A stretch of 64,000 bases of DNA, taken from the IMG/VR virus record IMGVR_UViG_3300031992_000029, positions 64,001-128,000 of that record. The stretch is one strand, 5' to 3'. The notes under the pieces are model-generated. The model was given only the letters and a program-made list of their open reading frames with translations. It ran no database searches and was not told where the DNA came from. This stretch comes from a virus (lineage: Duplodnaviria > Caudoviricetes). Below, piece after piece: positions 1 through 64,000 of this stretch (positions are counted from its first letter, which is position 1; every line of letters starts with the position of its first letter). The position numbers and the translations under genes are program-made.

Positions 1-1
1 A

Positions 2-331
2 TCCGTTTACGACGAGTATCTTAAAGAAAATGAACAGAAGGAAGTTGTGCAAGAAACGCCAGAAGCTCCTGAAGAAGTGAGTGGTAAGGCAGAAGAAGTA
101 AAGGTGGCATATGCGAGCGCATTTAATTCGGCATATGGCAAGACATTTACTGCAACTGGAGACGTTTATATGAGGGCTGGAGCAGGAACATCATATAAGG
201 ATATAACTGTTGTAAAGAAGGGTGACAGTGTGAAATGCTACGGGTACTATACGAAAGTAAACGGGACGCCGTGGTATTTAGTCACATATAAAAATATGAA
301 GGGATTTGTATCCGGCAAGTACCTCAAGTAA
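2..331 (+). CDS. C-terminal part of a cell-wall protein/endolysin with an SH3b domain (5' end outside window)
   Basis: Frame is open to the window edge; 'ATGDVYMRAGAGTSY...WY.V.Y...GFVSGKYL' is SH3b-like; next to holin genes. Confidence 0.7.
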   Translation, partial: SVYDEYLKENEQKEVVQETPEAPEEVSGKAEEVKVAYASAFNSAYGKTFTATGDVYMRAGAGTSYKDITVVKKGDSVKCYGYYTKVNGTPWYLVTYKNMKGFVSGKYLK

Positions 332-340
332 GGAGAAGAA

Positions 341-706
341 ATGGGAAGTATTATTAATCAATTTATTGCAGAGTACGGAAATACTATTATTTATACAATT
401 ATCACTGGAATTATTGGATATGTTGGAATTGGAATCAAGATGCTTATTACAAAGTATATCAATGATAGTCGTAAGAGATCCATTGCGAGAACTTGTGTAG
501 AAGCTGTTGAGCAGATTTGTAAAACACTTGATATCCATGGAGAAGAGAAGTTTAAGAAGTGTGCGGAATATATTTCTGGACTTGCTAAAGAAAATGGCAT
601 TAAGATTGGAGAGACTGAAATCAAAATGCTTATTGAACAGGCCGTACATACACTCAATCAAAATGTAAATGAGGCACTAGATAACAAAGCGCCTATTGAA
701 GAGTAA
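341..706 (+). CDS. Phage holin, LL-H-like family
   Basis: One N-terminal TM helix, 'VEAVEQ...GEEKF...IEQAV' pattern, RBS AAGGAG. Confidence 0.7.
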   Translation: MGSIINQFIAEYGNTIIYTIITGIIGYVGIGIKMLITKYINDSRKRSIARTCVEAVEQICKTLDIHGEEKFKKCAEYISGLAKENGIKIGETEIKMLIEQAVHTLNQNVNEALDNKAPIEE

Positions 707-742
707 CGCAATGGCGTTACCTAGTTAAGGGGGTATAGGCTT

Positions 743-1252
743 ATGTCAGTAGAAGATATTCTTGCTCCAATCGGCGTCGATATGCCGGCTGTCACAGGAA
801 CAACATCATTCGTATTCATAATTATAATCTTACTCATGACAATTATTCAGGTCACTCCAATCAAGATAAATCCATGGGACTTTGTCTTAGGATGGATCGG
901 CGACAGAATGAACTCTCACATCATCAAAAAGGTAGATACCCTAGACCAAAAGCTGACTGGTCATATTCAAGAGAGTAGAGAGGGGTCAATAAAACGTAAG
1001 AGACTTAGGATATTAGCATTCGTAGACGATGGGATTAATGGTAAGAGATATACCAAAGAAGCATATGAAAATATGATTCGCGAGTGCGATGATTATGAAA
1101 AGTTTATTAAAGAGACCGGGTTGCCAAACGGTGTTATAGAAGCGTCGATAGATGTGATTAGAACAAGATATAGGCAACATTTAAACGACGGTGATTTTGC
1201 GGAGTATCCTTGTGAATATAACGACGACGGCGCCGACATTACAAGTAAATAA
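743..1252 (+). CDS. Phage membrane protein of the lysis cassette
   Basis: N-terminal TM segment with 'IQVTPIKINPW'; follows the holin. Confidence 0.55.
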   Translation: MSVEDILAPIGVDMPAVTGTTSFVFIIIILLMTIIQVTPIKINPWDFVLGWIGDRMNSHIIKKVDTLDQKLTGHIQESREGSIKRKRLRILAFVDDGINGKRYTKEAYENMIRECDDYEKFIKETGLPNGVIEASIDVIRTRYRQHLNDGDFAEYPCEYNDDGADITSK

Positions 1253-1254
1253 AT

Positions 1255-1297
1255 AAAAAAGCAGACCTTGCATTACAGCTTGGTCTGCTTTCTTTTT
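1255..1297 (+). terminator. Intrinsic terminator, possibly bidirectional
   Basis: AAAAAAGCAGACC...GGTCTGCTTTTCTTTTT hairpin with flanking A and T runs. Confidence 0.7.
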
Positions 1298-1452
1298 CCT
1301 TATTATCTGCCTCAGAAAGCCTTCATTTATCCCTGTACAGACGTTTTTATTATCTTCGTGAGTACTTGTTAGGCTGTGATATAAAGCCTCTTAGAATCGA
1401 TATTTGAGCCTTAAAATCGACTGTGTGTTTGTTTGTAAGCTGAGCACGTTCA

Positions 1453-1802
1453 GTTGCGTAAACTTATCAGAAGGTCAAAACCATACGCAGTTACGCAATC
1501 TTATACGCAATTAATACGCAACACACATCGATTTGTAGTCATATGATACCTTGTGGTATAAGCCAGTAGCTTAATAGTATTGTGCATTTTACACTATAAA
1601 AACGCAGTTTTATAACGATTCTCTAGTGTAAAAGCGGATATACAAGAAGTTATTTTGCACTGACCTGAATTGCTAAGTTGCCATCAGAACGGCTTAACTA
1701 CGTCGATTTCGCGAAATCGTACGCAAGTCTTACGCAACTCATACATATCTATAGTCAATATGATGAAAAAATGCGTACGCAATTTGTGACTTTTTACGCA
1801 AG
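1453..1802. repeat. Candidate attP with integrase arm-type repeats (TACGCA[A/G])
   Basis: TACGCA(A/G) at 1484, 1492, 1504, 1515, 1720, 1731, 1776, 1795 and inverted at 1454-1460, immediately downstream of the integrase. Confidence 0.55.
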
Positions 1803-2996
1803 TAGGTCTCCGGCTTTGAGTACGGCTTCATTAGTTTTATCTTCTAGCACATGTGTGTAAGAAACTGTAGTACTATAATTTGCGTGACCCATTATATTTT
1901 GTATAACAAGTGGGTCTAGTCCTTTCTCAAAGCATCTTGTAGCAAATGTGTGGCGAAATGCGTGCGGATAAATGTGCTCAAACACTCTTGGCTCTCTGCC
2001 CTCTATGAATGCAGTTCTCGATTCGTTAAGATTTATATTATCTTCCACACGTTTCATGTCGTGGATAATATTATATCTTGTGACCGGTGAGCCGAATGTG
2101 GTTGTAAACACTAAGTCTCCAAGCGACGGGTCTGCTCTCCATCTGCTACCTAGTTTCTTCTTATATATATCCTGTTTCTTTTTCCAGTCTTTAAAGAATT
2201 GTTCTACGTCACCAAAGAAAGGTATATCTCTATACGAGTTAGCTGTTTTTGGCGTTGTAAGTTCGAGAATCTTTTTGCCGTCAAGGTATCCTGTTTGCAT
2301 GGATCGACGGATGTGAATCTTTTTTCTTTGGAAGTCTACATCGCCCCACTGTAATCCAGAGAACTCTCCGATTCTCATGCCTGTTAACAGTAGTATCCTA
2401 TACATCTCACGATAGTAGCTAGTCTCAGTAGCTTTTAAAAGTGCGTCTTGTTCCCAGTGGCTCAGTACCCTACGTTCTTTCATAGCCTCATTTTCGTCTC
2501 TAATGCTTATTCCAACGATAGGATTAAACACTATTATCTTATTGGCTATTGCGCTGTCAAAGCATTCTCTTAGTTGGCTTAGCGCCTCACTCAGTCCTCT
2601 GCTAGAGTAGTTTCCTATATCAGCAAGTTCGTTGGTCGCATCCTGTATATTCATTTGGCTTATATCTTTTAATAATTTATTGCCAAGTATTTTAATATAC
2701 GTGTTATCAACTCTTCTTCTATAGGTTTTCCTGCTTATCTCTGACTTTAATTGCCTCGACTTGCATTTTTCAAACCACTCATCAAACCAACTCTTTAACG
2801 TAAGATCTGGTCTTATCCCTTTCTCATCTCTTAACAGCCTCGCTTTCTCTTCTTCGAAACTCTTCTTTAAAGCTGGTAACGACATATTATATATGTCAAT
2901 TTTCTTGCCGTTTACTACGGCTCTGGCTTCATACCTCCCGTCTGGACGTTGACTAAAACCACGTCCGAGTTCCTTGCCTGTTAAATCCTTTCCCAT
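1794..2996 (-). CDS. int: Tyrosine integrase with Tn916-type N-terminal arm-binding domain
   Basis: TGMRIGE, HAFRHTFATR, MGHA and catalytic Y in YTHV; N-terminal 'QRPDGRYEAR'. Confidence 0.93.
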   Translation of the reverse strand: MGKDLTGKELGRGFSQRPDGRYEARAVVNGKKIDIYNMSLPALKKSFEEEKARLLRDEKGIRPDLTLKSWFDEWFEKCKSRQLKSEISRKTYRRRVDNTYIKILGNKLLKDISQMNIQDATNELADIGNYSSRGLSEALSQLRECFDSAIANKIIVFNPIVGISIRDENEAMKERRVLSHWEQDALLKATETSYYREMYRILLLTGMRIGEFSGLQWGDVDFQRKKIHIRRSMQTGYLDGKKILELTTPKTANSYRDIPFFGDVEQFFKDWKKKQDIYKKKLGSRWRADPSLGDLVFTTTFGSPVTRYNIIHDMKRVEDNINLNESRTAFIEGREPRVFEHIYPHAFRHTFATRCFEKGLDPLVIQNIMGHANYSTTVSYTHVLEDKTNEAVLKAGDLLA

Positions 2997-3315
2997 AACT
3001 TATCTCCTTTCGGTTATAAATTATCGTACTCAGCTTACACACATATTGTATCATATGTTTAGATTTATATCAACTATTTTGTTTTTCGCCAGCCTGTTCA
3101 TCGGCTGGCGTTTCTTTCTCCTCATCCTGTTCGGGTTGTGGCTCCTCGTATTCTTCTGTTTCTCCGATATTGCTAGAGGCCACTATCTCAGTGGCCTCTT
3201 TTAATGCAGCAAAAAACATTTTTAATCTTTGAGGGTCTCCAACAATATGCAGGTCTCTTAAATCAATCCATTTTAAAATTTCTTGCTTTGTTATATAATC
3301 ACCTCATTCAACACA

Positions 3316-4551
3316 TTAATCTTTATGCGTTAGTCGCCATTCCACAGAACGTTTTAGATAATCCACATACTCATCATCTTTACACATACCTTTGCCTGGT
3401 GTATCAGATATTTTTGCAACAGGTCCGCCATTGCACATAGTAGCTTTCATTACGATATTAAGTGGCTCAACGCACGTATCATTTGCAATGTAGGTACCAA
3501 TACCAAACGCTACATGGCATCTATCTGCAAAGTACTTATAAATTTCTGCAGCTCTATCAAAGTCTAGGCTATCACTAAACAACAGTGTCTTTGTCTTTGG
3601 ATCAATACCAAAGGATTCATACTTTTTAATAATCTTCTCTCCCCATTCATATGGGTCGCCGCTATCCTGTCTTACTCCAGAGAACAGGGTTGCATATGTG
3701 ATATCAAAGTCTCGCAGGAATACATCTGTCCCAAGCGTGTCTGTAAGAGCGATACCGTTCATTGTTTTGTATTCTTTCACCCACGCATCCAGCGCAAATC
3801 TGTTACCGTACGCTACGTTGTACTGTTTCATCCCCTGCATAGCCATGATAAACTCATGGGCGATTGTACCTTTAGCAAGATCATAAATACCGAAATCATT
3901 CATAAGTTTTGCGATATGGACGTTAGATGTGCCAACGATGCAGGACTCACTAGTCTTTTTGAAGTGCTTAGAATAGTAGAACATCTTAATAGCTTCGAGT
4001 TGTGCTTCGTAAGATAACCTTCTTCTTGTGCCAAACTCGCTAAACTGTCCAATAATAATCTCGTTATCATCAAGCCTTCTAACCTTTTCAACTAGCTTAT
4101 CGTTAAAACTTTTGATCAGTTTATCGTAGTCATATTCCATTCTGAAATACACTTCATTCACGATAGCAAGAATTGGGACTTCGTACATTGTAGTATTCAG
4201 CCAACTGCCTTTAGCTTCGATTGCTAGGCCACATGGAGCGTCATCTGTTATTTCAATATCATCGAGTTTCGGACGCCACATACGTAGGAAGTTCAGGTAG
4301 CCAGCTTTAAGCCAGGGATAATTAAGTTCAAGATATTTAATCTCGTCATCATTAAAACGTAAGTCGCAGAACGCTTGCACTTGTTCTTTGATTTCTTGAA
4401 CCATCTCACCTGTGAAGTGTACGTTCTCGTTTCTGCACTTGAACGTCCACGTCATCATAAAGTCAGGGAACTGACTGTAGATGCATTGGCCCATATTGAA
4501 TTTATACAAATCAGTATCGAGAAGACTTTGGATCATTCTAGGAAAAATCAT
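3316..4551 (-). CDS. pncB: Nicotinate phosphoribosyltransferase
   Basis: LLDTDLYKF, EFGTRRR, GTSNV, GTIAHE, RQDSGDP, FSDSL, FGIGT, KISDTPGK motifs. Confidence 0.95.
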   Translation of the reverse strand: MIFPRMIQSLLDTDLYKFNMGQCIYSQFPDFMMTWTFKCRNENVHFTGEMVQEIKEQVQAFCDLRFNDDEIKYLELNYPWLKAGYLNFLRMWRPKLDDIEITDDAPCGLAIEAKGSWLNTTMYEVPILAIVNEVYFRMEYDYDKLIKSFNDKLVEKVRRLDDNEIIIGQFSEFGTRRRLSYEAQLEAIKMFYYSKHFKKTSESCIVGTSNVHIAKLMNDFGIYDLAKGTIAHEFIMAMQGMKQYNVAYGNRFALDAWVKEYKTMNGIALTDTLGTDVFLRDFDITYATLFSGVRQDSGDPYEWGEKIIKKYESFGIDPKTKTLLFSDSLDFDRAAEIYKYFADRCHVAFGIGTYIANDTCVEPLNIVMKATMCNGGPVAKISDTPGKGMCKDDEYVDYLKRSVEWRLTHKD

Positions 4552-5159
4552 TCTTCTGACGCCTTTCTCCACGGTTCTTTTCCGTGGTTTAAAACCTCAA
4601 CCATAATTGCCTGCATAGCCTTAATTGCTGTATCGTGAGATTCTGGTGTGACTCCTGCACAACATGCGGCATCAACAACAATATGCGCGTTTGGAAGTGC
4701 CGTCTTTGCAATCACCGCATTACTAATTACGCAAATATCTGTACACAGACCAACCAGTTCTATAGTAATTCCATTGCCATATTCGCTATCGCTGTCAGTC
4801 GTATCGGACGATCTGTAGCGAAGAGCTTCAATAAGATTGTCAGCACCGAATGTTGGCTTTCTTATAACCCAAGAATTATACCCCTTACCAGCATCGGCTT
4901 GTTCGAGCAATCCATCTTTAATCATCCAGCCATGTGTACAGAAAATACAATGCTTTACTGGTAGATTTCTGCCCTCTTCTGTTTCTAAATAATCAGAAGA
5001 GTAGTGCGTATCTTGAGTAAACAAAATGATATCGTCGTTATAATTGTATTCATGAATCTTTTTTGCGACATTATCAACAATTGCTTCTGCCATTGGACTT
5101 CCTAACGCTCCGTCTATAAAGTCGTTTTGCATATCAACTACAATAAGTATCTTCTTCAT
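4548..5159 (-). CDS. pncA: Nicotinamidase (isochorismatase family)
   Basis: VVDMQNDF, DTH, HC...HGW, K, GLCTDICV catalytic motifs; ATGA overlap with pncB. Confidence 0.9.
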   Translation of the reverse strand: MKKILIVVDMQNDFIDGALGSPMAEAIVDNVAKKIHEYNYNDDIILFTQDTHYSSDYLETEEGRNLPVKHCIFCTHGWMIKDGLLEQADAGKGYNSWVIRKPTFGADNLIEALRYRSSDTTDSDSEYGNGITIELVGLCTDICVISNAVIAKTALPNAHIVVDAACCAGVTPESHDTAIKAMQAIMVEVLNHGKEPWRKASEE

Positions 5160-5550
5160 TAGTTTCCTTTCCTTCTATGTGTGAACAAATTGTATTGTAT
5201 AATATGACGAACAGCTCTTCTGACGGAATCCACACGTATTTTTCGATTGCATAACGGATGTCAGTTACTGCTATCAAATTTGTTTTAGATTGAAACGTTA
5301 TTATATCTCTATAATCATGGTACAGAGCTGATCCAATACGGAAAATTAATGGATTACCATATATGACTGAAGTAATTGGAGTTCTACCAGTAATTAAGCT
5401 AACCAATATATCAACTGGTATTTCAGCTCTTTTCGACAGCTCGTCTATTGTTATGTCGTTTTTACACATGGCATCTAGTATATTATAGGTAACTATTATT
5501 TTAAATTCATCTAGTCCGTCCAGAGGTCTATAAAACGTCATTTCTACCAC
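5134..5550 (-). CDS. XRE-like helix-turn-helix protein
   Basis: 'ITIDELSKRAEIPVDILVSLITG' HTH-like segment. Confidence 0.5.
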   Translation of the reverse strand: MVEMTFYRPLDGLDEFKIIVTYNILDAMCKNDITIDELSKRAEIPVDILVSLITGRTPITSVIYGNPLIFRIGSALYHDYRDIITFQSKTNLIAVTDIRYAIEKYVWIPSEELFVILYNTICSHIEGKETNEEDTYCS

Positions 5551-5728
5551 CTACTGCAAAGTTACTTACAATATAGCATTCGTCAGTACAAACTGTACTG
5601 TGATAATCTTTGAAAAATTTATAGCAACTATTTGCTGCTAAATAGTTATCAAATACCGTGACAACTGGTTCTTCGCCGCTATCACAATACGTCACTACCC
5701 ACACAGTCCTGTTCTGTCTCCTCATCAA
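5528..5728 (-). CDS. Hypothetical protein
   Basis: Co-oriented ORF overlapping its neighbours. Confidence 0.45.
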   Translation of the reverse strand: MMRRQNRTVWVVTYCDSGEEPVVTVFDNYLAANSCYKFFKDYHSTVCTDECYIVSNFAVGGRNDVL

Positions 5729-6112
5729 ATATATCCTCTTGCATTAACAATTTTCTGATTAGCCTCTTACCAGTCTCATACCTCATCTTCTTACCAAACC
5801 ATGCGATATACTTACATTTAGCTGTCTTCTTGTCACAGCCGTTATTTACATAGTTATGTCTTGCCTTACGTTTCTGTGCTTCGCTACTCATCTCATGTTG
5901 TCCTCCATTATTAGAGCACATGTTTTAAGTTCATCTGCAATCGAAATCAATCTATTTGCTTCATGAATCTCCATGTGACAATCAATCACATAATACATTG
6001 CGAGTTCGTATAAGTCCGTTACTATATCTTGTAAATTTTTCATGATAAACCACCATATATTGTGTATGTAGTGTGAATGAAATCTGCCTTTTATATATAT
6101 GCCTTTACTGCG

Positions 6113-6328
6113 TTACTCGGGTTGATGCTGTTCCCACCATTTTCTTTTGACTTCTTCTACTACCGGCTTAATATCATCGTGGAAATAACCGTCTGCTTTT
6201 TCGATGGCATAGATTATCTCTATCAGTGCTGATTCTGTATTTCCGTTACGAATAGAGCGAATGGCATTATTAAGCATGTCGCAAGATGGATATTTGCCGA
6301 ACCTTGCATTCTTCTTTTTAAAAAACAT
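6113..6328 (-). CDS. Hypothetical protein
   Basis: RBS AGGAG, operon context. Confidence 0.55.
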   Translation of the reverse strand: MFFKKKNARFGKYPSCDMLNNAIRSIRNGNTESALIEIIYAIEKADGYFHDDIKPVVEEVKRKWWEQHQPE

Positions 6329-6340
6329 AAAACGCTCCTA

Positions 6341-6814
6341 TTAAGGCGCAATATAATGATGTGAAACATATACTATTACATCGCTTAGCACATCATGTAT
6401 GTTGTTTGCATAAGTGAATATTCTTATTGCCTCAGCTTTGATCCACGGATGAATATTTTCAAGTGTCGACTCTTTTGCAATGCCTATAATCGGAATATGT
6501 AATTCGTAGGCAAGCATAAGTTCTTGTGCAGTACCTATGCTATCGAGTTTGTTTAAATTGACTATTACAAAATCAGAGGTACGTAGATGTGACAAACAAA
6601 ATTCCATTCCCTCTTTTTCTTCACTATCGGAGCTACATCCATTTGGATTAAAATGCGCTACAGGATTTACAATGATACAATTTTCATGGCTTGAGTAAAA
6701 GTCACATATTGCCTCACGCCACTTAGAACTTTCATCGTCGCTTAGACCAGTAATCCCACCGGACAAAAATATTTTAAATTTGTTATCCATACGATTCCTT
6801 ATGTATTTACTCAC
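6341..6814 (-). CDS. Nucleoside 2-deoxyribosyltransferase-like / nucleotide N-hydrolase
   Basis: IFLSGGI...NP...SD.VIV...SIGTAQEL.LA...IPII pattern. Confidence 0.75.
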   Translation of the reverse strand: MSKYIRNRMDNKFKIFLSGGITGLSDDESSKWREAICDFYSSHENCIIVNPVAHFNPNGCSSDSEEKEGMEFCLSHLRTSDFVIVNLNKLDSIGTAQELMLAYELHIPIIGIAKESTLENIHPWIKAEAIRIFTYANNIHDVLSDVIVYVSHHYIAP

Positions 6815-7163
6815 TAATTAAATCCCTGTCATATTTGCGTTTATAGTCTGCAAATATTCCGCTTATTTCCAAATCTAACTGGTACTGATCCAATTGCCCA
6901 CTTACACCATCTTTCCGATTCTTCCTGCTTTTTTGGTATGCGTTGTATAATTCTTGTATAAATACGTGAAGGTCGTTGTCGTCCTGGCTCATGTCTGGTG
7001 CTTTTGAAAATATAAGCCTCTCTCTAATGTCAACGCTGTCAAAAGAGAAAATGCCGCTACCGATATTTACGTGGTACTTCGGTGACAGGAAAGCGCTGTC
7101 GCTTTCTATTCTTGTTATCTCTCCTTTAACAAGTACCTTATCACCAATTTTATACTTGTTCAT
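6807..7163 (-). CDS. Hypothetical protein with N-terminal KOW/SH3-like start
   Basis: Starts 'KYKIGDKVLV'. Confidence 0.5.
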   Translation of the reverse strand: MNKYKIGDKVLVKGEITRIESDSAFLSPKYHVNIGSGIFSFDSVDIRERLIFSKAPDMSQDDNDLHVFIQELYNAYQKSRKNRKDGVSGQLDQYQLDLEISGIFADYKRKYDRDLISE

Positions 7164-7180
7164 AATTGTCTCCTTGTGGT

Positions 7181-7621
7181 TTAATTACCAGTGCTTCCAA
7201 AGCCACCATTTCCTCTATCAGTTTCACTAAGCTGATCGACTTCGTTAAATGATACGTCCAAAATAGGGATGAATATGAGCTGTGCGATTCTATCGCCGTT
7301 ATTAACTTTTCTAGGAATGTCTGTATCGTTATGTAATGCTACGATTATTTCTCCTCTGTAATCAGAATCAATTACACCGACGCAATTCGCCAGTCTTAAT
7401 CCCTGCTTTGTTGCAAGCCCGCTTCTGGGAAAAATTCCCCCGATTGCATCATCAGGCACTTCCATAGCCACACCTGTCTTGACCATCACAGTGGAGTGTG
7501 CCGGGATATATACCTTATTAACTACATGGGCATACAGATCAAAACCGCCAGCTTTCTCGGTGCCCTTAGTTGGAACAATTGAATCTTCGTATAATTTCTT
7601 AATGTTTACGTCTACTTTCAC
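7181..7621 (-). CDS. dut: Trimeric dUTPase
   Basis: AGGFDL, RSGLA, GVIDSDYRGEI, RIAQL, RGNGGFGSTG motifs. Confidence 0.97.
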   Translation of the reverse strand: MKVDVNIKKLYEDSIVPTKGTEKAGGFDLYAHVVNKVYIPAHSTVMVKTGVAMEVPDDAIGGIFPRSGLATKQGLRLANCVGVIDSDYRGEIIVALHNDTDIPRKVNNGDRIAQLIFIPILDVSFNEVDQLSETDRGNGGFGSTGN

Positions 7622-7629
7622 TATGTCTC

Positions 7630-8094
7630 CTATTTAATACATACAAGAATTTCAATATCTGTGTCTTCGAATGTTTTCTTGATGAGTCTTGATACGACAT
7701 CCCATCTTAGCTTATCAAGACCACATCCGATTTTAGGCATTGCCAGCTTCTTAATTTTGTACTGGCTACAAAGTTTTTTCATTGCTCTGAGCGCTGCATA
7801 CATAGAGTCGTACTTAGGCTTATCGGAATATCTTCTCTTTGTTACAAGGTTCATTACGCCGTTCGCGTAAAGACAATCTCCATATTTACTTGGATCTACG
7901 ATGTCCCAAAAGTCTGTGTATCCTTTATATCTCTCTTTGAGTTGCTCTCTAAGACTGAATCTTTTTTCGAACTCAACTGCTATCCCAGCGCCAAGAGCAA
8001 AATCTGCACTAATGCAGTGCGCAAGAAAATATTCTTCTGGTACATCAAACAGATTCATTTTCTCTTCGTGATAAACCATATTCTTCTCCGTCAA
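7630..8094 (-). CDS. Macrodomain protein (Poa1p/TARG1-like ADP-ribose hydrolase)
   Basis: LAHCISADFALGAGIA, NLVTK, AMPKIGCGLD.L.W motifs. Confidence 0.88.
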   Translation of the reverse strand: MTEKNMVYHEEKMNLFDVPEEYFLAHCISADFALGAGIAVEFEKRFSLREQLKERYKGYTDFWDIVDPSKYGDCLYANGVMNLVTKRRYSDKPKYDSMYAALRAMKKLCSQYKIKKLAMPKIGCGLDKLRWDVVSRLIKKTFEDTDIEILVCIK

Positions 8095-8156
8095 CAGTAA
8101 TCCACGACAGCGATACTATTATGAATGTAAAAAAGTACAGCGCCGCGATAAAATAT

Positions 8157-8450
8157 TTACTCGCCATCTGGCGTTTCTTTTTGGATGATGTCGAATTGTT
8201 CTTTATCTACGATTGCATATTTTCTACCATCTATCAGAGATAAGATGATCGACCCTTCTCCGTCATTAAGACTCCATGTGAATCCTGCAAATCCATCCTC
8301 TAGGAATGATTTAGAGCAGGAAATATGTTTCATAACAGCGATAATGCAATCAGTTGTTACTTCAATACGTCCCTTGTCTGAGAGCGTATCGTCTTTTTGT
8401 TTATAGCCAGTATAAATTTTTCCATCTTCACAACATCTAATTACTCTCAT
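8157..8450 (-). CDS. Hypothetical protein
   Basis: ATGA-coupled ORF. Confidence 0.55.
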   Translation of the reverse strand: MRVIRCCEDGKIYTGYKQKDDTLSDKGRIEVTTDCIIAVMKHISCSKSFLEDGFAGFTWSLNDGEGSIILSLIDGRKYAIVDKEQFDIIQKETPDGE

Positions 8451-8641
8451 TTGAGGTCCTCCTTGGCATAGAGTTCTATCACCACATTATAAATAGGCAC
8501 TATATATTTCTTTCCATTCGTACCATAGATTTCATAAGAACGAGAATCTGTTCTTGAATAATCACTTATTGCGATTGTGCTCGTGCAGAGACCACAAAAG
8601 TTTATGTAGGCTACCCCAATACATTTTGGCTTTTCTTGCAA
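8447..8641 (-). CDS. Hypothetical protein
   Basis: RBS AAGGAG, operon context. Confidence 0.45.
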   Translation of the reverse strand: MQEKPKCIGVAYINFCGLCTSTIAISDYSRTDSRSYEIYGTNGKKYIVPIYNVVIELYAKEDLK

Positions 8642-8719
8642 AATTATTATTCTCCTTAAAATTTCTAGCTATTTTGTAGGCATCCATTTCAAGTAATGGA
8701 AATTGCGACGTCCACATTA

Positions 8720-9199
8720 TTAACTAATCCTTTCGGCATATTGATTATCAGATGCCAGATTAACCCCTAATACATCATCCATATGCGACTCTTGTCCGGG
8801 GATATATCTTCCGAATTTGATAATCACATTCTCAAATTTCTGTAACTCTTGTATATATTCTGATATTTCGTCTTTGTTGTATCCTGTGTAGATCACTACA
8901 TCGTCGTCGCAGTTGTATGTATCTCTTAACATGCTAATGAATTCAAACACATCTTCCCAAGAATCGAATGGTTCAAGACCTTGCATAACCACTGCGCTAG
9001 TGATAAAATCCGACATGTATCTACATATTACTTCCCATGTCGGGATGTCGATATCCGGCTCCTTAGAAAGTTGACTGTTCTGACAAACAGAACAGCCAAA
9101 CTCTCTATCGCATTTGAAGTTGCAATAAGGGAATTCCAAAACCATAGATATCTTTTTGTAGTTAATCATGTCTTCGAAAATAATTCCCTTTAGTTTCAT
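8720..9199 (-). CDS. nrdG: Anaerobic ribonucleotide reductase activase (radical SAM)
   Basis: Cys cluster CNFKC...C..CQN, GLEP, YTGY, KFGRY, S.NQ; coupled to nrdD. Confidence 0.85.
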   Translation of the reverse strand: MKLKGIIFEDMINYKKISMVLEFPYCNFKCDREFGCSVCQNSQLSKEPDIDIPTWEVICRYMSDFITSAVVMQGLEPFDSWEDVFEFISMLRDTYNCDDDVVIYTGYNKDEISEYIQELQKFENVIIKFGRYIPGQESHMDDVLGVNLASDNQYAERIS

Positions 9200-12192
9200 T
9201 ACGTTGCTTTTGATTCACCGTTTACATTCTGCCATCTACGCATACTGTATTCGGCTTTCCTTTCTTTTGAATATGAACGTACCGGTGTGTAAAACCCTAC
9301 GATCCTCGTGTATTCAGTTGCAATCGGCTTCCCGCATACAGGACATGTCGTTCCGTAGAATGCATGGTTGCTTTCACACGCCTGAATCTTAGTATTGAAT
9401 GCGAAGTATGTAACACCGGCGTCTGCAATATAGTTGACCATATCCCATGCTTTATCGAAGCTGTCAAAAGGTGCGTCGATATTATAGTGGAGAATTGATC
9501 CGCCGTTGCAGTATCCGTCGAACTCTGCGGCGATTCTTACTCTCTCCTGACCAGTTGTTTGGATTCCGAGAGGAATGAACTGATTGCCGTATAGAGGAAG
9601 ATCATAAATGTTAGCTTCTGGATAGAAGAATTTATCTTTTTGCATTAACTTAGCAGCAGCGGATTCACCTGGGATTTGCTCGGTGTTAATCATGTAGTCG
9701 CATCCGTATTTAGCAATGAATTCGTCTGCTGTTTGACGCATTGTCTTAAAGATCATATTGCCGAACCTTGACGCATCATCTGTATAGAATGTGTTACCGA
9801 ACTCGTCTAATTTTATATAACCAAATTTCTTCATTGTCTCGTATATTCCGATGAAGCCCACCGTGGAGTAGCAAGATTTGAAGTCTATAAGATTATGATC
9901 AAAGTTGGGAAGTAGATGTTTGTCTACATTCCTACTGATGATATGTCTCACTCTATCGAGAGCGCACAGGTCAATCCACACTCTCTCTTTAAGAGCGTCC
10001 AGGTATTCTTCCTCACTAGATGTATCAAGCGCGATTCTTGCAAGGTTTACTGTAGACACCTTTATTGAGCCGACTTTTAACGCCGTCCCGCCAATTGAGT
10101 TAAAATACCCGAGGTCTTTGATATTCGATTTTAAACGACAGTTGTGTGTAATGATTCCATTTGGAAGTGTAAAGTACGGTTCACTTTCAGGCATTTCAAA
10201 ACAATAGCAGTATTCATCTGACGATTCAGATTCTTCTATTGATTTAATCTTGAAGTAAATCGAATTATTTCTTTTCACATACACATCAGATCTTGTTCTC
10301 TTGTTATGTGACTCGTACCATCTAATGCAGTAGACAGGATAGTTCCTACTAAAAGACTGTCCTCTAATAACTATGCTACCGTCACCAGTTCTATCAGAGC
10401 GATCAATAATGCTTTGTAGGCCAAGGGAATTAAGAAGCACTTCAATATCTTCTACAAGTCCACTGGACGTTGTATAAATCCTGTTACTATTACCGCCGTC
10501 AGTCAGATAGTATCCATCTAAGATTCCTTTTCTGAATTCATAAGACTGAAGTAGGCAATCAAGATTTAACCTCTTCTCAAAACAATACTTTCCAGAAACA
10601 AATTGCCTGATAAACATTGCAACCGTATTACTAGAAATCATTACGGGATAAACATTGTTGTAGGGAGTATAAAGTTTAAAATCTTTAACCTCTCCGAGTT
10701 GATTTTTAGCAACATTAATTATCTCGCAAGACCTTTCGTACTTCTCTTGATTCAGCGACAATGAGACTCCGGTTGCGTATCCATCTTCGTCTTCATTACT
10801 CATTGAGCCGTCGCCAAGGTACATACCGATTAAATACCCCTGCTCGTATGTCAGACGATTATCTACCTCTTTAACGCTATTTAGCTCACAGTTATTGAAA
10901 AGCAAATAATCTTCCGTAGAGAGTTCTGTAGTAGGAATATCGCCTCTTAAAGTTGGATTTAAGTGATTATCTGTTACAATAATTTCTTTATTATTTGCTG
11001 TTGTAATCTTATACATGGGTCTTTTAGGAAGCCTTATGGCCTTACCTTTTACCCATGATCCGTTATGATATACGGTGAAGTTTCTTTTCGTCTGGTTGTA
11101 TGGGGCATCGTATAATTCTCTAAAGGTCATATAATTAACTCCGTTTGAGGACTTTGTTAAAACCTTTTGAGATCCATCAAAGCAACAGTTACTTAACGAA
11201 CTAACGCTTGTGTCAACAAACAAGTTACTATCTGACCACTTCATATTGTGTGCAATTGCCCAGCGAGCAAATTCCTCGTCTACGAACTTTCCGTCCTTTC
11301 TTAAAAGAGAAATTGTACTTACAGGGAATGTGAACATGTTTGTTGAGCGAATCTCAGACATGACTTCCATATACCATTTTTGGAACTCAATAATTTCTTC
11401 TTCGTAGTCAATCATGAATTCGCCGTTAGGAAATTCTGCGCCACCAAACAACGCTTCAAAGTACGGTCTGTCGAAGACTGATGTATTAGTAAATGCTGAC
11501 TGACTGCCGTCCCTTACGTATGGCTGGTTTACCGCATATATGAATCTTTGGCAGTTCTGTTTTGCGTAGTACTCTCCATTATTACTTGACCTTATTCCGA
11601 GATAATCTTCGTCTAAATCCTTTTTCCAGAAATAGAACATGTAAGGAATAATGTTGGGCAGACCCACGGCGCCGCTAGTTCGATTACAAGCAAAACTAAC
11701 AAATTCCTTAATAAAATCTACGAATGTGGTTAAATGATTGGCAGGGCATGCGTTCTGCCCATCAATAAAATATAGCCCTTTTTCTGCAAGATCTTTTAAA
11801 TCGTAAGCGAAACAGTACGAGCGAAATGTTGAAGAACTCGCATCATGCATATAAAGCTGCCCGAGCCATTCAGCTTCAAGCCATCTATTCGCTGCTGCAA
11901 ACCCAAACTTCTTCTTAATCTCGTAGTAAATCTTATTGAACGCAAGCAGTTTTTCATGCGGCTTAGGCATCTCCCTCTCAAGAGTAACAATGTCCTTATG
12001 GCTCACATTGCTATTTCCGTCGATACTAGCGTCCGCAACGGTATCTCTATCAACAAAGTTATCAATAAAGTCCGTGTAACTGATTTGCGCGTCGTCAAAT
12101 CCGTTTAGCCTTGCAATATCTGTTCCGTATTTATCTTGTAACTGGTTATATTTTGCTGTAAAATTCTTATCTAAATTGATGTTAATTCTCAT
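9199..12192 (-). CDS. nrdD: Class III anaerobic ribonucleotide reductase with intein
   Basis: YMHD, YCFAYD, TFPV, SNC|intein|CRL, EQIPGES, C-terminal CPVCG and glycyl-radical RIVGFY. Confidence 0.95.
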   Translation of the reverse strand: MRININLDKNFTAKYNQLQDKYGTDIARLNGFDDAQISYTDFIDNFVDRDTVADASIDGNSNVSHKDIVTLEREMPKPHEKLLAFNKIYYEIKKKFGFAAANRWLEAEWLGQLYMHDASSSTFRSYCFAYDLKDLAEKGLYFIDGQNACPANHLTTFVDFIKEFVSFACNRTSGAVGLPNIIPYMFYFWKKDLDEDYLGIRSSNNGEYYAKQNCQRFIYAVNQPYVRDGSQSAFTNTSVFDRPYFEALFGGAEFPNGEFMIDYEEEIIEFQKWYMEVMSEIRSTNMFTFPVSTISLLRKDGKFVDEEFARWAIAHNMKWSDSNLFVDTSVSSLSNCCFDGSQKVLTKSSNGVNYMTFRELYDAPYNQTKRNFTVYHNGSWVKGKAIRLPKRPMYKITTANNKEIIVTDNHLNPTLRGDIPTTELSTEDYLLFNNCELNSVKEVDNRLTYEQGYLIGMYLGDGSMSNEDEDGYATGVSLSLNQEKYERSCEIINVAKNQLGEVKDFKLYTPYNNVYPVMISSNTVAMFIRQFVSGKYCFEKRLNLDCLLQSYEFRKGILDGYYLTDGGNSNRIYTTSSGLVEDIEVLLNSLGLQSIIDRSDRTGDGSIVIRGQSFSRNYPVYCIRWYESHNKRTRSDVYVKRNNSIYFKIKSIEESESSDEYCYCFEMPESEPYFTLPNGIITHNCRLKSNIKDLGYFNSIGGTALKVGSIKVSTVNLARIALDTSSEEEYLDALKERVWIDLCALDRVRHIISRNVDKHLLPNFDHNLIDFKSCYSTVGFIGIYETMKKFGYIKLDEFGNTFYTDDASRFGNMIFKTMRQTADEFIAKYGCDYMINTEQIPGESAAAKLMQKDKFFYPEANIYDLPLYGNQFIPLGIQTTGQERVRIAAEFDGYCNGGSILHYNIDAPFDSFDKAWDMVNYIADAGVTYFAFNTKIQACESNHAFYGTTCPVCGKPIATEYTRIVGFYTPVRSYSKERKAEYSMRRWQNVNGESKAT
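10141..11184 (-). mobile_element. Intein (348 aa) with LAGLIDADG homing endonuclease, inside nrdD
   Basis: Begins CFDG, TDNH block B, LAGLIDADG-like LIGMYLGDGS and ILDGYYLTDGG, ends THN followed by +1 Cys. Confidence 0.92.
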
Positions 12193-12412
12193 GTTGACTT
12201 ATCCATTTGTTTGCTTCGGAAAACTCCATGCATACGCCGTCAACCTCAAGAATCGGTGCTGTCATAAATCCCTTGGCAATCATCAAATCTTCGTCATATA
12301 CCTGAGAATATGTAATATGTTTTGCATCCATCTTCTTTTTAAGTACAGCGCATCTGGGGCATCCAGTGGTGTATAAAATTATATTTTCCATTCCATTCAT
12401 TCCTTTAGACAA
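12182..12412 (-). CDS. Glutaredoxin/NrdH-like redoxin
   Basis: YTTGCPRC and TAP.L.VDG; directly upstream of nrdD. Confidence 0.85.
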   Translation of the reverse strand: MSKGMNGMENIILYTTGCPRCAVLKKKMDAKHITYSQVYDEDLMIAKGFMTAPILEVDGVCMEFSEANKWISQHEN

Positions 12413-12593
12413 CTACTACTCTTTCGAATTCACCAAGCGGATAAATACCTACCCACTGCTTTTTATTAATCACAACGAATATTTTCCCGTCGTAATAATA
12501 ATCTGTGTACTCGTCAGGGTCCCACGTATCTACATCACCGTTATTGTGATATACATATACGCTTCTTTTCTTTGCCTTTTTATCCTTTTTCAT
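12405..12593 (-). CDS. Hypothetical protein
   Basis: Operon context. Confidence 0.5.
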   Translation of the reverse strand: MKKDKKAKKRSVYVYHNNGDVDTWDPDEYTDYYYDGKIFVVINKKQWVGIYPLGEFERVVVV

Positions 12594-12595
12594 TA

Positions 12596-13306
12596 TTACT
12601 CCTCAAGATTATCAGCGTGTTGACTAACCCAACCTCTATAATTAGTCGTAAGTTCACAAATCCGGGCTCTCTCCTGCCCCTCGAAATGTTTAATATACTT
12701 ATCAAACCCACTGAGATTCTTATTTGCAAGGTCACACTGTAGTGTATGTCCTATAACTATTACTTTTGTGTTGTCTTTCACCCTAGTAAGCACAGTTTTC
12801 AACTGTGAAACTGTAAAATTCTGAGCCTCGTCTATAATTACAACAGCGTCATCAAGATTTACACCTCTCATAAACGTATCTGTCATACATGTGATGTGTG
12901 CAGATCCGTTTTTACTCGAATCAATGCCGTCATAATCCTTAACTGCGACGTGTGGCATCACGTTACATGTTATTAAAGCCTCAAAAAACGGTGTAAAATA
13001 CACAGAAGACTTCTGCGACATGTCACCAGGCAGATACCCTTGCTTTCTTTCGCCATATGGAGACACAATATATATGATTTCGTTGTATTTTCCGTGTTGG
13101 ACAAGCAATTCAGCCACCCCCGTAGCTATTGTTGTCTTGCCAGTACCGGCTTTTGCATTACAAAACACTATATCGTTGTCATCTTCCCATATAGAATTGG
13201 CAAAATATGCCTGATTCTCATCCAATCTCATTCCGTAGAAGAAATTTGTGTCAAATCTTTCTGGTTCTTTGTATTTTTCGACCACACTTTTCTTTTTACT
13301 AGCCAA
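12596..13306 (-). CDS. phoH: PhoH-family ATPase
   Basis: AKAGTGKT, GYLPGD, FMRG, IIDEAQN, LTR, G..LQCD motifs. Confidence 0.92.
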   Translation of the reverse strand: MASKKKSVVEKYKEPERFDTNFFYGMRLDENQAYFANSIWEDDNDIVFCNAKAGTGKTTIATGVAELLVQHGKYNEIIYIVSPYGERKQGYLPGDMSQKSSVYFTPFFEALITCNVMPHVAVKDYDGIDSSKNGSAHITCMTDTFMRGVNLDDAVVIIDEAQNFTVSQLKTVLTRVKDNTKVIVIGHTLQCDLANKNLSGFDKYIKHFEGQERARICELTTNYRGWVSQHADNLEE

Positions 13307-13321
13307 AATTGATCGCCCCCT

Positions 13322-13975
13322 TTATAAAATTTCATCAAGCGAGCAATCTTTGCCAATGATATAGTCGACTACGCCCTTTTCTTTGGCCTCATCGGCAAAC
13401 ATATACCATTCGACTCTCTTTTTTGACTCGTATTCCTCCTCTGTAATCGAAGTTCTTTCGAGAATATAGCCCTTTATCCTATCATTTGCCTTTACCATGA
13501 ACTCAACTTCGTCCTGTACCTTAAGTTGAGACCCCATAGACATACCGGACCCATCATGAATAAGAAACCTCGTATTCTCGAATGCGTAGCGTTTATGGCC
13601 TGCCATATTAATAAGTGATCCCATGCTGTACGAGTATCCAGCGTTGATAATATACACAGGTGTTTTGCTCTGTAGGATCAAATCAATAATCTGGAACCCT
13701 GTTTCTTCTTCGCCACCAGCCGTTGAAAGAAAAATCTTAATCGGAACCCTTTCTTCGACCGGAATGCCGGCATCATCCTTATTAAATCTTAGAATATTTC
13801 TAATTGCCTCTTTCACAGATAAACTTTCGCTCATGATGTTCGAGTCAAGAAAGATAATTCTGTTTTTAATATCCTTAATTTCTAGTGAATCCCAGAAATC
13901 ACAATTCTTCTTCGGAATTTTGTAATCGAAATATCCTTTTTCAGTAGTCTCTGCCATATATAATGTTCTCCTCAA
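13322..13975 (-). CDS. clpP: ClpP-like protease subunit
   Basis: RIIFL, PIKIFLST.GG, YSMGS (catalytic Ser), FLIHDG (His), A.EAKEKG.VD. Confidence 0.85.
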   Translation of the reverse strand: MRRTLYMAETTEKGYFDYKIPKKNCDFWDSLEIKDIKNRIIFLDSNIMSESLSVKEAIRNILRFNKDDAGIPVEERVPIKIFLSTAGGEEETGFQIIDLILQSKTPVYIINAGYSYSMGSLINMAGHKRYAFENTRFLIHDGSGMSMGSQLKVQDEVEFMVKANDRIKGYILERTSITEEEYESKKRVEWYMFADEAKEKGVVDYIIGKDCSLDEIL

Positions 13976-14501
13976 CGAATTTAGTTATTTTTGCCCGTAA
14001 ATCTTCAAGAGAACCATCGTTAATGATAGTGTAATCCGGCTCTACATCATCTAAAGCGGTCTCAGAGATATGGGCATTTTGTTTTTTAGTAAGCCCGTTA
14101 TCAAAATCAGGTCTTACAACACGAAGATGTGTCGTAAAGAAGCCATTATTCCTGAGGCATTCAATCTCGTTTGGAAATCTGGTATCTGGTATAAGGACAA
14201 AGTCCCATTCGCTTCCAAAGAAGTTAAGCATATCAACTATGAAGTAACACCAGTAGTCAGTAACTTTGCTCCTTACTACATCTGTACCTACATACTGTAG
14301 GAGAGCCCTTCCTTTATCATCTTTTCTGCCATCCCAGTCGAAAAAATTCTTACATACATATTTTACAAGGTCGCCGTAGTGGGTGATTAGCACCCTGTAT
14401 CCATGATCTGTGAGGTATTCATTCAACATCTCTGCGCAGGTATCTTTTCCGTGCCTGGCCTTACCAGAAATGGGAATTACCCTCAATATAACCACCTCCA
14501 T
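13941..14501 (-). CDS. Deoxynucleoside monophosphate kinase
   Basis: ISGKARHGKDT, R.LLQYVGTDV.R, DTRFPNE, HISE motifs. Confidence 0.85.
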   Translation of the reverse strand: MEVVILRVIPISGKARHGKDTCAEMLNEYLTDHGYRVLITHYGDLVKYVCKNFFDWDGRKDDKGRALLQYVGTDVVRSKVTDYWCYFIVDMLNFFGSEWDFVLIPDTRFPNEIECLRNNGFFTTHLRVVRPDFDNGLTKKQNAHISETALDDVEPDYTIINDGSLEDLRAKITKFVEENIIYGRDY

Positions 14502-14644
14502 TTGATTTTTATTTGTGCGTAGCGAGCCGGATCTATATAACTTACGCTACGCACACACTCAGTTAACGCTTCTATATAAATTAAACGTGGTGTCTTGTGA
14601 GAGGAGCCGAAACACCACACTCAATTTCATCGCTTCTTATATTT

Positions 14645-15151
14645 TTAAAACGAAATAGCAGTAGTTGTTTTTCTGCTTGTGCAATACGATACTTTATAGT
14701 CCGTTTCTGCAAACACGTTCTTGGCAATAGTCTGATATAGCGTAGAACAAATGCCGTTTGCGTCAAGTAAGCTATCATTAAAGTATTGAACTACTTCCTT
14801 TGCGAAAATTACATACGTAATTTTCCCCATAAACGGCGTATCAATTTCTCTAACCGAATCAACTACAGGATTTCCTCTAAATGCAAGCCTGTATAGATTG
14901 TCATTCGGCATACCGAAGATTTCGTTAGACGGGATAACTGTGATTTTTAGAATAAGAGCACCAAAAACCTTTTCCTCTGGAAGAAGTTTTGAAAGCGCAT
15001 ATGCTTTTGCTGGATTGTCTACATATAATTTGATTTCTGGCGCTTCTTCATCGTAAACAATTGTAATTTCCCTGTCCCTTTCAAACAGACATGTAAGTTC
15101 TTTGTAATAAATATTCCATGGTGAACATAATTTAAGCGTTGCCATATACAA
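14645..15151 (-). CDS. Hypothetical phage protein
   Basis: 168-aa ORF with RBS GGAG. Confidence 0.6.
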   Translation of the reverse strand: MYMATLKLCSPWNIYYKELTCLFERDREITIVYDEEAPEIKLYVDNPAKAYALSKLLPEEKVFGALILKITVIPSNEIFGMPNDNLYRLAFRGNPVVDSVREIDTPFMGKITYVIFAKEVVQYFNDSLLDANGICSTLYQTIAKNVFAETDYKVSYCTSRKTTTAISF

Positions 15152-15165
15152 TCTCCATTGTTTTT

Positions 15166-15402
15166 TTAGTCGTAATATTCAATTTTTATAATTGGTGTAT
15201 CGCTCTCATAATATTCCAATATTCCAGGCCCGTAATAATCTATGAACGATAGTTGCTCACCAACAACTGCATTAATGGAAGACTCGTCGATCTCATTTAG
15301 ATTCCAATGATTTCCTTTATGCCTGGTACACCACGCTTCGTTATCACGGTAGTGAAAATAAAATCTTGTTCCATCTTTAACATACACTGTCATCGTTCTC
15401 AC
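15166..15402 (-). CDS. Hypothetical protein
   Basis: Operon context. Confidence 0.5.
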   Translation of the reverse strand: MRTMTVYVKDGTRFYFHYRDNEAWCTRHKGNHWNLNEIDESSINAVVGEQLSFIDYYGPGILEYYESDTPIIKIEYYD

Positions 15403-15413
15403 TATAAAACCCT

Positions 15414-15787
15414 CTAATACATAATGACCATTAATGGATTATTATACTTTTTACTTAATTCGATATTGTATTGTGTCCCCTTAGATTTACCATCCCAGAA
15501 AAGCACATATCCTCTGTTCTTAAATCCAGATATAAACTGATGCATTTTTCATTTCTAATAAACCCGGCACTCTTCCCGTACTTGTCCCATTCCGCTTTAA
15601 ACTCTACGAACTCTAACCCATTATCTTTTGCATATCGCTCAGCTAATGTATCAGCTCCTCTCGCGCCGCCAGATACGATACAAATATTGTCACCGTACCT
15701 GGCAGTTAACCGCCTTATTTCTTTGGAAAGGAGGTCGTAGTCGTAAAATGTTCGCGTTCCTGCAACTAAAAGGTAAAATTTCTCCAT
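15414..15787 (-). CDS. SLOG/DUF2493-like protein, frameshifted at an A5 run (15545-15549)
   Basis: VAGTR.F.DY, VSGGARGAD.LAE.YA, W..YGKSAG.IRN; the family C-terminus 'FWDGKSKGT' appears in the -1 frame and ends at 15414. Confidence 0.75.
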
Positions 15788-15803
15788 ATTTTCGTGAATA
15801 AAA

Positions 15804-16433
15804 TTAGTCTTTTGTATTGCTTGTAATCAGCTCAGAATGCGGAAGAAGTTCAATCCACTCACAAAATCTGCGCCATTCTGGTAATCTATGGTTCTTTCTT
15901 TGTGCATAAATCGTCTTTAACTGTCTATAATTCGTAGTCATCCTAGCGGTGAGTTCAAATCCTGCCGGGTTTGAATAAATGATTTCAAGATACTTTTCAG
16001 TAATATCATTCTTGTTAGCCTTCGCCTCAACCATCTCGTTATATTCGTTTACTTTCTTCTGCATTATTTCAACGATATCTGGATCAACATACTGGTTATA
16101 AGAGTTTCGAAGATTGAACTTTGTAATTCTGTGCATTGTGCTTTGCGAACTTACAAAGTCAAAGAAGTGATATCTTTCAGCCTCTACCCACGCTTTATTA
16201 CTGAACTTCAAATCAAACTGTACTACCACACCTGTAAGCCATTGGTCGTGCCCAGCTCCTCTCTCCGCCTGTGCGAGAGATTTAATTCCGTTAGTGAGCT
16301 CAAAATTAATCGAGTCTATGTCAGTCGACATTGGGAACTTAGCACCTCTAATGCTGTTATTAAGCCCATATACCGCTGCATTTGTCACCGGTCCATAACT
16401 AAGTACATCAATAACGTCTTGTTCTTTTACCAC
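15804..16433 (-). CDS. thyX: ThyX-like flavin-dependent thymidylate synthase
   Basis: ERY, SQSTMH, TNYRQLK.IY.QR..H.L.EW pattern; nucleotide-metabolism context. Confidence 0.65.
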   Translation of the reverse strand: MVKEQDVIDVLSYGPVTNAAVYGLNNSIRGAKFPMSTDIDSINFELTNGIKSLAQAERGAGHDQWLTGVVVQFDLKFSNKAWVEAERYHFFDFVSSQSTMHRITKFNLRNSYNQYVDPDIVEIMQKKVNEYNEMVEAKANKNDITEKYLEIIYSNPAGFELTARMTTNYRQLKTIYAQRKNHRLPEWRRFCEWIELLPHSELITSNTKD

Positions 16434-16544
16434 ATAACCCCTCCTGTCAATTCTCGGCTGACCAAATGAAGAGCCAGCCGATATATGTAATGTTTATTTT
16501 TATAGTGACTTAGTAAAAAAATAGAACTGTTGTTTTATATGTAT

Positions 16545-16573
16545 ATTATACCATATTTGTAGCAATTTGTCAA
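16545..16573 (-). promoter_or_regulatory. SigA/sigma70 consensus promoter
   Basis: TTGACA-17 nt-TATAAT. Confidence 0.8.
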
Positions 16574-16587
16574 CACAAATCTAATAT

Positions 16588-17559
16588 TTACAGATTAACC
16601 TTTACGTATCCGCCGCTGTTAGACCATCCTGACCATACCGGTGTATCTTTTGGGTTTGCACTTGCAGTCGGAATATGGTCGCACAAATCCATAAGATCTA
16701 CCCATCTAGGCCCCTTACTTCCAGAATCGAGTAGAAATGCCTTACCATCATCTCTCATCTTGACAAGTAATGAATAATGGTTTGCTCTGGTATACCTCTT
16801 ATCTTCTACGCCTGTTTTCTTTGACTTGCTGACGAGTGACACTATGACAGGCATTCCCTTTGCAAGATGTTCCTTAATATCATTATACGAATACTGTGTG
16901 TTGAACTGGTTTACTCTTGTCGAATCGATGCCGACGCTCTTAAGCATCTTCTGACATGCACCAATACTGATTGGACATTTAGCTGTCCCTGTAACTGATG
17001 CAAGTTTATTCTTATAGTATGCAACAGGCATAATACTGTCATCAGCAAATGTAGCCATAACAGCCAACGCAGAACACATTCCGCAACCAGATCCAGATAT
17101 GTTGGCAATACCCTGTGCGTGCTGGTCAAACCCAATATACTTTTTCATGCCACGGGCTGTACTTGTCTCATTAGTTACATACCTCTTTCCGCCATTATCT
17201 TTCTTTACACTTGTAATATTTGTGTGCAGATCTTTTGTAGCGTTAACACGCCACATCACAATATCATAGTCATCGCCAAGTGCTTCTTTTCTTTCCTTAT
17301 CATTTCCGTATTTTCCGGCCCACACATCTTCAGCTGTCTGAACTACCCAAGTAACCTTTTTCTGTACTTCATCATAATAAATTCCGAGAAAGTTCTTTCT
17401 TTCGTCGCCTTTACCGGCGCGGTCTTCAAGTACGAACTGTGCTAGAATTCTAATAAGATTATCATGGTCGCTAAGTATCTCATTTACAGCTTCTGATATC
17501 GTAGGCCAATTAGACTCTGTGATACCATTCGTTAAAATTAACTCAATAATACCCATCAA
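16588..17559 (-). CDS. Cpl-7-repeat + C39-like cysteine peptidase (putative cell-wall hydrolase)
   Basis: Cpl-7-like 'AEDVWAGKYGNDKERKEALG.DY..V..RVN'; SGCG.CS...HY...D triad. Confidence 0.65.
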   Translation of the reverse strand: MMGIIELILTNGITESNWPTISEAVNEILSDHDNLIRILAQFVLEDRAGKGDERKNFLGIYYDEVQKKVTWVVQTAEDVWAGKYGNDKERKEALGDDYDIVMWRVNATKDLHTNITSVKKDNGGKRYVTNETSTARGMKKYIGFDQHAQGIANISGSGCGMCSALAVMATFADDSIMPVAYYKNKLASVTGTAKCPISIGACQKMLKSVGIDSTRVNQFNTQYSYNDIKEHLAKGMPVIVSLVSKSKKTGVEDKRYTRANHYSLLVKMRDDGKAFLLDSGSKGPRWVDLMDLCDHIPTASANPKDTPVWSGWSNSGGYVKVNL

Positions 17560-17573
17560 TTTCCTCCAATATA

Positions 17574-18026
17574 TTAATCATTTTGGTCAGGGCCGAATCC
17601 ACTAATAAAATCGTACAAATCGTCGTTGCCAGATTCAACAACACTATATAACTCGTCGTCGAATGGAAGTTTAGATTCTACTTGTGCTTTCATTTTTCTG
17701 CCATACGACCCGGCCCTGCCAGCGTTCTCATATAATATCTCGTCTACATCTCCTTGTTTTCCCTGTCTAACACCTCTAAACACGATAGAGCTGTTAGTAT
17801 TTGGAAATGTAAGTTTACCGCCATGTACACCAGATACAGCGTAACCTACACGTATGTTATATCTGTGAATAAGATCAATGTTATCCCTTACAAAACGCTG
17901 CCTAACTGACATTGCGAGACCGGCCTTATCCGTAATAACTTCGATATTAAGCGGCTTCTCTGCGCAACGTTTTACAGCGTCGATTAATAAATCATTTGTA
18001 AAAATATCTACTGCTTCTATAGCCAT
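17574..18026 (-). CDS. Hypothetical protein
   Basis: Start reassigned to ATG 18026 just after the dnaE stop. Confidence 0.55.
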   Translation of the reverse strand: MAIEAVDIFTNDLLIDAVKRCAEKPLNIEVITDKAGLAMSVRQRFVRDNIDLIHRYNIRVGYAVSGVHGGKLTFPNTNSSIVFRGVRQGKQGDVDEILYENAGRAGSYGRKMKAQVESKLPFDDELYSVVESGNDDLYDFISGFGPDQND

Positions 18027-18030
18027 ATAT

Positions 18031-21000
18031 TTAAAAATCCTTATAGTATGAATTGAGTGTAAAGTATATACCATCCCTGGTAAACGATTTACAGAAAATA
18101 ATATCTCCCTTTTTAATCGGATCTTTATTAAACACCCTATTAAATACTGTAAACCTACTTTCTTTACCACTGCCTATTGACTTTGTTATAATCGAATACC
18201 CAAACTGTTTACCGTCTCTTTTTCTACAAAGAGGATAAATGTCCAAGACAAATAGTTTTTGCCTATCCTCATCTTTTCCTGTTGAATATCCGTAATACCC
18301 CATTAGTTCATAGAAATTCTGTATCTTAATTTTGACGTCAAGGTCGTCCATTCCTACAGACTTAACAGCATCTTCGTATTCTCTTAAAATCCCCATTGGG
18401 TCAAGGACAGTATATGATTTTGCCATATCTCCGTTCTTTGTCCTGTTAGTGGAATACTTTTTAATTATTCCCTCTATAATCAGGCCGTCAACCGTATCTA
18501 TCTTTATCTTCTTTACAGCGCCTTTCTTCATAAGATTGCTATAAAAGAAGTCATATATTCTCAACAGCTCTCGCTGATTCCCAAACTCACTAAAGAAATC
18601 TATTTTAATAAGTATTCCAACTTGTCTTGAGTCTATACTCGACCCGGCGTCCATATGTGCTAATAGGTCTACAAATCTGTCATATGTTCTCTCTTTCGAC
18701 ATATCATATAGCTCTTCCGCCAGGCCATCTCCCATATACTTTATAGAAGTTATTCCTTTAGCAATAATTTTTTTATCTTTATCAAAGAAATAATGGCTCT
18801 TTGATAATCCCCATTTTGGCATTGTGATTTTAATACCGACTTTATTCGCGTATGCCGTTCCGTTCTTAATGTCATCTTCATTGGCGGCATTATTTAAGAA
18901 CGAGGTTATGAATTCGATCGGATAGTAGTGTCTGTAATACGCACATAAATATCCTAACAAGCAATATGCAATTGAGTGATTATAACCAAACTGATAGCTT
19001 GCACTATCTTCAATAATCCGAAGAAACTCTTTCGCTTCTTCCTCTGCATCTGCTCTATCTTTTGAAGACTTACTACAGTACCCCTCAAGTATTGACGGCA
19101 TTGCCTTGTCTAATCTATCTTTTTGTTTACGACCGATAGCTCGCCTGACATTATCCGCCTCACTACCAGACAATCCACAGATTTCCTGCAAAAATTTAAT
19201 TGTGTCTTCTTGATAAATTAAGTACCCAAGGTTATCTTTAAGCAATCCGTCGATAATATCTGATGGGTTTTTATGTATCTTCCTTGCTAGTAGGTCATCT
19301 CTGTATGATGTGCCAGAAGGTCTTATACAGGCTGTCACAATCGACATATCGAAAATACTATGTGGCTCAAACCGTCTTAAACACTCTGCCGCAAACGCAC
19401 CTTCAAACTGAAATATACCAACCGGACTGCTTAACATATCGCTCCACACTGCTTGGTCATCCCAGTTTACTTCATGAGTTTTTGGATATGGAATTCCGAT
19501 ATACTCGCATGTATCTTTTATAACTTGCACCGTCTTTAATACTAAAAAATCATATTTTGCAAGACCGGTAAAATCATGTACGTTCTCCATATCGAGCATC
19601 AGACATATATCGCCATCTTTATCAAAGCACCCAAAGTTATCGTCAAGCGTAATTGGACTAATAACCATACCTGCTGGATGCACTGACTGAGAAACCTTTG
19701 TCCCAACAAGACCATCGAGATAATAAAATAGGTCTGGATACTTCTCCTTTGTCTTCTCTGGATTTGATGCGTATTCATCCTTGATCTCAGCTATATTCTT
19801 CAAAGACCACGGATTCCCTGCTTCCGAACCTGGATTTTCTTTTAGCCATTTCTTCGCCAGGTATCTTCCTACATCCTCGATGACCTTTTTATCAAGGGCT
19901 GTGCCAAATGATGCTACCCTTGCTGTCTTTTCCTTACCAAACCTACCTACTATATATTCAAAGATTTTTGGTCTGTCCGGTTCGGTACAGTCTATGTCAA
20001 TATCACCGATCTCCTTACGATCTTCATTAGCGAATCTTGAGAACACTGTATGCCACTGTTCCGGGTTAAGGTCTGTAATGTCTGTGACATATGCCGCTCT
20101 AGACCCTCCAACAGAACCTCTTGCTGGCCCGAGCGGTATTCCGTTATCCTTACACCAACAAGTAAGCTCACTCATTGAAAGCATGAATCCCATCATTTCA
20201 AGTTTCTTAAAAACCCTCATTTCTTCTGGAATTGCAGTCTCAAATCCAGCAACTTGTTCTTGCGTAATTATACCGCGCTCGACCTTTTCCTTAAATTTTT
20301 CCTGCACAACCTGTTCGAACTTTTTCTCGTCTGCTTCACGGCTACCATATAGTATTGGATATTTTATAGATGTATCTAATTCGATATCCTCAACTAAGTC
20401 ATACAACATATTAGTATTTTCGATAGCTGACATATACTCTTCGCTGCTTAGAGCGCCCTGAATCCTAAACATCTCGACTAATTCGTCGTATGTTTTATAT
20501 GTAAGGTCAAGAGAGTCTTCGTCGCCGTAAGATTTACCCTTTGACGCAATCAGTACTCTTCTGCATTCCTCTTTATATTTCGTAGAACTATGGGTGTCAG
20601 TCCCTGCTATAAGAGGCTTATTTAATTGCCTCGATAGCTTTGCGAGTTTCCTATTAAATGCAATCTGGTCAGGATGGTTATGCCCTTGTACTTCAAGAAA
20701 ATCGTACTTTTCGGCAAGTCTCATATACATAGGATGATCTTCTGGCAATCTGTTTAAAGGGGATGCTAAACAGGCGCTCGTAGATATTATGTTGTCAGAA
20801 ATACCAAGAAATTCTTCGAACGTAATTCTATTGTTATAGTAGAAATGGTCTGGATCACATGATTTCGTAACGAGCATGTTAAGTTCTTTGACGCCGTCCA
20901 TGTTTTTTGCCATCAAAACAGTATGATAATTATCTCTTACTTTTGGCTCAAGGTTTTCGGTCATGTAAATCTCTACAGAATGTATATATTTAATACCAGC

Positions 21001-21176
21001 TTCTTTGCATGCCGCCCATTTCTCGGTCCAGTTTAACGGTTTTCCTAACCATGTTCGGATATCGATAATGCTCTTTGATTATTCTCAACAGCCAGCTTTA
21101 CATAATCCTGATATTTTGTACAGGAATCGAGTAAGCTATAATCAGAGTGGCAATGATACATGATATACGAACTCAA
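18031..21176 (-). CDS. dnaE: DNA polymerase III alpha subunit; frame broken by 5 extra nt at about 21046-21050
   Basis: PHP motifs HCHSDYS/SEHG from TTG 21176 (RBS AAGGAGG); GPARGSVGGS, GDIDID, HPAGMVI, KYDFL, FQFE, YQE, YQFGYNH. Confidence 0.92.
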
Positions 21177-21218
21177 CTAAGCACCTCCTTTCAAACTATG
21201 TAACAATAAATCAACACG

Positions 21219-21584
21219 TTATATAATCAACTTTCTTAAATCGCCAGCAATTATATCCTCTTCCTCTTCTTCCATATCAATACAATACGGCTCAAGCCAA
21301 GATTCTTTATACATATACAACCCATTGTCTTCGATCACTCTATAGTAAATGTTTACACCATCGGCGCCACGCATTGATATGGTAAGAACTTTATTGTCGA
21401 ATTCATCCATATATTCAGACCAAAAGGGCCATTCTTCTGTGTCTAATGGTTTTCGCGCAACAACTTTATCGCCTATTGTATATTTGTACATCGACCAATA
21501 GCTTTCTGTTTCTACATCTTTCTTTGCCATATCTTTCTTTGATATCTTATTTTTTATAATATCTATTAGTTTCAAAAGTGCCAT
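21219..21584 (-). CDS. SH3/KOW-like protein with acidic C-terminal tail (dispersed member of the array family)
   Basis: KYTIGDKV...W..YMD...WLEP...EEDIIAGDLRKLII. Confidence 0.65.
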   Translation of the reverse strand: MALLKLIDIIKNKISKKDMAKKDVETESYWSMYKYTIGDKVVARKPLDTEEWPFWSEYMDEFDNKVLTISMRGADGVNIYYRVIEDNGLYMYKESWLEPYCIDMEEEEEDIIAGDLRKLII

Positions 21585-21588
21585 AATA

Positions 21589-21903
21589 CTACCCGAATAA
21601 ATCGCCTATATCTTCTGCGATTATATTTTCATCATCTAAATCTTTCGCGGCAACATTAGATGTATCGATAACATTTATAAGATCCAAGACGCTACATACA
21701 CCAGCCAAGGAGTCTCTCATACTACCATAATTTAATCTACAATTGGCGTTCATATCAGATGTATACCATGTGTTAAAATTCCACGTAGGCGGGCTTAATC
21801 TTATACGTGAATAATCATATGTGCCGTAAATATTCTGTGTCTGATTGGCAACCCCGTATGCAAACAAAGGATTCGCAGTAGTTGTATTATCAAAATCCAT
21901 CAT
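21589..21903 (-). CDS. Hypothetical protein carrying the acidic tail
   Basis: Ends DDENIIAEDIGDLFG. Confidence 0.55.
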   Translation of the reverse strand: MMDFDNTTTANPLFAYGVANQTQNIYGTYDYSRIRLSPPTWNFNTWYTSDMNANCRLNYGSMRDSLAGVCSVLDLINVIDTSNVAAKDLDDENIIAEDIGDLFG

Positions 21904-22514
21904 AATAACTCCTTTAAATTCCCCGGTTCTATATCGTCTCTAATCCTATGCACATCATACCTCTTTCTAATTTTCTGTGCTCTATCTGAAATATCTCTTG
22001 AATAAATTTTGGCGCCATCTTCATCTTTAGAAAATATTCTCCAGCTTCTTGTGTCAGCCATTTTATTGGGAACTTCTGGGTCATTATTCACTTCATCCCA
22101 AAACTCTTTATTTTTATAACAATCTCTGCACCAAGGTTCCTCCCATCCATCATAAAGATGAGGTACATCTGGCTTTCCGCATATCCAACAAACATTCCTT
22201 GACAAAGCACTATAATCATCTATGATTCTATCTACTTCTTCGGGACATTTACCATTATGATAAAAACGAAGTTCACCAAATTTTTCTTTAGCTTGTTCAG
22301 CAAAAAAATCATAAAGCTGACCGCTTTCTTCAAGTAATGGTTTAATATCTTCAGCCATACAAAGAATTAAATCTTCCCAACCCTCTGGGATTTCTATGTC
22401 TAAAATAGTTGCCTTATAATCCCATTTATAAGTTTGTGTGCTTCTATCCCACCACATATATCTCAAGAACGGATACTCATCTATAATCTTTTTATTTTCC
22501 TCTTCTGTCCTCAA
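21900..22514 (-). CDS. Hypothetical phage protein (KEKFGELR motif, two CxxC) with tail-like end
   Basis: QAKEKFGELRFY, CWICG, CRDC; ends DDIEPGNLKELL. Confidence 0.6.
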   Translation of the reverse strand: MRTEEENKKIIDEYPFLRYMWWDRSTQTYKWDYKATILDIEIPEGWEDLILCMAEDIKPLLEESGQLYDFFAEQAKEKFGELRFYHNGKCPEEVDRIIDDYSALSRNVCWICGKPDVPHLYDGWEEPWCRDCYKNKEFWDEVNNDPEVPNKMADTRSWRIFSKDEDGAKIYSRDISDRAQKIRKRYDVHRIRDDIEPGNLKELL

Positions 22515-22534
22515 CTTGCTTTATACCTCCGTTG

Positions 22535-23521
22535 TTATTTTAGTTTGAACCTTCTGTCATACAACTTCATAAATACATCTTTCCCTTTATCAACTGGAGA
22601 ATCTTTAGCGTCAAGCAAGTCTTCAAAGTCGTATAGATAATACACATTTACATACCTTTTAAGCCTTTGGATATTTTTGTCAGCTCTAATATTTACATCC
22701 TTGTCTAATGCAAACACGACATCGCATCCAAGTTTTGCAAGGATTTTCATCTGATTTTCACTAAGATGCGACGTAAGTATTGCTCCACAATTATCAATTC
22801 CCCATGTATCTGCAAGTAAAACACTCTTACACCCCTCGAATATGACTACTTCGTGCTTTTCTTTAATCTTATCCATGTTTTCAGGGACACCATAAATAGT
22901 ATTTATTGTTCCCCATGAATAAAAATAACAGTATTTTCTTTGACCGTCTTCTTTCCATGTAGGACTGAGAGCTCTGCCGCCAATATTTACAATCCTGTTA
23001 TTCATATCTCTTATTGGATACACAAGTCTGTCTGAAAATGCATCGTAGTACACTTGATATTTATCCAGAGACTCACGAGAAATCCCTTCGTCTTCCCACA
23101 CGACTAGCTTATCTTCTTTCTTCTCATATCTATCCATACAATCATCTGGAAGAACTGTCGCAGTTGATTGCTTATGTGTTTTCTCGTGTGTATTCGAATA
23201 CTTTTTTGCAACTTTTACAGCATCTAACATAGACGATAGTCCGCCGACCTCGCCTTCATACCCGGCATACTTTTTCATTATGTCTACTACCTGTATCGGT
23301 GTACAGTTATAGTACTCTTTTATAAATGTGTATAAATTTCCGCCCTTGCCAGAGCTATAATCGTAGAAAAATGGTGGGTCTTTTCTAATAGAAAACGACG
23401 GTGTCTTCTCGTCCTTAAACGGTGATAACCCCCACCATTCATCACCCTTTTGTTCCAGATCTACGAATTGTGATATGTATTCTACGATATCAATAGATCG
23501 AATTAAGTCCTTTATATCCAT
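22535..23521 (-). CDS. dnaG: DnaG-type primase
   Basis: CHC2-like N-terminus (PF..EKTPSF), R..YPI, GGR, KY, TOPRIM EG...LDKD. Confidence 0.9.
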   Translation of the reverse strand: MDIKDLIRSIDIVEYISQFVDLEQKGDEWWGLSPFKDEKTPSFSIRKDPPFFYDYSSGKGGNLYTFIKEYYNCTPIQVVDIMKKYAGYEGEVGGLSSMLDAVKVAKKYSNTHEKTHKQSTATVLPDDCMDRYEKKEDKLVVWEDEGISRESLDKYQVYYDAFSDRLVYPIRDMNNRIVNIGGRALSPTWKEDGQRKYCYFYSWGTINTIYGVPENMDKIKEKHEVVIFEGCKSVLLADTWGIDNCGAILTSHLSENQMKILAKLGCDVVFALDKDVNIRADKNIQRLKRYVNVYYLYDFEDLLDAKDSPVDKGKDVFMKLYDRRFKLK

Positions 23522-23552
23522 CCGTTCCCTTTATTGTCGAACTTACGCTACA

Positions 23553-24878
23553 TTAGTACGGCGTTTGTGGTATCGCCTGTTTAACAGCCTGTTCATAGGA
23601 GATAATATTTCCGTTAAAATCTAATGAAATATACTCACCCTCAGCGTGTTGCATGCCATTCCTATTAACCGTGACAATCATTTTTTTATTACCGCACTCT
23701 TTTCCGTCGGCTTCGATTTCTTGTGGGGTTTTATCCTCAATCATTATAATCGTAGACGCATTTCTCGCTATCTTCGCTGAATCCGCAAGCCTGTTATACT
23801 GTGTTGCCTGTGCCGCTCCGATTCCTGCTATATTCATCGAGCCGCAGATTTCATTTTTGATAACATCAACGCATTTTCCCATTGACGCATATGTTTGAAA
23901 CGCGTCTGTTTCGTTACCTGTCGATTTAAAGTAATCTACGATAAGAACATCAACAGGATAAATATGATTCATTTTTCTAACAGCAGTATAAATACTCTCA
24001 CTATCGAAGAACGGAAGATAAATGTGGTTGAAATGCTGATGTTTGATCCAGTCAAGCGCTCTTCTAATTCTTTGGTACTCTTCCTTGTTATAATTTCCTG
24101 ATGTTATATTCCTGTACTCTATCTGTGTTAGATGTGATATCAACCTCGCTGTAAATAATCTACTCGACAGCTCAGAATCTATGTATAATACTGAATACCC
24201 TTTCTTCATCAGATCAACGGCGCAATTAAGCAACATTATGCTCTTGCCAACCTTTTGTTGTGCACCAAAAATCACAAGCTCGCCGCGCTCTATTGTTACA
24301 TAGTCGTTTAATGCTGGAAACTTGAACGGAATTCCGGCGTATCCTGTCTCTTGTCTAGATTGGATTTCCGCCCAATACGAATCGACCTTTTCGGTGTACT
24401 GTTCTATACCATCATTGTACGAATACGACGTCATCACACCGTCTATGATGTTATATATCTTTTCCTTTACGCCTTCCTCGTCATCTTTCAGGCAAAGTTG
24501 CTTACACATTGCAAGGCTCTTCGACATCTCCCTACGAAACGCTGCATCCCAGACATTTGAAACGAGTACCTGGTATTCTTCAAGACTGCCTCTGGAAAGA
24601 ACATCACTCATTGTTATTAGCTCTTGCAAACTTTCTAACTGAATGACATCCTTATTTGCCGGATCATTTATGGCAACCCATTCTGTTATGTTAAACGCAT
24701 CAATCGTTGTGATTCCTTCCTTTGCCATACCAGTTATGGCATTGTAAAGAATCCTATTGTCTCTATTTGTAAAATGTTCTTTCTGTAAATACTCAGAGTG
24801 GAACGAAAAATCAGGGTGGTGGATTAATGTGGCAATAATACCTGACTCACTCTCTATCCTGTTAATTTCCTCTGCCAT
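23553..24878 (-). CDS. dnaB: DnaB-like replicative helicase
   Basis: GELVIFGA..KVGKS, SEL, IVDY, AQ, ADS.KI, NRNG motifs. Confidence 0.9.
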   Translation of the reverse strand: MAEEINRIESESGIIATLIHHPDFSFHSEYLQKEHFTNRDNRILYNAITGMAKEGITTIDAFNITEWVAINDPANKDVIQLESLQELITMSDVLSRGSLEEYQVLVSNVWDAAFRREMSKSLAMCKQLCLKDDEEGVKEKIYNIIDGVMTSYSYNDGIEQYTEKVDSYWAEIQSRQETGYAGIPFKFPALNDYVTIERGELVIFGAQQKVGKSIMLLNCAVDLMKKGYSVLYIDSELSSRLFTARLISHLTQIEYRNITSGNYNKEEYQRIRRALDWIKHQHFNHIYLPFFDSESIYTAVRKMNHIYPVDVLIVDYFKSTGNETDAFQTYASMGKCVDVIKNEICGSMNIAGIGAAQATQYNRLADSAKIARNASTIIMIEDKTPQEIEADGKECGNKKMIVTVNRNGMQHAEGEYISLDFNGNIISYEQAVKQAIPQTPY

Positions 24879-24889
24879 CTACCACACTC

Positions 24890-25666
24890 CTATCTGCATA
24901 ACCAATAATCACACTCTTCATTAAACCCGCAAAGATAGTAGCACGGGAAGAAATCAACATACGGCGGAAATTTATCCTCGTCCATAGCCATATTGATTAC
25001 ACCTTTTACCCAACCAATTGTTTCGTTATATTTATCTATGTTAAATTCTTCCTTAATAAATACATTTTCTTTAAAACAGTTGAAACATAGGTACTTTGGA
25101 TACTTCCCGTACTTCTGATAAACCCATGCAGAATAAACGTATAGTTGCTTAAGCATACTATCTAGTTCCATATCTTTTAGGGTTGGTTTTTTACGTGCGC
25201 TCCTTGGTTTTAAATCCCTCGATTTGTTATCGACTATGACGTACTCACCATCTACCTCGCCAAAGTAGTCTATAACTCCTACGAATGGAATTCCGTCTAT
25301 ATTAAATTCTACTTTTTCCTCAACGGAAATCATATTAAATGGGAAAGGCTCCAGGGTGTCAAAGTAATTGCATCCTTTCTCAAGATAATCCCTTACAATT
25401 TTATCCGACGGCCTGAATCCTTTTACTTCTTTGGAAAAATCAAACAGGAATTTTATTTTTAGGTCTTCTCTCGAAGTTCCTTCCTTATAATATTCTTCAA
25501 TCAGCTTATGCATAAACTTCCCGTAGCTCGCATAGAACATTTCCTGTTCTTCTTGACCGTAGATGTACTTCGTATAAAATTTATACGGGCACTGCTCAAA
25601 ACATGACACCCTGGAATAGCTCCATACCATGTCCTCTATAAGAGGACGATAACTTACCTCACCCAT
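24890..25666 (-). CDS. PD-(D/E)XK exonuclease (AddB/Cas4-like)
   Basis: WSYS...CP, G...H, GVID, VDNKS, QL.VY, C-terminal C..C.....C. Confidence 0.85.
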   Translation of the reverse strand: MGEVSYRPLIEDMVWSYSRVSCFEQCPYKFYTKYIYGQEEQEMFYASYGKFMHKLIEEYYKEGTSREDLKIKFLFDFSKEVKGFRPSDKIVRDYLEKGCNYFDTLEPFPFNMISVEEKVEFNIDGIPFVGVIDYFGEVDGEYVIVDNKSRDLKPRSARKKPTLKDMELDSMLKQLYVYSAWVYQKYGKYPKYLCFNCFKENVFIKEEFNIDKYNETIGWVKGVINMAMDEDKFPPYVDFFPCYYLCGFNEECDYWLCR

Positions 25667-25674
25667 ATATCAAA

Positions 25675-26091
25675 TTAGAAAGGAAGACCTTCGTCGTCGA
25701 TCTCTCCGTCGCCAACGTTGTTGACATAGTCATCAATACTTCCGTGTGCTCCACCGCTAGTTTTGGGTGCCTGCTGAGCTCCTGTATTTCCGTCGAGTTC
25801 ATCCTGTGTCTTGAAGCTAAACACTTTGAAGTCGGTATATGTAGTATTCTTTTCCTTGACGTATCTGTTACTTACATCGACATCGCCGAGCTGAATTCTA
25901 TCTCTCTCCTTAAGCGACAGAGCCTTCCTTGCAGCAGCAGTTCCAACAAATGTGATGAATCCACTGAAGTCCTGAACATACTCTCCTGTATCCCTGTTCT
26001 TCCTGCTAATAGATACTCTGCCTTTTGTCATCGTATCTGAGATAGGTGACACTTCCCATACTGTGCAAAACGCATCTTTTCTAAATCCCAA
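25675..26091 (-). CDS. ssb: Single-stranded DNA-binding protein
   Basis: OB-fold-sized body, G-rich linker, C-terminal DDEGLPF. Confidence 0.8.
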   Translation of the reverse strand: MGFRKDAFCTVWEVSPISDTMTKGRVSISRKNRDTGEYVQDFSGFITFVGTAAARKALSLKERDRIQLGDVDVSNRYVKEKNTTYTDFKVFSFKTQDELDGNTGAQQAPKTSGGAHGSIDDYVNNVGDGEIDDEGLPF

Positions 26092-26108
26092 ATTGCTACC
26101 TCTCTTTC

Positions 26109-26810
26109 TTATGCTAAAAACTGTTTATTAAAATCTTCGAGAAGTTTTGCGGCAAGCTGAGGATCTTTAATCGTGTTATAATTACCACTCTTTACAAACC
26201 TCGTTACCAGCTTCTTAACTTCGTCGGATTTATCCTGATGGTCGGAAAGGAACGCTCTGATTCTTCTATCGACTTCCGCAATGATCTGTTCAGCGACATT
26301 CCTATCTTCCTTTACCTCTGCCTCTTTCTGCTTACTTCTATACGCATCAACATCGTTATCTGTCTGGGCGATCTGGAAGTAATCAGTAAGGAAATACCTG
26401 GTTGTATATGTAAGTGCAGAGCCAAATGCCTGTGACGGATCAGCCTGTGAACCAACCGCAAACCACGGTACTACAATTCTGTCCTCAGGATTGTCATCGT
26501 CAACCCATGTAAATGTCATCTCCATACATACAAGCATTTCGCATGTTCTCTTCTCATACGCATCGCCAGTCTTATTAAACTTTGTCTCTACAATGATATT
26601 CTGCTGGACACTTGATGTTCCAGGCACAATGCTAGGAATAAGCGATACACGATACTTCTTCATACCAGCTGTAATGTTCGCTAGAATTGATGTGATATCG
26701 GCGTATGTGTAGTTGTAACCACGCTTATCTTTGGAAACTACATCAGAAATTTCTCGAATCTTAGCCAGCTTCTGAATAAGATTCATTGTTGATACATCTT
26801 CTTTTGCCAA
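26109..26810 (-). CDS. erf: ERF-family single-strand annealing protein
   Basis: YNYTYA.I, Q.FGSALTY..RY.L...F.I...DND motif. Confidence 0.85.
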   Translation of the reverse strand: MAKEDVSTMNLIQKLAKIREISDVVSKDKRGYNYTYADITSILANITAGMKKYRVSLIPSIVPGTSSVQQNIIVETKFNKTGDAYEKRTCEMLVCMEMTFTWVDDDNPEDRIVVPWFAVGSQADPSQAFGSALTYTTRYFLTDYFQIAQTDNDVDAYRSKQKEAEVKEDRNVAEQIIAEVDRRIRAFLSDHQDKSDEVKKLVTRFVKSGNYNTIKDPQLAAKLLEDFNKQFLA

Positions 26811-26821
26811 TAGCTACCTCC

Positions 26822-27427
26822 TCATTCACTTTCTCTTAAAAATGTTGCTGCTTCGTCTGCTACATGCAGAGCCCATGCAAATGGGAACTGTTCATATGAA
26901 TTTCCTACATATTCATTATCGAAGGAACCCATATGGCAATTTACCGCTACGGCCTCTTCTGGCTTAAGCCTAATAAAAGACTGTAACAAGTAAACCGACT
27001 TGCTTCCATGACCTCCGAACTTGAATTTTTCGTCGACCATAAATGCGTCATACGATTCCCATTTACCATTTTCGTTTTTTCTGTTGCGCTTCTCGCTTCC
27101 ATAGAAATCAACCTTGCAAAGATCGTGCATCAGCGAACAGATAATAACACTCTCTTCGTCAACTTCTATTTCTTTGTACGCATCAAGAATTTTCACCAGT
27201 TCGTGATACACGTTTAATGAATGTTGTAGGAGTCCACCTACATATGCGCCATGGTATCTAGTGCTAGCTGGTGCAGTATAAAAATCAGAAGCGTCGAGCC
27301 ATTTAAGTAAGTTATCAAAACCTCTTCTTTCGACCTTAGCACAAATCTCAAGGAATTCCTCTTTATTCTTCTGGTTTATTTCGTATTGCGTAAGTCCTCT
27401 TTCCTCGTCCATATACACTCCCTTCAT
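26822..27427 (-). CDS. HD-domain hydrolase
   Basis: APAS.RYH...GGLL.HS, HDLCK, H, HMG, H.AD motifs. Confidence 0.85.
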   Translation of the reverse strand: MKGVYMDEERGLTQYEINQKNKEEFLEICAKVERRGFDNLLKWLDASDFYTAPASTRYHGAYVGGLLQHSLNVYHELVKILDAYKEIEVDEESVIICSLMHDLCKVDFYGSEKRNRKNENGKWESYDAFMVDEKFKFGGHGSKSVYLLQSFIRLKPEEAVAVNCHMGSFDNEYVGNSYEQFPFAWALHVADEAATFLRESE

Positions 27428-27452
27428 TCAATATGTATAAGAATGGTTAATT

Positions 27453-27815
27453 TTACTTAACAGTAATGACTTTTATCTCCCCAACAATCTTAAGAACGGC
27501 CTTTGCTGTAGGAGACGCTAACCACCCAGAAAGACTAACAAGTGAACAAGCTCCAATCGTAAAAGAGATGGCTATCATTAAAAATGGAATGATAGTAAAT
27601 GCACTATTGTAAAAGAATTCATTCCCATCCTTATTGTCATATTTCCATGCCTTAGGCAAGAAGTACATTCCTGCACTAAAAACCGCTGCAGATATAATGA
27701 AAATCATAAACCATTCTGTTGTTTCTGACTTTGCCAACTCTGGAATTAGGCGATCCATTGAGGTACCTAACTTTTCGCATAGATTATTAACGACATCATT
27801 AATTTCACTACCCAA
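27453..27815 (-). CDS. Membrane protein, paralog of 27850-28209
   Basis: Two TM segments; shares 'CEKLGT...LIPELA', 'LPKAWKYD', 'W.ASPTA'. Confidence 0.65.
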   Translation of the reverse strand: MGSEINDVVNNLCEKLGTSMDRLIPELAKSETTEWFMIFIISAAVFSAGMYFLPKAWKYDNKDGNEFFYNSAFTIIPFLMIAISFTIGACSLVSLSGWLASPTAKAVLKIVGEIKVITVK

Positions 27816-27849
27816 TTAACTAACCTCCTATTTACACTCTCTTAACACA

Positions 27850-28209
27850 TTAACTTGTTATTTTTTCTACCATTTTGACAATCTCTATTACTGAACTTGC
27901 AGTTGGCGATGCGATCCAGCCAACCAGATCGACTACAGAAATAAAAAACAAGATACAATTCATAGATATTACTAGGAATGGAATGACTGTTATTGCACTG
28001 TCTCTATTGTTGCGGTCATATTTCCACGCCTTTGGTAAAAAATAGAGTGCAATGATAATAAATATAAGTGACATTAATAATGTTGCTACATTAGTACAGA
28101 TTTCCATCCTTGCTAACTCTGGAATTAAAAATTCTGTTGTCGTACCTAGCTTCTCGCAAATATTATCAATTACGGCGTTAACTTCTGCGCCCATATTTCT
28201 CTCCTCCAA
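27850..28209 (-). CDS. Membrane protein, paralog of 27453-27815
   Basis: Tandem duplicate of its neighbour. Confidence 0.65.
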   Translation of the reverse strand: MEERNMGAEVNAVIDNICEKLGTTTEFLIPELARMEICTNVATLLMSLIFIIIALYFLPKAWKYDRNNRDSAITVIPFLVISMNCILFFISVVDLVGWIASPTASSVIEIVKMVEKITS

Positions 28210-28218
28210 TGTTTAGAT

Positions 28219-28719
28219 TTAGCATGACATGACAGCAGTTCCATCGCCGTAATACTGCCAGATAAGTTTTGCATTTTTCACACAAATCGCGAATCCAAAC
28301 GGGTTCTTTTTAGACGATTTATATACCTTTCCTTTGGAATTCCTTGCATATCCATGAATTTCTACAGGATATTTGAGTTCATGTTCGTAGCAATCAATAC
28401 GCACACAATAGTCGTACCAGTTACTACCGTCTTTATATTTGCGCGTGTCTGTATCCTTGTTGCGAATCAAAAAGTAGTGCTTGTTCGGATCAAGATAGTC
28501 GCTACACACGCACCTGAAGCTATCCTTCAGCTTCTTATTCTTAAACAAATACATACGACCGCCTTGAATATCAATGATAATGGCTCTGCCATTTTCATCG
28601 ACTGCTTTATTTAAGGCCGTATATACTTTCTTCGGAACTGCTGTGGCTGCTGTTGCCTGATTCGGCACGATAAACGAGATGATAAGAATTAGTGCGATGA
28701 GTTTTGTAAGTTTCTTCAT
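28219..28719 (-). CDS. Secreted protein, degenerate YkuD/L,D-transpeptidase-like
   Basis: Signal peptide MKKL...ATA; 'IIIDI...MYLFKN', 'EIHG', 'AKLIW....GTAV'; the HGC motif is absent. Confidence 0.5.
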   Translation of the reverse strand: MKKLTKLIALILIISFIVPNQATAATAVPKKVYTALNKAVDENGRAIIIDIQGGRMYLFKNKKLKDSFRCVCSDYLDPNKHYFLIRNKDTDTRKYKDGSNWYDYCVRIDCYEHELKYPVEIHGYARNSKGKVYKSSKKNPFGFAICVKNAKLIWQYYGDGTAVMSC

Positions 28720-28856
28720 GTAGCCTCCCATATTTGTATTTTGTTTTTTAGTAGCTGTGCATGTTGTCACCAGACACCTCATGAGTCGAACATGTGGTGA
28801 ACAGAATCGAACTGATCTTCATCACAGCGCAAGACCGTCCTTGCATGAATACTAAA

Positions 28857-28941
28857 TACCGGCGGTCGGATTTGAACCGACATTCCTTTTATCGGAACGG
28901 GATTTTAAGTCCCGCGTGTCTGCCTATTTCACCACGCCGGC
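28857..28941 (-). tRNA. tRNA-Leu(TAA)
   Basis: Cloverleaf with long variable arm; anticodon loop CTTAAAA; T-loop TTCAAAT. Confidence 0.9.
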
Positions 28942-28944
28942 ATA

Positions 28945-29019
28945 TCGGAATGGTGGGATTCGAACCCACGTAAACACGATTAAAAGTCGTGTGCAGAAAA
29001 ACCACTTTGCTACATTCCG
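28945..29019 (-). tRNA. tRNA-Lys(TTT)
   Basis: Stem CACGA/TCGTG, loop CTTTTAA; TTCGAAT; atypical D loop. Confidence 0.8.
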
Positions 29020-29159
29020 TGGTGAGGGTGCTACTTTTGTGAGGACAGCTTCATCACTCGGAGATACCTCGTTCTTGCTTCACTTATGTGCACGTAAGTA
29101 CGGTAGCAATTCCGTATAGTCAATTCATCCCAGGCCGTTTTGGAAGACTCCATGACATA

Positions 29160-29233
29160 TGGGGCGTGAGGGAGTCGAACCCTCATCAGATGTGTATAAG
29201 ACACCCGCACTCATACCGCTGTGCTAACGCCCT
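29160..29233 (-). tRNA. tRNA-Ile(TAT)
   Basis: Stem GGTGT/ACATC, loop CTTATAC; TTCGACT. Confidence 0.8.
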
Positions 29234-29253
29234 GTAATCCATAACGTTATCTC

Positions 29254-29448
29254 TTATCCATATATAATTTCAGAATTACAATCTGGACATACTATTTTAA
29301 TTGTTTCATATGGTTCCCTATTTTTAAGATAGATAGTGTTACCACAATTGCAATGGACTCCATCTTTATAGCTATCGCCTATTTTTAATGAGCTGAAACT
29401 AGGGATACTATGGAAAATCATCATATCTTCTTTTGGGATTATACGCAT
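29254..29448 (-). CDS. Small zinc-ribbon-like protein
   Basis: CNCG...CPDC. Confidence 0.45.
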   Translation of the reverse strand: MRIIPKEDMMIFHSIPSFSSLKIGDSYKDGVHCNCGNTIYLKNREPYETIKIVCPDCNSEIIYG

Positions 29449-29649
29449 TATTATTACTCCTTTATCACGACCTCAAACTGAGCTACTTTCCAGTATGGCT
29501 ATGACGCCTACGGCCTGCATCATAGCCAATTATTTTATAGTCTTGAGCCGTCGTGGACTTCTTGGCAATGTTTTCTGTCTCTTGCCCGACCTCCGACACC
29601 TACGTTCGGAAAACATATGTAGGTTATTTTATATCGCCTACCCGATATA

Positions 29650-29722
29650 CGGCCTGTGTAGGACTCGAACCTACGACATTTCGGTTAACGGCCGAACGCT
29701 CCTCCGACTGAGCTAACAGGCC
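29650..29722 (-). tRNA. tRNA-Asn(GTT)
   Basis: Stem TTCGG/CCGAA, loop CCGTTAA. Confidence 0.9.
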
Positions 29723-29732
29723 ATTGTTCGTT

Positions 29733-29957
29733 TCAGTCAAAAATATTTTTTACAAATAAACGTGGAAGTTTTACATCTTTTGCTGGGTTATTTGATATAA
29801 CCTCTTTACTATCTACCCAATCCTCTAATTCCATTTGACATCGATCACACATGCACATACAAAACATCTCATTTTCTTTATAAATTTCATATTTTCGTTT
29901 CCTAGAATTTTCATAAGGCGATCCGCATCTATCGCATATATGTATAACTTTCTGCAT
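29733..29957 (-). CDS. Small Cys-rich hypothetical protein
   Basis: CDRCG...CDRC. Confidence 0.55.
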   Translation of the reverse strand: MQKVIHICDRCGSPYENSRKRKYEIYKENEMFCMCMCDRCQMELEDWVDSKEVISNNPAKDVKLPRLFVKNIFD

Positions 29958-29959
29958 AT

Positions 29960-30196
29960 CTATCTATATACCCCCGCCTCCCAGTCATGGATAAGAGCGT
30001 CAATCAGTCCGGCACCAAACATATATGCTTTTGTACCCTTCTCTCTGAAAGAATCTGCCCTATCCTGCAGCCACTTAATAGTTATCACGTCAAGAGTTGG
30101 AGCATTTCTAATTTCCTCTTCAAGCTCTCCCATTGCGTGGTATCCACCACGAGATACATCATTTACAGATAATACATCTGCGTCAATCGGTCTCAT
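29960..30196 (-). CDS. Hypothetical phage protein (MR.IDAD family)
   Basis: MRPIDAD...I.NAPTLD. Confidence 0.6.
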   Translation of the reverse strand: MRPIDADVLSVNDVSRGGYHAMGELEEEIRNAPTLDVITIKWLQDRADSFREKGTKAYMFGAGLIDALIHDWEAGVYR

Positions 30197-30390
30197 AATA
30201 ACTCCTTTTTGCTTGCCTCATTATTTTCCGTATCAATAAAACACTCATCTGTATTATAAAAATGTGTCCACGTAAGCGGAATTCCTATGAGATCTTTCCT
30301 CGATTTTAAGTCCTCAGTAAGCTGTGCTCTAAAACATTCCTTTGGACAATTTGGAAGATAATCCAGGCAATGAGAATGATCATGATTCAT
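30193..30390 (-). CDS. Hypothetical protein
   Basis: Coupled ORF. Confidence 0.5.
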   Translation of the reverse strand: MNHDHSHCLDYLPNCPKECFRAQLTEDLKSRKDLIGIPLTWTHFYNTDECFIDTENNEASKKELL

Positions 30391-30773
30391 TACTTTATCT
30401 CCTTCGCTTTTCTTTCCATTCTTAATAAATCCCCGTCCGTACCCCCTGTAAACTCGAACCCGTATTTCTTGTATAGAGAGATTGCTACACTGTTGTCTCT
30501 GTCAACAGATAAATTATTCACGCCCATTTCTATACAGAACTTCATAATATCGTCACCGCATCCAGTCCCTCTAAGTTCTTCTGCAACTTCTAAATTACTA
30601 CAGCTAATCCATCCGCTTTCGAATTCCTCGATAAGGACATGGGCTACATCGTGCTTCCAGTCAGTCCACCTATATAATATGCTGTATAAAAGCCCGGCTT
30701 TATTCTCTTCTTCGGTAATAGGACGACTCTCTCCAGCGATATAATAACCAGATAGCCCTCTTTTCCCCATCAT
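30390..30773 (-). CDS. GNAT acetyltransferase
   Basis: LEV.EELRGTGCG, N..AISLYKKYGF. Confidence 0.85.
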   Translation of the reverse strand: MMGKRGLSGYYIAGESRPITEEENKAGLLYSILYRWTDWKHDVAHVLIEEFESGWISCSNLEVAEELRGTGCGDDIMKFCIEMGVNNLSVDRDNSVAISLYKKYGFEFTGGTDGDLLRMERKAKEIK

Positions 30774-30814
30774 TTACTCCATCTCATTCATGCTATGCTA
30801 AAATACCCGTTTTA

Positions 30815-31006
30815 TCACATTCCAACCCACTTTACTACATTCATAAAATGAACCCCTTTAAATTCAGACTCTTTGTCAAAGCTGACAATCAAAAGATTAC
30901 CGTCATGTCCTTGCACTGTTCCAACCCTATCCTTACAGTCGCCTACGAGCACCATAATTCTATCTCCAACACTGTAGTCCATTGGTTTCTTATGTCTATT
31001 AATCAT
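30815..31006 (-). CDS. Small KOW/SH3-like protein without the acidic tail
   Basis: YSVGDRIMVLVG..KDRVGTV. Confidence 0.5.
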   Translation of the reverse strand: MINRHKKPMDYSVGDRIMVLVGDCKDRVGTVQGHDGNLLIVSFDKESEFKGVHFMNVVKWVGM

Positions 31007-31306
31007 TCATATCTCCTTTTCTTGCCTCTTTTCTCCATTTGTTTAGCATCGCATCAATCTGTCCGGCAGTAAACGTTGCAAACTCAAAATCCATATCTCT
31101 TAGTTTTTTAATTTCTGCTTCAATCCATGTGATGGGTATTGCTTCAACCGCAGACATTTTTTGCACTGCATTTTTACAACTTCAATAACAACGCTGTTAA
31201 ATAAATCTTCTGTATCTTCTCCTGTGGCAACAAAATCAACAAGCACATCACCGTCAATTAATTTCACCGTATTATATTCTCCTTTTGGCACACCCGTTTT
31301 ATACAT
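30999..31306 (-). CDS. Hypothetical protein, probably frameshifted at an A6 run (31157-31162)
   Basis: Alternative frame 'AIPITWIE...AGQIDAML..W' resembles the C-terminal half of 29960-30196. Confidence 0.45.
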
Positions 31307-31312
31307 ATATCA

Positions 31313-31594
31313 CTAATCAAACAAACTCCCTAATTCGTCTGGTTGAATTTCTTCATCATCATCTTCTTTTTCTGGATATAATCCAATATATCTTTCGTCT
31401 ATGATGACTTCTTTATATGCACCATCCTCGATGTTATCGAACCTAACACGATAATCAGGCGGAAGGCCGGATGTTCTATATTGCTGTACTTCAATAACTA
31501 CACCACAAGAATCACCATATTGTCTCTCGATAAAACCAGTTCTCATTTCACGTCTGAACTGTACAATATCTCCGACATTATACAATGGGCTCAT
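31313..31594 (-). CDS. SH3/KOW-like protein with acidic tail (dispersed member)
   Basis: YNVGDIVQ...DDEEIQPDELGSLFD. Confidence 0.65.
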   Translation of the reverse strand: MSPLYNVGDIVQFRREMRTGFIERQYGDSCGVVIEVQQYRTSGLPPDYRVRFDNIEDGAYKEVIIDERYIGLYPEKEDDDEEIQPDELGSLFD

Positions 31595-31800
31595 CCTCTA
31601 ACGCCCTCCATAAACTTATGTTTCCACTTATCATAATTCAATGAATAATGTAAATCCTCACACACATGATCGAACTCAGACTCCAGGATTCTCTCAAGTT
31701 GATCATAAGGTACTTTTATGAGATCTCTGACTGTTTCATATCCATACATATCGAGTATGTCTTTGTAGCTCTCTTCTACTTCATAATGTAAATAACTCAT
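31591..31800 (-). CDS. Hypothetical protein
   Basis: RBS AAGGAG. Confidence 0.5.
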   Translation of the reverse strand: MSYLHYEVEESYKDILDMYGYETVRDLIKVPYDQLERILESEFDHVCEDLHYSLNYDKWKHKFMEGVRG

Positions 31801-32123
31801 ACGTCTCCTTATTACAGGTTAAAATATCCTAGTGTACTTTGCACAACTGCTTACCGTGTATGGTTCACCATCTAATGTCTTTTCATGTTTGGTTTCACAT
31901 TTAGGCGGCGTGTGCTTCCACCATAGTGTATAGCTACCGTCATCAAATACAACTAATGCAAACCTCCAGAATTCATGCTTTCCCGGGCACAAATTATTTG
32001 CGATAGCGCAAATTATTAAAGGAAACACAAACAAACACACCAATATAAAAATAACAACTGCAAACAGAATCTCCAAAATTATGCCCTCCATAATATCTAT
32101 TACATATATTCTATGTATACGTA

Positions 32124-32195
32124 GGCCGCCAGCGGGAGTCGAACCCGCAACCATCTGCTTACAGGGCAGATGCTCTACCATTGAGCTACAACGGC
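32124..32195 (-). tRNA. tRNA-Thr(TGT)
   Basis: Stem TCTGC/GCAGA, loop CCTGTAA. Confidence 0.88.
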
Positions 32196-32249
32196 ATATC
32201 GGCCCAGCCACTGTATACGCATACAATACCGTGACTGGCACCGCGTCTG

Positions 32250-32753
32250 TTAAATTTTATCAATGGCAGGTTTGATCTTTTTCAAGACACCAATTCCTGC
32301 AATCATCACAGCAGAATCAACTCCAAACGCTACTGCATTCTTGACAATTTTTACGGCAAACGGAATATGATATAAGAAACATTCAATTCCAGTCTTAAAG
32401 ATCAGCATACCAATTCCAACATACATTAGCACGGACAGCACTCTCTTCTTTGTGTCCTCTGTAAGATAGAACACTGCGCCACATCCACAACCGATGATAA
32501 GATTAGCAACGAACCAGCTAATGCTAAATCCGTATGGAGAAAATAGAATACTTTCAAATCCGCATCCAACAGCACCTACAAATCCAGCCCACGGACCAAC
32601 CGTCCCACAAGCAATAGCGAGTGCGATATATCCCAGGTCGAGCGAGATAGCACCGATAAACGGAATCTTCATCATAGCACTAAGAGCGCAATACAATGCA
32701 GTAAGCAGTGCGATAGTAGTAAGTTTCTTTGTGTCAATTTTTTCTTTTAACAT
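32250..32753 (-). CDS. ECF transporter S component-like membrane protein
   Basis: 'TKKLTTIALLTAL', 'DLG', 'GP..G.VG.VG', about 5-6 TM helices; start moved to ATG 32753 (RBS GGAGG). Confidence 0.75.
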   Translation of the reverse strand: MLKEKIDTKKLTTIALLTALYCALSAMMKIPFIGAISLDLGYIALAIACGTVGPWAGFVGAVGCGFESILFSPYGFSISWFVANLIIGCGCGAVFYLTEDTKKRVLSVLMYVGIGMLIFKTGIECFLYHIPFAVKIVKNAVAFGVDSAVMIAGIGVLKKIKPAIDKI

Positions 32754-32777
32754 AATACCTCCATTATTTTTACTAAA

Positions 32778-32851
32778 TCGGGATGACAGGATTTGAACCT
32801 GCGGCCTCTCGGACCCAAACCGAGCGTTCTTCCAAGCTGAACTACATCCCG
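32778..32851 (-). tRNA. tRNA-Pro(TGG)
   Basis: C1-G72, stem CTCGG/CCGAG, loop TTTGGGT. Confidence 0.92.
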
Positions 32852-32910
32852 TTATTAATGCCCCATTCGATATGCAACACATGTTGCATATCATATGCCT
32901 TAGCATTTAA

Positions 32911-32992
32911 ACCGAACGGCGGGATTCGAACCCACATAAGTGCTTCCGTTGCAACCATTTTCCTCGTTTTACCAATGTTAAACTACGTTCGG
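32911..32992 (-). ncRNA. tRNA-like RNA with no formable anticodon stem
   Basis: Acceptor CCGAACG/CGTTCGG, D arm GTTT/AAAC and T arm TTCGAAT intact. Confidence 0.6.
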
Positions 32993-32993
32993 A

Positions 32994-33100
32994 ACTCAGA
33001 CGGTGGGGTTCGAACCCACATTTTTTGATATATCAACCCAATGGCGTTACGGGTCTGGCGTTGCCAGCGTCCGGTCTTTTCAGTTAGACGACGTCTGAGT
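32994..33100 (-). ncRNA. tRNA-like RNA with anticodon arm replaced by three small hairpins
   Basis: Acceptor TCAGACG/CGTCTGA, D arm GTCT/AGAC, T arm GTGGG-TTCGAAC-CCCAC. Confidence 0.6.
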
Positions 33101-33219
33101 TTGCGGACAGAACCAATAAACTCCGCTGTGTGATTAACGGTTTCGTAACTGTGCTATTACGACCTATCAATCCGCTTTTCCTAACCTAAGTACACGCACA
33201 CCTCAGTTAGTTTTGGAAG

Positions 33220-33301
33220 TGCTCCCACCGGGACTTGAACCCGGACGAAATTAATCATTGGAACCTAAATCCAACGCGTCTGCCAATTCCGCCATGAGAG
33301 C
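33220..33301 (-). tRNA. tRNA-Leu(TAG)
   Basis: Stem TTGGA/TCCAA, loop TTTAGGT, long variable arm. Confidence 0.9.
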
Positions 33302-33305
33302 AGAG

Positions 33306-33377
33306 CGGGGCTAGTCGGGATCGAACCGACGCATCTAGGAGTCAAAGTCCCATGCCTTACCTCTTGGCTATAGCCCT
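33306..33377 (-). tRNA. tRNA-Gln(TTG)
   Basis: Loop CTTTGAC, D arm GCC/GGC. Confidence 0.9.
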
Positions 33378-33438
33378 TTGTAATGTTTATTTTTATATTG
33401 ATATGATTTATGAGATGCCCGCTCTCGCGGGCAGCCCA

Positions 33439-34389
33439 TCAATCAAATGTAAGTTTCCAGTTATCGTAATCCTTTAGGTAGTCTCTGGCAATCTGTCTTT
33501 GTTTCGCCGCTAAAGTATTTCTACCAGAACTGAGATTATATGTTTTGCCTTTCATAAACTCTTCGGCTAGCCACATAAAGTCTGGCTCTACACCTGACAT
33601 TTCAAGTTGATATGTCCTGTAGAATACTCCAGAGAGCCACGCTCTGAAGTAACTTAGCTTTATATTAGTCTTCTTATCAGTAATTGCGTTACGGTTTCTT
33701 CTTGATAACTCGGGTCTTATTGATGTTATTGTGGGTACACTTTTAATTCCTCTTAAAAGTATATTTCCGTCGCATCTTAATCTCTTTATGTCGTCAGAAT
33801 AATTTGGATGCATATAGATGAAGTAATACATATCCACACAGATTTTAAAAGCCTTCACACCCTCTCTGTATATTGGATATTCTTTATCACCGTGTCTTAC
33901 TACCATATCGACAAAGTCGACCTCATCAGATGTTATCTTAAAAATCTCATCTTCGCTACATCCACCATATGCAAGCCAGTAAAAACACCTATAGATATTA
34001 TCTATCGTTTTTGCAGATTCCTTCTCATAAATACTATCGAGAAATTTCTGCATATGGACAGGACTCGTTATCATTTGGGTCCTTATTTTATCCACTATAT
34101 CTGGTGTAACGTTTAGCACACCCTCTGCAGCGCCTTCAACCCCGTGATCCAAACACCAACGACCATAAGAATGCAATATAGACAACCTCATTCTATGACC
34201 GCTCGAACGTATCCCGACCATTCTACTAACTATGGGTTTTAATTCATCGCTTGTTTTTGTACAAAGATCAGCACCCCACTCATCTTCGTATGGAGAGAAA
34301 ATTCTAAATACCTCCAGACATGCTTCTCTTGTGTTAATGCTGCTAGTAACGTCGTCAATAAACTTTTTCTTTAATTCTTCGTTATACAT
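33439..34389 (-). CDS. MrpR/YopR-like repressor with degenerate tyrosine-recombinase fold
   Basis: MYNEELK..F, F..YE..WG.DL, 'WLAYGG...EI..I', 'WLSG.FY', ends 'DY..WK'; family call is from recall. Confidence 0.6.
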   Translation of the reverse strand: MYNEELKKKFIDDVTSSINTREACLEVFRIFSPYEDEWGADLCTKTSDELKPIVSRMVGIRSSGHRMRLSILHSYGRWCLDHGVEGAAEGVLNVTPDIVDKIRTQMITSPVHMQKFLDSIYEKESAKTIDNIYRCFYWLAYGGCSEDEIFKITSDEVDFVDMVVRHGDKEYPIYREGVKAFKICVDMYYFIYMHPNYSDDIKRLRCDGNILLRGIKSVPTITSIRPELSRRNRNAITDKKTNIKLSYFRAWLSGVFYRTYQLEMSGVEPDFMWLAEEFMKGKTYNLSSGRNTLAAKQRQIARDYLKDYDNWKLTFD

Positions 34390-34401
34390 ATTACTGACTC
34401 C

Positions 34402-34836
34402 TTACTTATTCAGAGAAACAGCTTTTTGCCATACTTCGAAAAGAGTTTGAAAGTCTATAAACGATATCGCTGATGTAGCTAATAAACTTGCAACTGCTAT
34501 CTTTGCCATGTACTCGTCTGGTATCGTAGTTAGATAGGCGCCAATCTTTTCTTTTGACATTCTCTCTGGGTTTTCGCACAACACCATACTGTCTTTTCTA
34601 AGGCCGGTCTCACTGGCTGGTAAGAATACGTGTGTTGGCTGGCTGAATTTCTTCAATGACGATGTCAATGGAAGTGCTATAATGTTAGGACTGTGAACAT
34701 TCCCGACGTTATTTTGAAAAACTAAGCCAGGACGCCATCCGCGTTGCTCACTTCCAGTACCACCAAAGTTCATCAAAAAGACGTCGCCTATCAGTGGCTG
34801 TTTAAACATGCCGCTCATAGTGTCACATCCTTTCAT
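34402..34836 (-). CDS. mazF: PemK/MazF-family endoribonuclease
   Basis: GDVF...G.GSEQRG.RP.LV.QNN.GN.HSP.II..PLTS...PTHV...DS.VLCE. Confidence 0.9.
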   Translation of the reverse strand: MKGCDTMSGMFKQPLIGDVFLMNFGGTGSEQRGWRPGLVFQNNVGNVHSPNIIALPLTSSLKKFSQPTHVFLPASETGLRKDSMVLCENPERMSKEKIGAYLTTIPDEYMAKIAVASLLATSAISFIDFQTLFEVWQKAVSLNK

Positions 34837-34848
34837 TCAGTTATATGT

Positions 34849-34877
34849 ATTATACCACACCAGACAGAAAATGTCAA
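34849..34877 (-). promoter_or_regulatory. SigA/sigma70 consensus promoter for mazF-mrpR
   Basis: TTGACA-17 nt-TATAAT. Confidence 0.8.
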
Positions 34878-34895
34878 GACAAATATATATTTTAC

Positions 34896-35204
34896 TTAGC
34901 AAGCAATAAAAATATACTCGTCGTCATAAGCATCGGTGTCACTTTTACCGCATACTATTCTGATAGTCGTATCGATACTTCCCTCATCTACAAATATATG
35001 CTTTACCATCGCAACTTTTAAATAACTTCTTCCATTCTGAAATACGACTGCATCTGGAGATAAGGAAGTGATTACAGATTTGTATATCGAAACAATAGAA
35101 ATATAGCTTCTGTCGAATTTTTCCTGGTTCTGTGTGGCATACCTGTATGTAAGAAATTTTCTTTCATCACAATATTTCTTGAATTCAGTGATTGTACAAT
35201 GCAA
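34896..35204 (-). CDS. Hypothetical protein
   Basis: RBS GGAGG, TTG start. Confidence 0.55.
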   Translation of the reverse strand: MHCTITEFKKYCDERKFLTYRYATQNQEKFDRSYISIVSIYKSVITSLSPDAVVFQNGRSYLKVAMVKHIFVDEGSIDTTIRIVCGKSDTDAYDDEYIFIAC

Positions 35205-35410
35205 AACTACATTCCTCCGTTGACTATTTAAGTAAGCGATGCTACAATACAGTCAGGTCTATATTGTGTTTCTAGACCTGAGCTGTACTGCAGCTCGAAA
35301 CACGAACTGCTTTGTGTGTTGTGCAGTCGTGCTTTCATGTTCTTCGCGGGGGCTGAAATACGCCCCCGCTACTCTTTTATATTATCACGAACATAAGTTT
35401 GTGTCAACAC

Positions 35411-36013
35411 TTATCGAACCTTAATACACGGGTGGATCATTCTTTCCCACTTAAACATTGCTCTATGCGGGGCATCCTTATTATATTCTGTAAGGTATGT
35501 GGCCTCAGACCCTTTGCATATAACGACTCTGTCTGTAATACCATGTTTCTTCAGTTGCTCGCCAACCCACCACATTGTTTGAGAAAAAACAATATCGTCT
35601 ACGATGCGATCACTTGAATATTTATAGTTTACAGTTATGATCCCCCTTTTCGCCACCATTTCAGGTAGCTTTCCGCTGTTATACGACATAATAATCATGT
35701 AACATAATGTAGGAATATAAGAAGCTCCTGGAGGAGGATATTCACGTCCTCTATACCATGCAACAGACGGGCAAATAATATCCCTCGCGTCGTTCCATAG
35801 TTGTTTATATCCTCCGTTTTGATTGTAATACTCCTTTAATTTCCTCTCGTATTTGACGTCCACGACGTCTCGAATCCACGTATTAACATTATTACTGTAT
35901 AAAGATGCATTAATTTTAATCTCTTGATCCCTATTCTTTACATCTCTATACTCACACATCATTCTTACAAGTATATAAGGAACACCAATCAGAGCTATAA
36001 AAAACTCAAACAT
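35411..36013 (-). CDS. Hypothetical protein with N-terminal TM segment
   Basis: 200-aa ORF. Confidence 0.6.
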   Translation of the reverse strand: MFEFFIALIGVPYILVRMMCEYRDVKNRDQEIKINASLYSNNVNTWIRDVVDVKYERKLKEYYNQNGGYKQLWNDARDIICPSVAWYRGREYPPPGASYIPTLCYMIIMSYNSGKLPEMVAKRGIITVNYKYSSDRIVDDIVFSQTMWWVGEQLKKHGITDRVVICKGSEATYLTEYNKDAPHRAMFKWERMIHPCIKVR

Positions 36014-36015
36014 GG

Positions 36016-36276
36016 TTACGTCCTCGTATTCTTAGCCTCAACGATATAATCTATTGCATTTTGAAGACTGCTAATTGCATCTTCTAACTCATTAACTGCA
36101 CTGTCCATACTATCAATAGCATCTTCCATCGCCATCCCACGAACAGATTCCTGAATGGTAGGCGGATAATTATCAAAGCAGTCCTGCTCATCATCCATTA
36201 CATCTTCAACAATATCTTTTGCCTGCTCTATTATTGGAATTGCTCTTTCTAGTCTTGCTCTCTTCTTCTGATTCAA
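36016..36276 (-). CDS. Hypothetical coiled-coil phage protein
   Basis: 'E..CFDN.P...QES.RG..ME' helical pattern. Confidence 0.6.
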   Translation of the reverse strand: MNQKKRARLERAIPIIEQAKDIVEDVMDDEQDCFDNYPPTIQESVRGMAMEDAIDSMDSAVNELEDAISSLQNAIDYIVEAKNTRT

Positions 36277-36282
36277 TAAACC

Positions 36283-36651
36283 TCACTTCCTCTCCCATAT
36301 ACTGGGAAACGAGAACTCGATTTTAAGAGTGTCTCCTTTGTCGACATTCTTATATGATACTTTATTGGCTACCTTCATGATAACAAGCATCTTATTATCT
36401 TTCCCGTACACATTAGCTTTCCTTGTGTCAATTTCAATTCCATCACACAGGAAAGACATCTTAATATCGAGTGTTGAACGGTCGACACTAACAGTTAGAT
36501 CGCTAAGACAGAAGTCGTCGCATAACTTATCAAGTGTATCGCATACACGCATGAAATCATGTAACAAATCTTCTTTTACAACGTAGTTATCTCCGACATC
36601 AAGTCTCTCTTTTGCAATATCAAAGCATCTTCCCATGTCAAATACCTCCAT
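36283..36651 (-). CDS. Hypothetical protein
   Basis: Operon context. Confidence 0.55.
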   Translation of the reverse strand: MEVFDMGRCFDIAKERLDVGDNYVVKEDLLHDFMRVCDTLDKLCDDFCLSDLTVSVDRSTLDIKMSFLCDGIEIDTRKANVYGKDNKMLVIMKVANKVSYKNVDKGDTLKIEFSFPSIWERK

Positions 36652-37006
36652 CAGAAGCGGGTCTGGCGAACCCGTGATACGCTATATCTAACACAGTATT
36701 ACCGTTTGTCTGAAGAGAAACCTCGATATTCGATGCCATCTTAATCAATTCTACAAACGCAACGGTGTCTACGATCTCAATATTTCTGCCGGTTAGCGTT
36801 ATATATGCCATGCTTTTAAACGGTTTAAACATCCCGCTCGTTACCATAGCACCTCTTACACACTTACCAATGTTGTCTAAAGTGTAACGAAACACCGCCA
36901 ACTTTTCAGGAACTGCAACATAGTTCGCGCTCTCTTCTTTCTTAAGCGCATCTTTATGCGCATTTATGAAAGATTCGAGCGACTGGTCAATAGAATTAGT
37001 ACACAT
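36638..37006 (-). CDS. Hypothetical protein
   Basis: RBS AAAGGAG. Confidence 0.55.
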   Translation of the reverse strand: MCTNSIDQSLESFINAHKDALKKEESANYVAVPEKLAVFRYTLDNIGKCVRGAMVTSGMFKPFKSMAYITLTGRNIEIVDTVAFVELIKMASNIEVSLQTNGNTVLDIAYHGFARPASDGGI

Positions 37007-37052
37007 AACACCACTCCTTTCTGGATATTCAGTTGTATTTTAACACGAGTTA

Positions 37053-38231
37053 CTACATAATTCCATTTGACATTGAAATCAATCGCAACGCGTTCTTAGC
37101 AATTATACTTGCACCATTTCGAATCTCCTCTACACTTGTATACTTAGATACAGATACTCTAATTGTATTTCTCGCCTGATCGTCAGTAAGCCCCATAGAT
37201 GTCAATACATAACTAGGTTCTTGCTCTGAACTTCTGCACGCAGATCCAGCTGATATATATACACCGTCTATCGAGCTAAGAATAACCATTGTCTCGGCGT
37301 CAACTCCGTCAATCCTGACGCTTAACGTTTTTCCAAACTGATCAAGATTATCGCAGTTAAGATGTAGTCTATCTAATAAACCAACGTCAGCAAACTCCTT
37401 TTGAATTACAGCCCACATCAATCTCTTTCTTGATTTTATCTGACTAAATGTGTTTTCTTCGTTTGAGTTAATAATATCGCACGCCTTACCTAGCCCAACA
37501 ATTCCAGGAACATTTTCCGTTCCTCCTCTATATCCAAATTCCTGTGAATGACCGCCATATATCATCGGACTGAACGGGAATCTGCTTAAATCTTTTACGT
37601 ATAGCGCTCCGACACCCTTAGGGCCGTGAATCTTATGAGCCGAAATTGAAGCTGAATCACAAAACTCACTGACGTTTAACTTTAAACATCCAGCTGCCTG
37701 TACACAATCAGAATGTACCCATATTCCTTTATCTTTGCACAGATTATATATATCGCGAACCGGCTGTATCATTCCAGTTTCGTTGTTCATATACATCGCA
37801 GAAACAAAACCAAATGATCCAGTCTCAATATCTCTATAGAACTCGTCCATATCAATAACGCCAGCCTCGTTAACACCAAGCATCTTTATTTTATCTGTTG
37901 ATGTTGGACCCCAGTCAGGCGTTATTCCCGCTGATCTCAAAATAGAATCATGCTCTATACGTGAAATGAGCATTTTATTCTGTGTTTTAACGAACGATTT
38001 TACGATTGTATTGTTAGATTCGGTTCCTCCTGACGTAAAAATAATGTTTTCCGGGTTCGCTCCCATGAAATCAGCGACTCTTTTTCTCGCATTTTCAACC
38101 GCATCCTTAGCGTTTATGCCAAGTCCATACGTTGTTCCCGGATTACCATACTCATCTTTTAAATATGGCATCATTTCTTCTAAAACTTCTTCTGCCATCC
38201 TCGTTGTGGATGCGTTATCAAGATAAATCAT
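37053..38231 (-). CDS. iscS: Cysteine desulfurase (IscS/NifS)
   Basis: IYLDNASTT, FTSGGTESNN, EH, NNETG, HSD.VQA, SAHKIHGPKGVG, RGGTENV, SAGSAC. Confidence 0.95.
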   Translation of the reverse strand: MIYLDNASTTRMAEEVLEEMMPYLKDEYGNPGTTYGLGINAKDAVENARKRVADFMGANPENIIFTSGGTESNNTIVKSFVKTQNKMLISRIEHDSILRSAGITPDWGPTSTDKIKMLGVNEAGVIDMDEFYRDIETGSFGFVSAMYMNNETGMIQPVRDIYNLCKDKGIWVHSDCVQAAGCLKLNVSEFCDSASISAHKIHGPKGVGALYVKDLSRFPFSPMIYGGHSQEFGYRGGTENVPGIVGLGKACDIINSNEENTFSQIKSRKRLMWAVIQKEFADVGLLDRLHLNCDNLDQFGKTLSVRIDGVDAETMVILSSIDGVYISAGSACRSSEQEPSYVLTSMGLTDDQARNTIRVSVSKYTSVEEIRNGASIIAKNALRLISMSNGIM

Positions 38232-38414
38232 TTAAATTCCTTTTTCGCGTCGTACTTATCTTCGGTATTTTTATGAAACTCATAAACTTCCCTTATATGA
38301 GCATCTCTACTGATAGATGACGCACTTGCGCCCTCAGTTATAAAAACCCAGTCAAAACCACAAGTACTGCACAGCCTTCTAACCTGGTCTACTAATTCTC
38401 TTCCGGTCATATTC

Positions 38415-38606
38415 TTAAATCATTCCTCGCTTTACCATCTCTTTTAGTACAATTACAAAGAAAACGGATATAATGCCGCAGAGGTAACCAACATCATACT
38501 TACTTTTATTATCAAAATCCAGTAATGATATAAGTGCATATAGAGCAGCAAAAAATATTGCAAGAACCATTACAATAAAAGCAATTCTATTTATAATTAC
38601 TTGCAT
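38415..38606 (-). CDS. Small two-TM membrane protein
   Basis: Two hydrophobic segments. Confidence 0.5.
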   Translation of the reverse strand: MQVIINRIAFIVMVLAIFFAALYALISLLDFDNKSKYDVGYLCGIISVFFVIVLKEMVKRGMI

Positions 38607-38841
38607 TAATTACATCCAATGAGTTCAAAAAAGACATACATAAAAGCAACCGATGCCACACCAGACAGATACCCAACAGAATAATCAATAGACCGTATGA
38701 ATAATAATGCCACAGCAAACGACGTAGCGACAAAAATCAGCATTAAAATAGCAGTTACAACTTCACAAAATGTTTTCATTTCTTTCTCACTAAATCATAT
38801 ATGAATCGCATATTTTTCTTATCTTATTCGATAATTCATTA

Positions 38842-39030
38842 CTAACAGTCGGCATCCATAAAAATACTTCCGTAAAACGCTCCAAGGTATCTGGCTATAC
38901 ACTTTCCAATCTCGTCAAGATTGTTTACCGGATACTCTCCGCCGCTACCATTCTCTCCGCATACCCAAAGGCATTTCTCGCCGTCATCATTAGTATATAT
39001 CTCAAACTCAAATTCGTAATTTTTATCCAT
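38842..39030 (-). CDS. Hypothetical protein
   Basis: Co-oriented ORF. Confidence 0.45.
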   Translation of the reverse strand: MDKNYEFEFEIYTNDDGEKCLWVCGENGSGGEYPVNNLDEIGKCIARYLGAFYGSIFMDADC

Positions 39031-39090
39031 GTTTATTCTTATACCATCCCTCTACTAAACATTGTTGCAGTTATTACTTATGCCCTCATA

Positions 39091-39236
39091 AAATGGCGGC
39101 AGGGATTTTCACCCTGCATAACCCGTGCACTGGTCAGCTTGTACGGACTCGAACCGCTTGGGCAGCGCAACCCTGAGTCTTTAACTTACTGCCCGTCTCT
39201 CACATCGCCGCGTCTACATATTCCGCCACACCATTT
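39091..39236 (-). ncRNA. Extended tRNA-like RNA with an internal second T-loop hairpin
   Basis: Acceptor-like AATGGTG/CGCCATT, Leu-type D arm GGCGGAAT..GTAGACGC, terminal arm GCAGGG-TGAAAAT-CCCTGC, internal GG-TTCGAGT-CC. Confidence 0.55.
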
Positions 39237-39240
39237 ATAA

Positions 39241-39711
39241 TCACTTACAAAGAAATGCGGCGAGTAAATCCTGTAAATTCTTGATGTCTTCTGGGCTGTC
39301 GATATCAACACTACCGATTTCAATTTTTACAGCGTCTTCACTGTCTTCATCTTCGCCGCACTCGCAACCTTCGCAGTCTGGACGATCGACCATTTCTCCG
39401 TCGATATCACCGTTAAGTAAAGACATTTCTTTTGCAATAGCATCAAACGATTCCTTGCCGTTCTCAATAGCGTAATCCACGAATCCAACGTCGTCCTTAT
39501 CAGAGTAAGGAATCACACCGTTCACCTCACCGAATGCAGCGATCGCAATGCAAATACCGTCAATAATTCCTGAGTGGTACACATCTAACTCCTTAGCCTT
39601 ATTCGTAGCCTCAAAGACAAACGCCTTCTCGATTGTAAGAAGCGCATCAATAAACTCACAGGCGCTCTCAGGGGTGTATGCATTATGTGCATAATAATTC
39701 TTTTCTACCAT
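39241..39711 (-). CDS. Acidic hypothetical protein
   Basis: RBS AAGGAG. Confidence 0.6.
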   Translation of the reverse strand: MVEKNYYAHNAYTPESACEFIDALLTIEKAFVFEATNKAKELDVYHSGIIDGICIAIAAFGEVNGVIPYSDKDDVGFVDYAIENGKESFDAIAKEMSLLNGDIDGEMVDRPDCEGCECGEDEDSEDAVKIEIGSVDIDSPEDIKNLQDLLAAFLCK

Positions 39712-39741
39712 ATTATCTCCTTTTATATATTAAATTATTAG

Positions 39742-39981
39742 TTACCTATTATTTAAGTAGATTTCAGCTTTATCAGTAAGAATGTATACAGCATCGTAAT
39801 CATCGCCGAACTCAACATTGTCCAAAAAATCCTGTCTCATGCTATCAATATCATCTTTATTGAATTGAGCAACACATTTTCTTTTAACACCATATTCGTC
39901 AACGAGATCTATCTCCATCCTCATCGACCCAGATCCTTCTGGAATCTTCATTATGATTCCCATATTAGCTTCGATTTGCAT
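39742..39981 (-). CDS. Hypothetical protein
   Basis: Operon context. Confidence 0.5.
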   Translation of the reverse strand: MQIEANMGIIMKIPEGSGSMRMEIDLVDEYGVKRKCVAQFNKDDIDSMRQDFLDNVEFGDDYDAVYILTDKAEIYLNNR

Positions 39982-39999
39982 ATTTATACATATTTCTCC

Positions 40000-40134
40000 T
40001 TATTCATCTGAATAAATATACCCAATAAACGAGATAGTTAAAATAATAATAACAAGCGATATTCCTATGGCATATGCCAATGATGTCAGATCATTGTTCA
40101 TCTCATACGCCAATGATGTCAGATCATTGTTCAT
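40000..40134 (-). CDS. 44-aa membrane peptide with duplicated N-terminus (not in ORF track)
   Basis: MNNDLTSLAYE MNNDLTSLAYA IGISLVIIILTISFIGYIYSDE. Confidence 0.45.
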   Translation of the reverse strand: MNNDLTSLAYEMNNDLTSLAYAIGISLVIIILTISFIGYIYSDE

Positions 40135-40136
40135 CT
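40071..40136. repeat. 33-bp tandem duplication
   Basis: 40071-40103 and 40104-40136 differ at one position. Confidence 0.9.
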
Positions 40137-40495
40137 TCGCCCCCGGATACTTTTATCAGGTCGCCGCTCCAGAAAAGCCAGGTAGGTTCTTCCTCGAAGC
40201 TAACCATATTCTTTCCCTCTACCCTCGCCGTAAAGACCTTATCACCATTGTTTTCTACGAATTCCTTATACTTCTCATTCATATCTGGATAACTTCTTCT
40301 TGACTTTACAAGAGACACATCCATCATGACCTTGTCTCCGCTGTTGATTTCCTGAGGATCAGAGTGATCCTTGATAACTTTCTTTGCAGCCGCTCTTAAC
40401 TTAAGTTCACTAAGAATTCTTTTCGGATCATGTGGGTCAGGACTACGCTTCCTGAACTTTTCATTCCTTCTTTCTTCTCTGTTCATGCCGTTCAT
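40124..40495 (-). CDS. Hypothetical protein
   Basis: RBS AAGGAG; MN.MNREERR start. Confidence 0.6.
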   Translation of the reverse strand: MNGMNREERRNEKFRKRSPDPHDPKRILSELKLRAAAKKVIKDHSDPQEINSGDKVMMDVSLVKSRRSYPDMNEKYKEFVENNGDKVFTARVEGKNMVSFEEEPTWLFWSGDLIKVSGGEDEQ

Positions 40496-40647
40496 ACTCC
40501 TTTGTATTATTTTTTGTATCTTGTTTGTTCATATTGGACAAACAAGTTTGAAAATTATCATCGCCGCATCCATCGCACACGGTGTGATAATACCAGCACA
40601 TATCTTTATACTGCTCATTATTAATGTAGTACTCACACATATCTATG

Positions 40648-41028
40648 CTATTTAAGTTTTTCAATGTACATGACATTACTAAGTCCGGTTGTTATTCTAT
40701 ATACTCCGTCTGACGTTACAATACGCACGCATCCTTCGTAGAACGTAAACGACTTTGCATTAACGTTTATTATTTCACCGTCTAAATCCTTCACACGGAC
40801 TAGATTAGAGAAGTGTTCATAGTACTCTCGCGGCTTATATGATATTCCTTGCTCGTTTTCTTTCTCATAATCAAGTAAATCATATAGATCTATATGTTCT
40901 TTGTCGTCTGAGATACCGCTTTTATTTTCGCTCGTATTACTAGAAACTCCGCCGCATCCGGCTCCGTACATCACAGTTGCTATAACTACGCACAACAGCA
41001 GAAACACGTTAAACCTTTTTGTCCCCAT
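40648..41028 (-). CDS. Putative lipoprotein
   Basis: Hydrophobic signal ending in GAG-C lipobox-like site. Confidence 0.55.
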   Translation of the reverse strand: MGTKRFNVFLLLCVVIATVMYGAGCGGVSSNTSENKSGISDDKEHIDLYDLLDYEKENEQGISYKPREYYEHFSNLVRVKDLDGEIINVNAKSFTFYEGCVRIVTSDGVYRITTGLSNVMYIEKLK

Positions 41029-41037
41029 AAACCTCCG

Positions 41038-41547
41038 TCAAATATATGTAACCTTGACTCCATACTTCGCATCTTTAGGATTAGAATCGTTGTACACACC
41101 TGCCAACAGAAGATGATATTGCTCACGATACCATTCCATCTTATCCTTGTATTCGTTTCTCTCCGAAATAATCTTATCGTATTTGTGTTCAATTTCATCA
41201 GGTAAAGAGCTAGCTGGTTTTGACCACGACCACAAGTTGGGCCAGCCGCCACTCCTGTCAAAGCACTTGCGCTTCCACTCTCTCACCTTCCTGCCAAGCG
41301 AATCACACTCACCTGTAAGACGCTCTACTTCCTTCGTAAGCCTTTTATTTTCGCCCTCAAGACTAGAGACCATCTTATCATACATATCTTTTTGATTTGA
41401 GAGCTCAGATACGATCCTGTCAGAATACTCCTCGTCAACCTCATTCAGACATCTAAGAAGCGTCGTACAGAATTCACGCACACTTGCATCTCTGGAACTG
41501 CATGCAAGACCTGCAAGTTTTCTTCTCATTTCATCAGTTTTATTCAT
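41038..41547 (-). CDS. Coiled-coil hypothetical protein
   Basis: Heptad-rich central region. Confidence 0.55.
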   Translation of the reverse strand: MNKTDEMRRKLAGLACSSRDASVREFCTTLLRCLNEVDEEYSDRIVSELSNQKDMYDKMVSSLEGENKRLTKEVERLTGECDSLGRKVREWKRKCFDRSGGWPNLWSWSKPASSLPDEIEHKYDKIISERNEYKDKMEWYREQYHLLLAGVYNDSNPKDAKYGVKVTYI

Positions 41548-41819
41548 GTTAAACTCCCTCCTATTATATATCCAATATCGACTAGCTCTATATCCTCATC
41601 ATCGTCGCACGTCGTAATCCACTTCTCAGCAACCCATGTATTATCGTCATCAATTTCGTAATACCAATTCCTTGTCTGATCGTCGGACAAGAGACTAACA
41701 ATTTCTGTAATACGATGTGTGATGGTGTTGTCAATGCGGTTATATAGATATTTACATTTAGGAGGTATACATACAGTGACTATATCGCCGACATTAAATT
41801 TATTCATATTTACCACCAT
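41544..41819 (-). CDS. SH3/KOW-like protein with acidic tail (dispersed member)
   Basis: FNVGDIV...EKWI...DEDIELVDIGYII. Confidence 0.65.
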   Translation of the reverse strand: MVVNMNKFNVGDIVTVCIPPKCKYLYNRIDNTITHRITEIVSLLSDDQTRNWYYEIDDDNTWVAEKWITTCDDDEDIELVDIGYIIGGSLT

Positions 41820-41825
41820 AAAAAA

Positions 41826-42240
41826 TCCGGCACATTAGTTTGGACAGAATAAATATCAAACAAAAATCTATGAATTAAAGTGTAGTATTTAATGGCTACT
41901 ACTACCGCGAAAATCAAAAGAACATTCTTGTAGCGAAATGACTGATGAATTACGACATTAGTGTATTTGCGAATGATGTAGTATGTATTAATGTATCGTG
42001 ATTTACGAAGCGATTTACGGTGAGCGCCCTATGTAGGTCTACGAAACCTAAAAATTTCAGATGGATTTTAAGTCCAACTTTTCTTGCAAAACTCACAAGC
42101 GTTTTGAGACCGCGAACAGCCGGTCTGTCCGGGCAGGAAACTGCCAGTTATGTAAATCAAATACAGATACATACGTATCGTATTTTGTTAATTCATTGAA
42201 ATTTATTTTCTATAAACTCTGTCCAAACCAATGTGCCGGA
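41826..42240 (-). ncRNA. Candidate ~415-nt structured RNA closed by a 23-bp terminal helix
   Basis: Inverted repeat 41826-41848 / 42218-42240; the single mismatch is a G-U pair on the minus strand. Confidence 0.6.
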
Positions 42241-42249
42241 CTATTTACA

Positions 42250-42870
42250 TTAAAGCGTCGGCATTCCGAGCTTGAATTCCTCAACTACATCGTCGAAGCT
42301 ACTTCCAATATCGAATGGCGGATTATAATCAACAACGGTATTTACCATTGCACTGTCAATGTTTGTAGATACCATATCAGCTTCCCTCGACATCCTCTTA
42401 TATGCATCCTTAGCAGCAACTACATCGTAATCGTAGTCGTACACGCATTCAGATTTATAGTAATACGGCGTCTGATTTCCCTCGTTGTTGATCTTAAACC
42501 CACTATCTCTTACCATGGATTTCCTGGGCTTAGCACTGAGCATAAGTCTCATAGCTGCAATAGCGGACTGCCTCGACTTATTTACTGCAATAGCTCCATC
42601 AATATCGAACTCTGCCGTAGCTTTTGCTTTTGCGATCTTGTCAGACAGCTTAATCTTTTCATCAAGCACATAACAGATAAACGAGATCATTGTGTTGTTA
42701 TCATGGAAAATTCCCCTGTCTACGATCTCTGTCATGTCCTCTTCTACCGGTGCTCTGAGGTGTCTCTTTTCACATTTAAGGCAATGGTCAAACGTCTGGA
42801 TGCTTGCGTTTGCTTCGCTTAAAAGTTTGTTGAGAAAGTTCTGGTATCTAAATGCCTCTTTAAGATTCAT
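42250..42870 (-). CDS. Hypothetical helical protein (MNLKEAFRYQN start), directly upstream of the candidate ncRNA
   Basis: RBS GGAGG, own promoter. Confidence 0.7.
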   Translation of the reverse strand: MNLKEAFRYQNFLNKLLSEANASIQTFDHCLKCEKRHLRAPVEEDMTEIVDRGIFHDNNTMISFICYVLDEKIKLSDKIAKAKATAEFDIDGAIAVNKSRQSAIAAMRLMLSAKPRKSMVRDSGFKINNEGNQTPYYYKSECVYDYDYDVVAAKDAYKRMSREADMVSTNIDSAMVNTVVDYNPPFDIGSSFDDVVEEFKLGMPTL

Positions 42871-42940
42871 TATTCCTCCCTGTAATGTTTATTATTGTAT
42901 TGTAATCGTTAAATAAAGTTCCTCGTTTGAGGATAACTGT

Positions 42941-42969
42941 ATTATATCACACTTTGTTTATTTTGTCAA
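42941..42969 (-). promoter_or_regulatory. SigA/sigma70 consensus promoter
   Basis: TTGACA-17 nt-TATAAT. Confidence 0.85.
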
Positions 42970-43071
42970 CACAAATTTATCGTTTACGTCATTTATTTTC
43001 CCAATTTGTTGTTATGAAATTAAGTTTTTGTTGATATTGAATACCAAAATTACTACTTTTTTAGGATTGTA

Positions 43072-43390
43072 TTAGCCGAATTCTTTCATATGGTTTGTGT
43101 AGTGCAATGCCTGGAAACCGGTACCAGCTTGGAATTTGAGGTAGCTTGGTATGGTCTCTTGTGTGGGTTGATTTCTCTGTGGTTTTCCTTGTGGTTTACC
43201 TGTAGGTGAATCCCTTTTGTGTTTCATTGGGTGGGACCTTCCGTTGGGCTGAGGTGTTTAACTATGCTTTGACTTGCGTCGCATCAGTGACTGCAGCTCT
43301 GTGTGTCAGGTGTCGCCGTCCCCACAATGTGATACTCTTGTTTACAACTAAGAGCGTTGCTAACAAATAACAACAATACAATTCAGCTAA
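43072..43390 (-). ncRNA. Retron-like msr-msd RNA #1 (class A)
   Basis: 5' UUAGCUGAAUU pairs with 3' AAUUCGGCUAA; G at 43379; CUCUU-AGUUGUAAAC-AAGAG; UAUCAC..UGUG. Confidence 0.75.
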
Positions 43391-43460
43391 AATACTTACC
43401 TATTCTTTGATTACTCTATATATTACCGCAAGTAGTAATATAAATAATGTCACCAAAACA

Positions 43461-43622
43461 CTACTGTGTATCTGCGACATCGGAGCTCTTTTGCTTTGAC
43501 GTTTTCTTGTCCTGCTTGGCTTTCTGTCTCTCTTCCCTCTCAACAGCAAGCTGATGCTCAAGGCGAGCCATAACTCTTCTCATTCTTGCAAACTCTGTGT
43601 TTCTGCATTTGTGTTTACTCAT
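43461..43622 (-). CDS. 53-aa basic protein between ncRNAs #2 and #1 (not in ORF track)
   Basis: RBS AGGAGG; MSKHKCRNTEFARMRRVMARLEHQL... Confidence 0.6.
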   Translation of the reverse strand: MSKHKCRNTEFARMRRVMARLEHQLAVEREERQKAKQDKKTSKQKSSDVADTQ

Positions 43623-43649
43623 AAAATCCTCCTATGAATTTGATATTAC

Positions 43650-43910
43650 ACAAGGTAATCCGTAAAGATATTTTGCGTTTGCACGGAAACGCAAAAGCTC
43701 TTTATGCGCAATGCCATGCTTTTGAGTGCATGTCCGTAGGCTGCTACTGCCGGTTCGGTACGCGGTAAGACCATCGGTCGTCCGCGTTACTCGAACGGGC
43801 GTAGCACCTAGGCATGTCACTCAATAAGCGATGAGACGTACCAATTTCGCACTTCTGTTTACAACTAAAAGTAGGTTCTATTTATGTAGACCTAATATTC
43901 ATTACCTTGT
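43650..43910 (-). ncRNA. Retron-like msr-msd RNA #2 (class B)
   Basis: Perfect 10-bp terminal IR ACAAGGUAAU/AUUACCUUGU; G at 43900; AGUUGUAAAC stem-loop; long hairpin at about 43718-43829. Confidence 0.85.
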
Positions 43911-43913
43911 TAA

Positions 43914-43961
43914 TGGTGCGGTTGGGATTCGAACCCGTTAGAACCGCTCCATCGCCGCACC
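43914..43961 (-). ncRNA. tRNA minihelix (acceptor-like stem + T arm, ending ACCA)
   Basis: GCGGTT-ctaac-GGG-TTCGAAT-CCC-AACCGC-A-CCA. Confidence 0.5.
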
Positions 43962-44011
43962 GCGCCACACTTTTAGACCCGGAATCTATGGTAGTGGCTA
44001 CCAATATCGGA

Positions 44012-44407
44012 TCATGATATCACATTGGAAATCCTGCGGATAATACCCTTGTCTGGAATGAATTCATCGTATCCATTCTCAAACTTGAGATATTTTACTC
44101 CGACAGGAGAATACTCTTTTGTCCATCCTGTGTCTGCATAGAACTCAATGAAGTCCTGGATATCTTCAATATCGTCCCATGTTGCAGATCTCATATCTGG
44201 ATATGAATCAAGATCGAGATTTGAACATGTGAAATGCACAATCCTCTTATCCTTGTAGTCGATCTCGGATTCCACATCTTCGAAATCAAATCCATATGTA
44301 TCTCCGGCATTTGTAATAATTTCATATCCGCCTGGCCTGCAGTCGACCTCGTCGTCTTCGATTTTCCTGTCAAAGATTAATCCGAACTTCATGCATAATC
44401 CGATCAT
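44012..44407 (-). CDS. Acidic hypothetical protein
   Basis: ATGA overlap with the AAA gene. Confidence 0.6.
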   Translation of the reverse strand: MIGLCMKFGLIFDRKIEDDEVDCRPGGYEIITNAGDTYGFDFEDVESEIDYKDKRIVHFTCSNLDLDSYPDMRSATWDDIEDIQDFIEFYADTGWTKEYSPVGVKYLKFENGYDEFIPDKGIIRRISNVIS

Positions 44408-45567
44408 ACGATATACCTCCTCACCTCATCATCACTCCATCTCGGAATTTTCTTAACTGAGATATCAATAACGCTCAGGTCTTTCATGTCTTTGTCGTCG
44501 TCGTAACAGTCGCCTCTACGACCGCTGTTACCATACGAAGACTTGAGAAGAAGTGCGATGCGATCCTTATCCACAGTAAGCGAGCCATCATCAGAAACGG
44601 AAACCGATGTAGACGGTACGCAAATACGAATATAATCCCTTCCGCCCGCTTCATTCGGTTCAGGTGCGATTAATTCTGTGTTTGTATAATCTGTTTCATC
44701 GTAAATATCTACGTTAAACTCGCCGGAATAATTGCTTCCGTCAGAAAGAGTTACAGATGCCTTCAGTCTGATGTCATCTTCCCTTGTAATGTTCATATCT
44801 TCAAGGCATTCTTCAAGGCTATAACCCTGATTGAGCTCGAAGACGAGAGCTCTGAGGATATCATAGTTGATATCAGAGACGGCAGAGAGCCTGATTACCC
44901 CGTCAATCTGTGAATAAAATTCAGGTTTTAATTTATCGGTAAGATACTCTCTGATTTCCTCTACTGAAGGATTTCCAAGGCTAAAATGATAATGGAATCT
45001 GCCGGGCCTATTCTTGAAGTATGTAGAAATCTTGTAGAGTTCGTTACAGGTGATAACGAACATCTTTTTCCCGCTGTCAATTCCGTCGAAGAGCGGAAGC
45101 AGTTCGTCCTGAATACTCGATCTCTCTCCGTCATCATCGTCTGACCTCCCGTTCGAGAATGTCTTATCGAACTCATCGAAGATGACAACAGCCTCCTGGT
45201 CGATAGATGAAATAAATCCAGCGATACCGGAGATCGCTCTTGACACAACGATTACAGGATATCCTCTCTTCACGCTTTCAACCGCCAACATCTTAGCGAA
45301 GAGGGACTTACCGATACCTTTCTTACCAGAAAGAATAATACCGAAGTTCCTATCTGTCGCCTCGAATGACCTGAGCGCCTTTTCAACCTTCTTGTATCTG
45401 TCACCATAGATCTTCTCTTCTTTAACCTCAAGGTCAGTCCTTGAAGAGAGCGAGAATCCTGACATAGGGTTGAATTCCACCTCGTACGAGCCAGCAGGTA
45501 GCTTGTCGTATGTACGAAGTTCGTCGCCGTAAATCTGGTACCTTCCACCAGAGCACACAATGTTCAT
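44404..45567 (-). CDS. AAA+ ATPase
   Basis: Walker A GKKGIGKS, Walker B VVIFDEFDK, TCN sensor, NRPGRF Arg finger. Confidence 0.9.
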   Translation of the reverse strand: MNIVCSGGRYQIYGDELRTYDKLPAGSYEVEFNPMSGFSLSSRTDLEVKEEKIYGDRYKKVEKALRSFEATDRNFGIILSGKKGIGKSLFAKMLAVESVKRGYPVIVVSRAISGIAGFISSIDQEAVVIFDEFDKTFSNGRSDDDDGERSSIQDELLPLFDGIDSGKKMFVITCNELYKISTYFKNRPGRFHYHFSLGNPSVEEIREYLTDKLKPEFYSQIDGVIRLSAVSDINYDILRALVFELNQGYSLEECLEDMNITREDDIRLKASVTLSDGSNYSGEFNVDIYDETDYTNTELIAPEPNEAGGRDYIRICVPSTSVSVSDDGSLTVDKDRIALLLKSSYGNSGRRGDCYDDDKDMKDLSVIDISVKKIPRWSDDEVRRYIV

Positions 45568-45605
45568 AAATTTCCTCCTATAGTGTATTGTTTTTTTTGG
45601 GATAC

Positions 45606-45897
45606 AACAAGGTAATCCATAAAGTCGATAGTGTTTAAAGAGACTTTATGCGCCATGCCTCTGTGTCGTAATAAACCATCCTTACTGCATGTAAATAACT
45701 CGTCCTGGTCCGAGGAAATTTTTCTAGAGGTCGACCGGAGGGAGGCTTCGAGGAAAAATTTCTAAGGACTCGGACGGTTATTTACTGCAAGTAAGTGTTG
45801 GTTATTACGATACGAAGGACGCATCACAATTTCATACTCCTGTTTACAACTAGAAGCGGGTGTAAATATGTATAACCCAATTTACATTAGCCTTGTT
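45606..45897 (-). ncRNA. Retron-like msr-msd RNA #3 (class B)
   Basis: IR AACAAGG(C)UAAU/AUUACCUUGUU; G at 45885; AGUUGUAAAC stem-loop; long hairpin at about 45663-45813. Confidence 0.85.
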
Positions 45898-45917
45898 TTA
45901 TATTTTGATTTTTACAG

Positions 45918-46160
45918 TTACCAACAATGATTGAAGCTGAGATTAAATGCTTCGTCTCCTGTTTTGAATGCTTGATTTATTTTACCTAACGTTATATTTG
46001 CGTCTTGCGTTGTTTTAAAACGTTTTATGGGCATCCCTTTGTATATTCCGTTGAAATACCCAAAAGCCACTATGTCATATCCAACGTCGCCTAGGTCTGG
46101 ACATATCTTGAACTTATAATCTTCATACTCTAATGCTCCTTTATCATAATAAACTATCAT
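45918..46160 (-). CDS. Hypothetical protein between ncRNAs #4 and #3
   Basis: RBS AGGAGG. Confidence 0.6.
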   Translation of the reverse strand: MIVYYDKGALEYEDYKFKICPDLGDVGYDIVAFGYFNGIYKGMPIKRFKTTQDANITLGKINQAFKTGDEAFNLSFNHCW

Positions 46161-46175
46161 TAATTACCTCCTAAG

Positions 46176-46451
46176 AAACATAGCAATCCGTAAGGTCATG
46201 AGGTCCTCCACCGAATAACCTTATGCGCCATGCAGGTAGTGGAGCTCCTCCTGATCTGCTGCATCGCCCTGACGGGTTCGTCGTGATGAGAGTTCGGGTG
46301 ATAGCCCGAATCTCTGAACGACGATCCGTCGTTGGCGTGCAGCAAATTCGGAGGCGGTCCGCTACGAAATTTGCATAAACAATTTCATACTCCTGTTCAC
46401 AACTAAGAGCAGGTTTAGATATGTATAAACCTAATATTCATTGCCATGTTT
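46176..46451 (-). ncRNA. Retron-like msr-msd RNA #4 (class B)
   Basis: IR AAACAUGGCAAU/AUUGCUAUGUUU (one G-U); G at 46439; AGUUGUGAAC stem-loop; long hairpin at about 46236-46365. Confidence 0.85.
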
Positions 46452-46460
46452 TGTAATCGA

Positions 46461-46877
46461 TTACATGTTGATAGCCGTCATAACTTTGTCAGTCGCACGA
46501 TCAATAATTCTTAAATAGTCACCACCCATTTCATCGATGATTTCAGTTACCAATGTTCTAGGATCGTCATCAGCAAATAGTTCTGTATCGTAGTTAGAAT
46601 CGACATCGTCGTATGTAACGAAGTCAGACATGTTCATCTCTATTTCAACATCGACATCGTCTCTGATAAGTTCCCAGACGGAGTCTCTATCCATTTCCGG
46701 CACCGCCCTAGCTAACATTACATAACACTGCACATCTGAAAAATATTCCTCTAAATATCTTATAAAGCACGGAATATCAACAGAAAAATATCTGTCGCCG
46801 TTATACTTGACTATCATTCTTTTTCTCCTTAAACACGAAATCAAAAGCCATTTTAGCTCCAATGAAAAGAGCAACAA
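46461..46877 (-). CDS. Acidic hypothetical protein (likely start near 46817)
   Basis: RBS AAGGAG before MIVKY. Confidence 0.55.
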   Translation of the reverse strand: MLLFSLELKWLLISCLRRKRMIVKYNGDRYFSVDIPCFIRYLEEYFSDVQCYVMLARAVPEMDRDSVWELIRDDVDVEIEMNMSDFVTYDDVDSNYDTELFADDDPRTLVTEIIDEMGGDYLRIIDRATDKVMTAINM

Positions 46878-47100
46878 TTAGTTCATAAACGAATACATAG
46901 AACGTAACGTATGCAAACACAATCGTTATTATTCGCGCTCCTGTCTTTGAGTAGCCCGTCTCCCTTGCATCGTTGTATACCTTCGTATATGGAAAGAAGA
47001 ATACATTTATACTATTGTCTGTATTTATTCCCATAAGCGCCCATAAGATAGCTGAAAGGAAAATCCTTATTGTATTAATAGCTACGATATATCCAAACAT
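46801..47100 (-). CDS. Membrane protein
   Basis: Two hydrophobic segments, RBS AAGGAG. Confidence 0.55.
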   Translation of the reverse strand: MFGYIVAINTIRIFLSAILWALMGINTDNSINVFFFPYTKVYNDARETGYSKTGARIITIVFAYVTFYVFVYELIVALFIGAKMAFDFVFKEKKNDSQV

Positions 47101-47172
47101 TATTACTACTCCTTGTATTGTTTATTTTTATATTGATATTATAATAAATAAATCCTCTTCAAGGATTAACGT

Positions 47173-47201
47173 ATTATAACATACTTTACTTGTTTTGTCA
47201 A
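47173..47201 (-). promoter_or_regulatory. SigA/sigma70 consensus promoter heading the ncRNA #4-#1 cassette
   Basis: TTGACA-17 nt-TATAAT. Confidence 0.85.
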
Positions 47202-47217
47202 CACAATTCTATACGCC

Positions 47218-47586
47218 CTATAGTTCCCAGAAATACTTGTTGAATAATTTCATAAACTCTTCTTTATGGAAATCTACAAGACGTTGAACACGCAACCAAT
47301 CACTCATAGTTAGAAGGCAATGATCTATATCTCCAAAAAGTTCCTTGCGTGCCGCGTCCTCGTCAATCATCCGAAGATGTTCAAGCATATCAATGAGTGC
47401 GTTTTCCCACTCTTCTTCTGTCATGCCGTCTGGATAATATCTAATATTCTTCAGCCGCCACCTTATCATCTTATCCATCGTTTCTTTAAACCAGAAACTG
47501 ATGTTTAATACGTCAAGCTCGCCAAAGCCACGAAATGCCCTCTCTAAGGCATTTTTAATTTCACACAGGTGAATACTCATCTTCAT
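47218..47586 (-). CDS. Hypothetical phage protein
   Basis: 'YP...TEEEW...L..M', 'LF.KYFW.L'; RBS AGGAGG. Confidence 0.6.
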   Translation of the reverse strand: MKMSIHLCEIKNALERAFRGFGELDVLNISFWFKETMDKMIRWRLKNIRYYPDGMTEEEWENALIDMLEHLRMIDEDAARKELFGDIDHCLLTMSDWLRVQRLVDFHKEEFMKLFNKYFWEL

Positions 47587-47639
47587 AATAAAAACCTCCT
47601 ACAGCGCCAAAATGACGCCAAATTTGACCATCTGTGGTG

Positions 47640-47954
47640 TTACCACAAGCAATTAATATCGTCCGGTTTTATTTCGTCGTCTTCATGACTATACGGAACG
47701 AGCCATTCTCCGTGAAATACCCAGTCTCTATTGCTAGAGTCGTATGATTCACGGTTTTCAAACTTAACAAAATATACACGTACACCATCAGCGTCGCTGC
47801 CAGTATCTTTGATAATCCCGCTCTTTTGAATGAGCACGTTCATACTCGGATTCCAGTATATCCCTTCTGTGTACTCTTGTCCGTTCGGGCCAACAACTAA
47901 TACCTCGTCGCCGACCTTATAATTAATATTATAATCCACAATTGCTCCTCTCAT
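47640..47954 (-). CDS. Array protein, SH3/KOW-like + acidic tail
   Basis: YKVGDEV...DDEIKPDDINCLW. Confidence 0.7.
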   Translation of the reverse strand: MRGAIVDYNINYKVGDEVLVVGPNGQEYTEGIYWNPSMNVLIQKSGIIKDTGSDADGVRVYFVKFENRESYDSSNRDWVFHGEWLVPYSHEDDEIKPDDINCLW

Positions 47955-47973
47955 TGATTATAAAACTACACTT

Positions 47974-48255
47974 TTATAGTAGTTCAGACATATCGACTAC
48001 ATCTATGTCTTCATCCACGTCCAAATAGCCGCTTATAGACATCATATGTGGTTCAGGAACCCACGCAATCCTATCAGTAAATTTACCATCAAGTACTCTA
48101 ATAAGATAGTCAGTAATAAAATAGTTGTATTCCTGTACATCTTCGATTATCGCATCTGTAAAATCATCTAAAACCCCTGAACCTAAACGGTTTTCAATAT
48201 GAACACCTGGTTTTAGCGCTACTATTTCCCCGACTTTATATTTTGCTTTCATCAA
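47974..48255 (-). CDS. Array protein, SH3/KOW-like + acidic tail
   Basis: YKVGEIV...DEDIDVVDMSELL. Confidence 0.7.
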   Translation of the reverse strand: MMKAKYKVGEIVALKPGVHIENRLGSGVLDDFTDAIIEDVQEYNYFITDYLIRVLDGKFTDRIAWVPEPHMMSISGYLDVDEDIDVVDMSELL

Positions 48256-48270
48256 TCGGCTCCTTTCGTG

Positions 48271-48504
48271 TCATAAAAGAAGATCAATATCTTCAGGCGT
48301 TATATTTTCGTCTTCAAAGATATCTCTAAGTAGGTTTTCGTTACATAGCCAATTACCAGAATCGTCATCGAAAGAAATCCAATAGATTGGATATATACTG
48401 TGCAGCGTGTCAATACTAACGATCGTACATCTCCTGCCATGAAACCTTGCATTGTCTCCGACGAAGACCGCACAATCGCCAGGTTTATACTTATTATTTG
48501 GCAT
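48271..48504 (-). CDS. Array protein, SH3/KOW-like + acidic tail
   Basis: Start moved to MPNNKYKPGD; ends DENITPEDIDLLL. Confidence 0.65.
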   Translation of the reverse strand: MPNNKYKPGDCAVFVGDNARFHGRRCTIVSIDTLHSIYPIYWISFDDDSGNWLCNENLLRDIFEDENITPEDIDLLL

Positions 48505-48514
48505 GTAAAGTCTA

Positions 48515-48826
48515 TTATCCAAGTAAAACCTCAATTCCCTCAGCGCATATATCGTCTTCTTCGTAAAACTTATCTGCATATCCTGCGATATAATTCTCAT
48601 CATAACAGACATAGTATAAACCGTTATCTTTATCAAAGCCACTTAAAAACAGATCGATGAGATAATCAGGCGCGAATGCGTTAAACTCAATCACGTCTGT
48701 TATTATTCCGGTAGTGTTATCGTCAGCACGCCTTCCGTCTTCCCCGATGGTAGTACCTGGTTTTATTTTGATGATATCACCAACCTTATATTTTGCTTTT
48801 CTCATATTAACTAACACCCTCCACAT
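48515..48826 (-). CDS. Array protein, SH3/KOW-like + acidic tail
   Basis: YKVGDII...EDDICAEGIEVLLG. Confidence 0.7.
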   Translation of the reverse strand: MWRVLVNMRKAKYKVGDIIKIKPGTTIGEDGRRADDNTTGIITDVIEFNAFAPDYLIDLFLSGFDKDNGLYYVCYDENYIAGYADKFYEEDDICAEGIEVLLG

Positions 48827-49147
48827 TCAAAGAAGAAAACAAATTTCCTCTGCATGTATATCCTCTTCTTTATAAAATTTATCTGCATATCCAACGATAT
48901 AGCGTTCGTCAAAGTATTGATAATACGAATCACAATCGACTTCGAGAGGACCATTTAGAGATAGATCAATGCCATAGTCAGGGTCAAGTGTAGAACAATT
49001 GTATTCAAATACATCTGTTATTACACCAAAAGTATTATCGTCAGACTTCTTTTTGTACTTGCTAATGGAAACACCTTGTCTTATTTGAACAACATCACCG
49101 ACTTTATATTTTGCTTTTCCCATATTATCTGTGCCCCTCGCATTCAA
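48827..49147 (-). CDS. Array protein, SH3/KOW-like + acidic tail
   Basis: YKVGDVV...EEDIHAEEICFLL. Confidence 0.7.
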   Translation of the reverse strand: MNARGTDNMGKAKYKVGDVVQIRQGVSISKYKKKSDDNTFGVITDVFEYNCSTLDPDYGIDLSLNGPLEVDCDSYYQYFDERYIVGYADKFYKEEDIHAEEICFLL

Positions 49148-49514
49148 AAAGAAAATTTATTTCCTCAGTGCAGATATCATCATCGTTAAAAAACCTACCT
49201 CTACGCTCGGCAATATCATCCTGGTTGAAACGACGGTAATATAAAGATCTGTTATCTTCATCGCTAAGAAATAAATCAACATAATATTCAGTGTAATTAA
49301 ATTTACTGTATTCCTTTACTTCAACTACTACTCCTCTTGTATTACATCCGGCCTTCTTCCCGAGACGACCAATAGTCCTACCTCGTTTTATTCTAACGAT
49401 ATCACCCACCTCGTATTTTATCATTTTACGCTTAGCCTTCCTTTCATACCGAGCGATATCACCGAATACACGTTTTGTTATTGTTTCATAGTCCATTTCC
49501 CACCTCATCAGCAT
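49125..49514 (-). CDS. Array protein, SH3/KOW-like + acidic tail
   Basis: YEVGDIV...DDDICTEEINFLF. Confidence 0.65.
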   Translation of the reverse strand: MLMRWEMDYETITKRVFGDIARYERKAKRKMIKYEVGDIVRIKRGRTIGRLGKKAGCNTRGVVVEVKEYSKFNYTEYYVDLFLSDEDNRSLYYRRFNQDDIAERRGRFFNDDDICTEEINFLFECEGHR

Positions 49515-49765
49515 AAGATATAAGACATATCTTCTGTCTGGAAATCATCTTCCTCGAAAAACGGTTCTATATCTGTGTCAACTCTAACATACCAGCCTTC
49601 TACCTTTCCATCAAAGTTAAACACTACATAGTCGTGATCATATAAGACACCAACAACAGTACGCCCATCTTTCATAGCTCTTTTTATATTGCTTGAAAAA
49701 TCGGACAGGAACTCCATCCCGTCCTGCGTAAGAACAACCTTATCGTCATTTTTAAACACTGACAC
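49508..49765 (-). CDS. Array protein + acidic tail
   Basis: FKNDDKV...EDDFQTEDMSYILC. Confidence 0.65.
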   Translation of the reverse strand: MSVFKNDDKVVLTQDGMEFLSDFSSNIKRAMKDGRTVVGVLYDHDYVVFNFDGKVEGWYVRVDTDIEPFFEEDDFQTEDMSYILC

Positions 49766-49771
49766 CCCTTT

Positions 49772-50062
49772 CTATCCCGTTATATCAAACAGAAATTCTA
49801 TATTTTCAACATCAAAATCATCATGCTCATCCTCGAATCTAATCGGTGCCAACCACTCATCAACAAACCATAACGATTGCAAGTAGATATCGTCGTCTTC
49901 AAGTATGTATACAGTTCCCATGTAATATGGAACTGAGGTGCTAGCTATGACAGCTTCGTGTCCAATATATTCATCCATGAGATCAGCAAGCCACGGCACT
50001 CCTCTTATAACTTCGTCACTCTTCTTAGGTCCAATAATCCGAACCTTTGTTCCAATCATCAT
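49772..50062 (-). CDS. Array protein, SH3/KOW-like + acidic tail
   Basis: IGTKVRIIGP...W...MDEYIG...WL...DDFDVENIEFLF. Confidence 0.7.
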   Translation of the reverse strand: MMIGTKVRIIGPKKSDEVIRGVPWLADLMDEYIGHEAVIASTSVPYYMGTVYILEDDDIYLQSLWFVDEWLAPIRFEDEHDDFDVENIEFLFDITG

Positions 50063-50334
50063 AAAGCACCTCCAAGAAGCTCACTAATAATGGTGTCTGT
50101 TGAAACGCCTTCGTCATATTCTTCGTCTGTGCTACTGTTCATCACCGATAATTCTTCTTCGTAAAAATATAACGGCACTAGAAATTTCCTGTTATGAAAC
50201 TTCACAGCATAAAGAGTATCAGCGTGTTCAAACTTATGTATCCCGCTTATAACCCCAGCCTCACCGATAAGTTGCCTTCTCGTGTTAGCACCGAAGACTC
50301 TTTCGTTAATAATCACTTCAGTTCCTACTTCCAT
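50059..50334 (-). CDS. Array protein, SH3/KOW-like + divergent acidic tail
   Basis: Start MEVGTEV after RBS GGAGG. Confidence 0.6.
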   Translation of the reverse strand: MEVGTEVIINERVFGANTRRQLIGEAGVISGIHKFEHADTLYAVKFHNRKFLVPLYFYEEELSVMNSSTDEEYDEGVSTDTIISELLGGAL

Positions 50335-50372
50335 TTTTATTACCTCCAACAATAAATATAACCGTAGAAAAG

Positions 50373-50401
50373 CACCCCGTTCCCACCGGGGTGCCTCTAC
50401 G
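50373..50401 (-). terminator. Intrinsic terminator
   Basis: GCACCCCG-...-CGGGGTGC followed by TTTTCT on the minus strand. Confidence 0.6.
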
Positions 50402-50540
50402 ACGCCACTATTACACGAAAGGAGCAAAAAACAGAAAGGATATACAGCACTCTATACTAAGGCAAACACAGCGTGGCGAGACTGTGTTAAAAGCAAAAAG
50501 TAGCCAAATCTTGCGGATTTGTCAAAGCAAAATCCAGCGA

Positions 50541-50584
50541 TTTTAGAACCTTTTAGAACCGTTTAGAACCATCAAGGTTCTAAA
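50541..50584. repeat. Three tandem TTTAGAACC repeats plus one inverted copy
   Basis: 50541-50570 with 10-bp period; GGTTCTAAA at 50576-50584. Confidence 0.8.
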
Positions 50585-50727
50585 TCAATTTTAAAATGGC
50601 TTATTTACGCCATTTTTCGGGCCTCTCCTTAAAGAACTATCAGAGGGAAACCCGGTTCCATTTCAATATAACAAGTATTGTTTCAATACTAGCCAAAAAT
50701 TCAAAGTAGTCATAAAATTAATTTAAT

Positions 50728-50960
50728 TTCCAAAAGAAACAATAGAATCAGCATATGTTTTAAAGCTCAGAGATCCTGATTGTGATCAGCTGGAGGCAGC
50801 TCCTGGGATATCTGAATTGGTAGTGGCAGCTGGCTCTTGAGGGCCCAGATCCTGCTGAATTCATTCGGCGGGCGGGTCTTGCCGTTCCCACAAAGTGATA
50901 CCGTCGTTTACAACTGGCGGCACAGATTAAAATCTGTAATACATTGCTATTGTTTTGGAA
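50728..50960 (-). ncRNA. Retron-like msr-msd RNA #5 (class A)
   Basis: IR UUCCAAAACAAUAGCAAU / AUUCUAUUGUUUCUUUUGGAA; G at 50942; msr nearly identical to #6. Confidence 0.8.
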
Positions 50961-50976
50961 GTTGAATAATTATTTA

Positions 50977-51213
50977 TTATATAATACTGAATATATCTTC
51001 GATTTTTATATCCTCTTCTTCCTCTATATGACGAAGAAATTCCTCATGCAGATAAAGAGATCCAGTATCGGTTTGTATAAGATATCTATTTCCATATTTG
51101 TTACTGTACTCCATCACGCTACCGACAATACCATTAAAATATCTATAATATACACTATCTTTTGGTACCGTGATGACAACGCATTCTCCTATATTAAATT
51201 CATGGCACATCAT
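50977..51213 (-). CDS. Array protein, SH3/KOW-like + acidic tail
   Basis: FNIGECV...EEDIKIEDIFSII. Confidence 0.7.
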   Translation of the reverse strand: MMCHEFNIGECVVITVPKDSVYYRYFNGIVGSVMEYSNKYGNRYLIQTDTGSLYLHEEFLRHIEEEEDIKIEDIFSII

Positions 51214-51437
51214 ATAATACCTGACAGGTCAACAGCTTCTATATCTTCATCATCTTCTGCGAGTTCAAGATGCTTACCAGACATTACTATTGCACAATTT
51301 TCATTTATACCTACATGAAACTGACCGAGAGCGTTAATGTAAACTACCGTTCCGACGTGACCGTTGAAACCAGCTCGCATATCCTTGGAACCCTCTGGCA
51401 TTTTTATTACAACTCTGTCACCAATTTGGAATTTCAT
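51210..51437 (-). CDS. Array protein, SH3/KOW-like + acidic tail
   Basis: FQIGDRV...DEDIEAVDLSGII. Confidence 0.7.
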   Translation of the reverse strand: MKFQIGDRVVIKMPEGSKDMRAGFNGHVGTVVYINALGQFHVGINENCAIVMSGKHLELAEDDEDIEAVDLSGII

Positions 51438-51449
51438 TTATCCCTCCAG

Positions 51450-51683
51450 TTACATAATGTTAAATAAATCTTCAGCATCTATTTCCTCGTCAGGTTCAAG
51501 ACGCTTAATACGCCTAACATATTTCACAGGCCACCAACCATTATCAGCTCCGTCAACTTTTACAAATTCACTGACCGCATCTTCTCCTGTATCTTTCACT
51601 GTGCAAATACAACCGTCGTACTTGTGGAATACACTGCGTTCTGGACATTCTATGATGACGGTATCACCTATATGAAATTTCAT
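51450..51683 (-). CDS. Array protein, SH3/KOW-like + acidic tail
   Basis: FHIGDTV...DEEIDAEDLFNIM. Confidence 0.7.
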   Translation of the reverse strand: MKFHIGDTVIIECPERSVFHKYDGCICTVKDTGEDAVSEFVKVDGADNGWWPVKYVRRIKRLEPDEEIDAEDLFNIM

Positions 51684-51693
51684 TTTTTAAACC

Positions 51694-51933
51694 TCATGAC
51701 ATAATGTCGCTTAAGTCAACAAGTTCTATCAGTTCATCTTGTTCTGGTTTGTAGTGTCTTACGTATCCAGGTGGCAAAAATTTCCATTTAAACTCATCTT
51801 CCGATGAGATTTTTACCCACCCCATATTATCGATAGCTATAACTTCTTTGATAAGCCCGTTATATGATTCAACTATGCTTCCAGGTGGACATGTTATAAT
51901 TACTGTATCTCCAACCTTAAAATCCCTGTCCAT
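51694..51933 (-). CDS. Array protein, SH3/KOW-like + acidic tail
   Basis: FKVGDTV...DELIELVDLSDIMS. Confidence 0.7.
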   Translation of the reverse strand: MDRDFKVGDTVIITCPPGSIVESYNGLIKEVIAIDNMGWVKISSEDEFKWKFLPPGYVRHYKPEQDELIELVDLSDIMS

Positions 51934-51943
51934 AAAACCAACC

Positions 51944-52177
51944 TCACATTATACTTGACAAATCCTGTAACTCTATCTCTTCATCTTTCTCCTCTTTTAC
52001 GAGAAAGCTCGGAGGCCACCAATGTATTACTCTGCATTCGTTAAGTTTTACCCATCCCATATCGTCGATCTCAAGAACCTCGTGAGCACTACCTTCATAT
52101 TCTTCTTTGAAGTCGTTATGAGATTCAAAGTTCAACGGGAATGTTATTATTACAATATCTCCTTTTTTAAATTCCAT
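51944..52177 (-). CDS. Array protein, SH3/KOW-like + acidic tail
   Basis: FKKGDIV...DEEIELQDLSSIM. Confidence 0.7.
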   Translation of the reverse strand: MEFKKGDIVIITFPLNFESHNDFKEEYEGSAHEVLEIDDMGWVKLNECRVIHWWPPSFLVKEEKDEEIELQDLSSIM

Positions 52178-52207
52178 GATATCACCGCATGCTGAATTCG
52201 ATTTCCA

Positions 52208-52453
52208 TTAGATTCCTCCGATCAGCATATTCATATCAGCCTGTTCTATGTTTTCGTCTACATTATCGCCACCGAAGTGTTCTAACCACTCGATGGGCCA
52301 AAGGCCATCATCTGTATTTGATAACGCTACGAAAGTCTCGTTAAACTTTTCAGATATTGTTGTAACTACACCATTGAATTTTTTGTAATACAGTGTGTCT
52401 TTTCTATCATCTGGTATTTTCAGTACAACCACATCGTCTTTGTTAAATACCAT
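52208..52453 (-). CDS. Array protein, SH3/KOW-like + acidic tail
   Basis: FNKDDVV...DENIEQADMNMLI. Confidence 0.7.
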   Translation of the reverse strand: MVFNKDDVVVLKIPDDRKDTLYYKKFNGVVTTISEKFNETFVALSNTDDGLWPIEWLEHFGGDNVDENIEQADMNMLIGGI

Positions 52454-52468
52454 ATACGCCTCCTAATA

Positions 52469-52747
52469 TCAGAACAGGAATGATATATCTTGTGGATGAA
52501 TATTCTCTTCGACATCGTCTCCTGTTCGTACTGGTTCGAGCCAATCCTGGTTGAATAACCAGCCTTTATACCTGACATAACCGGTGTCGTCATTGACAAA
52601 ATCAATTTTAAATGTGCATCCGTCCAAACTATCCATTGAAGAAACCCAGCGAGGCATATCGTATATATGATCACCGCTTGGTTTCCTAATGGTAACTTTG
52701 TCTCCTACATTAAACTTAAAACGCATTACAACCTCTTTCTTAAGCAT
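52469..52747 (-). CDS. Array protein, SH3/KOW-like + acidic tail
   Basis: FNVGDKV...WVSSMD...EENIHPQDISFLF. Confidence 0.7.
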   Translation of the reverse strand: MLKKEVVMRFKFNVGDKVTIRKPSGDHIYDMPRWVSSMDSLDGCTFKIDFVNDDTGYVRYKGWLFNQDWLEPVRTGDDVEENIHPQDISFLF

Positions 52748-53030
52748 AAAGCATATCCAGTTCTGTTGCTGCTATACTTTCCTCCACCTCATCCTCGTAT
52801 TGCCTGGAGATAAGAGTAAGCCAGTCCTCGGCAAACCAATATCCATGATACCAGATATCATGACCGTCGATATTGGAGTATAATTCTTCGGTGATCTCGA
52901 ATATTTCACCATCGAAATCATCCATGTCTTCGTACCATCCAGGTCCGACATTTTCTATTTCGTCACGGTCGCCATCAGGCATATTAATCCTGACGATATC
53001 GCCAACCTGAAATTGAAATTTCCGTTTCAT
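52740..53030 (-). CDS. Array protein, SH3/KOW-like + acidic tail
   Basis: FQVGDIV...EESIAATELDMLYA. Confidence 0.7.
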   Translation of the reverse strand: MKRKFQFQVGDIVRINMPDGDRDEIENVGPGWYEDMDDFDGEIFEITEELYSNIDGHDIWYHGYWFAEDWLTLISRQYEDEVEESIAATELDMLYA

Positions 53031-53039
53031 AATCCTCCT

Positions 53040-53249
53040 TTACAACATTGCCAGGATATCTTCCGGTGAGATATCATCGTCTGCATCATTCATTTCATCT
53101 GGAATAATAGCAACGATCGGAGACTCGATAATAAATTCTTCAGCTGTGCACATACCAACAAACCAATCATCCCCATCATGATAGTATTTCGGTTCGTTTG
53201 TAGCCTGTCGTATTCTGCAAAGTAATTCATCGACATCTATAAGTCTCAT
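53040..53249 (-). CDS. MR.ID-family protein carrying the array tail
   Basis: MRLIDVDELL...DDDISPEDILAML. Confidence 0.65.
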   Translation of the reverse strand: MRLIDVDELLCRIRQATNEPKYYHDGDDWFVGMCTAEEFIIESPIVAIIPDEMNDADDDISPEDILAML

Positions 53250-53257
53250 AATTCACC

Positions 53258-53491
53258 TCAAAATAAAATGGATAAATCCTGAACGTTGATTTCTTCCTCA
53301 TTTCCATCGCTGTAAAAATCGATCCATTCTAAGTACGTTCTGAATGTCTCACTGGCCCATTTTCCTCTATCTTTGGTTTCTAAATCAACCGTATCCCCGT
53401 CTATTTTGGTTATATATCCAACGAAGCCAGGTCTATAGGATGTTTCATTAACTACTACTACAACGTCTCCTACGTGAAATTTACATTTCAT
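53258..53491 (-). CDS. Array protein, SH3/KOW-like + acidic tail
   Basis: FHVGDVV...EEEINVQDLSILF. Confidence 0.7.
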   Translation of the reverse strand: MKCKFHVGDVVVVVNETSYRPGFVGYITKIDGDTVDLETKDRGKWASETFRTYLEWIDFYSDGNEEEINVQDLSILF

Positions 53492-53499
53492 AATGCCTC

Positions 53500-53739
53500 C
53501 TACTCGAAAAGAGCCTGCAGGTCTTCGCTCTCGAAGTTATCTTCGTCGTAAACCTGTTCTAACCACACCTTACTAAAATAAAGGTCTCCGAACCCGTCAA
53601 TCTTTACATCATAATCGTCGGCATAGATGATCTTACCGCTCTTGCCGAGATACTTTTTCATGCCGCTTAACCACATCAGACTAGATCTCAAATGAGGTTT
53701 GGGCCCTACAAGTTTAACTACATCGCCAACGTCAAACAT
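53500..53739 (-). CDS. Array protein, SH3/KOW-like + acidic tail
   Basis: FDVGDVV...EDNFESEDLQALFE. Confidence 0.7.
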   Translation of the reverse strand: MFDVGDVVKLVGPKPHLRSSLMWLSGMKKYLGKSGKIIYADDYDVKIDGFGDLYFSKVWLEQVYDEDNFESEDLQALFE

Positions 53740-53748
53740 ATTCCCTCC

Positions 53749-53979
53749 TTAATACAGGATTGATAAATCCTGTGCTTCAAAACTGTCATCGGTATGGAAC
53801 GGTTTAAGCCACGATACATGTGCGAGGCACTGTTTATGTCTTGCATTGCAATTTTCTAATCTTACGAAATTTCCGCCAGATGACTTCCTGGTTATCACCC
53901 CAACGTACCCGTTACTTTTGAAACTGAAATCGTTTGGTTTATTAATTATTACAACATCGCCTATGCAAAACTTCCCCAT
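53749..53979 (-). CDS. Array protein, SH3/KOW-like + acidic tail
   Basis: FCIGDVV...DDSFEAQDLSILY. Confidence 0.7.
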   Translation of the reverse strand: MGKFCIGDVVIINKPNDFSFKSNGYVGVITRKSSGGNFVRLENCNARHKQCLAHVSWLKPFHTDDSFEAQDLSILY

Positions 53980-54000
53980 ACCACACCTCGCCTTCTTATT

Positions 54001-54342
54001 TTAAACACTAAATAACTCGGAGATATCTTCTACATCTATCGACTCATCTTCTTCATATTTTTCGAACCATTTAACTGGTAAAAATGCATCAGCCATGAAT
54101 TCCTCAGACCATATTGCGTCGTCTAGTCCGTATCCTCTTTTTCTTACTTCTGAGACAGTCATGATACTTCCGGCATGAATATCATCACTTACAAATTTCA
54201 TGTCATGTAATAGATCTATGACATGTTGTGGTGCTACAAGTACTACCTTATCTCCTGGTGCGACAAGTGCTACCTCTCCTGCGTGAAATTTATGTTTTGT
54301 TTCCATTTTGTTACCATATACATGAGATGTCCGTTTTATCAA
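54001..54342 (-). CDS. Array protein + acidic tail
   Basis: FHAGEV...DESIDVEDISELFSV. Confidence 0.65.
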   Translation of the reverse strand: MIKRTSHVYGNKMETKHKFHAGEVALVAPGDKVVLVAPQHVIDLLHDMKFVSDDIHAGSIMTVSEVRKRGYGLDDAIWSEEFMADAFLPVKWFEKYEEDESIDVEDISELFSV

Positions 54343-54598
54343 ATACCTCTTCTGTCTCTTCTTTTACGAGCTGAAGCCAATTGATATTGAAGAAAGAAAA
54401 CGAATCATCGTTACTAAGCAAGGCGGTGTTATCGCCAAAGACATCAAATACAATAAAAATTTTCCCATCGTACTTATCCATATCTGCAACCCATATTGGA
54501 TGTTCCCAAACATCTAGTGGTTTATGAACTACAACAACATCGCCTTTAGATATCTTACTCATACAAATCTCCGATTTCTGTATCAAATTCGTCATCAT
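54311..54598 (-). CDS. Array protein, SH3/KOW-like + acidic tail
   Basis: KGDVVVVHKP...W..DMDKYDG...EEVFDKTDISCIW. Confidence 0.7.
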   Translation of the reverse strand: MMTNLIQKSEICMSKISKGDVVVVHKPLDVWEHPIWVADMDKYDGKIFIVFDVFGDNTALLSNDDSFSFFNINWLQLVKEETEEVFDKTDISCIW

Positions 54599-54818
54599 GA
54601 TGTGTTGCTGATGTAGCGAGTGACAGCCATGTCCGATGGAACGCGAGGTGCTCGTTTATGTCAAGCACATAGAATCCATGTTTTAGACTGAATATCTTTG
54701 TAACAAATGTAACGGCGTTATCATACGATTCATATTCCTTTCTGGCTGCACTGCTTACTTCGTCAGGGATTTTAATTACCACCTCATCCCCAACCATTAA
54801 TTCATCTTTTCCGTCCAT
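54555..54818 (-). CDS. Array protein, SH3/KOW-like + acidic tail
   Basis: VGDEVVI...DDEFDTEIGDLYE. Confidence 0.7.
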   Translation of the reverse strand: MDGKDELMVGDEVVIKIPDEVSSAARKEYESYDNAVTFVTKIFSLKHGFYVLDINEHLAFHRTWLSLATSATHHDDEFDTEIGDLYE

Positions 54819-54827
54819 GTTGCCTCC

Positions 54828-55058
54828 CTAAAGAGCCAAGAAATCCTCTGGTTTTATATCTTCATCCTCTTCGTATGGTTCAAGCCACTCCTCATCCAGA
54901 AAGTTGGCACATTTGTCAAGTAAATACCAGTTTTTTATGCAGCCAACATATTCGACTCTACCAACGATACCGAAATAACTTTCCTTGCTTCCCATTTTTT
55001 CCTTTGGACCACACACATGGACTATGTCGCCTTTCTTGTATTTATGATGCATTACCAC
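54828..55058 (-). CDS. Array protein, SH3/KOW-like + acidic tail
   Basis: YKKGDIV...DEDIKPEDFLAL. Confidence 0.7.
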   Translation of the reverse strand: MVMHHKYKKGDIVHVCGPKEKMGSKESYFGIVGRVEYVGCIKNWYLLDKCANFLDEEWLEPYEEDEDIKPEDFLAL

Positions 55059-55354
55059 AAACCTCCGATATCGCAGGCCGTGATTTCCTCGTCACCGAAG
55101 GCGTCTGTATATGGGACAAGCCACTGCTCATCGAATGACCACATGATACACTCGATTCTTGACTCAGCTATTTTTCCGTCTACCAAGAGCCGGCATGTGA
55201 AGCATGAATCGTTGAATTCAGATTCACTATTTACAATACCATGCTTTCCGATATATTCATCCATTTGTGGATTCCAGTACAAAGGCGACGTTACACCGTT
55301 CGGACCGACAATAATAACCTCGTCGCCCTTTCTAAATCTTCTCTCTCTGTCCAT
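55052..55354 (-). CDS. Array protein, SH3/KOW-like + acidic tail
   Basis: FRKGDEV...YWNPQMDEYIG...DEEITACDIGGLW. Confidence 0.7.
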   Translation of the reverse strand: MDRERRFRKGDEVIIVGPNGVTSPLYWNPQMDEYIGKHGIVNSESEFNDSCFTCRLLVDGKIAESRIECIMWSFDEQWLVPYTDAFGDEEITACDIGGLW

Positions 55355-55355
55355 G

Positions 55356-55652
55356 TTAGCCCCCTATGATCGAAGATAAATCTTCGATTTCAAACTCATC
55401 ATCTACGCATTCACTGACATGTCTGACCCATCTTTTGTCGTAGTAGAAATCGACATACGCGGGTATATATTTATTGGGTTTAATCTTGACCGTTAATTCT
55501 GACACACTCGATATAGTTCCTACCATATCGACATAAGGTTCCATGCTAGGCAACCAACTGACTCCAATTGACTGCTCACCTTCGGTCGGGCCAACTAGTA
55601 TAACATTGTCTCCTATACTAAACATGTTAAATCCTCCACGATTATCTCGCAC
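55356..55652 (-). CDS. Array protein, SH3/KOW-like + acidic tail
   Basis: FSIGDNV...DDEFEIEDLSSII. Confidence 0.7.
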   Translation of the reverse strand: MRDNRGGFNMFSIGDNVILVGPTEGEQSIGVSWLPSMEPYVDMVGTISSVSELTVKIKPNKYIPAYVDFYYDKRWVRHVSECVDDEFEIEDLSSIIGG

Positions 55653-55834
55653 TCTTCAATAGGTTTAAGCCATGTGTCTAGGAATATGAATTTAGATTCC
55701 TCTAAGCGTACTCCTATTCCTGATACGGAAGATACGATCATTGTCTTTCCGACGAACCTGTTCATGGATTTTACCCATCCATTTGTTTCTGATTGTGGCC
55801 CGATGACTTTTACCATATCTCCTACATTAAGCAT
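55613..55834 (-). CDS. Array protein, SH3/KOW-like + acidic tail
   Basis: LNVGDMV...ECEIIVEDLTCLV. Confidence 0.7.
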   Translation of the reverse strand: MLNVGDMVKVIGPQSETNGWVKSMNRFVGKTMIVSSVSGIGVRLEESKFIFLDTWLKPIEECEIIVEDLTCLV

Positions 55835-56067
55835 CTCAGATCCTCTGCCTCAAAATCGTCTTCAGCTATAGGGGATAGCCAACTTTCACCATATGACCAA
55901 ACCTGACCAACCATTTCATATGCCTTTCCTTTACGATAAACCCTCGATATACACTGTATAGTTCTATCGTACCTATCCATATTCGAAACCCACGTCGGTT
56001 CGTCTGGGAAGTTTTTAACACCATTTTCAGGCTTATGAATGATTACCATATCTCCTACATTAAACAT
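55822..56067 (-). CDS. Array protein, SH3/KOW-like + acidic tail
   Basis: FNVGDMV...EDDFEAEDLRCLM; close paralog of 56055-56309. Confidence 0.7.
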   Translation of the reverse strand: MFNVGDMVIIHKPENGVKNFPDEPTWVSNMDRYDRTIQCISRVYRKGKAYEMVGQVWSYGESWLSPIAEDDFEAEDLRCLM

Positions 56068-56309
56068 GATATATCCTCCGTCTCAAATTCTTCCTCGGGT
56101 TCGGGTACGTGGGATAACCAGCTTGAGCCATAAGTCCATATCTGATTAGCCAGCTCTATCCATTTCCCATCGTTGTAGATATACGAGATGCGCTGTTCTG
56201 TTCCGTCGTATTTATCCATACTTGAAACCCACATCGGTTCGTCTGGGAAATTTCTAAAACCATGCTCGGGTTTATGAACGATTACTCTATCTCCTACATT
56301 AAATTCCAT
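56055..56309 (-). CDS. Array protein, SH3/KOW-like + acidic tail
   Basis: FNVGDRV...EEEFETEDISCLM. Confidence 0.7.
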   Translation of the reverse strand: MEFNVGDRVIVHKPEHGFRNFPDEPMWVSSMDKYDGTEQRISYIYNDGKWIELANQIWTYGSSWLSHVPEPEEEFETEDISCLM

Positions 56310-56530
56310 ATATCCTCCGTTGAGAATTCTTCATCCTCTTCGACATGAGATATCCAATCTGTAACAAAAAGTACTCCGTCGCATTCGTCGAGAGACACTA
56401 TGCCGGAGCTGTTAATGTCCTTGATCGTTGTGATCATTCCCAAATATTTATCCCTGGTTGACCACAAGTAATCATATGCTCCACTTCCATCAGGTCCAGT
56501 TATTTCAACGACGTCACCTACATCAAACAT
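56294..56530 (-). CDS. Array protein, SH3/KOW-like + acidic tail
   Basis: Start MFDVGDVV after GGAGG; ends DEEFSTEDIWNLM. Confidence 0.7.
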   Translation of the reverse strand: MFDVGDVVEITGPDGSGAYDYLWSTRDKYLGMITTIKDINSSGIVSLDECDGVLFVTDWISHVEEDEEFSTEDIWNLM

Positions 56531-56766
56531 AATATATCCTCCGTGTCGAAATATTCCTCCTCCTCTTCGTGAAGGAGTTCGATCCATCTTACGCTGAAGT
56601 ACCACGGGATACCTTCAAGATGGACAGTTTTCCCGCTTCCGCTTACGCTTGATATTTTGAATGTTTTGTTATCATACCTATCCATCGGGTTGACCCATCC
56701 TGGTTCATCATGTCTTATTGCCGAAGGCTTGTGCACAATAACAGTGTCTCCAGCTTTGTATTTCAC
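56518..56766 (-). CDS. First array protein, overlapping the RT stop codon
   Basis: YKAGDTV...EEYFDTEDILCLM; 4-nt overlap with RT. Confidence 0.7.
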   Translation of the reverse strand: MKYKAGDTVIVHKPSAIRHDEPGWVNPMDRYDNKTFKISSVSGSGKTVHLEGIPWYFSVRWIELLHEEEEEYFDTEDILCLM

Positions 56767-57944
56767 GACACAGACACACCACCTCTCAGATCGTTTTTGA
56801 TCTCAGATACGATATCCATGTTGAACTTCTTACTGAGATGTTCAACAAGTGCGCTGATAGACTCTCTCTCTATCATCATGTAGTAGCTACGATGACCTTC
56901 GAGAACCTGGACATCGTGGAAATCCCACTGGATTCCATTCCTTTTGTCCATTGCGTAGTTCGACAGCATTGCCGTGAACTGCTTTCTTCTCTTGTGTCCG
57001 ATAGTGATCTCGTTGTTTGCGTTAAGCATAACGCCGAGATTCCAATTAGAACCTGCGGAAGAACCGTAGCGTGTTTTCTTCGACTTGATCGTGAACGGTG
57101 CGTCGAAGCTGGAGAGTGTATCTACGATGAACGCCTCGGCTTCCTTGTAGTTGAAATCGTATCTACACGATACAAGAAAGTCGTCTGCGTACCTTGTGTA
57201 TACACAGTAATTTTCCACTTCGTTCCCATCTTTATCATGATATTTGAAGTTTCTGAACCCGTTGTAGAGTTTGAAGTCAACGGGTATCATAATAATGTTA
57301 GTGATAATGGGGCTGATTGGGGTTCCCTGAGGGAGTCCACCGTCAAGGAATGCCAGCTCAAGAGCCTTTTCAAGCTCCGCTCGCCCAACATCATCGAGAC
57401 AAACCTGACTGAATGGGAAAATCCACTGAAGCATATCCATAACGTACTTCAGTGTTGTGCTGCCAAAGAAGTTAGATAAATCAAACTTGGCAAACCATTT
57501 CGATCCATTCCTCTGGTGTCTTTTGATCGAGTCAATGGTTGACCTTTTCTTGATGTACGCAAATGCAGAAGTGTGATACAGGGCATGACAATCTTCCTCA
57601 AAGATTGCCTTCAGATTCCTGAGTGCCGCCTTAAGCTCCTCATTAGGAGCGTCGATCTTTCTGAGGCCACCTGACTTCTTAGGAATGTAGAACTCTGAAT
57701 ACAGTTCTTTTCTCGGAACCTTCCTGAGCTCCTCTGTCTGCTCATTGAACTGTTTCAGCTTATTTATGATGTTGTCGATATCGACGAGGCCCTGAAATTT
57801 TTCGCCGATATATTCCACTTCGTATGTTCTTGTGTTTGTCTCGTTCGAGACATACAGCGGAACCTTTGAATCATTTCCAAAAAGAAATTCCTCAAGTGTC
57901 ATCTGGTGGTATGCAGGTGACTGCGGTACAGTTACATAAAACAT
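56763..57944 (-). CDS. Retron-type reverse transcriptase
   Basis: IPKKSGGLR.I.AP, AFAY, D...H (region X-like), FDLSNFF, LPQGTPISP, YTRYADD, KT, NLG in place of VTG. Confidence 0.92.
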   Translation of the reverse strand: MFYVTVPQSPAYHQMTLEEFLFGNDSKVPLYVSNETNTRTYEVEYIGEKFQGLVDIDNIINKLKQFNEQTEELRKVPRKELYSEFYIPKKSGGLRKIDAPNEELKAALRNLKAIFEEDCHALYHTSAFAYIKKRSTIDSIKRHQRNGSKWFAKFDLSNFFGSTTLKYVMDMLQWIFPFSQVCLDDVGRAELEKALELAFLDGGLPQGTPISPIITNIIMIPVDFKLYNGFRNFKYHDKDGNEVENYCVYTRYADDFLVSCRYDFNYKEAEAFIVDTLSSFDAPFTIKSKKTRYGSSAGSNWNLGVMLNANNEITIGHKRRKQFTAMLSNYAMDKRNGIQWDFHDVQVLEGHRSYYMMIERESISALVEHLSKKFNMDIVSEIKNDLRGGVSVS

Positions 57945-57956
57945 CTTTTCGTCCTT

Positions 57957-58247
57957 TCGTATTCAACATACAGTTTCTGGGAGGCGCAGATCCTGGCGCC
58001 GGCCGTAACTTAAGCTCGCTGTGCTGGATGTAGTCGTCGATTGGATGTCCATCAAATATAGGAATGGTAGATATATTTGATATTTTCGTGGTTTGGAATT
58101 TATGGATGACGACTTCCCGAGGGCCGGCCATCCGGCGGAATCACTGGAGAGATGCATTGCCGCGTGGAGGTGGGTTCCTCTTTCCACACAAGGTGATACC
58201 GTCGTTTACAACTGACGGCACAGACAAATGTCTGTAATACAATACGA
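57957..58247 (-). ncRNA. Retron-like msr-msd RNA #6 (class A), directly upstream of the RT
   Basis: IR UCGUAUU/AAUACGA next to the RT RBS; G at 58240; ACAGAC/GUCUGU and CCGUC-AGUUGUAAAC-GACGG stem-loops. Confidence 0.85.
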
Positions 58248-58250
58248 TTC

Positions 58251-58279
58251 AAAAAGCCGGGCTAAATTAATAGCCCGGC
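58251..58279 (-). terminator. Intrinsic terminator immediately 5' of ncRNA #6
   Basis: GCCGGGCTA/TAGCCCGGC followed by TTTTT. Confidence 0.75.
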
Positions 58280-58522
58280 AACATCTGACCGTACCTGGTA
58301 CGCAGTGAGATTCAATCTTCCTCGAAAGACTGGAAAGAACAGGTATGACGCAAGCGCCATTCCCGCTGAAACCTGGTTTCTAACTCCTTATGCGTGTACG
58401 GTGCTGATATATATACCACGCCTGGTACGCAACCATAGGATATGCGTGTGTGGTCATAAACAAAAGTCGGTCTTCCCCTCAAGGAATACCTATAAAAACC
58501 AAATGAGGTTTTTGTTCAAACA

Positions 58523-59206
58523 TTAGAAACACATCAGATCGCCAGCGAACCCGTCGATCTGGAGGAACTTCCAGAGCTTCTGACCCTTAACCCAGTTGAT
58601 GTAGTTGTTCACGCCGAGTGCAGAGATAAGCCGAACTGTTGTGGCTACACCGAGTGTAATTCCGCAGGCGCTCACAGGAGTTTCAGCCGCCGCTTCCTCG
58701 TGTGTGAAAGCCATGGAAGCCTTGAGCGCTTCTTTCTGTTTCAGATCACTCCAATCAGCCGCATAGTGCTGGGCGGATGTGAGCAGGGTTCTGAAATCGA
58801 GCACCAGCTTTACGAACGGTGAGTTCCAGTGCTTGTCGACGATTTCATTTCTGAGCTCGATACTGTCTACTGCGAGTACGATGATGCCGGACATCATCTT
58901 TCCCTGCCATCCTTCGGGATGGAGCTTGATCTTATCTGCGATTGCGGGATTGATTGATACAAGGATGTCGCGAAGCGCTTCGACCTTGGGCATCCCGACC
59001 TGCTCCTGCGTGAACATCTGATTGACAATGTTATGTGCTTCAACATCGTCAAAGTCCCACAGCTGGAAGTTTTCCACGCCGCACCGTGCGAGGTTCTCTG
59101 CTACGGTTGATCCTACAGAACCACATCCTACGATGTGGATTGTAGACTTTTCTTCGTCAGGGTTGAAGAATTCATATGACTTTGACAGGTCCATTACGTT
59201 GCTCAT
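58523..59206 (-). CDS. ThiF/E1-like activating enzyme
   Basis: IVGCGSVGS, D.D.V..HN..NQ, K, AVDS, DFR, Cys in 'SACG'; no CxxC zinc pairs. Confidence 0.9.
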   Translation of the reverse strand: MSNVMDLSKSYEFFNPDEEKSTIHIVGCGSVGSTVAENLARCGVENFQLWDFDDVEAHNIVNQMFTQEQVGMPKVEALRDILVSINPAIADKIKLHPEGWQGKMMSGIIVLAVDSIELRNEIVDKHWNSPFVKLVLDFRTLLTSAQHYAADWSDLKQKEALKASMAFTHEEAAAETPVSACGITLGVATTVRLISALGVNNYINWVKGQKLWKFLQIDGFAGDLMCF

Positions 59207-59234
59207 TTTAAAGTTCCTCCTTATTATTTTTTAT

Positions 59235-59630
59235 TTATAATTTCTGTACGGCTAAAACAGACTTTCTCATATTGCCAATCATGTCTGCATGAAAAGACCT
59301 ATTAAACCCGAAATTATCTTCGATGAAGTCTTTTAACTCGTTTTTAAGCTCATAGAGAAGGTCAGAATCGTCTTCAAGTACGAAGATTTCACCTGACGGA
59401 TCACGATAGTAGTAGTCGAATCCGTCGTATTCCTCCCAATCGAGGAGGGTGAATTTAATAGTGCGCCAGTTGGAACACCCTTTCACAATATCGGAAAGGG
59501 TTTCCATAAGAATCTCATCTCTTGCGTCTCCGTCTAAGATGTAATCAGCAATGCTGTAACAGTCGTACATTTTTGCAACTTTGAGAAGTTCATCGACCGT
59601 ATAGATGCTATCAAATTCTTCTTTTGTCAT
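59235..59630 (-). CDS. Acidic hypothetical protein, paralog of 59641-60081
   Basis: MTKEEF..I.TV.EL...DARD.IL.E...W...DG.D.Y. Confidence 0.65.
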   Translation of the reverse strand: MTKEEFDSIYTVDELLKVAKMYDCYSIADYILDGDARDEILMETLSDIVKGCSNWRTIKFTLLDWEEYDGFDYYYRDPSGEIFVLEDDSDLLYELKNELKDFIEDNFGFNRSFHADMIGNMRKSVLAVQKL

Positions 59631-59640
59631 GTGATTTTCC

Positions 59641-60081
59641 TCAGATTACCTGGAACTCAGACACGAATTCTTTGAATTCGTCGTCCGTCCACTCATCCAT
59701 GGCCTCTTCGATCTCGACCTCTTCTACAAATTCTTCATCGAACTCTTCATCGTTCTCGAAGCATTCGTTTTCATCCATGAAGTCGTAGAGATCTTCCTTG
59801 AGGCTCTCGAACTCGTCATCTCCGTCTGTAATAGGACGGAAGTCACCCCAGTCGTCATAGACATACCAGTCGTATCCCCCGTCGTCTTCCCAGCCGTTCA
59901 GTATGCCGAGCATTTCTCTCCATGAGTAATCGCCCACACTGTCGACCATTCTTTCGTTAAGGATGTCATCTCTTGCGTCGGATGAGTAGATTTTTTCTTG
60001 TACATCATCACAACCCACGTCTATTGCCGTGTCTACCAGCTCTTCGACAGTTGTGATGTCATTAAATTCCTCTCTTGTCAT
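59641..60081 (-). CDS. Very acidic hypothetical protein
   Basis: RBS AAAGGAG; D/E-rich; paralog of its neighbour. Confidence 0.7.
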   Translation of the reverse strand: MTREEFNDITTVEELVDTAIDVGCDDVQEKIYSSDARDDILNERMVDSVGDYSWREMLGILNGWEDDGGYDWYVYDDWGDFRPITDGDDEFESLKEDLYDFMDENECFENDEEFDEEFVEEVEIEEAMDEWTDDEFKEFVSEFQVI

Positions 60082-60092
60082 TTGGTCTCCTT

Positions 60093-61145
60093 TCAATAAT
60101 CAAGGCCATATCTCATGAGGAGTTCATCGTTAGCATTCTCTTGTTCTGCGAGAACGCTATCGATGTACTCCTCCCAAGTTTCATAAGTATCGGCGTCGTT
60201 TGTTCCAACGACTGTTGTTTTTCCTTCGCTTATTTTTTTTTTATATCCGAATCTCTGACCCTGATCACCCTTTCCTGCCGGTGTAACACTTCCGGGTGCC
60301 GGTTTTCCGCCGTTTCCGCCGGTCGTCACTACTGCGGGAGTTGTGGTTACTTTACTGGTATTTGCGGGTGCACCGCCTCTCTGCTGATTTCCGCCGGAAT
60401 ATCCGCCCTGATATCCTGTGTACCCGGACGTTCCGCCGTAATCGTAGTAGCCATATCCGCCACTGTATCCGCTGTAAGCATATCCAGAACCGGTAGAGCC
60501 AGTATTCGTATAGACATGCTTTTTTACCTGATCGTCTGCCTTTGCGACGAAACCCTCAAGACCCTCGACTACAACGTCGATATCCTTGTTGTCAAAAGAA
60601 AGATTATCACGGAGGTCATAGATGATCCTCGTCATATCTCCTTTTTTATTGTGGATCGTGAAAATATAGAAGTCGTCCTGCGGAAGCTGCCCAAGGATGC
60701 GCCTGTATAACGTCTCGTCTGTTGTGCTGGGGCTTACACCCATATTGACGTGGGAATGGCACTGGGCGCGGATGGAATTGAATTCCTCATCCGTGTGTGC
60801 ATACAGCCATTTCGTGTATTCCTCCTGATCCGTGGTCACGGTTGCGCCGGTGACTTCCTGGGGATATACTTCCAGATCTTCGATCTTATATGTGTTTTCC
60901 TCACCATCAACACGGTGTGCGAATCCGTGCCATGCTACTTCGGAACTGAAGTGGTCTACAAGGACCTTCGTCTTCAGCCATGCCTTTGTGCTGTACACCA
61001 GCGTGGCCTTCTTATTTACAGTCCCGAAGTCGTGTGTGAACGTAAACTTACCATTGGCAAGTTTACTCGTTGTAAGTGCCTTCTTGAACTCCTCGATAAT
61101 GGAGTCCATCTGTGATCCGATGTCAACTTTGATGACTTTTGCCAT
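60093..61145 (-). CDS. JAB/MPN metalloprotease with G/Y-rich low-complexity tail
   Basis: SEVAW, YPQ, HSH.NM...PS..D JAMM motif. Confidence 0.85.
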   Translation of the reverse strand: MAKVIKVDIGSQMDSIIEEFKKALTTSKLANGKFTFTHDFGTVNKKATLVYSTKAWLKTKVLVDHFSSEVAWHGFAHRVDGEENTYKIEDLEVYPQEVTGATVTTDQEEYTKWLYAHTDEEFNSIRAQCHSHVNMGVSPSTTDETLYRRILGQLPQDDFYIFTIHNKKGDMTRIIYDLRDNLSFDNKDIDVVVEGLEGFVAKADDQVKKHVYTNTGSTGSGYAYSGYSGGYGYYDYGGTSGYTGYQGGYSGGNQQRGGAPANTSKVTTTPAVVTTGGNGGKPAPGSVTPAGKGDQGQRFGYKKKISEGKTTVVGTNDADTYETWEEYIDSVLAEQENANDELLMRYGLDY

Positions 61146-62611
61146 TACTTATTTTCCTCCTTTTTAAGCCACTCGATTGCACCGTTGGGGTCAACGACCG
61201 TTCCGTCAGGCAGCTCGAAAGCTCTGACGTTAACATCACGTCTTCCCGCGATACAGCTCATGAAATACTCCATTACTGTTCCGTCGGAGAAGTTGAGCGA
61301 TCCGCAGGATGCGATGCACTGTGTGATTGCCCCTACGTTATCGCCTCTCGACATGTAATCTGTCATGATGCGTTCGTAGCTGCCAATACAGTTATACTGA
61401 TTTATATGCGGGTTAGGCATGTACGTCTCTTTGATTCCCTCAAGGAACGACGCTCCGCCACGCGGCCTGACACGGCTGTTAAGATCAATCTGATACTCAG
61501 CGCAGAATCTTAACCGGATCTTCCTGTCGATGAATACGGCTCTCATAAGAGCTTCAATATCCTCAGCAGAAATCCAGTCCTCTGTGCTCCTGTATACAAA
61601 TGATCTCTTGTTTTCGATTACCTTTTCTGCGAGATCTTCGTCGAATAAATCGCAGTACGCCGTAACCTGAACGGAGATGCTGTTTCCGTCCACCCTGTTA
61701 AGGTGAAGGGCGTTCTTATTCGCAAGGAAGAAGTCCATGATGCCACTTCCCGTCTCGCCAGATGCGATCTTAACCTGAAGACCTTCATACTGGATTTCCA
61801 TCTTTCTGATGTCGTTCAGGATCTGGGCGATAGATTCCTGATACCGCTGGATATCGTTCCTTTTACTCTGGATGGAGTTTCTCACATTCTCAACAGTCTC
61901 TCTGTCGAGGCGTGTCTCGATGTCGCCGAGCAGTTTCTTGACTCTTGCTGTTTCAAGGTCGAGCTTTGCGGCGAACTTTCTGCAGGACTCAAGGTAGGCT
62001 GCGGGATCTTTCACACGAAGTCCTTCGATCATCTCCATCTCTTCAGGAGAGATTCCATCCTCTTTGTTGAAATACCACGGCAGATAGGCAAGGATGCCAC
62101 ACTGCATATAGTGGTATCGCTGCATCGTGAGGTTCTTTACATACAGCATTACGTTGTGGTTCTCGGTATCACAGATGCAGATGCATTTGAAGCCTGTGAT
62201 CTTCTGGAAGAACGCCGTTACCCTGGGCAGCTTTTCCCACTTGTCGTACTCAGGAAGAAGTTTCTCTTCCACCCATGCAAGCCATGCATCGTTGTCCTCC
62301 TCATTGGAGGCGTCGAATACATGCAGGCCGATGTGTGTTACGCTGGGGCCGCCCCAGTATGTAGGGTAAAATTCTGCTGTCTCTGCCAGAGTGCTGAGAT
62401 CGTACCTCTCAAGATAACTCTTCCTCTCGTTGGAAGAAGTGATATTGAGGACGACCCTTTCTCCTTCCTTCATTCTGGGGTAAACAATTCCTCTCAACGT
62501 AGAGAGGAATGTCAGGTCTCCGAGGTACGCGTTACCTTCAACAACTCCGTTGAAGAAGTCATTTGCGCCCTCCGACACTAACGCTGTATTTCTGATACTG
62601 TTTCTAAACAT
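61145..62611 (-). CDS. Prokaryotic E2-like conjugating protein with coiled coil
   Basis: C-terminal 'PNPHI....CIG' E2-type motif; sits between Ubl and JAB genes. Confidence 0.6.
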   Translation of the reverse strand: MFRNSIRNTALVSEGANDFFNGVVEGNAYLGDLTFLSTLRGIVYPRMKEGERVVLNITSSNERKSYLERYDLSTLAETAEFYPTYWGGPSVTHIGLHVFDASNEEDNDAWLAWVEEKLLPEYDKWEKLPRVTAFFQKITGFKCICICDTENHNVMLYVKNLTMQRYHYMQCGILAYLPWYFNKEDGISPEEMEMIEGLRVKDPAAYLESCRKFAAKLDLETARVKKLLGDIETRLDRETVENVRNSIQSKRNDIQRYQESIAQILNDIRKMEIQYEGLQVKIASGETGSGIMDFFLANKNALHLNRVDGNSISVQVTAYCDLFDEDLAEKVIENKRSFVYRSTEDWISAEDIEALMRAVFIDRKIRLRFCAEYQIDLNSRVRPRGGASFLEGIKETYMPNPHINQYNCIGSYERIMTDYMSRGDNVGAITQCIASCGSLNFSDGTVMEYFMSCIAGRRDVNVRAFELPDGTVVDPNGAIEWLKKEENK

Positions 62612-62641
62612 TTTCCCACTCCTTTCATTTTTTTTGTGGAT

Positions 62642-62712
62642 TCAAGACGGCAGGAGTCGAACCCGCTACATACACGGTTTGACCGGTTGCTCTGCCGTTG
62701 AGCTACGTCTTG
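62642..62712 (-). ncRNA. tRNA-like RNA with shortened or irregular anticodon arm
   Basis: Acceptor CAAGACG/CGTCTTG, D arm GCTC/GAGC, T loop TTCGACT; anticodon region CGG-TCAAA-CCG. Confidence 0.6.
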
Positions 62713-62714
62713 AT

Positions 62715-62750
62715 AAAAACGCCCCGCGAGGATAATTCCTGACGGGGCGT
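62715..62750 (-). terminator. Intrinsic terminator after the stand-alone Ubl gene
   Basis: ACGCCCCG...CGGGGCGT followed by T run. Confidence 0.55.
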
Positions 62751-62800
62751 ATGTATTCTCATTATTCAGTTTTTATTTGCCCTTTATTGGGCGATCATTT

Positions 62801-63034
62801 TCAGGCCGCTGCGTTGTCTGCCTTCTGCACGGACAGAAGGTAGCAAGACTCTGCGATGCCGAATTCCGCGAAAGTCTTGTCAAGAGCGCCGGGCTGAAGG
62901 GTGACGCCATCCAGCATCATGGCACCATGAGCATAATCGATACCATTGGTTTCAAGCGCCTGGCGGAGTGTAGTGCTGCTGTCAACGATAACATTTTTTC
63001 TTGTGGTGTTGTTTCCGAGGGTAACTCTGATCAT
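62801..63034 (-). CDS. Stand-alone ubiquitin-like (beta-grasp) protein
   Basis: 77 aa; strand-strand-helix 'TTLRQALE', 'LDG..L', 'DKTFAEFGI', C-terminal 'YLLSVQKADNAAA'. Confidence 0.75.
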   Translation of the reverse strand: MIRVTLGNNTTRKNVIVDSSTTLRQALETNGIDYAHGAMMLDGVTLQPGALDKTFAEFGIAESCYLLSVQKADNAAA

Positions 63035-63131
63035 ACTTTTACTTCCTTTCATTCAAAAGGAGCGGGTATTCCCCGCTCCACAACTGTATCTATATCGGAG
63101 CGAGCTATAAACTAACTCCGGTATTTACTTC

Positions 63132-63749
63132 TTAAGCGAGGGTAATCGCACCCTCGATCTCAGCCTTCTCTTTGCGTACCTCTTCAAGAACAGCCGGGAA
63201 GGTCGCCTCGATCTTATTGATGTTCAGAACGAGCCTGCCGTATGTGTCGGACAGATATGCCTTGATATCATCAACGTCGCTGGGAATGGAGACGGTAATG
63301 GTCGCCTTGCCGGAGCCGTCATGAGCCTCAGCGCCGAACTCAGCGCCTACCTTGTTGATGCTTCCCATTCCTGTTCCGAGCCCGATTGCGTAGACGAATT
63401 CCTTGCCGTCTTCACCGCCGAAGAGCTGCAGGGCATCGGGGCGATACTTTTTGATCATTTCGATGTCGGCCTTCTTTACGCCGGAGACGATTACTGCGGC
63501 CTGGCCTGCCGTCTTGATCTCCGCGGCGTTGTCTGCCTTCTGAACACTCAGAAGGTAGCAAGATTCCGCGATACCGAACTCAGCGAAGGTCTTATCGAGA
63601 GCGCCCGCCTGCAGGGTCACACCATCCAGCATCATGGCACCATGTGTGTAGTCCACACCGTTGGCCTCAAGTGCCTGACGAAGTGTGGTAGCGCTGTCGA
63701 CGATGACGTTTTTCCTCATTGTGTTGTTTCCGATAGTAACCTTAATCAT
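63132..63749 (-). CDS. Ubl domain fused to a ~130-aa C-terminal domain
   Basis: N-terminal ~76 aa nearly identical to 62801-63034. Confidence 0.75.
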   Translation of the reverse strand: MIKVTIGNNTMRKNVIVDSATTLRQALEANGVDYTHGAMMLDGVTLQAGALDKTFAEFGIAESCYLLSVQKADNAAEIKTAGQAAVIVSGVKKADIEMIKKYRPDALQLFGGEDGKEFVYAIGLGTGMGSINKVGAEFGAEAHDGSGKATITVSIPSDVDDIKAYLSDTYGRLVLNINKIEATFPAVLEEVRKEKAEIEGAITLA

Positions 63750-63875
63750 TTTTACTCCTTTCATTCAAAGGAGCGGGGTATTTCCCCGCTCCAAAAACAT
63801 TGTTATATCAACTGAGTGCCATAAGCCTTGGGCTACCGATTAAGCCGGGGTTCTCTGTGGACTCGTGTTGATCTC

Positions 63876-64000
63876 TTATGCGAGGGTGATTGCGCCCTCG
63901 ATCTCGGCCTTCTCCTTGCGGACTTCCTCAAGTACTGCCGGGAAGGTAGCCTCGATCTTGTTGACGTTCAGGACAGACCTGCCGTACTGGTCAGCGAGAT
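63876..64000 (-). CDS. 3' end of a second copy of the Ubl-fusion C-terminal domain (partial)
   Basis: Encodes '...YGRSVLNVNKIEATFPAVLEEVRKEKAEIEGAITLA*', matching 63132-63749. Confidence 0.8.
   Translation of the reverse strand, partial: LADQYGRSVLNVNKIEATFPAVLEEVRKEKAEIEGAITLA

Follow-up and report, generated by a model that had tools for sequence, protein, structure and literature searches.

Directly after a retron-type reverse transcriptase (RT), the minus strand of this gut phage carries 32 tandem open reading frames (ORFs) that encode a single family of small, divergent proteins with one shared C-terminal tail. About three dozen copies of the family account for about 6% of the 137-kb genome. 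We suggest, with a probability of roughly 45%, that they form a bank of binders, specific to this lineage, that serve host interaction or counter-defence and have one docking peptide in common. Positions refer to the window, the whole stretch of 64,000 nucleotides that was analysed, unless the genome is named. The array and the elements next to it were as follows.

50977–56766, minus strand: block 1, 23 tandem genes (ORFs, alignment, HMM, ribosome-binding sites and spacing, dN/dS against contig L052)
47640–50427, minus strand: block 2, nine tandem genes of the same family (ORFs, alignment, HMM, ribosome-binding sites; AF2 model of 48827–49123 with fold search)
53040–53249, minus strand: 69-aa gene inside block 1, with the tail and, by sequence, no SH3-like core (core-only HMM, paralogue matches)
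56763–57944, minus strand: retron-type RT (RVT_1, 3.5e-19; PADLOC RT_II-A, 3.6e-42)
50889–50951, minus strand: copy 5 of six of a hairpin element, in the 549-nt gap separating blocks 1 and 2
58187–58249, minus strand: copy 6 of the hairpin element, which follows closely on a terminator-like site (58256–58279) and precedes the RT

All 32 ORFs aligned as a single family (alignment A1). An HMM built from A1 and searched against all ORFs of the genome recovered the array members at E-values of 1e-24 to 1e-10, with the exception of 53040–53249 (7e-6). The motifs [FY]x[VI]GDxV at the N-terminus, W..xMD.[YF].G and WL were present in the alignment, and the cores shared a mean pairwise identity of 21% while the tail pattern was retained. 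Most array genes were preceded by a ribosome-binding site of the GGAGG type. The first gene of block 2 probably starts at 50334, and this block includes a KYKVGD subfamily with longer loops. In block 1, 22 genes encoded an SH3_15-like barrel plus tail, and 53040–53249 carried the tail on a different core: the core-only HMM gave it a partial match of 13 bits, and its paralogues were matched by the tail alone. Thus, 31 of the 32 array proteins were SH3-like. The original prediction of a 32-gene SH3/KOW-like array was right in its 23 + 9 arrangement, in the high divergence of the cores, in the overlap of the first gene with the RT stop and in placing hairpin copy 5 at the close of the 23-gene run, 26 nt after the last gene. 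It has to be amended for the one unrelated core and for the sizes, which had been given as about 70–130 aa; for several genes the longest ORF overcalled the start, and the true members are roughly 69–100 aa.

The family and its tail extended beyond the array, as four further features of the window indicated.

21219–21584, minus strand: dispersed member with SH3-like core and tail, among the genes of the replication module (HMM, core-only HMM)
31313–31594, minus strand: dispersed member with tail (HMM, core-only HMM)
41544–41819, minus strand: dispersed member with tail (HMM, core-only HMM)
21589–21903, minus strand: unrelated 104-aa protein rich in N, T and Y, with a full-strength tail (PSSM 24.7 bits, sequence, orthologues)

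A fourth dispersed member was located outside the window, at genome positions 131911–132240. With the 31 of the array, the genome therefore encoded at least 35 SH3-type members.

Every array protein had at its end a stretch of acidic residues and then Φ-x-x-[EQ]-D-Φ-x-x-L-Φ, and the logo of 33 anchored tails read [ED][ED][DE][ED][DEN]-[IF]-x-x-[EQ]-D-[ILM]-x-x-[LI]-hydrophobic. In most cases 0–1 residues followed the tail, and several tails had 2–6 extra. Family members scored at least 23 bits with the tail PSSM. Shuffled proteins gave 0.6 matches above 12 bits per genome, and their C-terminal maximum was 3.5 bits, compared with 24.7 bits for the tail of the 104-aa protein, which was nearly invariant in seven orthologues of 52–78% overall identity. 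The same 15-mer was carried by two unrelated cores (53040–53249 and 21589–21903), which indicated that the predicted constant tail is also a portable, modular motif. Single SH3 genes of distant relatives ended in acidic-amphipathic variants such as DEEFxxLFxEL. Between orthologues the tail was no better conserved than the core (78 vs. 77% identity), and the constraint therefore acts on the pattern rather than on particular residues. For the five or six genes at the head of the array, the codons of the tail double as the Shine-Dalgarno sequence (GGAGGAT) and ATG start of the next gene, with overlaps of -13 and -16, and tail conservation there may be partly at the nucleotide level.

The tail did not correspond to two well-known C-terminal or clamp-binding motifs. 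The logo had no terminal P-F as in the SSB-type tail (DDD[IL]PF). With respect to the beta-clamp motif QL[SD]LF, no array member matched Q[LIVM]x[LMI]F, and the spacing [EQ]-D-[IL]-x-x-L-hydrophobic is one residue longer than Q-L-x-L-F. A search of the phage for DnaN found no such gene, and the ends of its Pol III alpha, DnaB, DnaG and Erf proteins were without the tail. A separate 138-aa protein (25675–26091) ends in IDDEGLPF and is likely the phage SSB.

Two AF2 models, one from each block, both matched SH3-type barrels and supported the expectation that the cores share one SH3/KOW-like fold. Model 1 (pLDDT 84.8) comprised a barrel at residues 1–65 (pLDDT >90) and a low-confidence tail (pLDDT ~55). 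Its best PDB matches were to the REP region of Mind bomb 1 (4xi6, Z 9.0, rmsd 1.9, 63 residues aligned; 4tse, Z 8.5). The block 2 model retrieved SH3, Tudor, chromo and KOW barrels at Z 5.4–7.0, with 4tse at Z 5.4. Insertions and deletions were concentrated in the segment that links beta1 to the helix and in those that connect the later strands, which points to variable loops. In a Pfam search of the 32 members, SH3_15 (PF18346) was found in none even at E ≤ 0.1, and only weak matches to HAS-barrel, Tudor_5, NifZ and SH3_2 appeared. The A1 profile, in turn, retrieved 2590 proteins at E ≤ 1e-3, many of them multi-repeat. Its top matches were repeat proteins (E down to 2.6e-34), including P0039 with eight SH3_15 stretches, and PF18346 was matched by 48 of 92 scanned relatives. 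The SH3_15 signal per repeat was modest (hhalign E 6e-4, probability 29%).

The array genes were collinear with their orthologues in L052, and dN/dS ranged from 0.11 to 0.74 with a median near 0.27, below 1 in all 29 scorable pairs. These values were about ten times those of the RT (0.03) and ThiF (0.03). The array genes are therefore under purifying selection and yet evolve fast. Turnover was rapid: the RT of L068 shared 85% identity with ours, but the next gene there shared only 36% with the first member of our array. The nearest paralogue lay within two positions for 41% of the genes vs. 12% in shuffles, and none of 2000 shuffles reached 41%, which showed that the array originated by tandem duplication. 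Neutral or selfish duplication of dispensable ORFs would agree with the GGAGGAT and next ATG inside the tail codons of five or six genes, the tail then being kept through the overlap with the neighbour's ribosome-binding site and start. However, most genes did not overlap a neighbour, the dispersed members kept the tail, and the dN/dS values and one-to-one orthologues in L052 speak against dispensability, so that this explanation is already largely refuted and highly improbable.

The structural genes were encoded by the plus strand within the first 64 kb of the genome, and the array was located in a minus-strand, non-structural arm together with replication genes, the RT and tRNAs; the small phage proteins that it encodes are probably early ones. 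Multi-repeat SH3_15-like relatives in other genomes adjoined Gad2 (L063), Acb2/Tad1 (L066) and Lar restriction-alleviation genes (L067). These anti-defence neighbourhoods belong to distant multi-repeat relatives without the tail, not to this phage, and no known anti-defence family was matched among the neighbours of the array. An anti-defence or host-interaction role fits both the fast evolution and this genomic company of the distant relatives.

The original prediction had further coupled the array to the RT, and the comparison with relatives did not bear this out. If the barrels were RT- or Ubl-coupled adaptors, the tail would dock them on an RT–msDNA complex or on the E1/E2-like and Ubl-like proteins, and the array would supply effectors or substrate receptors. 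The local arrangement agrees with this. The GTG start of the first member overlaps the TGA stop of the RT as GTGA, a junction repeated in L052 and L068, and RT and block 1 are flanked by copies 5 and 6 of the RT-associated hairpin element, which has a conserved loop AGTTGTAAAC and covarying stems. Judged by this overlap and the flanking hairpins, the array shares an operon with a retron RT and ncRNA, as a retron effector would. In addition, single SH3-plus-tail genes were found 0.3–6 kb after the RT in L036, L037 and L047, and motifs that interact with Ubl proteins (SIM, LIR) are typically acidic-hydrophobic peptides. Co-inheritance with the RT, however, was not observed. The 51 IMG/VR loci with RT orthologues (53–63% identity) had only 0–3 family members within 10 kb, and five relatives that were 95–100% complete had 0–1 genome-wide, while nearly all of these loci (about 50) kept the module of ORF63132, E2-like, JAB-like, ThiF and RT genes. 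Neither the RT nor the Ubl-like operon therefore needs the array. Four members and the 104-aa tail carrier were also far from the RT, the tail-like match inside the E2-like protein fell in a folded helix whose acidic part was not conserved in orthologues, and the E2-like and JAB-like proteins had no Pfam match, so this machinery is only partly verified. We consider such docking unlikely. Co-occurrence held in one respect: in the array-bearing contigs long enough to show neighbours (L052 and L068), the array came straight after the RT, but these are close kin (RT 85–93% identical). The link is positional only: in this clade alone, the genes are co-transcribed and may be translationally coupled. 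The RT and Ubl-like operon form an older conserved module beside which the array was added later, which corrects a tempting over-reading of the locus.

Other roles for the tail or the barrels can be weighed against the same data. The tail could be a degradation or timing tag by which the phage ClpP homologue or host Clp or Lon clears early proteins, or the members could be SspB-like adaptors feeding a protease. A ClpP homologue (13322–13975, 5.4e-26) was indeed encoded in the early arm, away from the structural genes, a classical AAA ATPase followed 2 kb after the array, the barrel, flexible linker and C-terminal peptide are also the layout of SspB, and the block 2 model matched the Lon specificity-enhancing factor 5ycq (Z 5.7, not above background). 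Against this, the 2–6 residues after several tails mean that the C-terminus need not be free, the phage yielded no unfoldase with a ClpP-docking loop, and the tail is, to our knowledge, unlike known ClpX tags or the XB motif; we judge this explanation unlikely. A packaging signal, through which the proteins would be loaded into the capsid and injected with the DNA as pre-made counter-defence cargo, has a parallel in T4, which loads small divergent internal proteins via a shared terminal tag (N-terminal there). The location of the array in the non-structural arm, away from the plus-strand structural genes, argues against it, neither a protease site nor a link to the capsid was seen, and it is very unlikely. 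SH3-like barrels also bind RNA or DNA (KOW, Tudor and LSm-like), and the members could be modules that tune gene expression or the stability of RNA, a role suggested for GoF, MotB.1 and Frd.2 of T4. T4 early proteins with an LSm-like fold include one whose mutant stabilises an mRNA (PMC12152347). The structural matches included uL24, NusG/Spt5 KOW, Tudor and PWWP at Z 5.6–7.6, of which those to uL24, Spt5 KOW and NusG (Z 6–7.6) were within the background range. However, both the proteins and their tails have a strongly acidic composition, the REP domain that matched best in structure binds peptides, and neither the KOW (PF00467) nor the LSm Pfam family was matched among array members. We consider a nucleic-acid role unlikely.

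Our preferred reading remains a bank of binders with a common docking peptide. Each member consists of an SH3_15 or Mind-bomb-REP-like barrel with loops varying in length and sequence, a flexible acidic linker, and an amphipathic end peptide of about 10 residues. We infer that each barrel would bind a different host or defence target; SH3-like barrels can bind nucleic acid, so the targets need not be proteins. The constant tail would be a short linear motif for docking, through which all members and at least two non-homologous proteins are brought to one partner, which may be a host protein. Phage accessory regions contain many small proteins without known function, and here about 37 proteins share one short peptide, which offers a single experimental handle on the partner of all of them.

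Among known systems, the REP region of Mind bomb 1, a peptide-binding module, is the best solved structural match, and the array profile retrieves multi-repeat SH3_15 proteins. In Mind bomb the repeats lie inside an E3 ligase, whereas the phage proteins are single-domain with an added acidic tail. Small acidic SH3- or LSm-like barrels with divergent paralogues in early or accessory regions also occur as T4 GoF, MotB.1 and Frd.2 (PMC12152347) and in rV5-like groups of SH3-like proteins, but in far fewer copies and with no shared C-terminal motif reported, and the likeness to the array seen here is one of fold and of divergent paralogues. SspB-type adaptors, with which SPO1 Gp53, a phage adaptor-like protein for ClpC, can be grouped, resemble the array members in their small beta barrel, disordered linker and short C-terminal tethering peptide. 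SspB is, however, one adaptor compared with at least 35 paralogues here, and the array tail is unrelated to its XB motif.

The ankyrin/PRANC (F-box-like) proteins of poxviruses are an expanded family in which the binding domain varies and a constant dock at the C-terminus plugs many receptors into one hub. They are an analogy only, since their hosts are eukaryotic, their fold is different and their hub (Skp1/SCF) is known, whereas the host here is bacterial. A bolder version of our reading, which we hold only tentatively and find somewhat doubtful, is a plug-in library of more than 35 interchangeable barrels, each for another host or defence protein, with one peptide delivering the targets to a single hub. 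Candidates for that hub are a protease or unfoldase, the Ubl-like conjugation machinery of the phage, and hubs of the host, the clamp for example. Were the partner a host hub or a protease, the array would amount to a natural panel of binders against host and defence proteins of gut Clostridia, and phages, like poxviruses, would expand families of variable receptors with a constant dock. If true, the plug-in library would be the first case in a bacterial virus of what the F-box/PRANC receptor families are in viruses of eukaryotes.

All 32 genes anticipated in the original prediction were present in tandem, in one orientation, and could be aligned as one family; they occupy ~6% of the genome. 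A family HMM built from them recovered the 32 and four extra members, one of which lies past the window end.

50977-56766, minus strand, block 1 of the array (23 genes)
47640-50427, minus strand, block 2 of the array (nine genes)
21219-21584, extra family member
31313-31594, extra family member
41544-41819, extra family member

The intergenic spacing within each block ranged from -16 to +30 nt, and the two blocks were 549 nt apart. A single computed gap of 214 nt was an artefact of a mis-picked start for 54001-54342. Most array genes had a GGAGG-type RBS located 4-9 nt upstream of the ATG that opens the FxVGD motif. No member alone matched a Pfam family, PADLOC and PHROGs gave the members no name, and ten small genes neighbouring the array had no Pfam name. 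A 118-aa ORF (6807-7163, minus strand) matched the N-terminal FxVGDxV strand of the family over residues 1-21 (E 7.5e-4) without the tail, and could be a degenerate or tail-less relative.

The AF2 model of member 56518-56766, based on the paralogue alignment, had a pLDDT of 84.8 and displayed a five-strand barrel (residues 1-65) followed by a low-confidence tail. In an exhaustive structural search with this model, the Mind bomb 1 REP domain ranked first (4xi6, Z 9.0; 4tse, Z 8.5), and uL24, Spt5/NusG KOW, PetP and NdhS came next (Z 6-7.6); Foldseek agreed weakly with this search. The most divergent subgroup, modelled on 48827-49123 (pLDDT 71), likewise matched SH3, Tudor, chromo and KOW barrels (Z 5.4-7.0). 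Since the models from two subgroups both matched SH3/KOW-type barrels, the cores share one fold, as had been proposed. The family profile search returned 2590 proteins, many with multiple repeats; Pfam SH3_15 was found in 48 of the 92 scanned. Because no member matched Pfam alone, yet the profile relatives include SH3_15 proteins, the array core is best described as a distant SH3_15-like barrel rather than as a certified Pfam SH3_15 member. An association between SH3-like domains and AAA proteins was kept as a lead only: one Atlas cluster contains a fusion of an SH3-like domain with AAA_5, and one locus of a distant multi-repeat relative (L063) has AAA neighbours, whereas two other contexts have no AAA gene.

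The predicted tail was found in every member, mostly at the very C-terminus; its acidic run leads into [IF]-x-x-[EQ]-D-[ILM]-x-x-[LI]-hydrophobic. With a score matrix for the 15-mer tail, family members scored at least 23 bits, and shuffled proteins gave 0.6 hits per genome above 12 bits. One gene of block 1 (53040-53249) carried the tail on a core that failed the core-only HMM. An unrelated 104-aa protein of the replication module (21589-21903) ended in a tail of 24.7 bits, on par with any family member; this was the sole non-family C-terminus exceeding the shuffled null, and it was almost unchanged in seven orthologues. The C-termini of Pol III alpha, DnaB, DnaG and the Erf-like protein do not carry the tail. 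Lone SH3 genes of distant relatives had C-terminal variants such as DEEFxxLFxEL. The same tail on unrelated cores and its variants on distant single SH3 genes show that the tail is portable; in this it behaves like a short linear docking motif.

Among the array genes, the first five or six (55600-56770, minus strand) have tail codons (e.g., ...T-E-D-I...) that read GGAGGAT, and the next ATG falls within the last tail codons, with an overlap of 13-16 nt. The same nucleotides there encode both the protein tail and the signals for translation start, since the RBS and start codon of the following gene sit in the tail codons. This caveat is limited: most array genes do not overlap a neighbour, and the dispersed members retain the tail.

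Other candidate carriers and identities of the tail were rejected. Inside the E2-like protein, a 17-bit match at position 342 was reduced in orthologues to the ...KLMxAIF helix, with the acidic part gone, and the 204-aa zinc-ribbon protein 21900-22514 scored 2.0 bits, within the shuffled null. A loose search for acidic-amphipathic C-termini gave two non-family matches, including p151 (59641-60096), against ~0.8 expected, which was not significant. The top match of the tail profile among PDB sequences was the Bub1/Mad3 GLEBS peptide bound to Bub3, a resemblance only (E 0.14). The motif spacing fitted neither SSB-tail mimicry nor the canonical clamp-binding motif. The genome encodes a 138-aa protein (25675-26091, minus strand) ending in ...IDDEGLPF, an SSB-type tail, and flanked by the genes for an exonuclease and an Erf-like annealing protein. 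It is probably the phage SSB, although the Pfam SSB model matched nothing in the whole genome.

The IMG/VR virus record is 137,481 bp long and complete by CheckV, encodes about 200 proteins, and contains the window as its bases 64001-128000. The large plus-strand genes in its first 64 kb are probably structural, and the window carries the minus-strand non-structural arm. This arm contains NrdD with an intein, a ClpP homologue, an endolysin with CW_7 repeats, Pol III alpha, DnaG, DnaB, the exonuclease, the Erf-like protein, a cysteine-desulfurase-like enzyme, an AAA ATPase, the array, a retron-type RT and a ThiF/E1-containing operon, together with eight clustered tRNAs (28.8-33.4 kb). The NrdD gene (anaerobic ribonucleotide reductase; 9199-12192, minus strand) is split by the intein, which has a LAGLIDADG endonuclease domain. 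The ClpP homologue (13322-13975, minus strand; PF00574, 5.4e-26) has NrdD on one side and the endolysin on the other, at a distance from the head genes. Because Clostridia MAGs (Oscillospiraceae, Acutalibacteraceae, Eubacteriales) contained relatives of the RT, the phage probably infects a gut Clostridium-class bacterium, with Oscillospiraceae/Acutalibacteraceae as the likely families. Megablast of the array region against GenBank phages gave no match.

The following features were found around the array, the RT and the Ubl-like module, together with six copies of a two-hairpin element.

62801-63052, Ubl-like protein (83 aa)
61145-62611, minus strand, E2-like protein
60093-61145, minus strand, JAB-like protein
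59641-60096, minus strand, acidic protein p151
59235-59630, minus strand, paralogue of p151
58256-58279, minus strand, terminator-like strong hairpin
58187-58249, minus strand, hairpin element, copy 6
56763-57944, RT
50889-50951, minus strand, hairpin element
47173-47201, minus strand, promoter
46378-46411, minus strand, hairpin element
45825-45858, minus strand, hairpin element
44404-45567, AAA ATPase
43840-43873, minus strand, hairpin element
43323-43356, minus strand, hairpin element

The RT is retron-type (PADLOC RT_II-A, 3.6e-42), and its stop codon and the start codon of the first array gene overlap in GTGA. ThiF/E1 was the only one of the ThiF, JAB-like and E2-like set confirmed by a family model; Pfam, PHROG and PADLOC, at the thresholds applied, matched neither of the other two. 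The Ubl-like protein ends in VQKADNAAA (VVKADNA in orthologues), without Gly-Gly. The two acidic paralogues (pI ~4.1) separate the JAB-like gene from ThiF; by tblastn they occurred at this position only in L052, a contig of a close relative that has the array, with weak matches in three other loci. The p151 C-terminus, TDDEFKEFVSEFQVI, resembles the tails carried by lone SH3 genes of distant relatives (DDEFNSLWGELL).

The hairpin element has a conserved loop, AGTTGTAAAC, in its second hairpin; one copy precedes the RT and one follows block 1. Its stems covary among copies (GCCGTC/GACGGT, GCTCTT/AAGAGT, CTTCT/AGGAG). The same six copies occur in L052, none with this loop was found in the more distant RT-bearing relatives, and there was no Rfam match at the gathering score. 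The terminator-like hairpin lies 3' of ThiF, just ahead of copy 6 and the RT, and a promoter of perfect TTGACA-17-TATAAT form, with an extended TG, immediately follows the array. No comparable signal occurs within the array, which suggests a single long transcript covering both RT and array.

The same ThiF-RT-array-AAA order was found in L052 (ENA, 130,672 bp), where 35 members are collinear with the array; an IS605 OrfB/TnpB-like gene (14831-15922) lies directly past the array there and is missing from this position in the window. In L068, a Logan contig, the RT is 85% identical and the next gene, a family member with the same start/stop overlap, is only 36% identical to the first member of the array. 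The array genes are under selection yet fast-evolving, since their orthologue dN/dS was 0.11-0.74 (median ~0.27) compared with 0.03 for RT and ThiF; that of AAA was 0.13. Nearest paralogues lay at most two positions apart for 41% of genes (12% in shuffles), and because they lie this close despite being only 27-61% identical, old tandem duplications are indicated.

All three examined contexts of distant multi-repeat relatives contained known counter-defence genes: Gad2 ~4 kb away (L063), Acb2/Tad1 immediately adjacent (L066) and Lar restriction-alleviation genes immediately adjacent (L067). Because of this company, the fast evolution, the variable loops and the early-arm location, our preferred reading of the array is a bank of binders, with a probability of about 45%. 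The barrels would bind in host interaction or counter-defence, and the constant tail would serve as their shared docking peptide.

The coupling to the RT in the original prediction was not supported beyond position. Among 51 IMG/VR loci of RT orthologues (53-63% identity), nearly all kept the ORF63132/E2-like/JAB-like/ThiF/RT module, with 0-3 family members within 10 kb, and five relatives that were 95-100% complete had 0-1 members genome-wide. The RT-array link is positional, and since relatives retain the module with few or no members, the array is a later expansion beside an older RT/Ubl-like module. It is improbable that the members serve the RT or the Ubl-like system as adaptors. Complex predictions of Ubl, ThiF and RT with member 56518-56766, each with an alignment, gave ipSAE of 0.00 and 0.01, values that speak neither for nor against binding. 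A degron or protease-adaptor role tied to ClpP/AAA is unlikely, and we doubt as strongly as for the RT adaptors that the barrels are nucleic-acid-binding regulators like T4 GoF (PMC12152347). The tail is very unlikely to be a capsid-loading tag, and neutral duplicates are scarcely credible for genes under selection.

Compared with known systems, the array has its nearest structural kin in the Mind bomb REP/SH3_15 domain and its nearest phage precedents in small SH3/LSm-like early paralogues. The closest functional analogies are the Ank/PRANC families of poxviruses and tethered adaptors of the SspB type. The literature search found no description of tagged SH3-like arrays of this kind; the array itself belongs with the known phage accessory paralogue families.

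What the first reader, a model, noticed from the sequence alone, without database searches (positions are those of the whole stretch)
58523..64000. Complete phage-encoded ubiquitin-like conjugation operon (Ubl, E2-like, JAB, E1)
Seen: co-oriented Ubl-fusion, stand-alone Ubl, a 488-aa protein with a PNPH..CIG E2-type motif, a JAMM protease and a ThiF/E1 with a candidate catalytic Cys, directly upstream of the RT locus. Established: bacterial E1-E2-JAB-Ubl systems (Bil, CBASS Cap2/Cap3) are host anti-phage conjugation machines. Inference: here the phage owns the machinery, possibly to tag host or defence proteins or to modify its own. The adjacent tail-bearing array could provide substrate adaptors, since no E3 is visible.
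Basis: partly seen in the sequence, partly recalled or inferred. Interest (0 to 1): 0.85.

Follow-up and report, generated by a model that had tools for sequence, protein, structure and literature searches.

The report
Phage-owned ubiquitin-like tagging cassette
A 137-kb temperate gut/rumen phage, like hundreds of uncultured relatives, carries its own ubiquitin-style protein-tagging kit (tag, activating enzyme, carrier-enzyme candidate, trimming protease) always joined to a retron-type reverse transcriptase, whereas the characterised bacterial kits of this kind are defences against phages.

Summary
On the minus strand lie an 83-aa small protein, two fusions of it to a 130-aa domain I call X, a 488-aa protein, a JAMM protease, two acidic proteins and a 227-aa ThiF-type E1. 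A retron-type RT follows.

The E1 and JAB calls are solid. The 488-aa protein has no sequence match to any E2. Its C-terminal domain folds confidently, and about 45 of its 50 nearest solved folds are UBC/RWD/UEV proteins, including bacterial BilB and Cap2, though at low Z (3-5.3). An invariant His402/Cys408 pair sits where an E2 active site would.

The tag ends in an invariant K-A-D-N-A, not Gly-Gly. I could not fold it; a ThiS profile comparison gives only modest support.

New here:
- The block X > Ubl > 488-aa > JAB > E1 > RT keeps this order in essentially every related contig that is not cut short.
- The only fused form of the tag is Ubl-X.
- The gene order matches Bil.

Most likely this is a working Bil-like conjugation pathway owned by phages, with X as first candidate target. 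Its biological role and its link to the RT are untested.

This scan reported the same block on other phage genomes (e1-5885001, e1-5767630). I found no paper describing it.

The parts
63876..64000 (-). 3' end of a second Ubl-X fusion gene (205 aa). It runs off the window to 64493; a free X gene (about 132-147 aa) follows at window 64770-65213.
   Evidence: L002 7876-8493 and 8770-9213; window = L002 + 56000. It is 87% identical to the 210-aa fusion.
63132..63764 (-). Ubl-X fusion (210 aa). The N-terminal tag domain ends K-A-D-N-A-A and is joined directly to domain X.
   Evidence: Ubl-X proteins of about 205 aa are nearly the only longer form of the tag in 5.8 billion proteins: 99 clusters, all but two of 201-211 aa.
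63059..63079 (-). Terminator-like hairpin (8 pairs, 7 of them G-C, then a T run) between the fusion gene and the free Ubl gene; a possible attenuator.
   Evidence: This is a consensus match only.
62801..63052 (-). Free ubiquitin-like tag (83-aa frame, probably 77 aa from Met7). It has the invariant C-terminal K-A-D-N-A followed by two extra Ala.
   Evidence: Asn80 and Ala81 are invariant and most homologues stop right after Ala81. The family has 1324 clusters. hhalign to ThiS gives P 3.7e-4 against 0.02-0.85 for eight controls. Fold not modelled.
61145..62611 (-). 488-aa E2-type candidate: an N-terminal alpha/beta domain (about residues 20-196), a single 53-residue helix (231-283), and a C-terminal UBC/RWD-like domain (286-488) with invariant His402 and Cys408.
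   Evidence: AF2 models with pLDDT 93.8 (whole) and 95.9 (C-domain). VIA-align top 50 is about 45 UBC/RWD/UEV entries, Z 3.0-5.3. The N-domain resembles MoaB/MogA/CinA at Z about 5. Invariant residues. The family has 1626 clusters at 50% identity.
60093..61145 (-). JAMM/MPN+ metalloprotease (residues 1-200) with a Gly/Tyr/Ser/Thr-rich low-complexity tail. Its start overlaps the stop of the 488-aa gene (TAATG).
   Evidence: Invariant E69, H130, S131, H132, S140 and D143. The only PDB sequence matches are Rpn11, E 0.017, aligned across the motif. Prok-JAB is hit in 13 of 32 members, all below the cut-off. Junction and tail.
59641..60096 (-). Acidic protein (151-aa frame, pI about 4.05; the real start is probably the ATG behind an AGGAG), a paralogue of the next gene.
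   Evidence: A homologue is found in 39 of 71 related loci, in some between JAB and E1 and in others several kb downstream of the RT. Function unknown.
59235..59630 (-). Acidic protein (131 aa, pI about 4.2), a paralogue of the previous gene.
58523..59206 (-). Single-domain ThiF/MoeB-type E1 adenylating enzyme (227 aa) with invariant Cys181.
   Evidence: Pfam ThiF 2e-23. UBA5, Uba1 and MoeB at about 1e-15 by profile. Invariant G27-C-G-x-x-G32, D51, D53, K74, D114 and C181; Asn62 stands in place of the usual Arg.
58256..58279 (-). Strong terminator-like hairpin (9 pairs, 7 of them G-C, then T5) after E1 and before the retron RNA and RT.
   Evidence: An RNA-library contig at 57970-58217 begins just downstream.
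56763..57944 (-). Retron-type reverse transcriptase, the invariable downstream neighbour of the cassette (context; studied by another report).
   Evidence: PADLOC RT_II-A 3.6e-42 and RT_I-A 3.5e-34. Present downstream of E1 in 70 of 71 and in 83 of 93 loci.

Best explanation
The cassette is a self-contained, Bil-like ubiquitin-type conjugation pathway that belongs to a clade of temperate phages of gut Clostridia.

Proposed steps (all inferred):
1. The JAMM protease trims tag precursors. These are the two Ubl-X fusions and the free Ubl with its extra Ala residues. Trimming exposes the invariant end K-A-D-N-A.
2. The ThiF-type E1 adenylates the carboxylate of that terminal Ala and probably holds it as a thioester on Cys181.
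3. The tag passes to Cys408 in the UBC-like C-terminal domain of the 488-aa protein. The long helix and N-terminal alpha/beta domain of that protein would supply oligomerisation and substrate choice, acting as an E2/E3 hybrid.
4. The tag is ligated to an amino group of a target. The first candidate is protein X, which is always encoded beside the tag, is its only fusion partner, and keeps a Lys at its third residue.

Shown: the parts, their catalytic residues, their order, and their strict co-inheritance with a retron-type RT.

Inferred: every chemical step, the target, and the role. I read the role as a phage-side conflict function that works together with the retron. I slightly favour use by the phage during infection (host take-over or counter-defence) over protection of the lysogen.
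For: - E1: Pfam ThiF well above cut-off. Profile matches to UBA5, Uba1 and MoeB. Nucleotide loop, Asp, Lys and Cys181 invariant.
- JAB: full JAMM motif invariant, and Rpn11 the only PDB match.
- Tag: a small protein whose last residues are invariant and sit at the stop codon in most homologues. This is the signature of a C-terminus that is activated.
- A C-terminal Ala is a proven E1 substrate in CBASS: E. cloacae CdnD ends ...G-R-F-A and is adenylated by Cap2 (bioRxiv 10.1101/2022.03.31.486616).
- Tag fold: hhalign to ThiS gives P 3.7e-4, fifty-fold below the best of eight controls.
- 488-aa protein: a high-confidence C-domain model. About 45 of its 50 best matches among 48,161 solved folds are UBC/RWD/UEV, including BilB (8tyz_C, Z 3.9) and the Cap2 E2 domain (7to3_A, Z 3.2), with only 116 chains at Z of 2 or more. 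Invariant His402 and Cys408 lie between strand 4 and the next long helix.
- Gene order Ubl-E2-JAB-E1 equals BilABCD (PMC10557695).
- Co-inheritance of all parts down to 22% identity of the 488-aa protein.
- Ubl-X fusions: 99 clusters, the only recurrent fused form.
- The cassette heads a long minus-strand arm of replication genes: RNR, DNA polymerase, helicase, primase.
Against: - No E2 family matches the 488-aa protein by sequence in Pfam, PADLOC, NCBIfam or PDB. Foldseek found nothing in PDB.
- The UBC-type matches have low Z, and the motif reads N-P-H, not H-P-N.
- The tag's fold was not modelled, and it matches no ThiS or Prok_Ub model.
- The E1 lacks the Arg that contacts ATP in MoeB and UBA5; Asn62 is invariant instead. 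It also has no separate catalytic-Cys domain.
- No conjugate, thioester or target has been observed.
- Expression evidence is one 221-nt contig at depth 3 in an RNA library.
Confidence: 0.62

Rival explanations
1. The cassette plus retron is prophage-borne cargo that protects the lysogen. It would be a new retron type whose effector module is a Ubl-conjugation set, tagging proteins of superinfecting phages as Bil does. The chemistry is the same as in the best explanation, but the direction of the conflict is reversed.
For: - The phage is temperate: a tyrosine integrase at 1794-2996.
- Retrons and Bil are both defence systems (PMC10557695).
- The region is a compositional island, 46-53% G+C against about 38% elsewhere.
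- A 94%-complete phage with a DNA polymerase 50% identical to this one has neither the E1 nor the 488-aa protein.
Against: - The block was found only in phage contigs and in 14 metagenome-assembled genomes out of 185,579 species genomes, never in an isolate chromosome.
- It is inherited with conserved order across deep divergence, unlike the patchy spread of defence islands.
- None of the 13 retron types in Mestre et al. 2020 mentions ThiF, ubiquitin or JAB (PMC7736814).
Confidence: 0.3
2. The tag is not ligated to a protein. The E1 and the 488-aa protein attach it to a nucleic acid or nucleotide made by the neighbouring retron RT (the msDNA, its RNA, or the RT itself), or they make a C-terminal peptidyl-nucleotide in the manner of MccB.
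For: - The RT follows the E1 in essentially every locus that is not cut short.
- MccB and TcdA, E1-family enzymes that act on a peptide C-terminus or on tRNA, are among the E1's PDB matches.
- The N-domain of the 488-aa protein resembles the nucleotide-handling MoaB/MogA fold at Z about 5.
- The altered ATP-site residue Asn62.
Against: - A terminator-like hairpin separates the E1 from the retron unit.
- Conserved order in phages can be shared descent alone.
- The UBC-like domain, the JAB and the Ubl-X fusions are all explained by protein conjugation.
- No direct evidence.
Confidence: 0.1
3. It is a sulfur-carrier pathway of the ThiS/MoaD/TtuB kind, without an E2. The E1 makes a tag thiocarboxylate for a thiolated cofactor or nucleoside. 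The 488-aa protein is a sulfur relay or an unrelated protein.
For: - The E1's best NCBIfam models are small ThiF types, all below cut-off.
- Weak ThiS-like profile signal in the tag and a ThiS lead from the Atlas.
- Three conserved Cys in the 488-aa protein.
- MogA-like N-domain.
Against: - The tag ends in Ala, not Gly-Gly, and matches no ThiS model.
- Pfam scans of the cassette and its upstream neighbours found no rhodanese, PP-loop ATPase, ThiG/ThiH or MoaE.
- The C-domain's fold neighbours are UBC/RWD proteins.
- Ubl-X fusions have no place in a sulfur relay.
Confidence: 0.07
4. The tag is only a cleavable N-terminal chaperone or solubility domain for X, as proposed for lambda tail-assembly protein I or as in ubiquitin-ribosomal protein fusions. 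JAB releases X, and no conjugation happens.
For: - Ubl-X is the only fusion form.
- Iyer et al. 2006 proposed JAB processing of a phage Ubl fusion without any E1 (PMC1779556).
Against: - In over 90% of family members the tag and X are separate genes, with X upstream.
- An E1 and an E2-like protein are always present.
- The tag's own end is invariant even when nothing is fused to it.
Confidence: 0.06

Closest known systems
BilABCD (types I and II; operon '6C/6d' of Iyer et al. 2006; 'ISG15-like' defence system)
   Same: - Four parts: Ubl, E2, JAB protease, E1.
- The same gene order, Ubl-E2-DUB-E1 (PMC10557695).
- The tag is made as a precursor that the protease must trim.
- The E2 has a Cys with a nearby conserved His.
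- BilB (8tyz_C) is among the fold neighbours of the C-domain.
   Different: - Owned by phages, not by bacterial defence islands.
- The tag ends in Ala after Asp-Asn, not in a conserved Gly.
- The E1 is a single 227-aa ThiF domain, not a multidomain E1.
- The E2 candidate is 488 aa, with an extra N-domain and a long helix, and shows no sequence similarity to BilB.
- It has an obligatory partner X and a retron RT.
Type II CBASS Cap2 (E2-E1) and Cap3 (JAB)
   Same: - The E1 domain is the best PADLOC match of this E1 (7e-19, N-terminal 75 residues).
- A C-terminal Ala can be the activated residue, as in CdnD ...G-R-F-A.
- A JAB protease antagonises or processes the conjugate.
- The Cap2 E2 domain is among the fold neighbours.
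   Different: - No CD-NTase and no E2-E1 fusion.
- The substrate is a small dedicated protein.
- Phage-borne.
Bub pathways (Ye et al. 2024, PMC11601596)
   Same: A diverged bacterial E1/E2/Ubl set in which the Ubl is cut out of a fusion precursor.
   Different: - Bub works through oxyester intermediates and a serine protease.
- Here the candidate catalytic residues are Cys and the protease is a JAMM enzyme.
Lambdoid and T1-like tail-assembly protein I plus protein K (Iyer et al. 2006, PMC1779556)
   Same: A phage-encoded Ubl domain fused to a C-terminal domain, with a JAB protease nearby.
   Different: - That system has no E1 and no E2, sits in the tail module, and its Ubl ends in Gly.
- This cassette sits with the early and replication genes.
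Retrons (RT + msr-msd RNA + effector; 13 types, Mestre et al. 2020, PMC7736814)
   Same: A retron-type RT with an upstream small RNA seen in an RNA library, immediately beside a conserved protein module.
   Different: No described retron type has a ThiF, JAB or Ubl effector.

Membership tests
ThiF/MoeB/E1 adenylation domain (PF00899) | Match to the family model above its curated cut-off | tested here: met
   83.2 bits against a cut-off of 28.1, covering residues 20-219.
ThiF/MoeB/E1 adenylation domain (PF00899) | Gly-rich nucleotide loop, ribose/Mg Asp residues and the phosphate-binding Lys | tested here: met
   G27-C-G-x-x-G32, D51, D53, K74 and D114 are invariant in 32 homologues.
ThiF/MoeB/E1 adenylation domain (PF00899) | Arg of the N-x-x-R-Q/L motif that contacts ATP phosphates (role from my own knowledge of MoeB) | tested here: not met
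   It aligns to UBA5 N-M-N-R but reads N-I-V-N-Q; Asn62 is invariant.
ThiF/MoeB/E1 adenylation domain (PF00899) | Catalytic Cys in the crossover region that forms the thioester | tested here: inconclusive
   Cys181 is invariant. It lies a few residues before the helix that HMMER aligns to the UBA5 helix. By my recollection that UBA5 helix follows its catalytic Cys. Chemistry not testable here.
JAMM/MPN+ metalloproteases | E ... H-x-H-x7-S-x2-D zinc site | tested here: met
   E69, H130, H132, S140 and D143 are invariant and align to the Rpn11 motif.
JAMM/MPN+ metalloproteases | Match to Pfam JAB or Prok-JAB above the cut-off | tested here: not met
   14.5-15.6 bits against a cut-off of 25; 13 of 32 members hit Prok-JAB, best E 0.005.
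UBC/E2 superfamily | UBC/RWD-like fold | tested here: inconclusive
   C-domain model has pLDDT 95.9. About 45 of the top 50 of 48,161 chains are UBC/RWD/UEV, with 87-134 residues aligned, but Z is only 3.0-5.3. Foldseek found none.
UBC/E2 superfamily | Conserved Cys after strand 4, preceded by an H-P-N-type loop | tested here: inconclusive
   Cys408 and His402 are invariant; P399, N400 and G410 are at least 90% conserved. They lie between strand 4 and the next long helix. The order is N-P-H, not H-P-N, and no residue-level superposition was available.
UBC/E2 superfamily | Sequence match to UQ_con or a Prok-E2 family | tested here: not met
   No Pfam, PADLOC, NCBIfam or PDB sequence match for the protein or its 64-member profile.
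BilABCD | Ubl, E2, JAB and E1 in the order Ubl-E2-DUB-E1 | tested here: met
   for this locus; for Bil. It holds if the E2 call is accepted.
BilABCD | Ubl with a conserved C-terminal Gly exposed by the DUB | tested here: not met
   The invariant end is D-N-A; there is no Gly in the last 15 residues.
BilABCD | Sequence homology of the parts to Bil proteins | not tested
   The copy of PADLOC used gave only Cap2-type E1-E2 hits for the E1 and no Bil model hit. I made no direct comparison with Bil sequences.
BilABCD | Encoded in bacterial defence islands | tested here: not met
   368 IMG/VR phage contigs carry this E1. Only 14 of 185,579 species genomes hold the 488-aa protein, all metagenome-assembled.
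ThiS/MoaD sulfur carriers (PF02597) | Match to the ThiS model | tested here: not met
   No match in the whole phage genome even at E 10, while 13 of 14 control genomes match. Prok_Ub likewise gave none.
ThiS/MoaD sulfur carriers (PF02597) | Beta-grasp fold | tested here: inconclusive
   hhalign to 12 ThiS sequences: probability 36%, P 3.7e-4 over 37 columns; eight controls gave 0.02-0.85. Atlas lead to a viral cluster in which 10% carry ThiS.
ThiS/MoaD sulfur carriers (PF02597) | C-terminal Gly-Gly | tested here: not met
Retron tripartite systems | Retron-type RT next to a conserved accessory module | tested here: met
   RT_II-A 3.6e-42; adjacency conserved.
Retron tripartite systems | Accessory module belongs to one of the 13 described effector classes | tested here: not met
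   The words ThiF, ubiquitin, JAB and E1-like do not occur in Mestre et al. 2020.

The most novel reading that the evidence does not exclude
The ubiquitin-like cassette and the retron are one machine. Either the reverse transcriptase's DNA/RNA product controls the conjugation reaction, or it is the molecule the tag is attached to. That would give a phage-owned hybrid of reverse transcription and ubiquitin-type ligation with no described counterpart.
Probability: 0.25. Interest if true: 0.92.

Novelty: new variant of a known kind. Interest (0 to 1): 0.78.

Why it matters
The characterised bacterial E1-E2-JAB-Ubl systems I compared (Bil, CBASS Cap2/Cap3) defend cells against phages, and Bub is suggested to from its genomic context. 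Here the same kind of chemistry appears as a deeply conserved possession of a large and abundant clade of gut and rumen phages. The counts are 368 IMG/VR contigs with this E1, 1626 clusters of the E2-like protein and 1324 clusters of the tag.

If it conjugates, several things follow:
- Phages also use ubiquitin-type tagging.
- The tag's end can be Asp-Asn-Ala instead of Gly-Gly.
- An E2 can be built into a 488-aa protein with its own extra domains.
- There is a ready candidate substrate, X.

The fixed pairing with a retron-type RT links two fields that have had no contact, ubiquitin-like ligation and reverse transcription. The whole set is small enough to rebuild in E. coli.

Tried and rejected
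**DNA and sequence searches that found nothing**
- Megablast of 8 kb and 20 kb against GenBank phages: no match.
- tblastn of the 488-aa protein against plasmids: none. Against phages: one unannotated faecal phage at 22% identity, which then proved to hold the whole block.
- Profile searches of the 488-aa family, the tag and X against PDB sequences: only coiled-coil noise or nothing.
- Pfam on X: nothing.
- ThiS and Prok_Ub models over the whole phage genome: no match.

**Fold searches**
- Foldseek against PDB with the whole model and with the C-domain: nothing at E of 0.001 or better.
- VIA-align on the whole model was swamped by the 53-residue helix, so I re-folded the C-domain alone.
- BFVD gave one uncharacterised gut-phage protein.
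- ESM Atlas holds no structure for the tag or the fusion.

**Ideas tested and dropped**
- Internal duplication of the 488-aa protein (N-domain against C-domain): rejected, hhalign probability 0.3%.
- That the neighbouring microproteins are alternative tags: rejected, because their shared tails do not resemble K-A-D-N-A.

**Limits and weak results**
- RNA evidence is thin. The runs are stored as contigs with small shares of the stretch. Only a 221-nt contig across the 488-aa/JAB junction and the retron RNA region appear in the one true RNA run.

Full report
**Setting.** The window is bases 64001-128000 of a 137,481-bp IMG/VR virus record that CheckV rates complete. Almost all its genes lie on the minus strand. 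They include an anaerobic ribonucleotide reductase, DNA polymerase, DnaB-type helicase, primase, an endolysin-like protein and a tyrosine integrase. The finding therefore sits at the head of a long arm of replication and accessory genes in a temperate phage, not in the virion module. G+C rises from about 38% over most of the window to 46-53% from about 58,000 to the end of the genome. I fetched the 9.5 kb beyond the window as L002 (window coordinate = L002 coordinate + 56000).

**The observation.** Read in the direction of transcription, the minus-strand frames are:
- a free 'X' gene (window 64770-65213);
- a Ubl-X fusion (63876-64493);
- a second Ubl-X fusion (63132-63764);
- a free Ubl (62801-63052);
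- a 488-aa protein (61145-62611);
- a 350-aa protein (60093-61145);
- two acidic paralogues (59641-60096 and 59235-59630);
- a 227-aa protein (58523-59206);
- after a 578-bp gap, the RT (56763-57944).

The stop of the 488-aa gene overlaps the start of the next gene (TAATG). The three tag copies are 87-93% identical to each other.

**E1.** The 227-aa protein matches Pfam ThiF at 83 bits over nearly its whole length. By profile it matches UBA5, Uba1, MoeB, TcdA, MccB, ThiF and Cap2. Across 32 homologues the nucleotide loop, D51, D53, K74, D114 and Cys181 are invariant. Two departures stand out. It is a bare ThiF domain with no separate Cys domain. And the Arg that aligns to UBA5's N-M-N-R is an invariant Asn. 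Cys181 lies just before the helix that HMMER pairs with a UBA5 helix. By my own recollection that UBA5 helix follows its catalytic Cys, so this placement is a lead, not a result.

**JAB.** The 350-aa protein scores below the cut-off on Prok-JAB. However, E69, H130, S131, H132, S140 and D143 are invariant in 32 homologues. The only PDB sequences its profile finds are Rpn11, aligned through exactly these residues (E 0.017). Residues 206-300 are a Gly/Tyr/Thr/Ser-rich low-complexity tail.

**The tag.** The family has 1324 clusters at 90% identity, typically 75 aa, none with a Pfam domain or a name. Its most telling feature is its end. Asn80 and Ala81 are invariant, Lys77 and Asp79 nearly so. In most homologues the stop codon follows Ala81; a few carry one or two further residues (A, AA, R, GQ). 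A small protein whose last residues are fixed at the stop codon, encoded beside an E1 and a JAB, is what a C-terminally activated modifier looks like. Ala in place of Gly has a precedent: E. cloacae CdnD ends ...G-R-F-A and was seen adenylated in the Cap2 active site.

It matches no ThiS or Prok_Ub model and no PDB sequence. A profile-profile comparison with 12 ThiS sequences that I fetched from Clostridia genomes gave probability 36% and P 3.7e-4 over the central 37 columns. Eight controls (reversed profiles and the other cassette families) gave 0.02-0.85. The Atlas gave a lead to a viral cluster in which 10% of members carry ThiS. I rate the beta-grasp fold as likely but unproven.

**The 488-aa protein.** It has no hit in Pfam, PHROGs, NCBIfam or PDB sequences. 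PADLOC gave only two weak hits, which I treat as coiled-coil noise. Yet it belongs to a family of 1626 clusters at 50% identity, almost all 470-500 aa and aligned end to end. With 64 homologues AlphaFold2 gave pLDDT 93.8. The model has an N-terminal alpha/beta domain, one 53-residue helix (231-283) and a C-terminal domain. Invariant residues are D32, H167, Q170, W179, H402 and C408; C145, C370, P399, N400 and G410 are at least 90% conserved.

Foldseek found nothing in PDB, and the helix swamped VIA-align. I therefore folded residues 286-488 alone (pLDDT 95.9, pTM 0.90). Foldseek again found nothing. VIA-align against 48,161 representative chains returned only 116 chains at Z of 2 or more. By my reading of the entry titles, about 45 of the best 50 are UBC, RWD or UEV domains:
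- RWD domains of Knl1, RNF25 and GCN2, and by my recollection listerin;
- many E2s (UBE2F, UBC12, Ubc9, UbcH5, UbcH7, Ubc13, UFC1);
- FANCL;
- the bacterial BilB (8tyz_C: Z 3.9, rmsd 3.5 Å, 87 residues);
- the E2 domain of Cap2 (7to3_A: Z 3.2).

The best Z is 5.3. By the tool's own caution these Z values are too low to prove a fold. The near-exclusive composition of the list is the argument.

The secondary-structure order also fits UBC topology: helix, two strands, a helical insert, two strands, a loop carrying P-N-P-H, Cys408, then three helices. That is the UBC order with an insert, and the Cys sits where an E2's would. The N-domain resembles MoaB/MogA/CinA at Z about 5 over 120-130 residues, which I treat as a lead only. 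N- and C-domains are not detectable duplicates.

**Comparative genomics.** A pattern search seeded with the 488-aa protein gave 71 IMG/VR loci. In 70 of them the same strand carries X, Ubl, the 488-aa protein, JAB, E1 and RT in that order. The acidic protein was found in 39 and an upstream acidic 237-aa protein in 45. The one GenBank phage with a match (MT835544.1, human faeces, 22% identity) has the same six genes in the same order.

Seeding with the E1 instead found 368 contigs. Of the 93 further loci examined (79 new viral loci and 14 from metagenome-assembled genomes), 83 have the complete order. Most of the other ten are visibly cut by a contig end; L081 (no RT found) and L153 (short 488-aa match, no X or Ubl found) remain unexplained. 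Among one genome for each of 185,579 prokaryote species, only 14 hold the 488-aa protein. All 14 are metagenome-assembled, nearly all labelled Clostridia, and the source names that can be read point to animal guts. One 94%-complete phage whose DNA polymerase is 50% identical lacks both the E1 and the 488-aa protein.

**Protein X.** X is a protein of about 132 aa with no recognisable family. It starts M-A-K in nearly all homologues. It is always encoded just upstream of the tag. A search for longer relatives of the tag found 99 clusters, all but two of 201-211 aa, that is, Ubl-X. The fusion order (tag first) is the reverse of the gene order, so it is not simple read-through. It resembles a hard-wired linear conjugate, or a precursor like the ubiquitin-ribosomal protein fusions. 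This makes X the first candidate for the target or an obligatory partner.

**Transcription.** Two strong terminator-like hairpins lie on the coding strand. One is between the fusion gene and the free tag (63059-63079). The other is after E1 (58256-58279), just before the small RNA region. In a sheep-gut RNA library, identical contigs cover 57970-58217 (depth 15-26) and 60991-61211 across the 488-aa/JAB junction (depth 3). This is weak evidence of expression. It suggests the cassette and the retron may be separate transcripts.

**Interpretation.** The parts, their catalytic residues and their order (the same as BilABCD) fit a working conjugation pathway: JAB trimming to K-A-D-N-A, adenylation by E1, transfer to Cys408, and ligation, with X as first candidate target. 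All the chemistry is inferred.

The direction of the conflict is open. Exclusive phage ownership, deep vertical conservation and the position among early genes lean toward use by the phage itself. The integrase, the compositional island, the defence pedigree of both retrons and Bil, and one relative without the block lean toward lysogen protection. The fixed pairing with the RT is as conserved as the pairing of the enzymes with each other, but shared descent could explain it.

**Prior knowledge.** I found no paper describing this block. The retron classification of Mestre et al. 2020 mentions no ThiF, JAB or ubiquitin partner. Earlier agents of this scan reported the same block on two other phage genomes (e1-5885001, e1-5767630). 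My results, obtained independently on this genome, agree with theirs. They add X, the invariant tag end, the fold evidence for the E2-like domain, the altered E1 residue and the terminator after E1.

Noticed in passing
window 60093-60530: The JAB protein's C-terminal half is a Gly/Tyr/Thr/Ser-rich low-complexity stretch: 26 Gly, 12 Thr, 11 Tyr and 8 Ser in residues 206-300. This composition is like that of self-associating or phase-separating proteins. The region is not conserved in sequence among homologues.
   Followed up: partly
window 59235-60096: Two paralogous, very acidic proteins (pI about 4.1-4.2; 55 Asp+Glu in 151 residues) lie between JAB and E1. A homologue was found in 39 of 71 related loci, in some between JAB and E1 and in others several kb downstream of the RT. 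They could be DNA mimics or scaffolds. No family match.
   Followed up: partly
L002 9463-10176 (window 65463-66176): An acidic 237-aa protein (pI 4.2) lies just upstream of X and is conserved at that place in 45 of 71 related loci. No family match.
   Followed up: partly
window 56000-64000 and L002 1-17481: G+C is 43-53% from the RT to the right end of the genome, against about 37-42% over the other 120 kb. The tagging cassette lies in a compositional island.
   Followed up: no
L002 11318-11914 and 11911-12240: A 198-aa protein whose last 70 or so residues read like another small beta-rich ubiquitin-like domain. Next to it is a 109-aa protein ending in an acidic tail similar to the shared tail of the microprotein array downstream of the RT. 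Neither was tested.
   Followed up: no
window 57970-58217: Contigs of a sheep-gut RNA library match this E1-RT spacer exactly, at depth 15-26. It lies right after the terminator-like hairpin at 58256-58279 and fits the retron RNA reported by another agent.
   Followed up: partly
window 61145-62611, residues 20-196 of the protein: The N-terminal domain of the 488-aa protein consistently aligns to MoaB/MogA/Cnx1G/gephyrin-G/CinA folds: Z 4.4-5.2, 118-131 residues, rmsd 3.3-3.8 Å. That fold handles molybdopterin and nucleotides. It may be only a generic alpha/beta similarity.
   Followed up: partly
L184 (IMGVR_UViG_3300037512_001928, 107 kb): A 94%-complete phage whose DNA polymerase is 50% identical to this phage's has no match to the E1 or the 488-aa protein, so the block is not universal among polymerase relatives.
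   Followed up: partly
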